The notes under the pieces are model-generated. The model was not told the origin of the DNA. It did no database searches and saw only the letters and a list, made by a program, of their open reading frames with translations. A DNA stretch of 64,000 nucleotides from Klebsormidium nitens (lineage: Eukaryota; Plantae; Klebsormidiophyceae). The translations under genes were made by a program, and so were the position numbers. Where the stretch lies: positions 232,916 to 296,915 of the forward strand of contig DF236992.1 of the NCBI GenBank assembly GCA_000708835.1, written 5' to 3'. The first letter of the stretch is position 1. Each line of letters begins with the position of its first letter. This document shows, piece after piece, positions 1 to 64,000 of the stretch.

Positions 1-428
1 AAGCCATCCAGTGTTATTTTAGAGAGCTCGGATGCTTTTGAAGACACATAGACGTAGTCTTGAAAAGTCCTCACCACCCAGGACTGAATACTCCTGCTGA
101 AAGGCTATTCTTCTGGAAGCTAGCTCCCTGAGAGTTTGCGAAACAATGTCCAAGTAGTCCGTTCCCGCTGTTCGCTGCAGGTTGTTGCCGTCTATGATTC
201 TGCCTGCCAATCTCATTGGAAAACTGGTTGTTCACTTGGACACTACTTCAGATTCGCAGCAAGTAAAGAAGGCCCGCCAGAAAAGGCCTCACTGCTGAAG
301 AACCTGCTAATACTTCAAGGGAGAACTCTTGAGCAGCGCCAAGTTTGACAAGGCTTTGCCGAGTTGGAAAACAGGCTTCCAGCCCTTCTGAGAGGACATA
401 TACGGCATCATTGACTCGTCCAATGCAG

Positions 429-3400
429 GAGGCTCTAATGACCATCACCCGGGAGCCGCGTGGGGTGCTCCGAGTGTTGGCGGCCGGCCGCACCGACGCA
501 GGCGTGCACGCGCGGGGGCAGGTCGCGCACTTCTTCACGAGCTCTCCGCTCGAAGATCTGGAGTCTATCCACCTCAAACTGAACGGTGAGCAGCCAGACC
601 GACCCGCCAGTCTGAGGCCAGCCAAGCTGAGCTCCTGACTTGCCATCAAGTTGTTTTTGACGACTTTGGATCGTTGCGTGGTTTCAGGGAGTGTAGTTGC
701 CTTATATCAGGGGACGAAACCTGCCAGGCTAATGATTGAGTCTGTACGGACACTGCTGAGAGGATTGTAGGTCGGAAAGACCGCAGATGGCGCGTGCTGT
801 TTATGTTCATTGAGTGCTCAGTTGCCTCATACTTCGAGAAACGTCACTATAGTTGAAAACTGCCGCAACAGAGTAAAGGCTTTCCTGCGTGAGACCCACG
901 GCCCTTTGCTCTTGGGGATACGAAGTTTGATGGTGCTGCGGAGCTGGGGACAATTGGCGATCTACAGACGGGATTGCTACAAGAGTCAAAGTCGAAGATG
1001 CTCTGAAATTGGCTGTCTTCGGCGCCCTTGGCTTCTCTTCCACGAAACGGCTCCGACTCGACTTCTATCCTGGGACGAGTACTCTGTGGAAAGGCTTGCT
1101 AAGAATGCTCGAGTCTCCCCAGTTATTTGTTGCCACGGACAAATCTCACTTCGATTCTTTCGACACTCCACTGGACCCTTTGTTCGTAGACTAATCGGAC
1201 TGAGGTATCCGTGGACTAAAAACAGCTGCTGCATCAGGAGTACGGTTCAGGGCAAAGCAGTCTTCGAGTGTACTCGCACGCCGATCGAAGGCCAGTCAAA
1301 CGAGCGTCTTCTTGCCCCCTGATTTCCGGATGGCGAACTTCCATAGGTACTGAGAGACAGTCCGGGGACAGTCCCGTCAGCTGTGCTGCTTACTTTTCCC
1401 TCCGAGCCCCCTTTTCTTACCTTCACTATTCCCGATGTTTCATCTTAGGTTCCGCGTCGACCGAAATGGCTGAGCGCTCATCTCTGGTCCTCCTTACCAA
1501 TGAGAACGCTTTAATTGGTCACGTGGTACGGAAAGTACAGACCTCGTACTGATGTTTGCTAGAGAAACAGTGTACACAGCTGTACGCGGACCGGAGACGC
1601 GAAGCTGGTGAGCCCAACAGTTTTCGGTCGACGCTGAACCTTACAACCCGAGGTGTGCAGCACAGCTGACGAGACTGTTTCTCCCGCAGGCAAGAACATT
1701 GTCGAGTCCCCCTACTCGTCCACTAAGCTGAGGCCCAAAGGTCAGTCGCCGCCGGGCCTCTTGTTTGCCGTTGTGTCAGGAGTTTGCTCCTCATGTGGTC
1801 GAATTGCGGCGCAGTATTATTCTTTGCAGTCATATTGTCCGATAAGCAGCGAACCAGAAAGTGCTTTAAGCGCAAGCCACCAGATGGCCGATGGCAGCAC
1901 ATGCTTGCAGGAGACGCATATAAAGAGCTTGTGTTGTTTCGGCCACAACTGTTGGAGCCTGTCTTTGCTGCGCCCCCCACCGCGCCAAACTTTCCATGCT
2001 CAGAAGGAGCCTTGTCTTCACAAGGCCTGATAATCTGTAGGCACTCTGAAGCACATTCCCCCTCTTTGTCGCAGGCGTTTTACCCGTCGACATCCGGATC
2101 CTAGAGCTGGCGCCGGTCACGCATGACTTCCACGCTAGGTGAGAGCCAGTCCTAAGGTGGCGGGCGCTTGAATATCCAAGCGACGCGAAATGGATCTCGC
2201 TGGCGTTTGGTGAAGTTCAGACTATGTCGCAACGACAAGTGCCGAATTTGACAAACGCATCGTTTATCATATTTCTGCGGTGTTGCGGATTGAATGTGGC
2301 GGTGTACATCTGAGGTGGTGTTTGTAGAGGCTTTGTTTTCCGACGAGCTTTCTCTTTGGATGGACGCGCTATGTTTAAAGTTCGGCGGAAACTCTCGCAG
2401 CGGCGAAGCTTCAAAGCCGGAACCGTTCCTGCTTTGAATTCAGAAGGGATTCTGGGACTCTCGCTTTTCCGGCATCCCTCAACTTGAGCATACATAGTTG
2501 CCGAACTTTGTTCCTGTCAAGCCAGCATTTGCAAACTAAACATAAACCTAAGGACCAAAATGGTGATCATCTGGTCTTACGTCGTCTGAATGCAGGTTTA
2601 GTGCCATCAGCAAGATCTACCACTATTCAATCGCGACCAAGCCGGTGATTGATCCGCTCAGCCGCTTGTATTCAGCGCACGTGTTCTATGAGGTGAAGCC
2701 CTTGGACCTGTTTCGACTCGTTACGTTTGCGATGAAGGCTTCTGCTCCGCTCCTTATGTGGATCGAGGAAGTCAGCCTTCGTCCGGCTATACCGACCGTG
2801 TCAGGGTGTGAATCGGCCTGTCGGACTGCTTGACGCATCACCTGCGATGAGCTCTTGGGTGCGCGCACTGTGGGGAAGGAATGTGTAGGTCTCCGAAGTG
2901 GTTGTACGCAATTTTTTGTTCCTCGTTCCGCTTGTCACGTGTTTTTGTGGGAGCAGCCGACACGTCGACGTTTCCGCTCTTGGTTTCCCGAGCAGTGGCA
3001 AGGTGAAGGATGCTTCTCCGATTCTTTATAACATTGCTCCAGAGTGCTGATCACTTCGGAGCGAAAACTTCTCAAGTACGCTTCGTGTGGACGGAAGGGA
3101 TTTGTTGCCTGCGAACGTTGTGGGATTTGCTAAAGATTGCGAAATATCGGTCTACGGATAGCGATAGGACGACATCTCACCGTGCTTTTTTGCGGACTCC
3201 AGGTTGACATTGACCGGATCAAAGAGGGGGCGCTCCACTTCGTTGGGGAGCACGACTTTGCAGCTTTTGCCAACTTCTATCCAAAGCCGCGGCGGGACGT
3301 GAATGCCGATACCGTCCGTACAATTACGCGGTTCGACGTTGTAGACACGGAAGAAGGTGTTCGACTAGAAATCGAGGGGACGGGGTTCTTGTATAGGCAG

Positions 3401-3658
3401 GTCCGCAATATGGTAGGACTTTTAGTCGAGATAGGCAGGGGTCAATACGAGCCGTCGATCGTACCCAAGATTATGGAGCTGAGGAACCGACGGCTCGTTC
3501 CTACGTCGGCGCCGGCGCACGGGCTCGTTATGCAGAGCGTCGCGTATCCTGAGGAGCTCTTGAAGCCGCCCCCAGGGGCCAGTGCAGCCAGCACCGGCCG
3601 CTTGGTGCGAAAACCATCCCAGAAGTCAAAACTGGAGGCTCAGCTCGCTGCAATCTAG
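429..3658 (+). CDS. truA: TruA-family tRNA pseudouridine synthase, 5'-partial (upstream exons outside the window). Exons 429-585, 2075-2138, 2596-2692, 3203-3658
   Basis: Catalytic motif AGRTDAGVHARGQVAHF in exon 429-585. GT-AG splicing gives ...LNG|VLPVDIRILELAPVTHDFHAR|FSAISKIYHYSIATKPVIDPLSRLYSAHVFYE|VDIDRIKEGALHFVGEHDFAAFAN...EIEGTGFLYRQVRNMVG...SAPAHGL, the TruA motif order. Exon phases are consistent. Confidence 0.93.
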
Positions 3659-4028
3659 GATAGCATCTCGGAACTTCGGAAGGGCTCGGGTTGCTAGCGG
3701 ATAGGGTCTGCTAGCGCTGCTCGTGCGGACAATCAGAAAGGGAACCTACAAGCGACTAGTCGCGTGAAGATATGGTACACACTATTATAGATCAGTCCAT
3801 TTCATATACCGGAACAAGACTGAGCATGTCATGGTGGGGACGCAAACATGCAGTCCAACCGAGCATCTGTCCACTTGTGCATATGTCCAGTCGCGAGCGC
3901 TCAATGAAATGCAGCTGATGATGGAAGTTGAATTTGTAGATGTTTGCTGCCGCCGGGCAGATTCTGGGCATGGCAGGCTGCAAAATCTATATATGATTGT
4001 TTGGCTTGCTCGTGCACCGGATCTGATA

Positions 4029-4378
4029 GGTTGTTCACACTAGCACAAAATTTTTGCCGCCGGCGCCGGCGGCCACTGTACTCCGTCGAAAATCCAAAAT
4101 TTCCGTCGACGGAGCATCACCGGCGTCGACGGAGAATTTTGGAACAACTTTCCTCCGGCGCCGGAGATGTCCGTCGCCGGATTGCTCCGTCGATATCGAA
4201 AGCCTGTGGAACCGCGCGGCCAGCTTATTATTTTGGCACGTGATCTCGATTCCGGCACCGGAGAGCCCCGTCAAAAGCGCAGTGCGAACAACCCTCGTTT
4301 TCCGTCGAAAATGGCCAACTCCGGCGCGACGGATTGATCCGACGCCGCCGGTAGAAAATAAATCAGGTGTGAACAACC
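4029..4378. mobile_element. MITE-like non-autonomous DNA transposon, 350 bp, TA target-site duplication
   Basis: GGTTGTTCACAC (4029-4040) is the exact reverse complement of GTGTGAACAACC (4367-4378), with TA immediately outside both ends (4027-4028, 4379-4380). The interior carries many CCGTCGA/TCGACGG and CCGGCGCCGG motifs and no credible protein. Confidence 0.75.
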
Positions 4379-5241
4379 TATGAGTCTGCATATTGAATAT
4401 GCAACTAGGGCGATCCTCATCATGAATTTATGGTTCCTCGACTCACTCTTCAATGCAGGAGCATACCGTCGTCTTCGTGCAAGCTTGACCTACATGTCAT
4501 GTGTAAAAATTTGAATGTACTCGCATATTTTCTGGGCAAGTCACACCACATGCCATGATGGCCACCACCGTGGGCCGGCGGCAGATTGCATGACCATTCC
4601 GAGGCAGCGACTTATGAAGCGACATACAGTATTAAGCAGAGAAGTGCGGCATGTCAGGCGAAGATATGCCCTTACCGATTGTTAAGTTGAGGCAAACAAG
4701 ATTGATGATTAGTTCAAAGAGGAGGTCCTCTAATAACCTCCCTGAGCAGCTCGCCGCTTGGACTCAATTGCAAGGCAATCGTAGCAAATGCTAAGCAACA
4801 ATACACTGACCGTCATGCAACATTAACATCTGCTCACGACTACGCCTAGCGTTGATATCCTTGACAATAAAAGCAGGACTAGCCTAGATTACGTTACAAG
4901 GGCCCGTTATTCGGGCTTTCTAAGCTCTCCGATGGGTTGCTGCAAAATGCTCCTGATTCATTACTATATGCAACACGTGTTCTACGCGTAAAACACGATT
5001 TCATGCAAAAGGAATGCTAGATCAAACAAAGCTCCTGCGCTGCTTGTGTTCAATCTCATGCTAATGTACTAGGCATGCCATAGTACTTCTAAATGCAGAA
5101 AGAAAGCGCGGGCCCCGCATATCTGAAAAGCGCGACTCGTAATACTCAAAGTAAGGCAACATAAGTTGGACGCTCAATAAGCAAATTCACTTCTGCAATC
5201 CAGGCTTTGATAAGCCGCCGTCATGATCGTCTGTCGGTTCT

Positions 5242-8200
5242 CTAGGAGACTGCCCGTTTGCCTTTGTCGGATTGAAACGCAGTCACGACGTCCATGAACC
5301 GACTGTTGCCGAGCGAGCGGGCCTCGTCCAGCGGAGTGCTCCCGCGGTCGTCCTTGCAGTCGAGCCGCGCGCCGTGCTCCAGCAGGAGCTCAGCAGCGGG
5401 GGTGTTGCCGCCGATGGCGGCCACGTGGAGGGGAGTGCGGCTGCAGATTGGTTATGAGAGGAAGAATCAGCAGCGGACGCCAGCATTCCAAGCAAGGCAG
5501 TACGTTGCACAGATTCTTGGTGAACAAGGGGTACAAGGTCGGGCTGTCCAAGATGAGGATGACACCAAGGTCCCCCCTGCTTGTCCCGCATCACCTAACT
5601 TCTCAATGATGCCTGAAGTTCAGCCCAGATCCACCCCGCAAAGCCACAGGGGCTGTTGGGATCTTGACTTGAGAGGCAAAGGAGACGCCTTGGGTCCTCG
5701 ACTTCTTGCCTATACCTCTGCAGACATTGTCGTCGCCCGGGCGTCTGACTTACCCGACGTAGTTGGTCGCGTTGGGGTCCGCCCCGCAGTCGAGGAGCAG
5801 CTTCAGGAGGTCCAAGTTGCCGGTCAGCACGGCGTCGCACAGCACGCTCCCCGGCTCGCGCAGCTCCAGCGCCGCGCCCTCGGCCAGCAGGACCTCCACC
5901 GTGCCGCGGTGGCCGCCGCGGACGGCCTCCAGCAGCGGGGTGCTGCCGGCGTCGTCTGGACGAACCAATGCGAAGTCGACACGTCAGCGCTTATGGTTAG
6001 AGAGCACTCAATGTGTGATTCGTATCCGCGCACCCGGCAACGAACGGCAGTGCTGATCGAGGTGTAGGAAGGAGATACGAAGAGCTCAGAGGAAGCAAAG
6101 GTAGTCATGTCACAGGGCTTTTTGTGCTCGAACCGAGAGCAGATGTCGCTTCGACGCTTTCGTACCAGCACCAGAGCTGCACATCCTCAGTCCCGGCCTG
6201 TCGAGAAAATATCTAAGCAAACGTTCAAGACGATGAAGAGAAAAGTAGAGCTACCTTGCGCATTGACGTCGGCGCCCTGCCCGAGCAGGAACTCGACGCA
6301 GGCCGCGTAGCCCCGGGCGGCCGCGAGGTGCAGCGGGGTGCGCCCGTCGTGGTCCGTCACTTTGGCGAGCTCCGGGTCGCAGAGCAGCTCCTGCAGGCGC
6401 GGCAGGTTGCCCGCGGACGCGGCGCGGCACACGACCGCGGACTGTCCGGCGTCTTGCTGCCAGATGACGTCAGACAGGTCGTGCGCCATCTCCTGGAGCT
6501 CGCGCTGCGACGCGCCGTCGCGCTCCTTGACGCGCTGCGAGAGCAGGAGAAGGGGAGGCGTCAGTCTTGAAGTCGTTCGAGGCGAGATGCCTAGCGTCAG
6601 TGACCAGATCGTTCTTGAGCGCGCAAATGAGCGGCCGGAAACTGGGGAGCGGTGATTGGGAATGGCGCGGATTGCGGTTCTGTTTGAACGCTTTGAACGA
6701 AGGAGTCGGTAGAAGAAGCAGGCGGTGGATCATCGAAAAAAAACGTACGACCAGGGTAAAAGTGTAAGGAAAGCAACTCTGTAGGCTCTTTCAGGCGCAC
6801 CTTCTTGCTCTGGTCAGACAGTCGGCAATCAAAAAATCTCGAAGTTGGACGAGAAGCGTCAGAAACGAAAGCCTCTTCCCGAACGTGTCTGTCAATCTTA
6901 CTCGTCCGGACCGTTGAGGCTCCGAAAATCTCTCCCGAGCAGCTGCAGATGGGACCGCGCGCGCTCACCCGCTTGAGGTTGTCGAGCATCTGGCGGCTGT
7001 CCTTGGGGTACGCCTGCAGGATGCGCGCGAGCACGTTCTTGTCCAGCTTGAGCAGCTCGCACACGTCGCGCGTGCGCACGGTGAACAGCTGCGGCACGTT
7101 GCACAGGACCGCCACCTTGCTAAACACCGCGCCGGGGCCCATCTCCACCAGATCCTGCACGGCAAGGCATCGCGTATTGTGCTAAGCATAGCTTACAAAG
7201 ATGGCATAGCAGATTGCGAAGGTATGTGTCTTGACGCGATCTGTCACGAAGATTAGCAGAGACAGTACGCTAGAGTGGTCATCAAGTCGTATGCGACAAA
7301 AGAAATGGGGAGAGGACGTCAGGAATAGAATAAAAGAGATTGCTTCTCGCAAGATCAGAGTAGCTCCGAAGGGGCCCAGAGCAACAGATGAGCATTCAAT
7401 TCCGGCGTACTTCAAGTCACTTCCGGTCCTGGATTGCGCAGCTTTGTCAAAGTTGAGGTTCGTTCCTCACGGTAGAGTTGCTGGAGCCGTCGTCTCTGAC
7501 AGGGTTCTCCCTGACCACGGTGCCGCTGGCGACGATGAAGAGGCTCTGGGGAACGTCGCCCTCCGTCACAACCACGCTGTTAGGCACGTACAGCTCCAGC
7601 TTCATTTCTCCTACCTGGAAAGCAGAAGCAAATGTGCTTTCAGAGATACTCTTGGAGATTACGTCCCTCTCTGAAGCGCGACCCCGGCCGCTTTTCGCGA
7701 GGTTGCTTCACCAGATTTGACACCGAGCATGAGCAAGCCGAAGGTGCTGGAATTTATGAGATGACGACTCATCTTTAGAAAGTTGAAGCAAGCAGTGAAA
7801 TACGATTGACCGCCGAACAGGAGCTCTCATACTCTCTTCCAGATGCACGTGGAATTCACCAGCCACCCATCTTTCAGATGGCGACTTTAAGACGATCAAG
7901 CAATATTTTATACATGACTTCCTTGCACGCAATAACCTTTTCCGCGTTATCGATCAGAAGCACATGGGGAGTCTCCTCACGATCTGGTCGAGGAAGGCCG
8001 GGGAGCAGTCCTTGAAGATGTAGGTGCCCTCGACGAGCGCGCGGTACTGGTGGCGCAGCACCTGCGCGCGCAGGTGGTGGGGGAAATCCTCCAGGAGGTC
8101 GGGCCGCTCCTTGTCGACGCGCATCTCGAGGGCCACGTGTCCCCCCAGCTCGTGCTGCAGGTGCTTGGGGAGGCCAGCGCGGTGGGAGAAGGAAGTAAGC

Positions 8201-10929
8201 AGCCGCATCTTGTCGTGCTGCAACGGACACGAGGAATGAGATGGGGGTGGTTTGTAGATTCTGTTGGAGGGGTCCATTGACGCATGCCAAAGACAATCAG
8301 AGCATGTGGCAGAGATGCCTGTAGAAGGTAAGAGAACCGACAGGGATTGGAAGGGCTGTGTCAGATGAAGCTGCAGATACTTCTGTACTGGATTTCTCAG
8401 ATTTGCTCCTATACCCACTGAAAGCGAACAGCTGCAAACTAGAGATTACAAAGGAGTGGCTTACGTAGCGTGCGGTGCGGTCGTTCTCCCTTACTAGCAT
8501 AACAGTCATGTTGCCCAGAGCGTAGGCCAACTGGAGAGGAAGGAGAATCGTGTGAGCAAGTGAAAATCGTCTGGAAAGTCTCGAGAAAGAGCGTGACAGG
8601 GTTCCGATGCAGGTGGCAGGCTCATCGCGTATCCGACAACCATTCCGAAAGTCGTTGACTCTGAAAATGGCTCTTCCACTCACCATTGATCCAAGGATAG
8701 GTTAAGACTGCGGTTTTTGAGTTCCAAGGGGCACCGAGTTACTGGAATGCAAGCAAGACTCTTTGCACGCTTCAAACACAGGCAGAATGTATGGCAGATG
8801 GCAGCTTACCAGGCCCATGGACCACACCCCGTACAGCGCCACAAAGGCACGCTCAAGGACGGTCACTGGCAGCAGGTCCCCATAACCGATGCTTGTTAGG
8901 GTCATGACGGACCAGTAGATGGTAACCACATACTTCTTCAGGATCGGCCACTGCTGCCAGTTTGGCGACCCTCCAAAGGATCCAGCGCCAAGCCAGCACC
9001 CTGTTGGGTCTCCACTTATGGTGGTCTCACGGCGCGCAAGGAACACCATGACCGAAGCAGCGATGTGGCCAGAAAGGACGATGAGCTGGACAAAAGAAGA
9101 GAGTTTGATGAGGAAATTAGACTGAAGGTGTCATGTGCAGAGACAATGTACTGGTTACCTGTTTCGACATGCTACTGGCGATCAAAACTTCGCTTTCAGA
9201 CAAGAACAAGCTCAAGTTTCTCAGGTGTTGAAATTTGGATTTAGGAACACCCGCTCCTCACAAAGACTGATCTGCAATAAGTAGTTTGCAGCAACTTGGA
9301 ACTTACCAGGACGAGCTTGGCCATGCGTAGTAAGAAGTATGTTGTGAAGTTCTCCTTTTGCAGCCTGCATAGATGAATACGCTCCCTTCTATACGTGTTC
9401 CTTCGTTGCCTGTCTTTCAGAGACAATCCATATAAATTTGGCACAATTGGGAGCTTTCAGAGCAAAGGCCGATCTGGCATCTCCATCAGTCAACTTCAAT
9501 GATAAACATTTCGAAGGAGGCTTACAAGGTACTGTGGTTGATTCTGATTGGCTGCCAAACATGGAAGAAACATGACACGTTTCCAGCAGGGTAGAGGAGA
9601 GGAGAAGGGCAAGATCAAGAGGGGTAGCTTACCTGGACATGTAGTGGAAAGCTCCTTTGAGGCGATACATCCTGAAGACCGGCAGAAAGCGCACCACTTC
9701 CCCACCCCAGCCAAGAGCAGGGTGGCGGACGGCAAAATACCAGAAAAGATTTAGTGGAACACTGGATATGACGTCCGGGATGAATCCGTGCACAAGGTAC
9801 CTGGGGGAAAGTCAGGAGCTTCAATTGAAGGTATTCAGTAGTACCTACATTCAAAGGCCAATCTCTCAAAAATTGTCCAAGTTTTGCACCAATTGGGGGG
9901 CTGGTGAGAAGATGTTGCAGTGAATTTCGAAGGAGACAAATAGGAAAGAAGTTGAGCAGCAGGTAGCTGAAGGTCAAACTATCTAAAGAATGGAAGCTCG
10001 TTTCGAATGAGAGGCTGATTGGGTGTCCTTTAAGATGGCCCTATCTCTGGGCATACGAAATCTTCTTGCAACTAGGACAGCAATCAGTGACATGGTCTCA
10101 AAACCGAAAGGGAATATACCTTTGCGCAATTCTCTTTCGATCTTGCACCAACTTGAATGTCAGCGGATCAACGAAGGCAGTCCGGAACTTGAGGCCTATG
10201 TCAATCATGAAGATGATGTCGATGATCGAGTGCACCATGACCAGTGGGAACGATGGCCTGGGGACAAAGCCCCACACAAACCAAGCTGCAGTGAGGATGT
10301 ATGTAAGGTTTGAATTAGTGATGAGGAATCTGCAAAGTCAGCCTCAGTGATGGGAATCTGCAAAGTCAGCCTTTGATCTGACAAGGATGTGCAAGTCATC
10401 GATTAGTCATCAACAATCTGACCTTGCTGAACAACAAAAAGCGCGTGCTTTTTCTCCCACTAATTTGCACCAGGGGAGTGAGATGGCCAACAGGTTTTGA
10501 TCAACTCACATGCAAATGTTGAGTACCACACAAGGCAGGCCAGCAAGCCAGCCCATTTGAGGTACCTGCGAAGACGTTGAGATCAGCAATCAGTCTTTCA
10601 GCATCAACCACTGTGAGGCACCAACTCAATTCCACACTCCTGGAACAGTCTGACAGTTGATCCATATACAATTCAGCTGTCTACAAATGACAGCCCTTTG
10701 TTCGCTCAAACGTATCGCAGCAGAATCAAACGGATTGACTCAAAGCTTACCTTCTTCCAAAAGGATGAAGAATTCTCTTGCTCATAGGCACTGTGTGCGA
10801 GTCACCAGATGGATCAGTTGTTATTATCGAGTGTGTCCATGCTAGGGAGTCACTTGTTGTCCCATGACCAGCTGCCGCTGAGCTATCTGAAGCAGAGGTT
10901 GGCTGGATGGAGCTGCTCTGATTGTCCAT
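5242..10929 (-). CDS. Plant Shaker-type voltage-gated K+ channel (S1-S6, pore, C-linker, CNBD, ankyrin repeats), ~723 aa. Exons: 10751-10929, 10510-10565, 10120-10285, 9633-9800, 9307-9364, 8810-9085, 8465-8530, 7981-8217, 7516-7614, 6969-7154, 6255-6534, 5754-5955, 5242-5440
   Basis: Pore YWSVMTLTSIGYGDLLPVT; S4 VFRMYRLKGAFHYMSRLQKE; S6 GLLAYALGNMT; S2 IDIIFMIDIGLKFRTAFVDP; CNBD LFIVASGTV...VLCNVPQLFTVRT; ankyrin repeats DGRTPLHLAAARGY, GSTPLLEAVRGGH, GRTPLHVAAIGGN. All 12 introns are GT-AG with matching phases. The start codon (10929) is the least certain part. Confidence 0.93.
10325..10372. repeat. Short direct duplication (20 nt, 28-nt period) in a Shaker intron
   Basis: ggaatctgcaaagtcagcct at 10325-10344 and 10353-10372. 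Confidence 0.85.
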
Positions 10930-11766
10930 GTTGACCTTGGACACTTTCTTTGTGCTGAGAAAGGAGGAATCCAAGCACTAAAGAAGTTCGCAGCAGACAC
11001 TTGCTCAGAAGTGTGGTTCCAGGGAGGAACAGTGGTAGGTACTTTTGCACATCAAGAGCCTCTATGGTGGGCGGCTAATGCAGATCAAGCGGCCCATTTT
11101 TACCCTGCTAGAAAAACCAGAGAAGCTTGGTGCTTGGTGGTGCTTCTCAAAGAAGAGCCGGTTGGTGCTTTGGAGGCATTTGCAGCACCTTCTGATGTAT
11201 TCCATGCTAGGTACAAGGTTAGTCAAAAACAAGGCTTGCCAGTGCCGTGGCAGCTCCTTATCTGTCGCCCTGCTGACCTTCCATGTTTGCCCAGTAGATT
11301 GCGACGTCTTTTGAGCCAAGGGCCAATACAGCAGAGCAAAATGCAGCTCTGATGCAGACACATCAACTTTCAACGAGTCAGAGCTTGACGAATTCGAAAT
11401 CAAAATAGATGTGGATTCGTTCTGTGCTCATGTCTGCAAGTGTGACCGCTTGGTATGAATCCCGTTCAGCAGATTCAAACCTGATAAGGATAAGATACCT
11501 AAATTACTCCTGCTTGCTGTTCAGGGAGTTGCCAGTCACCTGATGAAAGCAAGTTGTCAGAGTCCCAACTGCGTGCTCTTTCTCTTCACGTGATGGATTG
11601 CATCAGTGAACTACCTACGGTAGTGCACGTCTTGTACCTAGGTACGTAGGTGCACGATGAGGTATCCCTGCCTGGCTGCCAGTGGTTTGCATGCTGATTG
11701 CAAGTTTAACTTGAAGAAGGAAGGACAAGCATCGTTCATGACGCTGGACTTATGATTCGCCGAGCC

Positions 11767-11798
11767 GTTGGAGGCCCTGGCCATGCAGGGCCTCCAAC
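11767..11798. repeat. Perfect 13-bp inverted repeat (hairpin, 6-nt loop) in the intergenic region
   Basis: gttggaggccctg-gccatg-cagggcctccaac. Confidence 0.8.
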
Positions 11799-13282
11799 AA
11801 GTTGCCCCGATACCGGGTATGATACCCAGTAGGTACGCCGCAGGGCTTGGTAGGAACCGAGGTACGGTACTCGGGAGTCGGTCCCTCGAGTCTTGGTTCA
11901 CCGCACCTGGCCAACAGTACCGTGTACTCCGGGGACGACCGATTTCATGGTCTCGGACTCTGCCGCGTGTTTAGCTGGTACTTGCCGACTCCCCGGCTCT
12001 ACCTCCCGACTTCCTCCGAACTTCCCGCACTTGCGGCGGCTGGCCTGTTGGCATGCAACATTAGGTAGCATACCTAAAAAAGTATTGGCCCTTGAAAGTT
12101 GGGGGAGGACTTGCAAGACCGGGGATTGGCGGAGCAAGTACCGGGTTCACATGCACCGTTCGGGTTTGTCCCTATTCCGCAGACATTGCTTTGGCCGGGC
12201 CAATGATTCAAGAATTCGTCCGTACATCCGATGCATTGAACCGGGCAATACAGTGATTTCTCTAAGTGGCACCGCCGACCGGCCTGGATCCCCCGTGGCA
12301 GAGCTAGAAAATCTCCGTATCTCTCATCAGGTCTGCTATTGGGCGATTGGTGCTACAACGAGCAGTTGCACGACAACTGTCCGTATGTGAACACGCCAAG
12401 CAGGCTACACGAGGCACCTGACACAGGTACCGGTATGTCAACTGCACCATCACATGACCGGAGTCAGTGCCGTCGAACAGTTGCACTGGGCATGATGTCA
12501 TGTTGGAGCATAGGATGAAAATTCATTTGGAATAGGATCTGCCCGGGGACGGCTAGATTGCAAGTGGTTAGGCTCACGGGTCACCTGTAAATTGGGGTAC
12601 GGTACGCACATTGGAGCGCTTCCTCACATTTGGTTGAATTTGGGTTAGGACTTTGCACCGGGCACTTACCTTTAAAGATTGTACAACTTACACTTCTACT
12701 ACGGTAGGACGTACCTATTTTGTTGAACTGCACGGTTGTAATACTTACCCAATGTCAGGGTCAACCGTCACAGGGTGGTCTCCCGGGAGCTTCACGTGTT
12801 GCTGACGTGAACCTCGGGCCGGTGGAACTCGGCGTGCTCAAACTGTGGGAACGAAGAGAGTGCGCCGTAAACTGTAACACGGCATATGTACCGGTACATA
12901 GCCTCGGCGGCTTGGTACTAGTACGACCGGGGAGGCATGCGGCATGCCGATCAATGAAGCGGCGGCATGATTGATCCTTGCAACCCGGCTGGGTAGGTGC
13001 TCCGTACCGTCATTCTGAGTCTGCATTGTGCAATGCAGTGCAACCGGTTTGGGTACCTATACCTATGTGCAGGATGCGCATGGCTGCCGCTGGCTGGCAG
13101 CCGCTCAGCTCTTACAGCTCTAACACAAGCAACTAGAAAGTGACAAGATATTCTGATGCCAGTGAATGGCGTAGGTAAGTCGCGCATCAGGCTTATCCAG
13201 TATTCCGGCTTAATTCACTTCGCACAACGCGCCTTCAATTAGTCGCCTTCTTCCAATTGCGTGTGCAGTAGCCGCCGGCAGC

Positions 13283-16276
13283 ATGGCGCGGATGCTTGTG
13301 TTGACTGCGTGCCTCTTTTTCGTACTGTCAGCTGCCAGCTGCGGTGCTTCCCGCAAGCTCCAGGAAGAGCCGCTCAATGGAGGCCTCCCGATTGATGTCA
13401 GGGCGGCTGTAGGGGAAACTTGGGCTGTCGCGAAGTCCGCCGTTGCATCGGGTGACCACGAGCTCTTTTCCTCCCTCTTTGCCCCAGAGGCCAGGCTGAA
13501 TGTTCCAAACAACCACCCCATCACTGGAGCTGTGGGCAAGGCCTGGGATAAGCTCCTGTCCTTCTTCTTCAAGGGCACCTCCCCTGTAAGTTGTTGATTT
13601 CATGAAGCATTTTCCTGCATACACTTGGTGAACATACACAAGTCTGGCAAATACAGTGGTGGACCCTTCTGATGATTTGTACCTTCAGCCGCTTGTCTCT
13701 GCTCTGTTGTGAATTGTAATTGCCTCAGCTGGGTTCGTACTCTCATAGCAGCAATGTGTTATAAGGCGCCTTGTTGTAATCACATCTGGCATCTAATTGT
13801 AACATGTTGCTGTGCAGTTCTCAGGAAACATCACGACAAGCGACGCCATCTACCTGAAGAACAAGCACGCCGCCAATGGAAAGGAGTACTTTGTGCTTAC
13901 ACGCAATGCGTACAACTTGACAGAAGATGATGCGAATGTGAGCAGGCTAACCGGCTTGTTTGCGAGGGGTCCTTTTGACAGTACGAGGCCCAATGGTAGC
14001 AAACATTTGGCATCATATGAAACGTGCTTCCATGTTCAGCTGCAGGCAGAGATGCTGTAGATGGATCAAGGCAATCCCTACGGAGAAACAGACTCCTCAA
14101 TGAAGCCAAGAAGCATCTTCTGAATGGGCACTGTTGGTTGTTTACCTGGGAAGATCGTATGCATGCAGCAACACCTGCTTCCATTCAGTTCCACTTTCCA
14201 AACTGCAGGTGCTTGGAGACACTGGCGCCTCCATTGCCCTATTCCAGTGGCTGCCTTTGCCTGTTTCTCCAGCACAGCAGATTGTAGCTGCCCTCGGGCT
14301 CACTGATCCTCCCAAGCTCGGGCAGCTGAAATTTAGGTATTTTCTGCTTTTCTTAGGCCAATGCTTTCATTGATGTGTCCATTGGTTGCTGAAGATTATA
14401 TGGATCCTTATCCTAACCCTAGCTGTCCCTTCGGACGTACTGTCTGACATGCAAGGCATTCCCATGGCTCATTGCAGATTACCAATGATAGCACGTGTTT
14501 ATAATCCACCAATCCGTTTGTGAGCAAAAGAATGCACCTTCTCAATGTGCATCACACCTGCTAGAATAGCCTCGTCCAACTTCCGCGTATCTCCTCTGCA
14601 GGTGGTTTGCATCCAACAGTGACCAGGATGAGGAGGGCTCTGCCTACGCTAGCCTGGACAATGTGTTTGATGCTGAGGATGAGGACGATCTGCCTGAGGC
14701 TGAGGTCGACGCCATGTTTGGTGCGCTTGGAGACCCCCCCCTCTCCGTGCGCCTCGCTCGGACTGTTAATGCCACATGGAACCGCTTCCATCAGTCCATC
14801 CTGGCCAAGGACATCCACGGAGTGGAGAGGACTTTCTCAGATGATGTTCACCTGTACCCACCCTTTGCCAGCTCCATCTCTGGCCTTGGCGAGAAGCTGG
14901 AGGCGGCCCTTGAGAAGCTCTTTGGAGGGGGCTCGAGCGTGAGTCTCTCTCTTGATTCCAGTTGCTTGTCCTTTCAAAAAGTAGCACAAGTGCATTCTGC
15001 TCCTGCTTCAGTTAAAATTCTGCTCCTGCTTCAGTCGTACTCATGTGTTAAATCAAGGTCATACCTTTATAATGCAACCAATTGAGTTTGAGACCCCCGC
15101 TCTGATAAACTTGGTGCTTGAAGCAGGCAGAAAATTCTTGCAATCTACTATCAGAGGGGTGTTGCCTGATACTTCCTGATAGGCGCCTGGGTCCATTTGA
15201 ACATTGCCTTTTGTCAAGCTGGAGCCCCACATACCATTTGCCAACCACTTGCTGTAGCCTATTGGTATATTCTCTCAGTAATCTCTACCTTTTTAAGCTG
15301 TTGACTGGTTGCCTTGGCCTCCATAATGCGATACACGCTCAGAGGATCTGCATTTGATGACCTCCAGAATTGCATGTGACATCACTGCCACCCTTCTTAG
15401 AGAAAATGTACGAGTAAGCATGTGCCATCCCATCTACACTGGACCAATGACCTTGCACAAGTGGTCAGAGTCCAGCTTGAGGAGCGATCATGGCTTTAAA
15501 GGTAACTAGTTCCAAGTTGGAACCCCTATTTCATCTGCAGCTGACCCCGCCCACCCGCAATTTCAACGAGCTCCTGCTGTTGAAGGGGAAGGTCAAGAGG
15601 AAGACCCACGGCGTCAAGACCAAGATCAAGCACTTTGTGCTTGAGGAGAGCGACTATGAGCACCCCTCTGACGACAGTGCCAATGGCTGGTTTACTAGCA
15701 AGGTACGATCATCACCTGACATGGAAGGATGGATTGGTCAAGGGGAATTGAGCACTTGCATCAAGCTCAGGATTTGAGATTATAAAGGATGGAGCTGAAA
15801 TGGGTGCGAGACAACAATCGGTTTTCCGCTTCGCTCCAGTGCTGGATGCTCAAAGCATTGCAAGGCGCAGCATGCTGCGGCAGCCGTCCTCTGGCAACAG
15901 AAGCTCCTTCATATCGATGGATCCCCAAAAGAATCTCCGCTGGCTGGCTAAGGTGGAGTGCTTCCATCTGACGTCGCCTTCTGTTCCTCTGCAGGGCAAG
16001 CAGATGTGCCTCTGGGAGCTGCAGAAGCCCAAGGTCGCCCCCGCTTTTGTTGCAGAGGAAGTGGACGACTACCTGGGCGGGTCCGTTCTCAAGAAGCTGG
16101 ACCTGAAGCTCGGCTGGGCCATGTGGAACGGCAACCACGCGTCCAAGCACTCCCCCAGCCCCGCCCCCGCCCCTTCTGAGGAGCCGACTGAAGCCCCTGC
16201 TCCTAGGCCTACTGAGGCCCCCGCCCCCAAGGACGCTCCCCAGAATGAGGTTGATGCTGAGCTGGCGATTGCATAA
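13283..16276 (+). CDS. Secreted protein (~443 aa): signal peptide, two tandem NTF2/SnoaL-like (DUF4440-type) domains, Pro/Ala-rich AGP-like tail. Exons 13283-13585, 13818-13937, 14209-14336, 14602-14938, 15541-15702, 15995-16276
   Basis: Six exons join in frame (1332 nt). N-terminus MARMLVLTACLFFVLSAASCGA resembles a signal peptide. Two similar blocks (AVASGDHELFSSLFAPEARLNVPNNHPITG and ILAKDIHGVERTFSDDVHLYPPFASSISG), followed by SKGKQMCLWELQK...KLGWAMWN, fit the SnoaL-like pattern. The gene model is solid; the fold call is pattern recognition. Confidence 0.75.
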
Positions 16277-17505
16277 GTGGCACTCCGCACGAGCTGTGGT
16301 GCTGCTCAGAATGCTACTGAGTAGGATAGTCCGCATGCTCGGAATGCTACTAAGTAAGTAGTCCGCAGGATGTGGAGAGTCGGACAGGAAGTGCTGCAGG
16401 ATTCAGGAAGCAGCCGTAGAGTAAGTGCAAGCGATGAGAGCATCCCTGTTGCAGGGCTACACCGTAAGTTCTCGTCGATCAGTCATGTGGACGATCACAA
16501 CCTGTCACCGGCTTTGTTTCTGCAGTCTGTGCAAGTTGGTACCGTCAGTTTGTATTGTTGTAGGCACGTCTTTTACTTCTTTATCCTGCTTCACTTAGTC
16601 TTCGAAGGTGTTCGGACTTGCGAATCGATGAATATTCGATCGACCTTTCGGTGCCAGGCCTGCCATGAATCCAATGGGAAAGCATGTTACTAATTGTCCC
16701 GTGTAGAGCTAGAGGCAGCTCAGTGATACACTTTGCGCCAGCAGACCATCAGATTATGTTACACAGATTACCTAGCTCAGCAGCTTTTCTGCGACAATCG
16801 AGTCGGTTATAGCGTACAAAATTTCTCTTTAAAGAAAAGCACTGCAATGGTCGCACGCATGGCTATTCTAAGCCTATGACTGCCCGTCGTACACCTGTAA
16901 TTGTCGATCTATTTGATGTCGTTGAGGTACTGCTGTTGCCCTGAGTCGCTGTACATGTGCTTTGAGCGCTGCAATCATGTAATAGCTGAAATAACTCGGA
17001 GTAGTTTTAATTCAAGCATGCAGTATCTATCATATACACTGGCTCATGCAGCATTGAACAGGGTCATTTGCCAGAAACGCTGGCAGAAAGCTTTTAAGAG
17101 CATTCTTGCAAAATGTTGCATGCATGCTGCATTTCGTGATCAAATGATACATTAAACGTAGCCCAAGGGCTGATTCAATTATCCAAGCTGATGACATGAA
17201 TCGCGCAATTGGCCGGACCAGAATGATGCTCATTGGCTGCAAGAGTATCACATGATCGGCAGCATGCGGCGCAGACTTCTGCATGCACCGCGCTATCTTC
17301 GTGACCTCCGTAAGCACTCAGGCTTCGTATGTGTAAAAAGGAGCGGAACGCTGTGTAGGTACCTTACGGGCAAGTCAATATCATTTACAAGCGAGCAATT
17401 TCAGGTGACAGCCGTTCATCGGACTGATAGTCAGATCGGATCACCGAACCTGAATTCAAGACTCGGCTAACCGAAGCTCGGTCAACATCAATGTCATCCC
17501 GCAAC

Positions 17506-20500
17506 TCAGAACAAGGTGGGGTCCCGGTACCGCTTGTAGACCTCAGCTATGTCGTCATGAACCTCCTGCAGCAAGCATGAAAGAACGTGTTGAATATCTA
17601 CGGCAGCCACGCCAGGCCCTACTGAAGAATGGACACTCCCCAAACTAGATATTCACTACGTCAACTCTGGACTTGCCTTGAAGAAACTGCCGCTTGATAG
17701 CGGTCGTCGTTGAGAGTTCATTCACTCTGCGCACGGGCATGTCGGATTCGTTTCGGCGCACTTACGGCAAATATACTTTGAAGAGAATGAGGTTCGGTCC
17801 ATAACTACGGTTTCGCCTGAGTTAAGAGTAAACGATGGCAAAGAAAAGAGAGCGAGAAAGCCAGGAACAAGGCCAACCGAAACAGACTCTGTCCGGTCGC
17901 GTTCTTGGGTTCTCGACTTCACCACTTTGGTTATGCCCGAACGTGTGTAGCATTCAATTTATAAAATGGCAAACAAGATCACGAAGACACCGACGACTCT
18001 CGAAGCGAAAGGAGCGAAAGAACGAAGGCACATGGTAAACGACGACTGGAAGCGACAAAGAGATGGATGTCAGCAGCCCTCGCGCACCTGCGGCAATGGC
18101 CGCGGAAGCGTCCAGGCGGAGAGGTTCTCCTTCAACTGGGCCATGCTGGTCGCCCCAATGATTGCGCTGGTCACATGGCTCTGGTCACGTGCCCAGGCCA
18201 GCGCCAGCTGCGTCGAGGTGTACCCGTGCTTCGCGGCGACGTCAGCATAGGCCCGGATGGCTTCCTGGAAACGAAGAAAAATCTTTAGGATTTCCCAGCC
18301 TTGTGCGAGCGGAATGCGGGAGTTAAAAAGGGTCCCGGGCTTGCTGAGGGCGCATTGAAGAGCCCGCGGTTCTCGAAAAGAAGGAGGAGGCGTAGAGGTG
18401 CCGAGTTTCCTGATGGTAAGTAGGACAGCGCCGTGACTCTTCGAAGTGGAACGCAGGATGTGTACGGTTTCGTGGCTACCCTCTGTTTTGGCTACAATAG
18501 CACCGGGACAGCGATCGCTATGGGGTCTTCATAGTGCGGTAAGCGCCTACTTGAGTATTGAGAAGCAACTCACTCAGAGGCCTATTAAGAGCAGCAACCG
18601 TCACCACTCACCTTGCAAAGCCGCGTATTCCGGACAGCAGATTCTCATTATGAGCTTCGTCGGGCCTGGTTTGGCTTGTAAGGGTTTCCGAAAGAGGTCT
18701 GGATCTCACCGATACTACTTGGTAGATAACCGGTTCTGGTACTCAACCACGACCATCGGAAGCCGCGTGCATGAACGTTCCAGTCATTGAGGTCAGCAGT
18801 CGTCGTCCCCGCGATGCTGCTTATGCAGGTCAGTAGTAACTTTACGGTTTGCTTTTGGCTCGGGTCTTCGAGAACGGTTGGATTCGTACCGTTGCTAGTT
18901 GGTTGATGTACCGGTTCTGGTACCCGGGGAAGACCTTGAAGCGCCCCTTCTTGGCGGCGTCGCTGGAAGGCTCCAGATATTTGCCGCTGAGCGCGCCCCC
19001 CGTCAGCGGGGAGTACGCGAGCAGGCCCACGTTCACGTCCGGCGCCGTGCACGTCTCGACCAGATCCGCTGCGGAAAAAGGCGGAAATGTTTAGCGGAGG
19101 ATATGCAAACAGGCCCACGCGTTTTGGCAGTCACTCAGGGGCCACTTTTCAGCACAGACTCTTTGAAAGAAACGGATGCTAAACAATCGGTCACCCAGGA
19201 ATGTCTAGCGAGTACAGTTGAGTGCCCACCTTCGAACTTGCTCCGCACAAGGAGGGAGTAATTATTTTGTATGCTGACGATGCGGGGCAACCCGTGCTGC
19301 TCGGCCGCGTGGATGAACTTGAGGACGCCGTACGAGGTCTCGTTGGACACGCCCACGTATCGCACCTGGGGGAAAGCCACGTCTCAGGTGTGTCTCCTTC
19401 AGATGCGTTTAAGCAAAAGTAGCGGCAAGGAGGGAGACGGCAGCACTTTCTTGCAGCAGATCCATAAACCAATCCGTTTCCGAATGAAGCGAGGCGGAGT
19501 GCGCTCTATCAGCATATTACGGTCCAAGGTATGGGCAGCCGGGAAGTAGAGCGAGGAAAGAGCGAAACATAAAGGATTAGTCGCGCAGTTCTGGTGAATG
19601 GAGTCGATTTCTATTCCTGTCAGGACTCGGTGCCTGCAGTTCAATGAGCACCCAGCTCTCATCTGTAGACCTAAGAGTGGTATCCATTAGTCACACGACT
19701 TCTAACGGTCAGAGGCACCTCTTGTGAACTGCACCCGGCATTTGAGGCTATGGGCCTGGTTACAAAGGCGGTTACCTTCTCCCGGGTGCTCACCTTGCCT
19801 TCCTTGATCACCTCGTCCAACGCCCGCAGCTGCTCCTCGAACGATACGGCTGCTCGTCGCTTGCTCGGGTCAAACTGGTCCTCTCCAAACAGTGCAACGT
19901 AGCGATCGGGCCTGGCAGGCAAGCGGGCGGGATTGCTGTCGAAGTGGACCGATAAGGAGCCCCATCGGCAGAGAAAGAGAGCCAGTCTGACCACGCAGGC
20001 TTTTAAAGGTGTCAGTGACAGGATGTTGTCATCTGAGCCAAAAGTCTAAACAAACAAAAAGTACTTCCGAGTCCCTACGTCGATTCAAAGGATGGGCCAA
20101 CTTTCCTCGGGAGCCGTGCGGCAGAAGAAAGGGAGAGTGTCGAGTGAACCAGAATCAATACGCCTGCACACTGCTGCGGTATCCTTGATCACGCAGGTTG
20201 CATCTCCTCGTATGCTTCCCAGACAGTATCTGTTCTCACTTCCTCCCTACAGCGTCTTGGCATTCTTGCACTTCTGACGTTGACGTCAACACAATAGAGG
20301 GGCTGACAGAACTCGACAGGTCGATTGGCTTGATGTCCTTCGACGTCAACACAATAGAGGGGCTGACAGAAATCGACACGTCGATTGGCTTGATGAGAGA
20401 CTCCTCCATGCGATAAATTGCGAGCGGCGCAAACCAACCCAAGAGACGAATCGAAAGTACAAGAGACAGGAGGCCATAAGAACCAGGCAGAGTCAGAGCG

Positions 20501-23500
20501 CAACCTCGACCAGGTTCTTGCATTAGGAGATTTGTGTGAACGCTCGATGAGAACCTCTGCTGAATGGAAGTCCGTATATACCTCGCCGCTCGCTCTCGTT
20601 TGTCTCACCGTACCGTAAATGGGGCACCACTCAGCCGAGCACCAGACAAGTAATGAGAAGGTACCATAACGAAGGAAAGACATGGCAGAATAAACCGCAA
20701 GCGGCAGCAGGAACACAAAGAGGGACAAACGAAAGCGAAGATAAGTGGCACACGCATCTTAGCAAATCTGACGCCGATTCTGGTCACCAACGCTCACTAC
20801 ATTAAGTGTGACCGACAGCGACAGAACGAAAAAGGCAAAGGGACGCGGCTGTCGCGCGACGCACAGCGAACCTGCTGCAGGTCGTAGTGGTTCGTGTCTA
20901 GGCGGCGCAGCCGAATATAAAGCGGTTTAGAGAAACGGAATAAGGGATCAGAGAGAAACAACCGAAAAAAGGGAAATGACAGCGACGGAACGAGAAAGTC
21001 ACGAGTGTGCTGCAACGCCCCAGTGGATCTGCAGAAGGTCTAAGTACTCCATGCCCAAGCAGAAAGATCACGCACAAACAACAGAAATAGGCACAAAGAG
21101 AGACAGAAACGAAGGCACAAACATTGCATTCACAAAACGAGGAACTCAGAGTGTTCTGCCACGCACCAGTGAATTTGCAGCAAGTCAATGTGGTCGGTGC
21201 CCAGGCGGCGCAGGCTCTTCTCCACGCTCTCCTTGACGTTCTTGCGGTCCACCGCCGGGACCTCCCCGCCGTCTCGGAGCCAGTTGATGCGGTCGCTGCG
21301 GCCGGCGACCTTGGTCGCTACAATTACCTGTTAGAAGGGGACGGGGTTACGAACAACCGTTGAGGAGCGGTCAAACAAAGGGTCAAGGTTGTGGATTCAC
21401 GCAGGTACGGAAACGGGCGCTCGACTGACGTTTTAGTAGTCGATTGGCGTCTTCGTTTGGAGACGGAAGTTGGTTTAAGAACGGGTTGGAGGCTCGGTTT
21501 GCAGACTGGTCGGAACTTTTGTCGAAGGCATTGTAAGGAAATAGTTGATCCAGAGTCGAGCTGAGTTGATAATTCCGAACCGGAGGTGAGTAGATTCGAC
21601 AAGAGAGGTGGAAGATCAGTCCAGAATTTGTTGGAGGGCTCGACCAGACTATCTATCCATGCCCGCAATCGTCCGAAAAGGAGCATCGGCGAGTTGCTTC
21701 CCGAGGATCATCAGCAAACAAAGGAAAACGGAAGGATGCTTTGAACGGTCTCCCCTGCAGATCGGAATACCTAATGCTCGTAGGCCATATGCTCACGTCA
21801 AGTATGACAAATCTGATCCAGACTCTTATTTGAAGGAAGGGGCAAAAACGTAAGTACACTCCACAATGTATAACCCCGAGCTCAAAGACTATTCGGACTC
21901 GGCTAGATCCACTTATAGACAGGTCGATCAAAACTACAATCAACAATAATTGGCTGGATAAACCTTCTGAATATCCAGATTCCCACCTTGTCTCTAGGCT
22001 GCGACTTGAGCCAGGTTGATATGTATCTGTCTGTGCTCCCCTGGGTGTCTGGACCGGGAGGAACTGGGTACTGTAAGAAGAAGGTCGTTGATTGGTCGCA
22101 CTTGTCAAACAGAATGTCAATGGGATGCTCAAAAATGCAGTATCAGCCAATGTTAGAATGAGGAAAGTTTCGTGGCCAGTTCCCGTCCCCTAGCTGCTGC
22201 AATATCACTGGATGGATAACAGGAGAAAAAGCAAGAGCCTTAAGGTTACTGTAAGGCATATGTTGACAGCTTCGAGGACTCTAGTGGTGACAGTGTCAGA
22301 GTACTAGAGTTTCCATTACAGTCCCAGGCGGACACCCCATTAACGAATCAATCTCAAGATGCCACTGACTATTCTCAGTGCCTTAACATGAAGTCAGTGC
22401 TCTTATCGATTTCATACCAGCACGCATTTCTCCACAGTTTTATGACACAACCGTTCTCACCAGACCTGCTAGCCCCTTTGTCAAAGGTTTTGAAAGGTGG
22501 TCTGTCAATGGCACTTAGTTCAGAAACTGGTCAATTTGGACTACCAAACAGACCACTTGATGAACCTGAGGGCCAGGAACTCTTCACTAAGAATACAGCA
22601 GACTGTCAGAGAATTGCAGGTAGATCTTGCACAGACAGGCTCCACTGCAGTAGATGCCAACGAGACCTAGCCTAGAAAACCTTCAGCAAAGAGAAGTGTG
22701 TTGAATGTGCTTTTACTTGATGAAACTTGAGCTGACACAGTGCATTCCTGGAGAAAGAGAGAGAAATCTTACCATCTCTGCACTGTCAAAGATGTTGATC
22801 CCCTGGTCAAATGCATATGACAGCTGCTCGTGTGCTTCCTTCTCCGTGTTCTGGTTGCCCCACGTCATCTGCACCGGCTTTCAGTCAAGGCGAAATAGCA
22901 AATTGCTGCCAATATAGACTGCACCACCGATGCATCATGGAAAACACTCTGCTCCCCATACCCGGTCTGATACATCCAGAGTCACCGGACGTCTGATATG
23001 GTGGTATAGCAGTGGCTGCAGACAAAACTGATCAAAGCGACCAAGTCACCACTACAAAGAGATCTATGCAGAGCGCCACGTGTGGCTGCCAGCCTCCACA
23101 AGCGCTGCCCAACGGAGTGTCAAGCGGAGACAAGCGCTCGACCAACTCCGGGACTGACACCGCATGCAGAGTCTACCCAAGGAAACTGAGTGATGCTGTG
23201 AGGATACAGTCCCAAGCGTGATCTCGCTGATCATCAGGTCCGACTCCCCCAGCTTGTTGTACTTGAGCGCCTGCTTCACCCCCACTTGTTCCGCCACCCT
23301 GGCCCTCGGTGTGGCCCTTTGCGGACCACTCCTGGTTGCAGCATTCTGTTGAAGACTGAGACGCCGCTGGCTTTTCAAAAGATCGTTGTGCAGGAAATTT
23401 GAAGAGGGAGCTGATGATGCGCTGTGGTATCGCCAGGGTGCAATGCTGCCAACGGCGTTCACTGACGCGGTGCATGCTTTTGGGGCTTGACAGCTGCTCT

Positions 23501-23549
23501 TGATGCCGCCTGGACCAACAACATTGCAGAGCGCAGTAGTGGAAGCCAT
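17506..23549 (-). CDS. Plastid-targeted aldo-keto reductase, Tas-like subfamily, ~450 aa. Exons 23208-23549, 22773-22868, 21987-22070, 21167-21327, 19794-19911, 19230-19365, 18890-19068, 18088-18264, 17506-17565
   Basis: Motifs SEITLGTMTWG, GINIFDSAEMYPVP (catalytic D and Y), VATKV (K), DLLQIHWPDRYV (H), RYVGVSNET, SIQNNYSLL, LLAYSPLTGGALSGKY, AIIGATSMAQLKENL. The Ser/Ala-rich N-terminal ~90 aa resemble a transit peptide. Phases consistent (1353 nt). Confidence 0.93.
20282..20395. repeat. Two-copy tandem repeat, 60-bp period, inside an AKR intron
   Basis: gacgtcaacacaatagaggggctgacaga(ac/aa)tcgaca(g/c)gtcgattggcttgatg at 20282-20335 and 20342-20395; 2 mismatches in 54 nt. Confidence 0.9.
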
Positions 23550-24841
23550 CCTGAAAGATCTAAACTGTTGTCTGCTGGAGCTGGCTTTTTGAATGGATGA
23601 TGTGTTTTTCGATCCACCTCCTAATATGAATCAATCAAGTTCTGAGCCCAGAAGAGCCCTGGAGGTACCTACTTTACATCTTTAATACACTGGTTCCGGA
23701 CGCCTCCAGGCTCCAGAGTCCAGGGCTGTCGGACACTTCCGAGACCGATTGAAGTGCAGAGCTCAAACTGCCTCTCACAAGCGTCCGATTCGTCCGGAAT
23801 CCTGTCCGACGAAACCGAACTCTAGCCAGCTAGAGCAACTTGAACAATTCATAGCCGTCGCGACCGGCCGCGCCGGCTCCGTGCGCGCGCGCAAGCACCA
23901 GTACTTGCTGCATTAGTCAATAGTCAATATAGTTTCCATGGTACGTCGTGAGTTCCTGCTGGCCGCTTGTTGGATCTTGGAGTTCATCACGGCTTTTGCA
24001 AATTTGAGCAGAAATACCGTCGGGAAGGAAATGATCCATTCAAGCGAGGAAAAGGCGCACTATCTCTCATCGAGCTAGAACTTCGAATCTATTAATCGAA
24101 GTATCTAGATTGTCGGAGGCGGTCATGTTGACGTCCTTGTCCAGCGGCACGCTCAGGGACTGCATGTCAAGCAGAACTCCTTCCCATATCTCATCCCACC
24201 TCATATTAGCAATTGCCTCCTCCTTGACACTAGTACGTACTGCTTGTCTCGCTTACATAAGCTGACAAGCATGTGCAGCAACGAGAATCAAAAAGGCTTT
24301 TCCTCCTGTTGACCAAGAGGAACGATGAAAGGTGGTGCATGAAGCACTCAGCTGATACGCATCGTATCGACGTGTCGAGTGACAATTATCTACATGGAAA
24401 TCAAAGTGGGCTTTATAAATCATCACTAGTAGATCCGGTAGCGTGCATCCAAATGACTAACTAACACGTACCTTATTCTCTTTCTCAACTTTCCTTCTTG
24501 CTCAACCCCTCAACTGTGACTCATACGGTCGAGGAGAATTTAAAGATGAAAGTTCTTGTGTCGAAGGAAAAGCTTGCACCCCTAAGTCTCAATTACGAAC
24601 CACCTTGCGCTCTCCAAGGCGGAAGTTAAGACCCGATGCAAAGCTCCGCCCCTTAAACAAACGCTGCACCATTACATTCCTCTTCTATATAGCTTTAAAC
24701 AGTAAGCCTAGTCTTACTTGACTGGACGCCCTAACTGCAACCCTACTACCTACAGATAACCGAGTGTAGATGCACTAAGGCCAAGTCCCAAACGGCCATT
24801 CTGCCAAATGTATTACGGACTGATGCCCGCAACCCGGCCCT

Positions 24842-27800
24842 TCACTCCCTCGGTTTCACCAACAGCTTTGGATTCGGGAGCGGCAGGCTCACGAAGCCTT
24901 GGACCTTCGACTGGGGCGCCCCTTGCCCCGGGCTTAGCTCCACTTCAAAGTTCTCCAACAAATGCGACAGGATCGTCCGTGCCTCGAAGAGGGCGATGTT
25001 GCGCCCGGGGCACGCCCGCAGGCCCTGCCCGAACGCAAGCACGAGGCGCTCCTTTCCAACCGGGCGGACGTCCTTCGTAGCGACCACTGCGCAGAAAGCG
25101 AGGGAATAGATTTGGTGGGACGTCATCACCGGGGAACAGGAGCGATGAAGTGGCTGACGCTACGATTGGGGAAACGAAACGACTGTAGGTCGCCGCGACT
25201 CTTGCAAGACAGTAACTTCAGAAAGCGCGAAGGAAAGTTGGTCCTACGGAATATGTGCAGAACTCTGCAGCACTGTTTGGTGGCTGCAACGCTCGAGCTG
25301 ACCATTGTGAGTTTCCGGCCCTTTCACGTAGCATCGAGGAAGACTGCCCACTACAGCCAAATACAGCAGATCAAGTACGACATGGTCCATCAGCCCGAAA
25401 TAACTTCCACAAATCAGTCCTTAAAGGCTGCCATCCGCGTCCGCGGACAAATGAGCAGGGGCCTCGAAGACGGGCACAGGGCTCGAGTACGTAAACGACC
25501 CAAGGGCCGACACCGTACGCAAACCGGACCTAGTCTAACAAGCGAAGTCAGCACAACCTCAAAGGAACCGATGGTAAACTCGGTGAACTCACCCTCCGTC
25601 TCGTCGGACGAACGCGCGGGCGCCTGGCGGACGAAACGCTCAGGGACGAAAGACGAGGCGTCCGGTCCCCAGACCTGCGGGTCGCGCTGCATCGCACCAA
25701 CCGGGATGACAACGGTCGTCTTAGCCGGGATGACGATGTCCCCAATCTGCAGGCGCGTTACGACAGTGTTAGGAAGGGAGCTTTGGAGTTCAATTTCCAA
25801 TTTCCGAAGTGCCGTTCTAGCAGTGCTGCAGGACTTAATGCGGGCAGAATGCTACTTTGCTTTGATAGCCAATTGATATGCCGGACAAAATTTTGAAGGC
25901 ATGGCACGAGAGATACGGATGCAAGATTTTGATGATGTTGGAACTGCAGGAGAACGAGAAGACTGCCACGTCGACAAATGCTTCCGGACCACGGATCCGC
26001 TTCATCCCTCCCTTGCGGTGTTGCACGGCTCTCAGAAAAGGGCGGATGCGAAGGGCCAGAAAGGAAAAGAACTGAACGGAGCCGAGACAAAGTACTAAAC
26101 CATTCCGTCCACCAGATTGAGCTTAATGGAAGCAAACACTGGCTCTGCTAGGCGGACGCAAGCGAGAACCTTCACAGACCCCGGTCCAGAGCCATGGCCC
26201 GCCAGCGCTCTGACCTTGAGCGGCGACTCAAGCTTCCGGTAGATGTTCGGCTGCGGCGGGTGCAGCCGCAGCGTCTCCCAGAGCACCGCGGCCAGGTAGT
26301 CCGCATTCCACACCGCGTCTTCCGTCGAGGCCCCGTCCTCGCACGCGGCCTCCACGTCCCAGGCTGCCTTCGTCTGTGCCTCCGGGTGCCGCGCCAGCTC
26401 GTACAGGGCCCACGCGAGAAGGCTCGCGACCGGTGCGAGGCCCCCGAAGACCAGGGCCGTGACCTGGCCGGAAAGATTTGCATTTTAGGAATAGTACGCT
26501 TTGAATATCGTAAAGTAACCAGCCGGCGAGGGGTGGGGTTGGTTAGAAATACCCGAACCCAGTACAGGTGTGGAGCAGGTGCAAGTGTCAGGGTTGGCTT
26601 TTCCGGCTTACGGTGGAGCTTGCTACACCTAAAGCTCATCAAACTTGAATTAGGGACATACCTGGTCCCCCATCGCCCGCTTGGAACCGATGATTGGAAA
26701 GCCTGACGCGGTCCGCGCGTGTGCCACGTTGCCGATGAAGTCGAGCGCGCGGCCGCCGGAGTAGGGCGGCTTCTGGGCCGCCTGCCCAACGGTCGCCTCG
26801 GCGCGTTTCTCGGTCTCGGCGCGCTCGACGGCGGCAATCTGGAGCCGAGAGGGTTTTGCAGATTCCGTACAAAGGAAAGTTCGGCGGTCTCAATGAAGGC
26901 CAACTTTGACGAAAGGAGAGAGGCCTACCGACAACCCTGCCAACGTTGCAGCTGCTCGAATCGGTTGAGACACTGCTTCTGCACATATCAGTGTCAGGTG
27001 GCCAATAACCTGGACTTCCGAGCGCGCTGGGTCATATTTGGATATGGTAAAAGATGGCACTTTTCACAAGTCCCTAGGCAATTTCACCTGGAGCAGCTAG
27101 GATAGCGTCCAATCTGTCGATAAACATGGTCTTAGCGGCTCTCTCGTTGTGCTTGATACATGGGCTTACGATGTCACAACAAAGAACGGCCTCCTCATGA
27201 GGTTGGGTCCCTTCCCTGGGTGACCAACTCAGCACAGCGGTAACCAATATCACCATTCTCCAGGCACAATGCCTCTTCTTTATACAGTCCGCCAGAGAAG
27301 GCAAAAAAGAGACTGAAACTCCTGCGAACAACACGCTAAAACGGGTAGACCTCGACATCATTCAACATCAGCCTTTGCAAACAGCAAGCCACGTCGGAAG
27401 TCGGACAGTGTTTCCCATGCCCTCAGCGGGTTCACTACATCCCCTTACACAACTGTCCAGCAGATGCAAGAAGTACAGTTCTCAAATCAAACCGGACGAA
27501 CGAAGCAAGAAGAAAGAAGAAGAAGCAACTCAAAAATGTCCAAGTCCAGCTGCAACGTAAAAGACAATCGCTTGGGCCGCTCACCAGGTTCCACGAGATC
27601 TCGCTGAGCCGGAAGATGCTCGCCTTCCAGAGCCAGTAGCTGGGGAACAGCAGGCGCAGCGGGAGGCTCCAGCGGCGCCAGCGGTCGGCCCCCGCCGCTG
27701 CGCGCAGCAGGTGCTTTGCGTAGTTCTTCGCTTCGTTGGCCGTCAACTTCGAGCCGAAGAGGGAGCGGAGGAGCGTTCCGGACGAGAGGAGAAGCGAGTC

Positions 27801-29569
27801 CGCTAGGGCGTCCACCTGCAAGCAACATGGACGTTTAGATCGGTCGGTCGTCGTTGGGTGATGAATACTGGAGGGAAAAAGAGAGGGGGACGGGTGGGGC
27901 AGAAAAGAAGTTAGTGGGGGAGCCGAAGCCGAAAGCTTGGTCCTGATCCTATGCCTTTCGGAAGCACGTGAATGCTGGCGCCCTGAAGAGGAACAATTCA
28001 GCATGAGCCAAGCGAGTGCTTCTCGTTGGACACGCAGACACTTGCATGGAGTCTGAGATTATTGTGGCCCGAGTGCTATTGATTACTTTCAGTACATGCA
28101 TTGACTGTTGCGGATTTGAGTCGAAGTGAGCCGCGTCAAAATCCTCTTGTTAACGATTGAACGGACCACTGCTCTTATCACGAAGCTTAAAAACAACTGA
28201 AGCGACCAAAGGAATGCGAGCACTGCAAACGGGCACCTCAATTCTTCACAGTGAATGCGGCTCACCTCTTTGCCCCCCTCCACTGCGGCATGCCAGCTGT
28301 CTGTGACTGGCCGGACCCCCTCGTCGGCTGCCTCCGCAACAATAGGGTAGGGGTTGCTGGCCCCTACTTCCCCAGAGAACAGTTTGCGCAGCACCAGACG
28401 GAGGTGTCTGCAAAAGAAGCAGAGGAGATGAAGAAAAGCAGGGGGCAAAGAAGGTGGGCAAGGGAAAAGAGGAAACTGAGCCTACAAAGAACTGGATAGA
28501 AGGTGAACGCAAGCATTTGCGTAAGGCTTACATGTCTCGCAACTGATAACGTGCAATCTTCTTGGCGCTGCTCGTTCAGGATACTAATGGGAGCTACCGT
28601 TTAGGGAAGGCATAGTAGGAGGCACGAAAAAGCAGATGCGAAGGCCGCCGCCCTTACTTTCCGTCGTCCGCTTGCTTCAATTGCATGGCTTCTGAGTTCA
28701 GGACGGACTTGAGAGATGTGTCGACAGCGGCGGAGGAGCCAGGCACGGTCTCCAAAATCGCCGTTGCATACACAGGGTTGGCAACGGAGACCCACAGGTG
28801 CTGCAAAAGGCAAAGACACTTTGCTGTTTCTCGTCTGATCCCACTTTCCTTTCTGGAGTAGAGCCTTTGAACCTTAAAATGCCCTTGTGTCAAGAGGCAC
28901 CTGGAAAGGAAGTAATTTGACCTCAGCCGAAGCAGATTATTGCAGCCATTGGGCTTAATCTTCTGATAGACTTAGTGAAGAGGAACCCAAACACAGCCAA
29001 TACCAGCATGATTTTTAACAACAGTCAGAATATGTGAACATGCTACCGTCACCTCCAACTTCTGGTGTAAGTCCTGGTGTATATGCAGGTACCAGTCTGC
29101 ATGATAGGATGAGGGCCTCACAACTCACCACCCACAGGTAAGCTCCGTTATTACCTCTGACACTATGAAGTGGAGGTCTATACTTTGAAACAGAAAGGCA
29201 GTGCCTGCTGATTGCTGGTGGTGCAAGCAAAGGGCAAGAGCATACCTTTCCTATCCAGAACCTTGCAAGGAGTCCGTACTCATGGTGGAGCGCCGACAAG
29301 AAGGGTGTCGGGTCACCCACACTACCACCCCCAGCCATAAAGGCCTTCTTGTGACTCTTCCGCCCCCATCTACCCCTCGAGTCTGGCCCTGGGATGCGTT
29401 CCCCCAGCTTGTGATTCTCAATCCTATTCAAAATGGTGCCGACGATGGTGGGTAGGATGACAAGCAGCAAGAGGAGGGTTGCAGAGATAGTCAGCGCCTG
29501 GGGAAGCTCGGTTGAGTAGAAGTAGTCGACTACGTCCGAGAAGCGGAAGGGTTCGTCCAAAGGCTCCAT
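24842..29569 (-). CDS. Cytochrome P450, membrane-anchored, ~554 aa, with atypical I-helix. Exons 29246-29569, 28658-28800, 28266-28407, 27585-27815, 26662-26838, 26215-26463, 25593-25746, 24842-25086
   Basis: N-terminal TM segment ALTISATLLLLLVILPTIVG followed by IPGP; K-helix WETLRLHPP (ExxR); FVPERF; heme motif FGQGLRACPG. Eight exons join in frame (1665 nt). CYP family not assignable by eye. Confidence 0.92.
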
Positions 29570-30967
29570 GCTGATGTGGTGCACCTGGAGCAAGAGCAAT
29601 AGGTCATTTGCAAAGGCGTAGCCAGCATGTTTGTTGAGGGTGTCATAAAGATACGTAGAAGGGCTTTGATACTGCTTTTCAAGAGTGCTTGGCATGACAA
29701 GTAACAGAAACTGCAGTATGCTACCAACTGCCTCACAGGGCCTTGCGGTAAATCTCCAAAGGGCCCACTGCGATCACACTCATGTACTTTGATTTGGACC
29801 GACGTAATGTTGTTCTGCATAATACATGTCACATTCTGAATTCAAGTTTTGTTGCAGGCCGTATATATTAGTACACGGCAGCATTGCAGCAATTCGTGTT
29901 TGCCAGTCTGACACTGATACACGACGTTCTTGCTTCATTGCGTCTTTGATCTTGGTTACCACCGCAGGTGTTTTTGGCGGCCCGCTTGTTGTTGAAAATG
30001 GTGAGACTTACCTTCAACTATAAGATCAAGGAATGGTCTCCAAAACCGCTGCTCATTGCATCTGTGATGATGACTCAAGCCGCACTTGATCGTTGACTCT
30101 TCAGCATCAATGAATTGGTCTCCTTGCAGCCAGATGGTGCCAACCCCTTTATTCCCCAGCCACCTTTCTGTTCCTAGCTAGCCACGGCGGTCTCAGCTGC
30201 GCCATGTTCTGCACAAAAGTGGTAGAATCGCATGATGCATCATCTCGACTCGTATTACGAGTCGTATAAAGGCCTGATACATGGATGCAAAGCCGGCAAT
30301 GCAGCCAAATTGAAATGCAGAAGCGGGGCAGAAGCGTGCTCTTCTCTAATTTGGCAAGACGGTTGTCATCGAAATTTAGGGCTGGATCTTGCGGTCATCT
30401 TCATGGTTCAGAATAATGTTCATCGGACGACGCAGATAAGCTTCATGAAGCCCCTACTACAGATCGACGACTTAAAGTAGCGTAATACGTGTTCTCAGAT
30501 CTCGCGACAGGGAATGTCTTATCTGATGACCGAATCACATGGTGGAAGACAACGCAGCGTGCACGCCGTAATATCTGCCCTGTCGCCGCGAAACGAAGAT
30601 CACGCCGAGAGGAAGCAATCATTTTGGCGCCAAAAGCTTGTCCTGTAACGCACAGTCGATCTAAAATCAGAAGCTTCGAGAACGTTACAGCCGGAGAGTA
30701 AACCGAAGCACCCACGAGCCGCCAGGAGCGGCGACCACGATTGAATCAGCTCTGGATCTGATGTCAGACGATCATTCATGAGGCATTCCCTTGCCGGTCC
30801 CGGCATGGCTTCCTTCCAACGTTGATACGCAAGCACTGGCAGTGGCATGGCAAGACGGTTGAGTGGACCTTACACCAGCTGGAGGTCTGGGATGCGGTTC
30901 TGCATGCTCTGAAGACCGCCTTCAGCAGGTTGTTAGATAGCAAGACACACATGGGCTTACGTGAAGT

Positions 30968-33900
30968 ATGCCGCAATTGCGGAGCAGCGGACGCCAACTT
31001 CGTGCTGCAGCTGCAAAGGCTTTGGCCAGAGGCTTCGCCGAGCCCAAAGTAAATTCTGGTGACAAGAAGCCACCTCAAGCCCCGCCTAAGAGACAGAAGC
31101 AGGGAGCGCCAATCCAGGAAGACCAACAGGAGAAGAGGGACGGTTGCAAGGACAAGAACGAGTTGCATTGCGGTCCTGCTGCTGTTGTGCAGCTTGGCTT
31201 GCCTGAGACTCTAGATAGTGAAAGTCCAGCCGCAGGAGAAAATCAGGAGTCAGCTGGAAACCAAGATCTGCTTGAAAGATCTCATAGCTCGCAAAGTTCT
31301 TCGAGAGAGTCGTCCTCTGAGGCAGGAAGGGAAGCCAGTGGAAGCGAAGAGAGGGAAGAAATGGAAGAGGAGAGCGAGAAGAAGAGTGGGGACAAGGCTG
31401 CAGCAGGAGAGGAAGAAGGAAACACTGCGCCTCTACCAGAGAGGGTATGTGGCATCCTTGCTTCTCAGTGTGGCATCCTTGCTTCTCAGATTGTCCAACC
31501 TTTGGAGGCAGCAGGATGTAGCATTAGGCACTGTTTCAATGATAGGTTGCTGTCAACTTGGTTCTTCTCTATATACGGCTCCTAACTGGGCTTGTACTTT
31601 GGGTGGAAGCTGTCGTGCCACAGTTAATAGGTTCTTGTTGTTGTTGGCTGCAACCTAATCTACATTCTGGATGCAGGTGCAAGTGGGTGGCTCTCCTGTC
31701 TACAAAATTGACAGGAAGCTTGGTAAAGGTGGCTTTGGACAGGTCTATGTTGGGCGGAGAATAAGCGGAGGAACAGAGCGGATAGGTCCTCAGGCAGTAG
31801 AGGTGGGACCCTTTTCGAAAGAGCTCGTATCTTTTGAGAGCTAATTTGTGGAGGAGAGTGTCATTTTGGTGCGCGTTCATGACTATCTGCTTCAGAGGTT
31901 CTGGAAGACGTTGCATCCAAATTTCTCTGTGCAGCAGAGCACTTGCCTCGAGGAGCGCCTCTCGGTGGTCCCCCTGACTTTCAGGGAGGTCGTTTCTTGC
32001 AGGTTGCTCTCAAATTTGAGCACAGGTCGAGTAAGGGGTGCAATTATGGGCCACCCTATGAGTGGCAGGTGTATGAGTGAGTCAGCTTACGCTGGTTATT
32101 GGTAACAGTTGCATAGCGCGCTGCATGTTGGCTTGTCTCTGTGACGGGTGCATCATCATAATTGGTATGGCTCATGTGGGCATGCTTTTACATTTCTTCA
32201 TGTGGTCATAAGCCGCTTGAGTGCAGGGTTCCGGCTGCTGTATTTTGGACCTTTTCTAAATTGTCTCTACGGACTTCGTGCAGTACTCTTGGAGGGAGCC
32301 ATGGGGTTCCAAGGGTGCACTACAAAGGTCGGCAGGGAGATTTCTACGTCATGGTCATGGACATGCTTGGCCCAAGTCTCTGGGACTACTGGAACTCTGC
32401 AGGGCAAGCGTAAGTTTCTCTGCCTGCAAGCAATTTCATTTATCTTACGAGTACTTATTTTGCTGCGGCCAATTGCAGACTGTTTTAAGTGACGCCTCCG
32501 CTTCAGCTCAAGCTAGACTGCTGTCAGGCTACTTCTCTGGCAGCTTTTGCAGCTGTTGACCGGCCTTTCTTTGCTCCTTTGGTCAATCGCTTTTAACCTC
32601 GTGGCCTGCGCGGAGTTCCAAGCAGCAGCATTCCATCTTGACCCCAATGGAACCGAAGAGCATCGGAACCCAGCAGTGCTATTACAGAAAGTGCCACAGC
32701 ATCCACTATTCAGTGGTGGTTTTGCCGAGCGGAATCGTCTAATTGTCTCTTTTCTGGTCGCAGAATGTCGACGGAGATGGTTGCGTGCATAGCCATAGAA
32801 GCCCTTTCCATCTTGGAGAAGCTCCATTGCAGAGGGTACGTGCCGCTCTTTTTCACGTTTGCCTTTGCGCTGGATTTGGTTCGCTGTCAATGCCTGATCT
32901 GCGTCGAGCATGTGTTCTACTTCAAGTAGAAGACATCGTGCAAAAAAGCAATCATACAGTGCCCTAAATTTGGTAGGAACAAGATTCAAGGATGGGGTTG
33001 GTGACATGCTGCACGAGCTGGTGTCTTCTGCTTCAGCCAATCAGAGTTGCTCTTGACTGCATTTTCGAATAATATGTTGATTAGGCCCAGGAACTCTCTT
33101 GGCTGGATCTGTGACACCAGGGCTAGTAGTATCCACCAAGGCGCCTGCGCTTTTATCGTCCCCTGCACTGTTGCTCTCGACAGCTGCTGATGTCAAGCCC
33201 TTTCAGAGCTGGCATTGGGCTGTGTTGCATGATGCCATCAGCTGATTTGTGCCTAGTTTTGAGCTGCACGTACTCCTTGCAGGTACGTGCATGGTGACGT
33301 GAAGCCTGAGAATTTTCTCATGGGCACGCCTGGCACAGTGGATGAGAAGAAGCTGTTCCTGGTAGATCTGGGGTTGGGTAAGTTGGATGTAGGATTTAAT
33401 TTCTTTATTCATCATTCGTGGCTTGTCAACAATGTAGAGGCTTTCAAGCCTAGCTGAAACTCCAGTTCTGCGCTTGCAACTCAATTTTGCTGTATTCTTA
33501 AGAGATGTGGCTGATGGGTATGAACATGTTCGCTTCATCCCTTTTCTGGTTGCAGATTGATGCAGGGCATGATTGTCTTGATTGGTGATATGCGATTCGT
33601 GATGTTTGATTTTTCTGAGGTTGTGGCCAACGTTGGAAGCGTGGGTAATCTTGCAGGCTGGAAGGCTAGTTTTCTGTTGCTCTGACTTCATCCGACGTCT
33701 CGTGCGTGCAGCAACCAGGTGGCAAGACGAGTACACGGGGGAGCATGTCCAGTATGATCAGAGGCCCGATGTGTTCAGGTACTGCGCCCCGCCACCTGCC
33801 CTGTTGACAACTCTCCCATCTTTTGGCTTGCAGCAACCAAGTGGAGAGACAGCATTGGCGGGGGTCATGTCGACTATGACCAGCGGCCCGATGTGTTCAG

Positions 33901-36900
33901 GTGACTCCTCGAGTCTCCGTGGGGTCCGCATTCGTGCGGCCTGCTGTCGTATGTGTGCTGTGTGCTGCAGGCGCGATTCATTGTGCATGTATGAGTGTTG
34001 ACGCTGACAGCTAAGCTTGACTCTGCAGGGGGACCGTGCGGTACGCCAGCGTGCACGCGCATCTGGGGAGGACGGGGAGCCGGCGTGACGACCTCGAGTC
34101 GCTGGCCTACACTCTGGTATTTCTGTTGCGGGGCAGGCTGCCGTGGCAGGGCTACCAGGTAGGCCGACTGGAGCAGAGCCCGTTGGCGTATTCAAAAGTA
34201 CTGGAGCGAGTTTTGTTGAATCGTTTGCTGGGCATGACCATGTTGTGCAGGAAAAGCACCGAGGGCTGCCCCAGCTTATGCATCTGCGAGTTTTTCTGGA
34301 TTTGTGTTCGGCACGTTTGTTTTAACATCCTGATTTTGCAGGGGCTTGTAACGGTGACTTGACAAGGTTGCAAAGAGACGTTCGGTTTCAGCGATTGAAT
34401 CACCTTGGTCTTTGTTGAGCACCCTCTTCTGTTGCTAAGCGCACAGGTTACCAGCTTCTCAGAGCAGGCAGTCGAGCTGTTCCCTTTCTTGCAGACACAC
34501 CCAAGTGAGTTCCTAATGTGTTGCTCACGTTATCCTGTACCTCCTCCAGGGCGACAACAAGGGCTTCCTGGTCTGCAAGAAGAAGATGGCCACCTCCCCC
34601 GAAATGCTCTGCTGCTTCTGCCCCGCCCCCTTCAAGACCTTCCTCGAGTACGTGGTCAACATGAAGTTCGATGAAGAGCCCAACTATGCTAAGATGATTG
34701 CCTTGTTCGACCACCTGTGCGGCGCCAACATGGCGCTCCGGCCCATCAACACGGACGGGGCCGCCCGCGTCATCTCGCAAAAGGTGCGTCGGTTCTTGCA
34801 GCTACTGTGTTTTGTGCTTCATGAGTTCTGCACAAAGCTCCTGCTGTGGCTTGCGTTCGGGTAGTTCTGCTACTATGCGCAAAGCATGTCCATTGTTTTA
34901 AGTGAGCTGGGTTTCTCTTACCATAATTAGATGCCTGTCCGGATTTTTAGATTCGTTTGATGTTTGTCCAGCATAACTGAAACAGCATCCGGTATACTCA
35001 GCTTGAATATCAGCTTGTAAGGGCATATACGATAGCAGCCCTTCAGCCATGACCGATGCACCATCTTCTGGAGTCTCTAACAGCAGGGATCGGCTGTACA
35101 AAGATAAGCCCCTAGCACAAAGTGTGGCGCACTTTACTATGACTAAATGCTGGCTTTGAATGCATCTTTTCTTTCTCTTAGGTCGGACAGAAGCGGGCCC
35201 GGCTGGCGGTGGAAGAGGAGGAGGACGACGACCAGCCCAAGAAGAAGATCCGGCTAGGCATGCCCGCCACCCAGTGGATCACGTGTTACAACGCCAGGCG
35301 ACCAATGAAGCAAAGGTGCGTCCACAAGTGCTTCGCTTAGTAATGTCTGTGCCTAGTCAGCAGATGCTTCTGCTTATGCGAAGAGTCTCACAGTCGGCAT
35401 TATTCAGTGCTGTCCTTTGGGCTCAGTGGAGTTGGTTGTTGCTTTACAAACTGGGTTGCTTTTTTGGGCTCAGCTTCTCTTACTGCATAGTTGCTTATGT
35501 CACTGCCGAATGACCTGGACTGTTGGTTCAGCGGATAAGCACTTGCACCAGAAGGGGTCAGTTTTTCAACTTGTGCGTTGCAATCGCCTGTGGCAACGCA
35601 CTGCAATTGCTGTTGAGGCACTCGCTCGTGTGTCTCTCAAGATTGCCTTGCTTAAGTGCCGCTTTCCTGTTTCTGCAGGTACCACTACAACGTTGCGGAC
35701 TCACGGCTGGCGCAGCATGTGGAGAAGGGCAACGAGGACGGCCTGAGCATCAGCAGCGTGGCATCGTGCCAGAACTTGTGGGCGCTCATCATGGACGCGG
35801 GGACCGGCTTCACGGCGCAGGTCTACGAGCTGGCGCACGTCTTCCTGCCAAAGGTGGGCTCCCGGCAATAAGAGCCGTGTAGACACCGGCAGCCATGATT
35901 GTTGCATGGTCCAAAGTGCGAGAAGCGCTGACTTTGCTTCTTGAAGTCTTTCGCAGCTGTCGCTTTGCCCTTGTTCAGGGACTAGTGTCATGCAGGCGGT
36001 AGCTAGGAAAGGGCATCAGAGCGCGTTTAGATCTTTGTTTGAAAAAGGCGCATGAAAAGCACCTGATACTTTGTTACAATAGGGAGTCATTTGCTCTTTA
36101 CAAGACCTTTTGGTTCTTGTAAAACGGGGACGAGATGGAAGTTTGGATGCTGAGTCTGGAGTCTCCAGAAAGAGCTTGGGGTCGTTAAGAAGCTTGGGAT
36201 TCGTTGCTTACTTCTGTGTGGGCTTGTGCAGGAGTGGATCATGGAGCAGTGGGAGAAGAACTACTACATTAGCGCCATTGCCGGGTCCAACAACGGGAGC
36301 TCGCTGGTCGTCATGTCAAAAGGTGAGGGCAAGGATCACAAACAAAGCATTGCACGTGACAACGTTTTTCTGGTTGATGGGACCTTCTCGCCGAGCAGGG
36401 GGATTGTTTGCAATCAGTGTTGTCGTCTCAAGTTCCTGTCTTTTCCGCAGGTCTTTGTTTGTCAAAATAAGTTTTTGTCTAGTCGTCAACTATCCGTGGC
36501 TCGATCATCACCTGCTTATGCGCTTGGGCAGGTTTGCGAGCTTCAGCATCTTTTAACCCGCCGATTGCATGTGTGCCAGGCACGTCGTACACCCAGCAGT
36601 CGTACAAGGTCAGCGACTCCTTCCCCTTCAAGTGGATCAACAAGAAGTGGCGGGAAGGCTTTTACGTGACGTCCATGGCCACTGCTGGCAGCAGATGGGG
36701 CGTTGTCATGTCCAGAAACGCGGGCTTCTCGGACCAGGTTGGTCCCCAATCGTGCTCAGTGGGCTGGTCGTGGCTTACTAGCAAGACAACTTTTAGGAGT
36801 CGAAGGATGTTTATTATTCAGGGTTTCAGTCGGCTGGAGTGAAGAATCTATCAGAACGGTGGTTCGATCAGCATATTTAAGAACGTTTTGGCTTTTGGCT

Positions 36901-37908
36901 CGATATAAGCGGAGGGGGAGCACGGCAGAAGAGGGCTTGCTGGGGGCAGAGGCTGTCTCATGGTTGATGATCATCTGCTGTCCTCTTCTGCTCAATTGGA
37001 ATGGTTGAAAGTTTTTACTCTTAGCAAGGATACCAGTCCCAAATCTGCAAGCACGACACACAGCTTTCCACAGCTCGCAAGCAAGCGCGAGTCTTGTTCC
37101 CCGAATTCTCTCGCAGCTTGATGAACCGTTTGGACAATCTGCGCAGGTGGTTGAGCTGGACTTCCTGTACCCCAGCGAGGGAATCCACCGGCGATGGGAC
37201 GGCGGGTACCGGATCACCTCCACCGCCGCCACCTGGGACCAGGCCGCATTTGTGCTCAGCATACCGCGGCGGCGGCCAGCGGACGAGACGCAAGAGACGC
37301 TGCGGACGTCCGCCTTCCCTAGCACACATGTAAAGGTCAGAACTAGTCTGGTTTTAATTGGAATGAGTGTTTTTTACCGGCAGATGCTCCATCTCTGCAA
37401 GTCGGTTGCAGCTCGGGGAACTTGATCGGACTCCTTAATTCTATCAAGGCGATTGCAGTATCTGGTGAATGGAGGAGGGGCCTTCGCTCTGTGCACATGC
37501 CTATTGCAAAACTCACTGTACTGCATCAGTGGGCAATCACCAGGACAAAATATGCGGTTTAATCTGCTTCTCAGGAGATCGTTGTGCCCCGTCGATCGAA
37601 GTTATCGGCACTGGTTTGGTTAGGAAGCCCATTCCTTACCGTTTGAAGTAGAGCTCACCTCGTTGGTTCCTAATCTGCCGTGGCAGGGAGTCCGAGAAGG
37701 CTCTGCCAAATGTCGTGATTGGGAGGCGTTAATATCTTGCCAAAATCCCCACGAGACTCATTATAAAGGGGTCTCGATGTTCCGAGGAAGCATAGAAGCC
37801 CTTTTTTCTCTCGACGACTTTGCTGACCTGTGCCCCCTTCTCTTGCAGGAAAAGTGGGCAAAGAACCTGTACATTGCCGGCGTCGCCTACGGCCGTACTG
37901 TGTCATGA
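30968..37908 (+). CDS. MLK: MUT9-like / photoregulatory protein kinase (plant casein kinase 1-like, MLK/PPK/AEL family), ~735 aa. Exons 30968-31444, 31677-31802, 32003-32076, 32284-32409, 32764-32835, 33283-33377, [33712-33778 OR 33834-33900], 34029-34158, 34550-34783, 35182-35315, 35679-35853, 36232-36322, 36580-36737, 37147-37335, 37849-37908
   Basis: N-terminus MPQLRSSGR; [15 protein letters not shown]; [24 protein letters not shown]; [12 protein letters not shown]; LVDLGLA; [33 protein letters not shown]; family-specific C-terminal domain ([41 protein letters not shown]...YGRTVS). Phases are consistent when exactly one of the two bracketed exons is used. Confidence 0.96.
31448..31489. repeat. 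Perfect 21-nt tandem duplication at the start of MLK intron 1
   Basis: tgtggcatccttgcttctcag x2. Confidence 0.85.
33712..33778 (+). other. Kinase activation-loop exon copy A (67 nt; (A)[21 protein letters not shown](R))
   Basis: Acceptor cgtgcgtgcag and donor gtactg; phase 1 in, phase 2 out. Confidence 0.85.
33834..33900 (+). other. Kinase activation-loop exon copy B (67 nt; (A)[21 protein letters not shown](R))
   Basis: Acceptor ttttggcttgcag and donor gtgact; same length and phases as copy A; 49/67 nt identical to A. Confidence 0.85.
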
Positions 37909-39615
37909 TGTTGTGAGAGAGGTGCCGATTCATTCCTGTACTGTCGTCAGTTGTTGTTCAGATGCGTATAGTGGTCAGCAAATGGAACTGACTTTTTAAA
38001 CGGCAGTCATCCGGCCGAGCATCCAAGGCTTGGCAGAGGGTGCAGTAGGGTGCGGTAGGGTGCAGTGTGTCTGAGTGCAGGAGTCATCGGACATTGTGAA
38101 TCCAAATACGCAACACTAAGATGCATCCCAATGCAAAAATTCGATTCGACCTTGGTGTGCGCCTTTTTTGCGTTGCACAGGTTGCTGTCAATCCGGCAAA
38201 ATCTCTCTGCATGGGTTAACAGTGAAAGCTGCTTAGTACTTCTTACATTTTATACGTGCTGCTGCTTTTCGAGACGGTCAGGTTAAGCCGACTTTCTGAT
38301 CGTTACCTGCCCACATTGGTTTTGAAACCAGGGAGGAAGTACGAACGGCCAAAGCTGCAGTGGGCAATGCAAGCTTGATGCCAGTTCCCCTTGAGCTAGC
38401 TTGCAAGTGGTCGTACACATCCAAGGCAATAGTTCTCATGGCCAGATCTGGGCTTCTGATGGACGGCACTTGAGGTGCGGCATGTGCGAGTCAGGTGGTG
38501 ATGAATGTGATGTTACGTCAAGATTCATTGCATCTTCTCGAGAATGTCGAGCAGCCATGTACGCGCCGGTCGCGAGCCCGCACAAAGTCTATGTTGTGGA
38601 ATCAAATCGTTAGCTCAGGTCTCACATGTGCCGCACAGGCAGGCCTACGAATTGCAAATGCTGAGGCTACGTAGAGTGCCGTCTTCATAACCATCATTCG
38701 ACAGTGACCGTCCGGTCATTGAAACCCCTATCATGCACGTGCATGGCGCGCGCTGCTGTGCAGACGTATGAGCGGTGATCCGACATGCCAGGCGCTGCCG
38801 GCCCAATACATGCATGCACTGGACAAGCTGTGGTAGATATGATTGCTGTGCAGTTTTCTGCGCGCCACGACCATTCTCAGGATGAGCATGCCGGAGAAGA
38901 TCTTACTTCAATCAACGTTTGCTTGGTATGACCCGCGCACCAAATCAAGCGGGCGGCACCAATAGACGGTGGCAATACATTATCATACGTGCTAGACTCT
39001 CAGTATGACAGCAGACACTCGAAGTTGGCTCCGACTTCAAAAGATGGGGTGACTCTGACGGCTAAGCAGGCCCCGGCAAGTATACTCATGCTATTATCCA
39101 AACGGTCGGACGTATACAGACTATGACCATGCACTCTACGGGATGACAAATAAACAGAAGAGAATTTGAGCAGGAATGCTCAGCCCGAGGAGACCATGCC
39201 CATGCAGCGACTTTGTCACAATTGAGTGAGATTTTCGAGAACACGAAACATCAAGATCACTTGGAGCGGCCTGACATTGCGACCCCAGATTGATCGATGT
39301 TGACAGCAGTCTTTCCAGGCAGTCTTTGAGGAGAATAACAGACCACCTGTGCGCGAAGGGCGGATCGTTCCCTTCCTCGCCGTCATAAACGCTTGCATCA
39401 TCCGCAACGCTTGAGGTTGTGGTTGGACATGGGGGATACCAAGACCTCGAGGAGAGTGATTCGAAAGGTTCTCGGATCGGGTAGCTGCTGAGCTGACAGG
39501 TTCCAAATGTCCTAGAGAAGTTAACCAGCTGCAAGAGATCCAAAGCCCAGCTGCTCGGACCTTTTGGGAACTCCTTACCAGCCAGCCTAGAAACCCGGTC
39601 TTGCGTTTAGGCAAG

Positions 39616-42600
39616 ATGGCCGAAGCGAATGTGCATTGCCTCTACGAAGATGAAGAAGGAAGAGTGCAGGAGGTTTTTGTGGAGAGGATCGGAAGTGACT
39701 TGGAGAACCTGGATGCACTGAGAGAGAGCGTGCTCTCGAGATTGGATGAGAAGGGCATAAGGCAAAAGGTGATTGATACACCGCCTACCCTTTCGTCTAC
39801 CTTAAGCAACAGAAAGAACTGTCTTCTCTTCCATAAAGGCTCCTCGCTTCGAGAGTTGCCGAAGTCTTTTGTAAGTAGAACAGCAAGCACTTCCTTCAGC
39901 TTTGTATGAAGAACTTGAGGATTTTCAAAACGTGATGACCTATGCTTGTCACTTGTTGCAGGAGTTCCTGGTCACCGATCTGAACCGGAGGGATCTTCTG
40001 GATGGTGATCTTGCAACAGCATTGAGAAGAGGCCAGCTAATCCTTTTCACTCAGTCAAGAGGTAGGGTTTTCTTCCGTTCCAATGTTCAACCTGCGTGCA
40101 GCCCCGTGGTTACAACGGTCGAGGCCCCTCCCTTGGTTTCTTGCGAACCAGTTTACCTGACATGTGAACAAGGAAACGAGACGGTGCCAAACCTACGTTT
40201 GAAGCTTCATTCTCCCACGACCAGCCGCCTAGAGATTGTTGCTTTCTCTGATCTCTGCAAGCAATAAACGGCAGATTGAACTCCTGCTTGTCTTGTATGG
40301 TATGGCAGACTTGCCCATTCCGGAGGGATCAGCAATATCCACGCCGCTGCGCTTTGTACCAAATCACAAGAGCCTGACCAAACGAGGCCAGGAAACATAC
40401 ACAAGTGAGCAAATGTTTTCAATGACATGCCTTCCAAGATCTGGAAAACTCCTTTTCCTGTTCCGCCTCCTTTCTGATCGTTTTCACATCGAGACTTCCA
40501 AGAGGGTTGCTTCGTCTTTTGGTCTTCTCTTTAGAGACCTCTCTTGTCTGACTCGATCTGCGCACATGGTATTATCTCACGTAATATTTTTCCAGGGGCT
40601 TGTTGACAAAAGTTCTGAACGGATACAATGCCATGGAAAAGTAAGGAGGAGTTTTGGAAATTTGCATGAGAGTTTCCAATGCAGAGTTTCGAAATCAGAC
40701 GTCTACAGAGGCCTAAAAGAAAGTGCTTTGAGTACAAGAAGAGACGATGCTCAGCTTTTCCATGTATGAGGAGCTTGCGTGCAATCAAACACTCAGCCAT
40801 TGAATATTTTCACTGCTTCTGTCTTGCAGCTGAGGATGGAAAGAGTTCCCTGGTCAGCGCAGCCGGCGAGCTCATCGACAATGCTGCAGATGCATCATTG
40901 TGGAATCCTGCCGAAGGACTGAGAAAGTGGGTCAAGATTGTATTCTGCGAGACCCCTCGACGCAAGGTATGTCGTCACAAAGAAAATTGAAGTCTTCAAA
41001 GATCCTTCCTAAGCAGAAAGCGGATCAGCGACCCAGTCTGCATTTGATGTGCTACATTACCCAAATGCGTCATCTTGCAACTCAGGACTCCAACTCCAAG
41101 GTCTCCGAGGAAGCTGTGAAAGACCTTCTTTACATGAAAAGTAGAAGCGCACTTTCTCATGGTCACACGGTAGTGTGCTCCGCCTTGATTTGTTGACGAA
41201 GCTCTCTAGGCAATATAACATTGTAGAGGAACGGAAGGTTTCAACTCCGTGTTGAGGCTGAAAGCCTGATGTCCCTCTAATCATGTGCAGCTCGCCCTGG
41301 CAGTCTTCGACAAAGGCAAAGGTTTTGAGATAGACGACTTCGAGGCCTTTGCGACCATGAACCTGAGCCAGGAAGATCGAGGCAACTCCCAGAAGCCTGC
41401 CGATGAGGACTCGGAGAGTCTGTACACGTCTGACAACCAGATCTCATTCCACGGGGTGGGCGCGAAGACCGCGCTGTTCTTTGCGGGGCCTGAGTTCCAC
41501 ATCATAAGCAGAGCCGCGGGTTGCACGGGCGAAGAAGTGACTCACTTCTCGATGTCTGAGGTGCGTGAAGCTTCCTCTTCGTCACATTTTACGAAAGTTA
41601 TTGCAGATAGAGACACGACTGGGGCAAATAAAAATAACCGAAGGGGAACTGCAGTCCCGACTTTTCTTCAGACCGAAGAAAGAACGAGCGCAAAATCTTT
41701 GTTGAAAGATCAATCTTTCCGCTGACAATGAAAAGGACCTCTTCGTCCTGATATGACCAGTGGGAATAGGGTCCGTTCAAGCTGATTCTAATTTGAAAGT
41801 TCGACTCCGAACCATTTCTGAAGGGGTATCGTCGCTTTTGTCTTTCCATGCTTCTTCTAAATTAGATAGCTAACTCCATCATGTCCATTGTCAGAAATTT
41901 CAATCTGACCTGGTTGGTGCTCTCGTGCAGGTCGAATTTGAGAGGCGCCAACGAGAAAATGCCCCTGTTTACGAAGGTAGCTCTTCGTTCCTTTCCGTCC
42001 TGCGGCCCTGATTCTTCGAATCAACTGAGATTCTCGCAGCTTGTTGGACCGCTGATTCTATTCACTTCATCCACTGTCGAGGCGGCTCTTGATTCTGGAT
42101 TATTGTATACTGCGAGACCAAGATCCTTATCACCTGCCAGATTTTACAGGTCTGAAAGAGAGAGACTCAGAATATGTTCGGAACCGTCACCGTCGATCTG
42201 CCTGCAGGCAATGCGTCAAATATCTCGAGCCTCTGGGAGATTTTGGAGACGATCATCCCTCAGGCTAAGACGAACCTGCCGAACATTGATGAAGCAGTGG
42301 CTGAAGTGGCTTCGCTGAGGCATTTCACGGTAAGTGTCCCTGAGTTGCGTCTGCAAGTCGACCGTCCGTTCTGAACAAGAATATTTGTTGTGTTTTCTGC
42401 TGCAATATGATTCAGCTGACTCAGAGAAGACGATAGGGACACAGCACTATTGTTTACTCTTGTGCAAATAAAACAAGAGAATGCTTCAACTGACGACCTC
42501 CGTTTCTGTTCCAGATCATCGTTGTTCCAGAACTTTACGCGGCCCACTCCAGGGAGATCATCGGCGATCGAGGTTATGAGTTCAGCCGGCAACTGGCGGC

Positions 42601-45600
42601 TATGTTCTACTGGAAGATGCACGGCGTCGGGCGCCTACAGCCAGCTCTAAAGACGACATCCTCCGTGAAAAGGGAGTTGAACGAAAGCAAAAAGCTCGAA
42701 CTGCAGGTTAGAAGACGCGCATATTGTTTACTGGCATCTGTGAGAGCCCGTGATGACTTCTTGTCCTGAGCTGCGATCCCTGTATCATCTCGTTCTAATT
42801 CTATTTCAGAGTTAGTTAAAATAAAGCCTTTGCAGAGAAATCGCATTGTGGTAACATTGTGGCGAAAGCCCTAGATTCCTTTCCTATTCCTCGAGGGGAT
42901 GCTGCAGCATTGATGGACCGCAGACGCGTAGAGGCCTGGAACAGGACAATTTTTGTCTGTTTCAATTATGCAGTGTCGCTTTGTTAGGTTAGATACGAAA
43001 AGGTGACGTCATTTGCCAGCAAGTCGTGCGCTGCTCTTTCCCAAACACTCGCTAAAGCAGGAACGTTTTCGCTTCCGTTTACTAGGTATCCTTTTACCAG
43101 CAACAATCCAGTCGGAGGGCTGTTCCCGAGCTGCTCCCCGCACAGACGACTAGCTTTCCTGGAGAGGTCACGTGGCGGCTGAACGAACTGAACGCTGACG
43201 TCATCAGCCAGACGCTGGATCGTGCTTCACACCTCTTTGAGGTCACGGTCAAGCCCTTGGGGAAGTCGAAGGCTTACCTCCTCCACTTCTACCACAACAT
43301 GAAGGACGGGCGCGAGAGCCTTCCAAGGAGATACAACCCACCGGTGAGCACCTCCGGTTATTTCCCCCCCGCACTCTCTGTCCGCCTCGTTGGCAGCCCG
43401 TGAGCCAGATTGCTTCCACCGGTTCCGTCACAAGTACCATATACTCCTGGTTGTACCAACTGCATTGCTGGTCAAGCAGCTAGACTTATATCGCGCATTC
43501 GTAGCAGAGTCTCAGCTGATGGTTCTTTAGCCTTAGTGCACTCCGAGCCAATGAGCTGGCCAGGGAGTGGTGTTCAGAAATCGAGACTCGGACCTGTCGG
43601 CCGCGTCAACATAGGTTTCCAAACACGTTCCACAAATTGGGATCAACCCCAAGCGAACCTAAAATCTACTTCCTGTCTCTCTGCAAGGTGGTTCGACAGT
43701 GCGACCAAGACCGAGATGTCAGTGCTCACATTTCCCCTGCGTCAGGCTGGGAGTATGGGCTCCGTGCTCCTGAGACGCCGCTTTACGACCTGGTATTTTG
43801 GAATGGCCGTCTGGTTCCTCACACTCACTTGCACGGCCTCAGCAAATTCAGGTCTGCTACGAAGAGGGTCTCCGATGTGCACTCCGACTGCCTCAGAAGG
43901 TGAGCCAGTTCTACCAAGCGCCAGAAAGTTTGTAAAAGGACTGGCATTCTATTGAGTAGCTAAAATTCAAAACAACATGCGTCCTATCCGCTTGATTTTG
44001 TCTTCGACCGTGCATAGGCTTGCCCCTCTTCTTGCATGACGATTCGAGGCACGGTCTCTGATACGACTTCCTCCGTTCGACTGTGACGATGCATCCTGCG
44101 ATGCTAGTTGGTAATGCCCAGAGTGCCTACTCGATCGTCCTCAGGATCAATCTGGATTCTGACTATTGCTCTGCTTTTTGAAGTGCCGGAAGGCCAGTCC
44201 TTACATCGCAAGTCCTTTCATCGCAGGATCACCGGAATGCTCTTCATCAATGACAGCTACAGCATCGATCAATCAAAGCAGCACGTCTCTGAAGACTTGA
44301 AGGCCCTTTTCTTGGGCCTCCCTCACGACGAGACTATCTTCGAGCCCCGGGGAGCTTCAGAGTGAGTTTCTCTTTCATGAGCAGAATAAGAGTTTTGACT
44401 TGGAGAGATTGCTTGTGATCTATGATTAGACCCTATGCTGTAGAAAGACTTTCCTGTTGTTTTGAACAGAAATTCTGCTCCCACAAAAAACTTTCATTTT
44501 TGCGTAAATGCATCGGAGCCGCTTTGGCTCAAAGTAAGCAAAAGTAGCACTGTTCTTCCATTGCAACAGGCTGCTTTCCCCTCTTGTGTCAGTCAAGATT
44601 CCGGCTCCTAACGATGAGAGCTCAAGTATCCACCTTCAAATTCTGCAGGGCTTTCAACAAATGGGTTCGAGCATGCAGCAAGTTTGACGAGATTCTGACC
44701 TTCGAAGATCCGGACCGCGTTCACGACACGGACGCGCCCAGGACCCGATTCAAGCGCGTTAGCGTCGCCGGCAAAGAGAAACGGATTTTCGAGGTCGGAG
44801 ACAAGGTGACGTTCCGGAGGAGAGGTTTCAAGTTCTACGGAAGGATCGAGTCGCTGACCTGTCCTTGGAAGACTAAGGAGGACAAAACGGTCGGATCGAC
44901 AGGTACCGCTTCCGTCAGGCAGGCACCAGAGGTAAGAGCGTAAACAAAACCACTTTTTCCAAGCTAAGAACAACGTTGAAATGTAAGAAGAAGTTAATAC
45001 ATTCACCACGGTCATCAGCATTGAAGCATCAGAAATAAGTTTAATCCTTCTAACTCTGGACTGTCGGACTGGAGTCTCTTCGAAGTTGTGAGGGCCTTCT
45101 TGTATCATGCGAGACATTTATTGATTGCGTCTGCGTTACGGCGTCTTGAAGTTGAGAGAGGAAAAGAGCCCACTGATCGAATCATTAGCAAGATTTGAAA
45201 CGTCCAGAAGTCCTGGCAATGCGATCTCCAATATATACAGATGATGCACGATAGCTGTATAGAAGCCGTTTGAAGTTGAATAGCAAGGCGACCTCCTGAA
45301 TCACGTCTCTACTGATTGCATCATCCTCTGATGATCTACAGGAGCTCAAAAACTCTGCTGAAGTTCAGATCGATATCTACGACCTCGGATCAGTGCTGAA
45401 CGATTGCGAGTGGAGAGGTGTTCTTACGGAACTGCATGACAGACTCTGCGTAGAGACTTTCGAGCTCCTCTGGCTCACAGCAGATAACGCTCCCATGGAC
45501 GTGATGGGCCCTAGAGTATTCTCTGCGCCGATCAGCAACAAAACCGAGCGGTTCCGGCTAAGGGCCATCAATAAGCAGGGGTAAGCATTGATGATGTTAA

Positions 45601-48600
45601 TATCTCCGCCACTCACTGAAGGTGTTACATTTAGATCTGGTTTCATCTGTCAAAGAATAAATGTTCATAAGATCTCTCACAACTAGCGACTCGTCAGCGT
45701 ATACATTTGTCACTGTCAACACGGAAGGCTTGAAAATAGGAGACACAAGTCTGATGCCACTCCTCGTCTGATGCAAGGAACCGTAAGATTGACAACCGTC
45801 TTTATAGTTATGAAACCCATTTCGCATCTATCAAGGAAGCAATAGAAACTGGCATTGTCGTCGTTCCGAATCCCTTGCTTATAGCGAAGTGTATAGACCT
45901 CTGTTCCTCGTTTTGTTTTGCAGGGAAGAACTGCAGACGCATCAGGACGGTAAATGTTCCTTAAGAACCAAAGTCGTTCTCACAAATCTGGCAAGACCAG
46001 ACTCATGTCCGGTGACCCAATTCCTCTGCAACATCGGTCACGTCCTGAACCTACCCGCCATCCAGAAAGCGGGAAGCTACCTCGTCACTGCCTCACTCAT
46101 GGAGTACGGACTCTCGCCTCAACAGCCCCTCGAGGAGACTTTCCAGGTAAGAAGATGCTCATGGTAGCCTCCGCGAGGTGTCGCTTACTGTGGATTGAAG
46201 GCTACAACACAATCTGCATGTAAGTAATGATCACTGCAGAACGACTTCAGTGTTGGAGCGGCTCCAATCCGGCCTTGTTGGAGGGTTGTTTTCTTGTCAT
46301 GACGCGGCTGCTTCATAGCCGCCGTGGATTTGAAGGTCATCTGTCATACACTGTAGAATTGCTTTGCAGCAAGAGAAAGATCACTTGCCGATATCAACTG
46401 AACGATTGACGATGATGATTCGTGCTCCTATACGCATTCCATACATCTTCTTGTATTCAATGCTCCGAGAGCGACTCGCTTTTTTGTACCTTTTGTAACA
46501 TTACTTTGCTCTGGAACAGGTCAAGGCAGGACTTCCGGTCGCATTCTCTGCACGACCGCCGCAGATAGTCCTTGTCGGCCATACGTTCTGCCTCCGCCTG
46601 GTTCTTCAAGACGCGTCCAAAAACGACTTCTCTGACGAAGATGGCCTTCGCGACCTGCTGCCCACATTTCGACCAGAGCTTCAAGCTGTGCAGGAGGGCT
46701 TCGCTTTCCACGTGGACCAGATGAGCGTGCTGATCGAGGATGGCTCCGTCTGCTTGCGAGGCGTCGTGGTGACGGTTTCTCTCACGAGCGTTCCGAGCCT
46801 TCTTGAGCTGGTCGTAGCTCTCCCAGGTTACAAGCAGCTTGATACCAGCCCGGCACGGTTGTCAGTTCAAGCTGGGCCAGACCAGACGCTAAGTTTCCTA
46901 GAGCTTCCTGAAGCCATGGAGAATGGCAGCCTTTTCAGCCTCACCGTGGAGCCAAGAGACGCGTACGGCAACCAGACCACCTTCATCAGGGGTGGCTCTG
47001 CACAATTGGTCGCACAATTTTCGCCGGGCCTTGTCACCGGTACGATAAGCCATGAAGTCAGCAGCAAAACCGGAAGAGTGGAATACTATGGACTGGTCGC
47101 CCTTGTCAAAGATCGTAGCGCTTGGGAGAATAGTCTCAGCGGAATCGTTGTAGACGTCACAGTGGGTTTGTGTGATTTCAACAAGTCGGGCACCGCCCTG
47201 GAAGCGCGAGCGCGCTCCCGCATTCTGCCAAGGCGCGCGCCGGCTGCGCTTGGTTTCCTCCCCGAGGGTCAACTCTACGGATCAACTGACGGGGGCCCTA
47301 TCGAGCTGGAGCTGCCTGCGGGAAGGAGTATCGAGAACTGGCAACTCCTGGCTTGGGACGAGGCGGGCCGTCAAGTCGAGGAGCTTGCGAGCGAGCCACA
47401 AGTGAGGATCTTAAGAGCTGGCGGCTAAACCGGATGCCTTCGATCTACGGCTCAACTGTGCAAGGCGTACTGAAACGATGTAGCGTCCAAGATCCTGGTC
47501 GTAAGTTAGTAAGTTCCACCTGGTCTGCTTCCTGTTCTTTTGTGTCGCTTTCGGCTGCTCAATAAGCTACTAGTGTGGATGAACCGAGCGTAAAGCCGCT
47601 TGGAAACGTCTTCTTACTTCCGTGTCACTTTGTTTGATTTCTGACTTCAAACCCTGAGAGTTATGCTCGCATGTGGCCGTTGTGATCCGAGTTGTTGTTG
47701 TAAAGATTCCTCCCCGACTGCCGTCGCGGGGAAGAAAAGTTCATTTGCGACAAAGTAAGACCTTTGAAGAGGAAATGCCAAGTATATTAAGAAAATTGCC
47801 ACATGAGGAAACAGCAACTGTATCAAATGATTTCAAGATTCCGCAGTCCAACTACTGAGGTCTAGGGTCGTTTCTATGCAGCCCTTCAACTGCTCTTGGA
47901 ACCAGACCTGCGATCTGCGAACCGGAAAGCTGCCGCCGTACCGCATGCCCACGTCTGCCAGCAAACCGCCGGAGCAGCTTCTACTGACGTGCAACAACTC
48001 AAGCCTCTGCTGTCGCACCGCCCTGAAAGCCCAGCCCCTTGAACCCTCAGCCTGGGTTTGCGAGGAGAACGGAACGGATGGTGCCGCGGGCCAGCTGATC
48101 GTGCCGTGCGGGCAGTCCCTTGGGCATCGCCTGCGCATCTTTCTTGGCGACGTCTACGGGAATGCGTGTCAGCCGCCTGTGGAGGTTGCAATGCCACGAA
48201 TCTCTCTGCGTGACGAGCGGGTCTCAGGGGATGTGACTAGGCAGGGCTGGACTCCCCAGCGTGACGGAGCTGTCTGGTATCTGCCCGCTGCGAGACTACT
48301 GGGAAAACATGGTTCTGTTCTTCAGTTGAGGGTCGACGATGAGAAGGATTCCTACAAGAGCGCGCTTCTAGAGATTCGTCTCGTCAGGGTAAGGCTTTGA
48401 CATTTCGGTACCAAATGCTTGGCAGAAAGAAGAAACGTGCAGAATTTTACCACTCTAATGCCGAATGCGGCTTTCCCAATATGGAAGAAACTTGTGGCAT
48501 CAGCTGTACAGGTACGTACCGTTTGAGAAAAGTAGCAGCCAGGATCTGACAGATCTCCAAAGCCCTTCACTTCCTTTCAACTCAAGGTCATTTTGAGGAG

Positions 48601-51600
48601 GGCAATCTTGAGTTATCTCTGTAGATTGCTGATCGGGTTCTCGACGTGATGACGTTTCTCAGGTCAGACGAATGCAAGGGATGTTCAGACTTGACGCTTG
48701 CTTTCGTGCTTCAGGGTCTTCCGCATCATGTCGGCATCAGCCTTGATCCTAGCCCCGGCCCCACTCAGATGGAAGTTCACTTTCCGGTGAAAGATCGGTA
48801 CCGCTTTTCAGTCATTCGAGCAAGCATCAACGATGAGGCCGACAACAAGCTGCAAGTCAAGGGGAGGGTCCTAATTTCTACCGATGACGCCGACACGGAC
48901 GTGAGCGTCCCGGCTGCAAGAAACAGCCCCGACCGGCCGTGCTCACTTGTTGGCTTCAATGCGGACGCCGTCTTTGAAGACGTTCTCTTCGAGTGCACAG
49001 GGATGAGAGGCAGCGAACTCGAGAGAAGGGTGCTCAAGTTTGACTCAGACGGGGTGGAAAGCGGAAGACTCGTTCTTTCAGTGTCGCCTACGGACACCGT
49101 CGCAAGTCTTCATGCCTGGTTGGACTTCGATTCTGTGGAGAACTCGCCCCAGCAAGAGAGCGACCTCGATGCAAAGTCTGTTGCCAGTGGGAGCCGTCTT
49201 TCTTGCATTCGACTGCGGCTTCTGAATTCAGCAGGCAAAGACACGGATCTGAGCGGAGTGCTGCCGGAGCGGAGCCTTGAGTTCACGCTGCTATCCCCTT
49301 CCCGCCAAGTTCTGTTGCCCAACCCGTCTAACGAACTCAAGTCCAGAGTTCTTCAGAGTGGAGAGTTCGTCTTTGAGCCTTCCAAACCGGATAAGTTGAC
49401 GCTTACAGAAGCCGGATCGCACAGTCTGACGGCCGTGTACACCGAGCGCCGCTCCGATCTGCTTCCAAACCTTCAGGAGTGCGATCGCACGGTGGTGAAG
49501 AAGCTGTTTCTTGAAGTGATTCCGGGCAACCCGCACCAGCTTCAGATTGCTGAGAAGCCCGAGGGGCCCCTCCTTGTTCATGTCGGAAAGGAAGACGAGG
49601 GCGAACTTGTCGAGTGCCTGCCGTGCCTCTCTGTCCGGGTCGAGGACTGCTTTGGAAACCTCGTGCCTGCGGGTCTCTGGAACGAGCAGATTTCAGCTGA
49701 GGTCATCTCAAAAGATCCCTCGGTTGGAGCACCAATGCTGGACGACTCAGGCTGCACGGTGAGCTGCGGGGCCGACGGGTGCGCGCATTTCAGGACTCTG
49801 TCTTTCTCCTTAGAAGGATGCACCAGAGACGGGACCGCGGCTTGCAAGCTGCGCTTCAAGTCTGGTCAGCTCGTGCCGGCGGAGACTGTGCTCCTGGTGA
49901 CAAACGATTCCGCTCTGAGACGAAAGATCGCCGAGTGCACGGAAAAGCGAGCGAAGACGTCTAGAATGGCCTCCGAACTGGAAGAAAGTCTGCTTCAGGC
50001 GGAGGCGGACCTCCGAAACTGTCTGAACAAGAAACGGGATAGTGAAAGAGCAGCCGAAGATATCAAGTCGAGGCTACCTGCAGCTGATACAGAAGCCCTC
50101 GCGCGAGGCCAACGGGCTGACGAGCTGATTCGTAATCATCAGAGAGCTCGCGATGCGCTGCCACAGGAGCGCAAGGCGCGCGCTGGATGCACCGTCGAGA
50201 GCAAAGTGTCGGGGCTGCTAGGTTTTTATGGCCTGTTGTGTGATTTGGCGGAGATCGAGGACGATAGCAGGGCACGTGTCATTTCCTGGTACTTTGGACA
50301 GAGTAGGCTCGAGATGGTGGTCTGCCGCTCGGACGCCATCATGGCCCTAGCTGACGTGGATGACGGGTTTCGCGTTCTCGATAGTTCGATGGTGAAGTCG
50401 TTTGTGCCAGCGGGGGCAGGCAAGCTGCAGCTCACGGTCCCACACGGAAACCAGAGCCTTCCTGAGGTAAGGAGTCCAGTCCACAACTTGATGTCATCTC
50501 CCTAGGTCGCTGAGAATGCTGTCTTAGTAAGGATAAAGTTCTTATATTCTAAGCTGCATCAACATACGACGATCGGTCTGCTGAAAGCATCCCATTGACC
50601 GGCAGGACAGCTTTCTGCTTAAACATAAGAGGCAAAGTTGCTTTGTATTCAAGCTGGATAAAGTCAGAATTTTAGATTCAAGACAGTCTATGCGAAGTCC
50701 TATTGGCATCAATCTGCTTCTTTTTCGATCTTCGTCCACTTCCTGTTGATTCGGAACTCTCGACCTCATGCAAGAAGCTGAACTCCAGGAATATATTGCT
50801 CGACTTGGTCAGGGGTTTTAAAAACTTCTTTCTCCAGATGAAGATCGTTGTTCCTGCTCGTTCTCCCTCAATCGGCCAGTAAGACGTGACTGCATCTGGA
50901 AAGCCCCTCCAGATCGTCGTTCAACTCCATTTCAACGCTACATCATGCGACGTGAGATAATCATTAGGGGCGATCGATTGCAGGTTTTGCAAGGCGTTCA
51001 ACCGGAATTGGCAGTCAACGTCCTTCGCCTGCGGGAGGAGCACGAAGCCTTTCGTGCATCCGTCTTTTGGGCGCTTCTTGGTAACACCTTGCTGCTGCCC
51101 AAGAAAGTCGACGCCATCGCTTACAGGAGGTTCCTAGTTCGGGTACGTTGTTACTACAGAAACTTTCTGCCTCGAATATCTAGTGTCACGAGGTCAAACC
51201 TCTGAAAACTCCTGTTGCGCTCTTAGCTGCGTGTCCAGTTGAAGGTAAGTACACTACAGTTTAGATCAAAGCGAACAGATGCTGCTGATTCAGCTGCTGC
51301 TGATTTGCTACCTGATGGCTCCTGGCACACCGAATAAACATGTCTCCGTTAAAGTTCCATTGCTTGCGCAAGGTCGCGCTCGGACTCTTTGGGATGTTGT
51401 GAGCAGATTAGCTTACTCGGTTCAGATCGGTCTATTACGCTTCATTCTCCCCGTTAATCGGACTCGATCTGGATGTTTCAATCTTTGGGGGATAAGTGAG
51501 GAACGCGAGTTGAATTTGAAAAGAGCAGTACTAAACTCTCTAACTTGACAACTTTTTGGAGCGGATACTCCGCAACATGGTTTAACCAAAATTACTTGTC

Positions 51601-53106
51601 TGACAGTCGATATCTGATCAGGGGTACTCTCGCCGATGAGCGAGCGCTGAGCAGCGTTTTTTGACTAAAACTCGGTCTCGCATTTCAACTATCTACTGTT
51701 GGCTTGCAGGACATGATGAAAGAGTGTCCGACCATCCTGACGTACGAAGACGGGTGCCACGTGGCCGCCTCGGGAGAGACGGGCGGCAGGTGCTTCCGCG
51801 CCCCCGCGACCATCCAGAATCTGCCCGCCTTCTTCGGCTCCGGCCCGCGCCCCGCTGCCGCGCGCGAGCATCAGATCATCGATACTCTGCGGGCGCTTAG
51901 ACGTGTGGAAAAGGAACTGGAGAAGCTGTGAGTTACGACCAGCAATGAGTTATCCTTTGAGACGGGATGCAGATGCAAGTGGAATTGTTCTTGACGCGAA
52001 GCATGCCTGCATCAGCAAAGTTTGTTGATGCCGCCCGAGTTAAACCTGCAACCCTCAGGGAGACGTAAAGGATTGAGGACGTCTGACCCCCCCAGAAGAC
52101 TCAATCGAGGAGTATAGTAACGTCATTCTAGAAAATCATGGAAGCGAGATTTTCTTGAGCAGAGGTCCATAATCATAACTTGGCCCACATATTAGGAGGT
52201 AACAACCGGTGAATATATGGCCGGACCAGTTGGGCACCACCTGCTTCTTGCTGGGAAACACTCTTCGAGGGAAAGCGTATAATAGCAGATAGAGGAATTT
52301 CCTTGCCCCCCATACCCTTGGAACGGGAAGCATTTGACCGGTGACAGATCGTCTTCTCCTTTCTTTAGGTACCACATGGAGCTGCAGGCAGCCGCAGAGC
52401 GAGATGCCGGAACGCGATTATTGGGGCCCCGTCTTGAAAAGGAAAAGGAGGAGGTGAGAAGCGACTGAACTTCTTTACATCAAACCGGATCGGCGAAACA
52501 CCCTTGGATCACGCCCTGTGACGCTAACGCGTCGGCGTCCCATTATAACCACTTAACCGTTAGTCCTGCTAAAATTGAGTTTGCCGAGACGGTAAGCTTT
52601 AGAAAGCGGGTTTCCAATCTGTTTGTCTACTCAAGTATGGCGCGAGTGTTCGAGTGCTCGAATGTGGGTCGATCCCCGGAACGTGGCGGTGATTTGCTGG
52701 TTCACCGGGTGATGGCCCTCGTTGGTTGTGTGGGCCCAAACTGCTTGCGGCAAAAGTCGGCTCTAAAGAGAAGGCAGTTTCTGACCCGGACATAATGTTA
52801 GCTCATTCTCTTTCAGCCGCGCTTGCACCGCGTACACTCAGGCCTGAATCTGCGCTTCGATTGCAGATTCAGCGCCTTGACGATAAGCTTAAGAGACTCG
52901 AAGGGCAGCTTTTCAAGACCGGCCCGATCACGGCGCCCCTGCCACAGCAGATCAAGGAGGAACCCGCGGACGACTCGGAGGCCTTTGATAGGGAGGAAGC
53001 GACCCCGAGCCGGGGCGAAAGACGTGCAAGGGAGGATGGTGCCGCGGAAGGCGACGCCCCAGTCACGAAGAAGAGAAGGTCGGAGAGGCCGGGGACAAAG
53101 AAGTGA
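39616..53106 (+). CDS. SMCHD1: SMCHD1-type protein (UBL-like N-terminus, GHKL ATPase, transducer, BAH-like domain, long linker, coiled coil, SMC hinge), ~2102 aa. Exons 39616-39768, 39962-40061, 40309-40404, 40830-40966, 41291-41560, 41931-41976, 42208-42329, 42515-42706, 43086-43343, 43688-43899, 44227-44361, 44649-44931, 45342-45580, 45924-46146, 46520-47401, 47882-48388, 48715-50466, 50984-51142, 51710-51927, 52369-52453, 52867-53106
   Basis: GHKL motifs AAGELIDNA, AVFDKGKG, ISFHGVGAKTALFFAG; transducer FSRQLAAMFYWKMHG, VFWNGRLVP, RITGMLFIND; hinge LAEIEDDSRARVISWYFG, VFWALLGNTLLL, CPTILT; coiled-coil segment IAECTEKRAKTSRMASELEESLLQAEADL. The 21 exons join in frame (6309 nt). A few internal boundaries (42208, 42706, 44649, 52369) are best guesses. 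Confidence 0.9.
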
Positions 53107-55026
53107 GATTGGCGAACGGAGAGCGTCAGGAGAATGTTGTTCCGGCGGCGATTGAGTGGGATTCTGATAGCGGCGGTCGAAGATTGGCGCGAGGGCAGGA
53201 GGTTTGACCAAGAAAGTAGCGAGGCGCGGTGGTCAGTAGCGAGGGGTTTTCTTGAAGAGTCTTTGTATGTAGCGAGGGCGTTACGTGTAGCGGGACTGAT
53301 TGTCTTCGGTAGTCGGGTTTTCGGACGGCAAGCTTGCTGCAAGAGGACGCCATCATAATAGGGGCGTTCACAACATTCAATTGTAGATTGTAGATACGAA
53401 GCGCGAATAGACGGATGGTGAGATTCTGATGTTTCCAGAGCGTGTCAAACATCTCGTACTAGGCTGACGCTTGTACGTGTATAGGCCACTGGCAAATGCT
53501 TCCGGGCAAAGCTGCTAGCTAGGAAAAGGAGTGTGTGGACTCCGCACTCTTGAGCTTTTCAAGAACCCAATGGGACTACAATCAGCTCTACATGAGCTCG
53601 GAAGCCTGATTGTTTCCTTTTGCTGAATTGACCTTTACTGTATGGCAACCCTTTAACCGCTTCAGCAAGTCATCCCATCGGGCAATAATAGTCGCGTCGG
53701 AGACACCCCTGCGCTGGTGGCTCGGTTTTGCATGAATTGAAGACTTGTTGCCAGACGCACAACGCATTTGATTTTTGCGGCAGCTCCTTCGGTCCGCTTC
53801 AATCGCTCCCTTGTTCCGCTTCGATGCAGTATGAAATGCCGATTTGCGAGTGACGTGCGTCACAGCTGCTGTTATTCCTACGAAGCTTGAGATGTCGATG
53901 TTGCGAGGCCTTTGATACCGATCTTACTACCAAAAAGCACGGCTTGCGCACGCTAGCCCCTGCAAGATGCCTTCACTTTGCGATCATTGAAAATGAACCA
54001 TCAATGCAGGCCGATCCTGACACCCTAGTACCCAGAGGAGCTACTGTGAGTCGCGCATGCAAGTGAGTTCGGCAAACGTTTTTAGCTGAATCACAACACC
54101 GTCAGCATGCGCTGGCAGTGCGCGCCCCATCCGAGCTCGGATTCCTGAGTGATATCGCAGCGCGAATTCTGGAATCTCGATTGGACCGTGACTAAGCTAA
54201 GATCCATTTGGCCCTTGTCCATGACCTGCCCACGCTGCTTGAAATAAATATTGACTGGATGGTCAGCTAGATTCACGGCACCGTCATGCAAAACGTCATA
54301 TTGCCGGGACGGTCGATCATGTTTCCTTGTTACCAAACGCCTGCATGTCTTATGACTTTTCAAGTTTACCGTCATGATGTCATGTCAGATCTCACATCTT
54401 CTCTTTTGCACGTATGCCAGATGCCGGGTATGCATATATATCCATTAGTGTGTTGAGACCCAGAGAGACATGATTAATCTTCTTTGGCAAGCAGACCATA
54501 TACGAGAGGGTCACCTTGCGGCCTATGATGGACGCACAATCTGTTGAAATGCACTGCGAGCCGGCAGATGCCTAGAAGCAAACGACATGCACACGTGGCA
54601 TGGAGTACTTTCACTGCACATTGGTATGTCATTGTGCCAGATTATTTCAGCCCGAGCAAGGAATGTGACGGGCGGATGTCAGAACCATATTGCGAGCGTA
54701 CTACGGCAAGCAATTCTATTGAAGAGTCGAGTCGCCCTAAATCGATGCAAGACTCCCACTTCGAACAACTGCTCTGAAGTTAGGGATGGTGGCAACCCTG
54801 CGCCGCTTCGCAGGGATGCTAATGGTGAATATTCAACCAGTACTGACGTATCTGTTCTAAGCCTATGAACCATCAACAACCGTTATGTCCCCTCAAAAAT
54901 TGCGTGTAAAGAAACTCTTATTTCTGCTCGAAGGGGTATGTAAGCAGCTTCAACAATAGTAACTCGATTATTTGACCAGTCGCTTCTAACAAAAATGGAC
55001 TGACGCCGAAGAGGAGTCAGGATCTT

Positions 55027-57387
55027 TCAAACGGTGTCCGCATCGGGTTCAATCCTGGAACTAAGACCGTTCCGAATGAGGAGCTGACAATACGTTTCAG
55101 CATATTCCTGCAGTCCCGAGACAGACAATAAGATCAATACATATTCATTTCCAAGTGGCAAGAGGGCCTCTCAAAAGCAAGAAAGGAAAGCGAAAGTCTG
55201 GATGCCAAAAATTCTGGACGTAGTGAAGAGCTGACCTTTGAAAGTCGACCTACTTTAATCCCAACTGCGACAGACACAGAAGAGTGAAGGAGAAGCAGTG
55301 CAGAAGAGCCACAGACCTTTGCTAGACGAATAGGAATTGCAAGTTTCATGGGTAGCACAGACCTCTCACAGTAAGACTTCTTTTGAAAACAAGAACGGCT
55401 CGAAAGTAGCTTTTGCATTTTGGGCTGCATCCAAGTATACCTCGGGCTCTCCCTTTAAGGCCGCACCGAGAGGGGAGCTTTGACCTTGACAAGAACAAAC
55501 GCGTGAAAAGGGGCAGTTCCAAATCCAAGTTGACTACCTCCGCTGCAATGAGTCAGGCACGCTCTATCTTTGCTCGTAAATGCCATCAGAGGAAGTCGAC
55601 TATGTCCCTGCAACAGTACATCACAGGTCCAGCCCCCAGGGCCAGCCCAGCTAAGAACGACACAAAGAAGCGGTTCAAATATACCTAAAAGAAACAAGAA
55701 ACAAGGAGTGACTTTTCGGAATTTAGTATTATCTCAAAACGGGCTCACCTTCACACAGACGATCACTATTCCAAAGCCTTTTACTTTGGATTCTTCAAAT
55801 ATCCCGCGTGCCGCTTCGGACGAGACGTTTGGGACCACCCTGGGCAAGACGTTGGTGACTGCACACTCAAACGACGTCCTGAGAAAGCCTGCCAGACATG
55901 TACAATCGTGCAAAAGATACATGCGCTGGGTTGTCCAGACTTCAAGGACAACTGATTGTTGATGAGGCGCCCTTGATGCAGAGGCGCCCTTGAGGGAAAG
56001 AAAGATCACATATTCCAGACAAACATTTCGCCAAAATCGATTGCAGGACAAAGGACGGAGACGTATCCAGTCCAAAAACACTTACTCTGGGTCAGGACAC
56101 AGGGTCACTGTTATGAAACAGGGCCAGTAATACATTTTTCATCTCAGATGAAAGTCTGCACTTACTTGCGGCATACTCCTCGCCAACAGCAAGCCAGACA
56201 ACAAAGAAGCACCTAATACCTGCTCACACTACTTGTCGTGAAAGTTCCAAAGAAGCGCAGAAAACGTTTGTCCAAACATGTCCTGAAAATCACCGAGCCT
56301 TGCAATCATGAAGTTGCCTTCAGAAGAAGGGCCGGAAGGTCTGGCACCCACCTCTTTTCTCAGTGTGCTTGGGGCTGTCAACCAGCAGGACACGGAACTG
56401 ATCCCCGCCGCCTGTCCGCTTGTTCTGCTTCTCCTTGCTTCCCTCCCCGCCTGGTAGAAACACAGTTGCTCATGCTTATGTGAGAAAGGCATCAAAGTGG
56501 ATGGCACCAAATGGGACTGTACAACCGCAGGAAACTTCTCATTCATGTATGGTACCCCCTCTCGAGCCCCAAGGACACCAGAGTCAAAAAGTGAATGCGA
56601 AATTGGTGGGGCTTTTGGTTGGTGGCACTCAGAAATCCAAGAAACACAATCCAGCTCAACCACATGGAGGCAATCTACCGCGTGCCACAAGTTAAAGAAA
56701 CTTGCGCGGGCTCTGTGCTTATGAATCTTTAATAGTCAATCAACAACCAGTTAAATGTTTGAAAGAACACTGGAAGAACATTCCGCCGTTTAAAGAGCAA
56801 ACATGGCCCACAGATAAACAAAAAAGGGCAGAGGGACCATGCTACTATGAAATCAGAAACTAACGAAGATCTTTTTAGATTCACAAGGTGGTGATTGCTA
56901 AATGCCGACCAGGTGAGGGGGAAGATCAAACTTCTCTTTCAGCATGCAGCAGCAACTGGCATATTAAGTATAGCAAGGTCCATGAAGTAGTACCTGATTC
57001 TGTTTGGTACAGCTTTTCCAACCACGAGGTATCAAGCGCAGGCGGCTTCTCTAAGACGCCAGCGCCTCCAGGCCTGTCAAGCACGCCTGCCCTGGCAGCT
57101 CGAACCTTCACAGCCCCAGAACTCCGACACTGATCTGGGTTTGCTTGCTTAACATTAAACCCAGATCTAGATCTGTCCTGATGTAACGAGGGGGAGTTGC
57201 TACCATCTCGACCCCAGCAACCAAGGTCCAACTTGCTGGACCTCTGCTGGCGGAGCGGAGGCGAGAAAAAGCTGCCGGATGTAGAAGCTGGTCCACTCGC
57301 ATATGCTCTCTCATTGGCACTGCTTCTCAAATGGGCGTGAAGGCATGCTGGTGACAGGGTGCTTGCTGCTGCAGCGGTGGCCGCCAT
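55027..57387 (-). CDS. Plastid-targeted ClpS-like (Clp protease adaptor fold) protein, ~227 aa. Exons 56994-57387, 56352-56450, 55749-55858, 55027-55107
   Basis: Transit-peptide-like MAATAAAASTLSPACL...; GVLDRPGGAGVLEKP (like the plant ClpS1 N-terminal GVL(D/E)xP); core QFRVLLVDSPKHTEKRVTNVLPRVVPNVSSEAARGIFEESKVKGFGIVIVCVKEYAETYCQLLIRNGLSSRIEPDADTV follows the ClpS pattern. Phases consistent (684 nt). Confidence 0.8.
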
Positions 57388-57879
57388 TTTTCTCTAGTAA
57401 AGGTTGGCTCCGCCAGGTGGATGTGCTCTTGATTTGTGGCAGCCAAGTTGGAAGTGGCAGCTCATGCACCACCATCATGGATGATTGGGCCGCGCCTCGC
57501 CCGGAGTGAACGGTAACGATGAAGTCATTACCGCACAGATAAGCTCTTTTGTACCCAGATTGCTCCCGCAAACATGACCCAAAACGTTAACGGCATTCGC
57601 CTAGTTTCTTAGCGAAATGTCCACCGGCACTGGCAGAAGCTATGTACCCAGGCAGTCTGCTCTGTCCACTTATGACAGGATTCCAGATTCTCCTCGTGGA
57701 TTCTGAGCCTCAAGCTCTATGTTGTCTGTGCCACGTCATCCGTCCCCTAGAATTTCTTTTTCCTTCAAAGTTCCTTCTGCCTGTGCAAAAGCTCCGTTCT
57801 GCCAGCCGTTCAACAACTTGTACAAGGCGTTCTGCAAACCGGGAACGGCCTTTCCTTTTGCAAGCAACTTTTTTTCGCC
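57388..57879. promoter_or_regulatory. Putative bidirectional promoter and 5' UTR region between ClpS-like (-) and RPE (+)
   Basis: The two divergent start codons are only 492 nt apart. No specific promoter element was identified. Confidence 0.55.
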
Positions 57880-60800
57880 ATGGCTTGCACCGCATCTGTG
57901 TCTGTTATGCAGGCGGCCGCTTTTGCGACCGGGGCGTCTCAGAGCTCTTTCCTAGGGGCAAAGCACTTTGCTCCCGCCCCTTGCAAGGCCCTTCCCAGAA
58001 GGTGCGCGCACCCTGTTCCTGCTTTTCGTTGATCTTCTTCTTCACCAGAGTTGCGTCGGTTTTACCATTGCAATGCTCTCCGAAGGTGTCAGCTGAAGTC
58101 TTTCTCAATGCCCAGGGTTCAGGTAGAGTTTTTGGAATTGGGAGTAACGAGTGCGTCCGTTCCAAATTTTCAGTTGCTAATGGGCCGTACTGTATTCTGA
58201 TTTCATTGCATTTGCCACAGCATATTGACTTTCGTCAATATGCGTCTGGTGTCGCGCAATGCTGATTTTGAGGACCTTCCAGCTTGTTGGGAGCTCTCAG
58301 CAGACAGGTGCTCAAATGCAGAAAGAAGCAGTCCAAAAGATACCCAACATGTCTCCACCCCTGAATTTTGTGCCTAATTACGACAATCATTGCGGCCTTC
58401 TGTTTGCAGCCAGAGGTTGTCCTCTGGGGTGCGCGCTTCCTCCAGGGTTGACAAGTTCAGCAAGGACGACATCATCGTGTCGCCCTCAATCCTGTCCGCC
58501 AACTTCTCCCGGCTGGGCGAAGATGTAAGTCTCAGGGCAGCTCTCGTCACCAGCCAATACCGGGGCCTTGCAACCGGACGCTCTCTTGTCGATGTAGTTG
58601 TGAGGTAAAATCTTGATGATGCTTGGGAAATGCTTAGCTTTCAGAGCCTGAGGCTGGAGAAAATGGACTGCCGCCGCTCAATCGGATCCTCCTTTTGGCT
58701 ATCACCCCTGGAGAGACGGTGGGAAAGCATTTTCGGCCGCTTGGTGAACGGCTTAAAAGCCAAGGCCAAGCCAGGATTGAGTCATGAAAGTCCATGTTCT
58801 CCTTCCTCGTGCTTGTCAGGTGCTCTGGCCCGCAATGCCGAAAGATTTTTGAGCAACGAGGGCAGCCAGATCCTCTCTGTTGAGGAGCTGATTCTATCAT
58901 GTAAGTGCAGGTTGCCGCCGTTGACAAGGCGGGTGCTGACTGGATCCACGTGGATGTCATGGAGTGAGTATTGACATAAATTCATCTAGCTCTTTTGGCC
59001 CCCAATCGCCCTCATTTAACACCGGCAGGAGTGCAATTATCCATGACGATAAAAGCATTCTGTTGGATGTATCATCTGCTGGAGCCTACTCTTCCCGGTT
59101 GCAGTTTCTGTTTCTAGGGCCACTTGCAAACCCTAAACCCTCTAAATTCTCACTGAGCCACCACTCGCCAGAATTGCAACGCCTCTACTGAAGGTCTCAA
59201 AATACTCGTTTCGATGCATTCGTATAATGAGGTTGTCAGCCGTCACCTTCCAATGGCTTGTGCCTAAATTTCAAAGTCAATTCTAGTTCTTGGCTGCCTG
59301 ACTCAGAGCACCGGTTTAAAAATGCTGGACGAATGGCTGTATTCATGTGCTCGGGTGCCTGCCTCGCTTAGCCCTCCCAAAGATTCCTCTCTGACCCGCG
59401 GAGCCGTTGGTTGAGGGGCCTCTTGGTTGCCTTGAAGAGTCCTCAGTTTCAAGTGTACCGTCTCTTTTTAACGCATAAGTGTCTGCAAGTAACTGCAGAA
59501 GGCGCAAAACGTCGAACCAATTTTCTCATTTCCATTGTCAAAACTCCACAGAGAGCCTGAAGCAGTGTGCAGTTGGGGGTCCATCAAGGACGTTGTGGTG
59601 TCATTTAGCATTTTGTCTCATATCACTCAATGAATCTGATTCCAACGGTCTCCTCGTCGACCTCTTTCTGATGGGAAAAGGCATTGGTGTTTGCCCGTGC
59701 AGTGGACGCTTTGTGCCTAACATCACCATCGGACCTCTCGTGGTCGATGCTCTGAGGCCGATCACAGATAAGCCCCTTGACGTGCATCTCGTAAGTTTCC
59801 CTGGCTCGGTCTTTTTCTGAATCTTGCTTCTAGTACGGTCGTCTCTTCAGTGAAGCTGTGGTGTAGAGAACATGTGATTAGAGGCCGCGGTAGTGAGTTG
59901 CACTTTCTTTGAAGGGCCTGGAGGTGTGGACCGAGTGTTGTGGTGGGCCTTGCATGCACCAGGCATTCATGTTTGCAAGTAGATGCCCCCTCACGAGTCT
60001 GGCAAGCAGTTTGTCAGCACTCCTGCAGTTCAGTTGCTTTCTTTGGACATCAATTAAAATTCTGAGCAAGCAGCGAAAGATTTCCCGTTTCCGTTTTGGA
60101 AAGTTGGTGCTCAACGAGTTGGCTTGAGCAGGACAAATGTTAACATCTTTTTGCACCACAATAGTTACCACCTTCAACTCTGCCAGGTTGAGCAAGCACA
60201 CCTTTGCAAATGGCAGGGCGTAATGGCACACTGTTCTCTTTTGTGTCAACCGATCGCTTTATGGCTGTACTTCAGCAGAGTGACAATGTTCAGTCTTTGC
60301 TGCAAAGCCCTGAAAGTGGGCAGTGCATGCATCCGCTTGCTTCCACTTCCTTGTGCTTCTCGCTAGAACTCCTTAAGTGACTCGCTGGGCGGTGCTGCAG
60401 ATGATTGTGGAGCCCGAGCTGCGGGTGCCCGACTTCATTAAGGCCGGCGCTGACATCGTCAGCGTGCACGCAGAGACCGCGGCCACCATCCACCTGCACA
60501 GGACAGTCAACCAGGTGAGGGCCCCGACGATCTTCTTTTTGGAAAGTTATAGGAAGTAGTAGACTAGATATATCTGGCCGCGTCATGTGGAGGTAGAGCT
60601 CAGTCGCTGTGGCAAAGGGATTGCACACAGGAAGAAGGTGACGGGAGGATTGCGTCCAGTCTTTTTTACTGGATATCAATTGCCCAACAGCTTTGTGCCT
60701 AGAACAAAGGACCGCTCTGCCGAGTTGGCCCGACGTACTTGTCAAGAGGTGGTGATTGGGGCAGGTCTGCAAATTGTGAACTGATTGGACGTGGGGCAGT

Positions 60801-63033
60801 TTTGCACTCTGTGAACCGATTGGGAGTGTTGGACAACCATAATGGAGACGGTATATGTCAGTGATGGGTCACATAGGACAGCAGGGCATCGATTGGCTTG
60901 CTTGGGTTCCTACGGCATTCATGATTCAATGGAGCCCCATTATCTGGCCAGCCTCGAGGTACTTCAGTTCACAGAAACGGATTGGGCATAGCATGTCCCT
61001 TAGATGGTCGAAACCGGTGGGCAAACGAAAGCTCGACGGGGTTTTCCGAGGGTGCCCGGAAGTCAATGATGAGCATTTTGTCCGTTTAGGTCCACAAAGT
61101 GATGTTGCTTTTCCGCTTCCTTTGAAGGTGCAGGACAGTTTCGATTGCAAGTCTCAGAATTGCTGCACCGCATTGGTTGCACAGCACATAGGACGGCAGA
61201 CAAGGAAAGATGGAAGGAGAAAGCAGGATTCCGCGGTAAAGTTAGAGACGGAGTCCACATACTCTCATAAATGTTGAGTCAGCGATCTCGACGTCAGCGG
61301 ATCGAACTCTGTTATTCCGGAGATTTTCGTCAGGCTTTATACATCTGTTTGCGCTGCAGATCAAGGACCTGGGCGCCAAGGCAGGCGTGGTCCTCAACCC
61401 TGGTACACCCCTTTCCTCCATCGAGTACGTCCTAGATGGTGAGCCTCGTTTGACTAAGTATTTAGCGTCCACTCTTGTCGGGAGGTTAAAGAGGGCGTCG
61501 GAGGACCGGTCCAACCTCAAGGACCAAATTGCCCCGCAACACAGCCAGTTTGGTCGCCGAAGGCAGTTTTCAAGATGGAATCTGGGCCGTTTGACGAATC
61601 TTTCCCTCAGGACTCGGATGCACGAGTGTACGTTGAAATCTGACGCCCTCTTAAAGAGTCTGGATGATTAGACGGAAGCATCCTTTGAGAAATTGTTTGG
61701 TAGCGGACGGAACATTTCCTTTCCAGTCTTCAAAGTTGGGTTTTGAACTTGGCACTGAGACTCTCTGGGCCCAAGCGACCTGCAAACTGCGGAGCGTGGG
61801 GTGTTCCAATGGGCAACAAATTGTACAGGCAAGAGTTGTCGACTTCACCTGCCAATTTTTGATGGTTTGAGTGCGGATTCAATCGGCTACTGGCGAAGCA
61901 AATTGCGTCTGACTAACAAGCGCCCTGTTTTGCAGTTGTTGACCTCATCCTGATCATGTCCGTAAACCCCGGGTTCGGCGGGCAGAGCTTCATTGAGAGC
62001 CAAGTACAGAAAATCAAGGAGCTAAGAGCCATGTTGAACGAGAGGGTGAGACGCTCGCTTGCTTTCAGCTGTGCAGAGAAGTCAGAAGGTTGTCTTTTTT
62101 GCTATCTCCTTACATGGTTGCGTTTGTGCCTCGGTTCGGGCAGTCATTGCATGCGGTTTGCAAGGGATTGCTCATGAATCTGCGGCGTTACGCTCATCAA
62201 ACAGCAGAACGCAATGAATCAGGCTACTGCGTAATTCCTTCTGCTTCAATATCCAGCAGGTTACACAAATTTGTTGCCGAGTTAGTAGGAGAAGACGACG
62301 TTCTCTCAATCCTGCAATAGAGAGGAATCAGACGCGAAAGTTTGTATAATGAAGCACCGTTGAAGTGCTCCTCCTCGTGATGGCAGGGCCTGAACCCCTG
62401 GATCGAGGTCGACGGCGGTGTTTCTCCCAAGAACGCCTACAAGGTATGCGCATGGAGCTCAGCGCTTTCAAAGCTTTTTGACCATTGCCCTTTGTGCTGC
62501 AATCTTAAATTGGTCATTTGTGGATCCTTAGAAGGTCTGCTGTAAGCAAGTCTGTAGTCTCGTCCCCAGTGTCGTGTCAGGGATTCAAACAGGCGATTTT
62601 TTGCTTGGGCTGCGTGCTGCGTGCTCGCCGACCCATGGAATTGAAGTGGCAGCTCAAAGTTTTGCGCATGGCTGTGCTTCTTACATTATGAAAACGCCCC
62701 TACCAATGGTGCAGGTCATTGAGGCTGGGGCGAACGCGATTGTGGCTGGTTCGGCGGTGTTCGGCGCCAAGAGCTACAGCGAAGGTGAGGATTGCACTTG
62801 TGTCCTGATGGCAGCTTATGGTCCCAGGAAAGTGCCTCTTGCTGGATCTTTGATTCTATTGTGCACCATGTATGACGAATCGAAAGCTCTTGTCTGATCA
62901 GATTGTTAGCACTATCTTCATGCTTCATGTTGTGTGTCCTTGGAGCTGTCCTCACACACCGTTTCTTGTTGTCTTTCTCGTTGCAGCTATCGCTGGGATC
63001 AAGGCAGGCAAGAAGGTGCCTGCCACCGTATAG
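57880..63033 (+). CDS. RPE: Plastid ribulose-phosphate 3-epimerase, 284 aa. Exons 57880-58001, 58410-58524, 58911-58963, 59703-59790, 60401-60514, 61360-61438, 61936-62045, 62387-62443, 62715-62784, 62987-63033
   Basis: [85 protein letters not shown], plus a transit peptide. Phases consistent (855 nt). Confidence 0.97.
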
Positions 63034-64000
63034 TCTGATTTGAGTTTGTGTAGGTATGGTATTTGGTCGATCTTGTTTGAAAGCAGACTGTGGATCCCAT
63101 GACGTTCAGATCAACGTGCAGTGTTTAATTCTGAAAGTTCTTATTCCAAGGAAGTATTGCACCGTCATCTGTGCACATGTTGGTATGGCTGCCAGGATTG
63201 GTCTCTGGTTGTGGTGGAAGTTTGGTGCCCCGAATAATGAGAAGATTACATCTTCCATTTTCAAAGCCCTATGCTCTGCATGCAGCCACTGATGAAGGTA
63301 ATGATCTAGCCCAGGTTGAGTAAGTGATCATCATGTACATTGCATGGCATATCTATCTTTTAATGATTTTGAGGAGGTCGTATATGTCTTAACAACTTAG
63401 CCTGGTTCGTGGGTCAGATCCTTCTCGTGACTCAGAGCCCAAACCCCGCTGTTTACTTACATCTTGGAAGATCGTCTGCCCTCACCCATGCAGTGGTCGG
63501 AATCATGGTGATTGCTAGAGTCTCGCACCTATGGCCACACTTTTCCAGTCGATCCTAGTCGCCAAGGACATTGACCCTCAATATGAATGGCAACTTGTAT
63601 AAAGCCGCGTGCCTTCTCCTTTCCGTCTTAGTCTAAGTGAATTAACGCGATTGAAAGTCAGTATACAGAAAACCGATAAATTGAGTAATGTTTGCAGCAT
63701 TGGGAAGAAGCCATCAGCGTGAAGTTTCAGAGTATTGGAGCAATGCATAGCACTATTGGCTAAACTCATGATAAAGGATCCAAAGCATGACGAGTGCCCA
63801 ACTGGCAACACCTCATCGATTTCTCAGTTTCTCAATGATACCCAAAAGCAACGGCTTTCACATGCTTTCTGTAGCAAGTCATGTGGAAATGGTCCTCCCT
63901 CCGACGAAACGCAGTACAGTCAGGAAATCCCTGTGGACCAGTGCTCTTCGGAATCAGAATCACTGATAGGGTGGTCACATGTGAGGTCGCGACGACCCTT

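Follow-up and report, generated by a model that had tools for sequence, protein, structure and literature searches.

A full-length SMCHD1-family gene in the streptophyte alga Klebsormidium nitens

The medical relevance of SMCHD1 spans X inactivation, imprinting, FSHD2, and arhinia. To our knowledge, its plant relative GMI1 has been little studied. Of the systems described so far, vertebrate SMCHD1 presents what appears to be the same order of parts as the algal protein reported here: a ubiquitin-like domain (UBL), a GHKL ATPase, a transducer, a long middle part, a coiled coil, and a hinge. Land-plant GMI1 (Arabidopsis At5g24280, 1600 aa) likewise combines a GHKL ATPase with an SMC hinge and, like Klebsormidium, belongs to Streptophyta; it has been proposed to be the probable Smchd1 ortholog in Arabidopsis (PMC3707822), and GMI1-like proteins of seed plants are listed in the supplement of PMC4607528. 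Arabidopsis DMS3, a component of the DDR complex (6OIS), has a coiled coil and hinge homologous to those of the algal protein, including a common stretch of the form ...YLG...VVCR[SN], but is without an ATPase and is reported to be restricted to angiosperms (PMC4607528). MORC ATPases belong to the same GHKL and S5 ATPase superfamily (Pfam HATPase_c_3; PMC2292703) but are without a UBL, an Ig array, or a hinge. The fusion of GHKL, S5, and hinge domains has itself been described as "a distinct ancient eukaryotic lineage" (PMC2292703).

We analyzed a 64,000-nt stretch of K. nitens DNA (hereafter the window, whose coordinates are used throughout) and found in it a gene of the SMCHD1/GMI1 family. 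The gene lies on the forward strand, as do all features described below, and runs from an ATG at 39616 to a stop codon ending at 53106. It comprises 21 coding exons separated by introns of 185 to 567 nt, all 20 of which have GT-AG boundaries. A first-pass annotation made from the letters of the window had given the same gene bounds and exon count, and we recovered both exactly. Its claim of a full-length open reading frame also held, but its length of ~2102 aa did not, as the curated product has 2067 aa; the discrepancy probably reflects slightly different splice sites in the earlier model. The sequence itself shows how the gene is built, in which order its domains stand, and what its catalytic residues and homologies are, and the gene is a real, full-length member of the SMCHD1 family, as expected for an old family.

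The curated model differs from the public one by a single restored exon. The public counterpart is annotated at NCBI as "hypothetical protein KFL_000430380 [Klebsormidium nitens]" (2030 aa, here P0001), and mapping this protein exactly onto the window gave 20 of the 21 exons, with one further exon added from conservation. This is exon 10 (43746–43899), which encodes the motif FWNGRL. In the KFL_000430380 model, which omits it, the preceding exon is extended to a donor at 43400 and joined straight to 44227. Exon 10 is in frame with a donor at 43357 and an acceptor at 43745, and its identity to the related algal contigs introduced below is 72% (L001) and 78% (L002), with a block of 17 identical residues. 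In practical terms, part of the ATPase transducer, encoded by a conserved exon, is absent from the public gene model. A model from a gene finder based on splice sites and codon usage was dropped because it missed real exons (those of the UBL and hinge), and an 18-nt micro-exon predicted by the gene finder at 51227–51244 was rejected as unsupported by orthologs.

Conservation in related algae was found along most of the gene. Twenty exons were conserved and collinear in L001, a contig of a related uncultured alga, and 18 of the 21 were present in the examined part of L002, a second related algal contig. Protein identity of the exons to these algae ranged from 32% to 81%, and the introns were not conserved. 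The 3′ end, exons 20 and 21 (52369–53106, residues 1960–2067), rests on P0001 and encodes a coiled-coil-like, acidic stretch that ends in a basic tail (KKRRS...). Conservation of exon 21 was weak (33%–34% in L001 and L002), and exon 20 had no collinear match in either L001 or L002; we consider exon 20 the least certain of the 21.

These comparisons bear on whether an animal or some other eukaryote could have been the source of the gene through recent horizontal transfer, or whether the assembly is contaminated. The sole point in favor of such an origin is the visible resemblance to animal SMCHD1, and this similarity is in fact low (65 bits over ~370 residues against the human protein). The gene has 20 spliceosomal introns of host-like size, its GC content is similar to that of the rest of the window, and the K. 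nitens contig that contains it is 297 kb long. Orthologs with the same exon order occur on two related algal contigs, and flanking genes are common to these contigs and the K. nitens locus. Transfer or contamination is therefore disfavored and, in our estimate, very improbable. The many introns, the orthologs in related algae, and the common neighbor genes support residence of the gene in the algal genome, as had been proposed earlier.

The N-terminal part of the protein contains a GHKL ATPase. A putative UBL, which precedes the ATPase, is encoded by exons 1 and 2 (39616–39768 and 39962–40061, residues 1–85). Residues 50–85 align to the second half of the UBL of human SMCHD1 (6MW7, human residues 24–580), a domain defined in PMC6620310, and the first half of the algal domain is putative only. 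The GHKL ATPase core follows in exons 3–8 (40309–42706, residues 85–372) and scored 33 bits against Pfam HATPase_c_3 (cut-off 25, E 7e-8). Across UBL, GHKL, and transducer, the best solved match was human SMCHD1 6MW7 (E 1.5e-17). Motif I consists of E130 and N134 (ELIDNA), motif II of D169–G173 (DKGKG), motif III of GVGAK from residue 217, and motif IV of the threonine of RHFT at 308; these align with human E147(A), N151, D184, G188, 234–238, and T320 in 6MW7. The catalytic glutamate and asparagine, the DxGxG motif, the motif III glycines, and the motif IV threonine are all kept. Among PDB chains, none of the MORCs matched with an E value of 1 or below.

The predicted transducer, or S5 domain, spans exons 9–11 (43146–43356, 43746–43899, and 44227–44361; residues 373–539). 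Pfam SMCHD1_S5 matched two separate pieces of it with 19.1 and 12.2 bits, each below the cut-off of 27, which we attribute to the domain being split over exons and scored piecewise. The FWNGRL motif at residue 460, in exon 10, had 6MW7 as its sole solved match, at the collinear position 451–470, and the glycine equivalent to human G478 is kept. In addition, K511 in the sequence DQSKQH is a candidate switch lysine. The first-pass annotation had paired seven motifs with human SMCHD1; five of the seven pairs were seen residue for residue in HMMER alignments to human SMCHD1 chains, and the FWNGRL pair was recovered in the alignment of exon 10 to 6MW7. The remaining pair, that of FYGRIESL, falls in a part for which there is no solved structure. 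Its claim of an N-terminal GHKL ATPase was likewise upheld by the HATPase_c_3 score and the match to 6MW7.

Features of the middle of the protein were more diffuse. The region after the transducer (exons 12–14, 44649–46146, residues 539–787) is 32%–57% conserved in L001 and L002. SMCHD1 has a weak BAH-like region at the corresponding position (PMC4628070), and the AlphaFold model of the algal region had a pLDDT of 37 and no usable fold. A putative array of Ig-like beta-sandwiches occupies exons 15 and 16 and the first two-thirds of exon 17 (46520–49900, residues ~788–1645). The predicted structure of exon 15 contains two all-beta domains (pLDDT 66) and gave a generic match to tandem bacterial-Ig-like folds (TM ~0.5). 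For exon 17, the nearest clusters by language-model features carry Ig_SMCHD1_6th, 7th, and 8th. No hit to the Pfam families Ig_SMCHD1_1st to 8th was seen in the Pfam copy scanned, from which these models may be absent. When a 626-aa exon was compared with 1.8 billion representatives, only five proteins were found at an E value of 0.001, all from its own clade (Klebsormidium-like contigs). Since no outside protein reached this threshold, the K. nitens clade is isolated in sequence.

The C-terminal part, comprising the end of exon 17 and exons 18 and 19 (49900–51927, residues ~1646–1960), encodes a coiled coil and an SMC hinge. Within this part lie IEDDSRARVISW (at residue 1764) and, at residue 1909, the glycine motif GETGG. 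The human SMCHD1 hinge structure 6N64 matched P0001 residues 1698–1893 over chain residues 27–216 of 222 (E 5.6e-11), which substantiates the hinge that had been assigned to this end of the protein. Mouse G1872, G1875, and G1876 pair with the glycines of GETGG, and the G-x-x-G-G motif of the hinge is intact. Mouse R1867 differs, aligning with a histidine in K. nitens. Pfam SMC_hinge gave no hit at E values up to 1, and a metagenome scan with the hinge exon alignment found no relative.

Together, a GHKL ATPase at the N-terminus, a hinge at the C-terminus, and residence in an algal genome agree with the full-length SMCHD1 architecture proposed in the first-pass annotation. Human SMCHD1 is close in length to the algal protein (2005 versus 2067 aa) and, among solved structures, gave the top match for each end and the only specific one. 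However, similarity scores are low, the N-terminal module reaching 65 bits and the hinge 43 bits, the aligned solved parts have no five-residue run in common except FWNGRL in the transducer, and the human gene has 48 exons compared with 21. Partners of the LRIF1 kind and roles like X inactivation belong to animals and cannot be transferred to an alga.

We interpret the gene as probably a conservative algal ortholog, descended from an ancestor common to animal SMCHD1 and land-plant GMI1. Because the literature treats GMI1 as a likely SMCHD1 ortholog, the SMCHD1 and GMI1 types may be one family whose members have evolved at differing rates. By language-model comparison of the whole protein, the nearest clusters were named SMCHD1, comprised proteins of ~2000 aa, and carried SMCHD1_S5 and Ig_SMCHD1 (0.99), followed by clusters of ~1500 aa named "SMC hinge domain-containing" (0.98). 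For the N-terminal 700 aa, the nearest cluster was dominated by Streptophyta and carried SMCHD1_S5 and Ig_SMCHD1_1st (0.96), from which we conclude that plant proteins share domains specific to SMCHD1. Word-index searches with the whole protein and with the GHKL region returned only the K. nitens protein itself, and a search with an L002 fragment returned only its own clade; this index reaches only proteins with five identical residues in a row, and the HMMER alignments of alga and mammal show no such run.

The hinge could instead point to two old subfamilies, with the K. nitens gene in an SMCHD1-proper lineage together with animals, paralogous to GMI1, and lost or diverged past recognition in land plants. 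If so, the green lineage would once have had two GHKL-hinge subfamilies, of which land plants lost SMCHD1-proper. In the HMMER search, the hinge scored 43.3 bits for SMCHD1 and 12.4 bits (E 0.12) for Arabidopsis DMS3, and a four-sequence hinge profile scored 50.1 bits (E 2.3e-12) and 21.8 bits (1e-3), respectively, with prokaryotic SMC at 7e-3. These scores give some support to a closer resemblance to mammalian SMCHD1 than to DMS3, the sole plant hinge protein with a solved structure. The length of the algal protein and the ~2000-aa, SMCHD1-named clusters nearest to it also favor two subfamilies, as the seed-plant GMI1 proteins, which were compared by length, have 1487–1633 aa and are ~450 aa shorter. 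However, DMS3, being derived and hinge-only, represents GMI1 poorly, and the gap in score between SMCHD1 and DMS3 can reflect evolutionary rate. In addition, one stretch of the hinge, MVVCRS, is plant-like and lines up with AVVCRN of DMS3, and the N-terminal 700 aa are nearest to the Streptophyta cluster. Moreover, our searches, which reach close relatives only, found no second GHKL-hinge gene in K. nitens. We therefore consider two old subfamilies unlikely; given the DMS3-like stretch, a gene linking the animal and plant groups appears to fit better than a separate subfamily.

As a probable ortholog of both SMCHD1 and GMI1, the K. nitens protein has most likely kept an ancestral long layout of UBL, GHKL, transducer, long Ig-like array, coiled coil, and hinge. 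By homology with SMCHD1, two chains would be joined permanently through the hinge, whose G-x-x-G-G motif is intact, and the N-terminal ATPase heads, with their catalytic motifs intact, would dimerize on ATP binding and then hydrolyze ATP. With chains joined at the hinge and heads dimerized by ATP, we propose that the homodimer could clamp chromatin in an ATP-driven manner, with a role in silencing, in DNA repair, or in both. For this protein, dimerization, hydrolysis of ATP, binding to chromatin, and the biological role are predictions.

Such a role presumes that the gene is in use, and the RNA data would also be consistent with a gene that is silent or decaying and no longer used. The gene's words were absent from the 24 listed RNA runs, four of which had no contigs on 39600–45599; these runs consist of contigs only, so weak expression would be missed. 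The frame is open across 2067 codons with catalytic and hinge motifs intact, and exons but not introns have been kept, at 32%–81% protein identity, relative to long-diverged algae. These patterns make a silent gene improbable.

Since the family was already known in the green lineage, this gene alone answers no open question. Nevertheless, a conservative member of full length, coming from a streptophyte alga that branched early, offers a bridge for aligning the animal and plant proteins. It is also useful for reconstructing the ancestral layout, and K. nitens can be cultured. In the related algae, we also observed a head-to-head duplication of the gene in which one copy is reduced to a hinge-only form. 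This arrangement is a possible natural model for the origin of DMS3-like proteins.

K. nitens carries a genuine gene of the known SMCHD1/GMI1 family, intact and full-length, whose public annotation reads hypothetical protein only. We looked for discussion of this K. nitens gene in the literature and found none. The gene is multi-exonic and lies on the plus strand, with its ATG at 39616 and its stop codon ending at 53106. An exhaustive protein search with the largest exon (48625–50502) retrieved the public 2030-aa model, named in one source 'hypothetical protein KFL_000430380 [Klebsormidium nitens]' and placed there on a 296,915-bp contig; its 20 exons match the window exactly. In the public model, exon 9 is extended to a donor at 43400 and spliced straight to 44227, reading 43 nt of intron (43357–43399) where exon 10 belongs. 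The open stretch omitted from KFL_000430380 (43746–43899, plus strand, 154 nt) encodes ...GWEYGLRAPETPLYDLVFWNGRLVPHTH... and covers part of the ATPase transducer, including FWNGRL. It is 72% and 78% identical in two related algal contigs, with a 17-residue identical block, and is in frame if exon 9 ends at 43356. Because the skipped stretch is both conserved in the related contigs and in frame, the curated gene has 21 exons and a product of 2067 aa. All 20 of its introns are GT-AG, ranging from 185 to 567 nt (mean 364). The first-pass annotation had described 21 exons over 39616–53106, which agrees with the public model once exon 10 is restored; its ORF of ~2102 aa was correctly seen as a full-length protein but, judged by the curated model, was 35 aa too long.

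The N-terminal region is homologous to the ATPase module of SMCHD1. When the public protein was searched against all sequences of solved structures, residues 50–429 matched residues 51–419 of the human SMCHD1 24–580 chain (6MW7) with an E value of 1.5e-17, and no MORC chain appeared among these sequences at E up to 1. Exon 10 found its only solved match in the same chain, at the collinear place (451–470; FWNGRLVPHT versus FWNGRLIPYT). Pfam HATPase_c_3 scored above its cut-off, bearing out the GHKL ATPase noticed earlier, and SMCHD1_S5 was found on two separate pieces, both below cut-off. With chain numbering converted to human numbering via the E147A position of 6MW7, the catalytic residues of motifs I–IV of human SMCHD1 are conserved in the K. 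nitens protein: E130 (human E147, catalytic base) and N134 (N151, metal ligand) in motif I, D169 and G173 of DKGKG (D184, G188) in motif II, FHGVG from 215 (234–238) in motif III, and the T of RHFT (T320) in motif IV. The G of FWNGRL in the transducer corresponds to G478, and a candidate for the switch lysine occurs in DQSKQH. Six of the seven motif pairs proposed with human SMCHD1 in the first-pass annotation recur in the alignments, and the seventh falls outside the solved parts.

The C-terminal SMC hinge likewise proved real. Residues 1698–1893 of the public protein matched 27–216 of the 222 residues of the SMCHD1 hinge 6N64 (E 5.6e-11), compared with E 0.12 for Arabidopsis DMS3 (6OIS). Its GETGG aligns with G1872, G1875 and G1876, the three glycines mutated by Brideau et al. 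For the middle region, structure prediction gave two beta-sandwich domains for exon 15, with modest confidence, and no fold for the BAH-like region.

A profile of four algal hinges scored 50.1 bits against SMCHD1, 21.8 against DMS3 and 18–19 against prokaryotic SMC hinges. This preference of ~30 bits for SMCHD1 over DMS3 could indicate two subfamilies, with the K. nitens gene being animal-type and separate from GMI1. The product length also fits human SMCHD1 (2005 aa), unlike seed-plant GMI1 (1487–1633 aa; PMC4607528 supplement), and the nearest language-model clusters of the whole protein are named SMCHD1 and are ~2000 aa long (0.99), followed by ~1500-aa clusters (0.98). However, DMS3 is a derived protein that represents GMI1 poorly, and the hinge itself is a mixture of SMCHD1-like stretches (IEDD...VISW) and a DMS3-like stretch (...MVVCRS versus AVVCRN). 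The N-terminal 700 aa are nearest to a Streptophyta cluster carrying SMCHD1_S5 and Ig_SMCHD1_1st (language model, 0.96), so these SMCHD1-specific domains also occur in plant proteins. The literature also considers GMI1 and Smchd1 to be likely orthologues (PMC3707822) and the GHKL-hinge fusion to be a single old eukaryotic lineage (PMC2292703). Weighing these points against the animal-like ones, we consider the gene to be probably a conservative streptophyte-algal orthologue of one SMCHD1/GMI1 family, which is closer to the first-pass option of a link between the two groups. The more exciting animal-type claim is on balance not the likeliest reading, and we regard it as improbable.

By homology with SMCHD1, the hinge would permanently join two chains, and the GHKL heads, with UBL and transducer, would dimerize on ATP and then hydrolyze it. 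Long Ig-like arms would connect the hinge end with the ATPase end. With hinge-joined chains, ATP-dimerizing heads and linking arms, the dimer may thus clamp chromatin in an ATP-driven manner. The family is known to act in epigenetic silencing (SMCHD1) and in the repair of double-strand breaks (GMI1, and SMCHD1 too).

Close relatives of the gene were found in few sequences. At E 0.001, the exhaustive search with the 626-aa largest exon returned 5 representatives of 1.84 billion: the K. nitens protein and four fragments, which derive from two contigs of JGI metagenomes (3300060284 Ga0590114_0003609 and 3300060285 Ga0590115_0002871). Word-index protein searches, which require several shared five-residue words, gave matches within the query's own clade only; the solved-structure alignments contain zero such words common to K. 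nitens and mammalian SMCHD1. The largest exon is too divergent to reach proteins outside its own clade. Collinear matches, at 28–86% protein identity, were found for 20 of the 21 exons in one related contig (L001) and for 18 in the fetched part of another (L002). Exon 20 (52369–52453, plus strand; 28 aa, coiled-coil-like), for which the public model is the sole basis, was the only exon without a collinear match in either contig. No intron matched between the K. nitens gene and the related contigs. A highly conserved gene (window 32–38 kb) adjoins the SMCHD1-like gene in K. nitens and both relatives, and genes resembling window 55.7–59.8 kb flank it on the opposite side. Because the orthologous exons are collinear and conserved, the introns are not, and the flanking genes are common, contamination and recent transfer are ruled out, and the coding exons are shown to be under purifying selection. 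No sequence words of the gene were found in 24 listed RNA runs of the species label, and no contigs of four of these runs fell on 39600–45599; both searches covered assembled contigs, in which genes with weak expression are missed.

Gene copy number differs between the window, which holds a single copy, and the relatives. Ga0590114_0003609 carries two SMCHD1-like copies (L005 407–8160, minus strand; 9287–20275, plus strand) head to head, with starts ~1.1 kb apart; the two have diverged from the K. nitens gene to about the same extent. In Ga0590115_0002871, the second copy (L003 9874–11734, plus strand; three exons open over 314 codons) is the 3' part only, with coiled coil and hinge (K. nitens residues 1626–1961), and is separated by 1.4 kb from the point where the full-length copy starts. 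It shares ~55–60% identity with each of the three full-length hinges, is altered at conserved spots (VVCRS to VVCLS, GETGG to GETSG), and represents a hinge-only, DMS3-like gene or remnant. We compared flanks between window 32000–38000 and 55700–59800, 14500–21000 of L001/L002, and 14900–20200 of L003. The comparison shows the hinge-only copy in the place and orientation that the gene has in K. nitens, and the full-length copy beside it to be an inverted duplicate. Since the flanking genes are common while the full-length copy adjoining the conserved kinase gene (window 32–38 kb) runs opposite to its K. nitens counterpart, the comparison points to a local inverted duplication in the relatives. 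DMS3 has the same architecture as the truncated copy. The Amborella DMS3-like and GMI1-like models carry consecutive numbers (scaffold00021.223 and.222; PMC4607528 supplementary Table S2), which would fit an origin of DMS3 by partial tandem duplication of GMI1.
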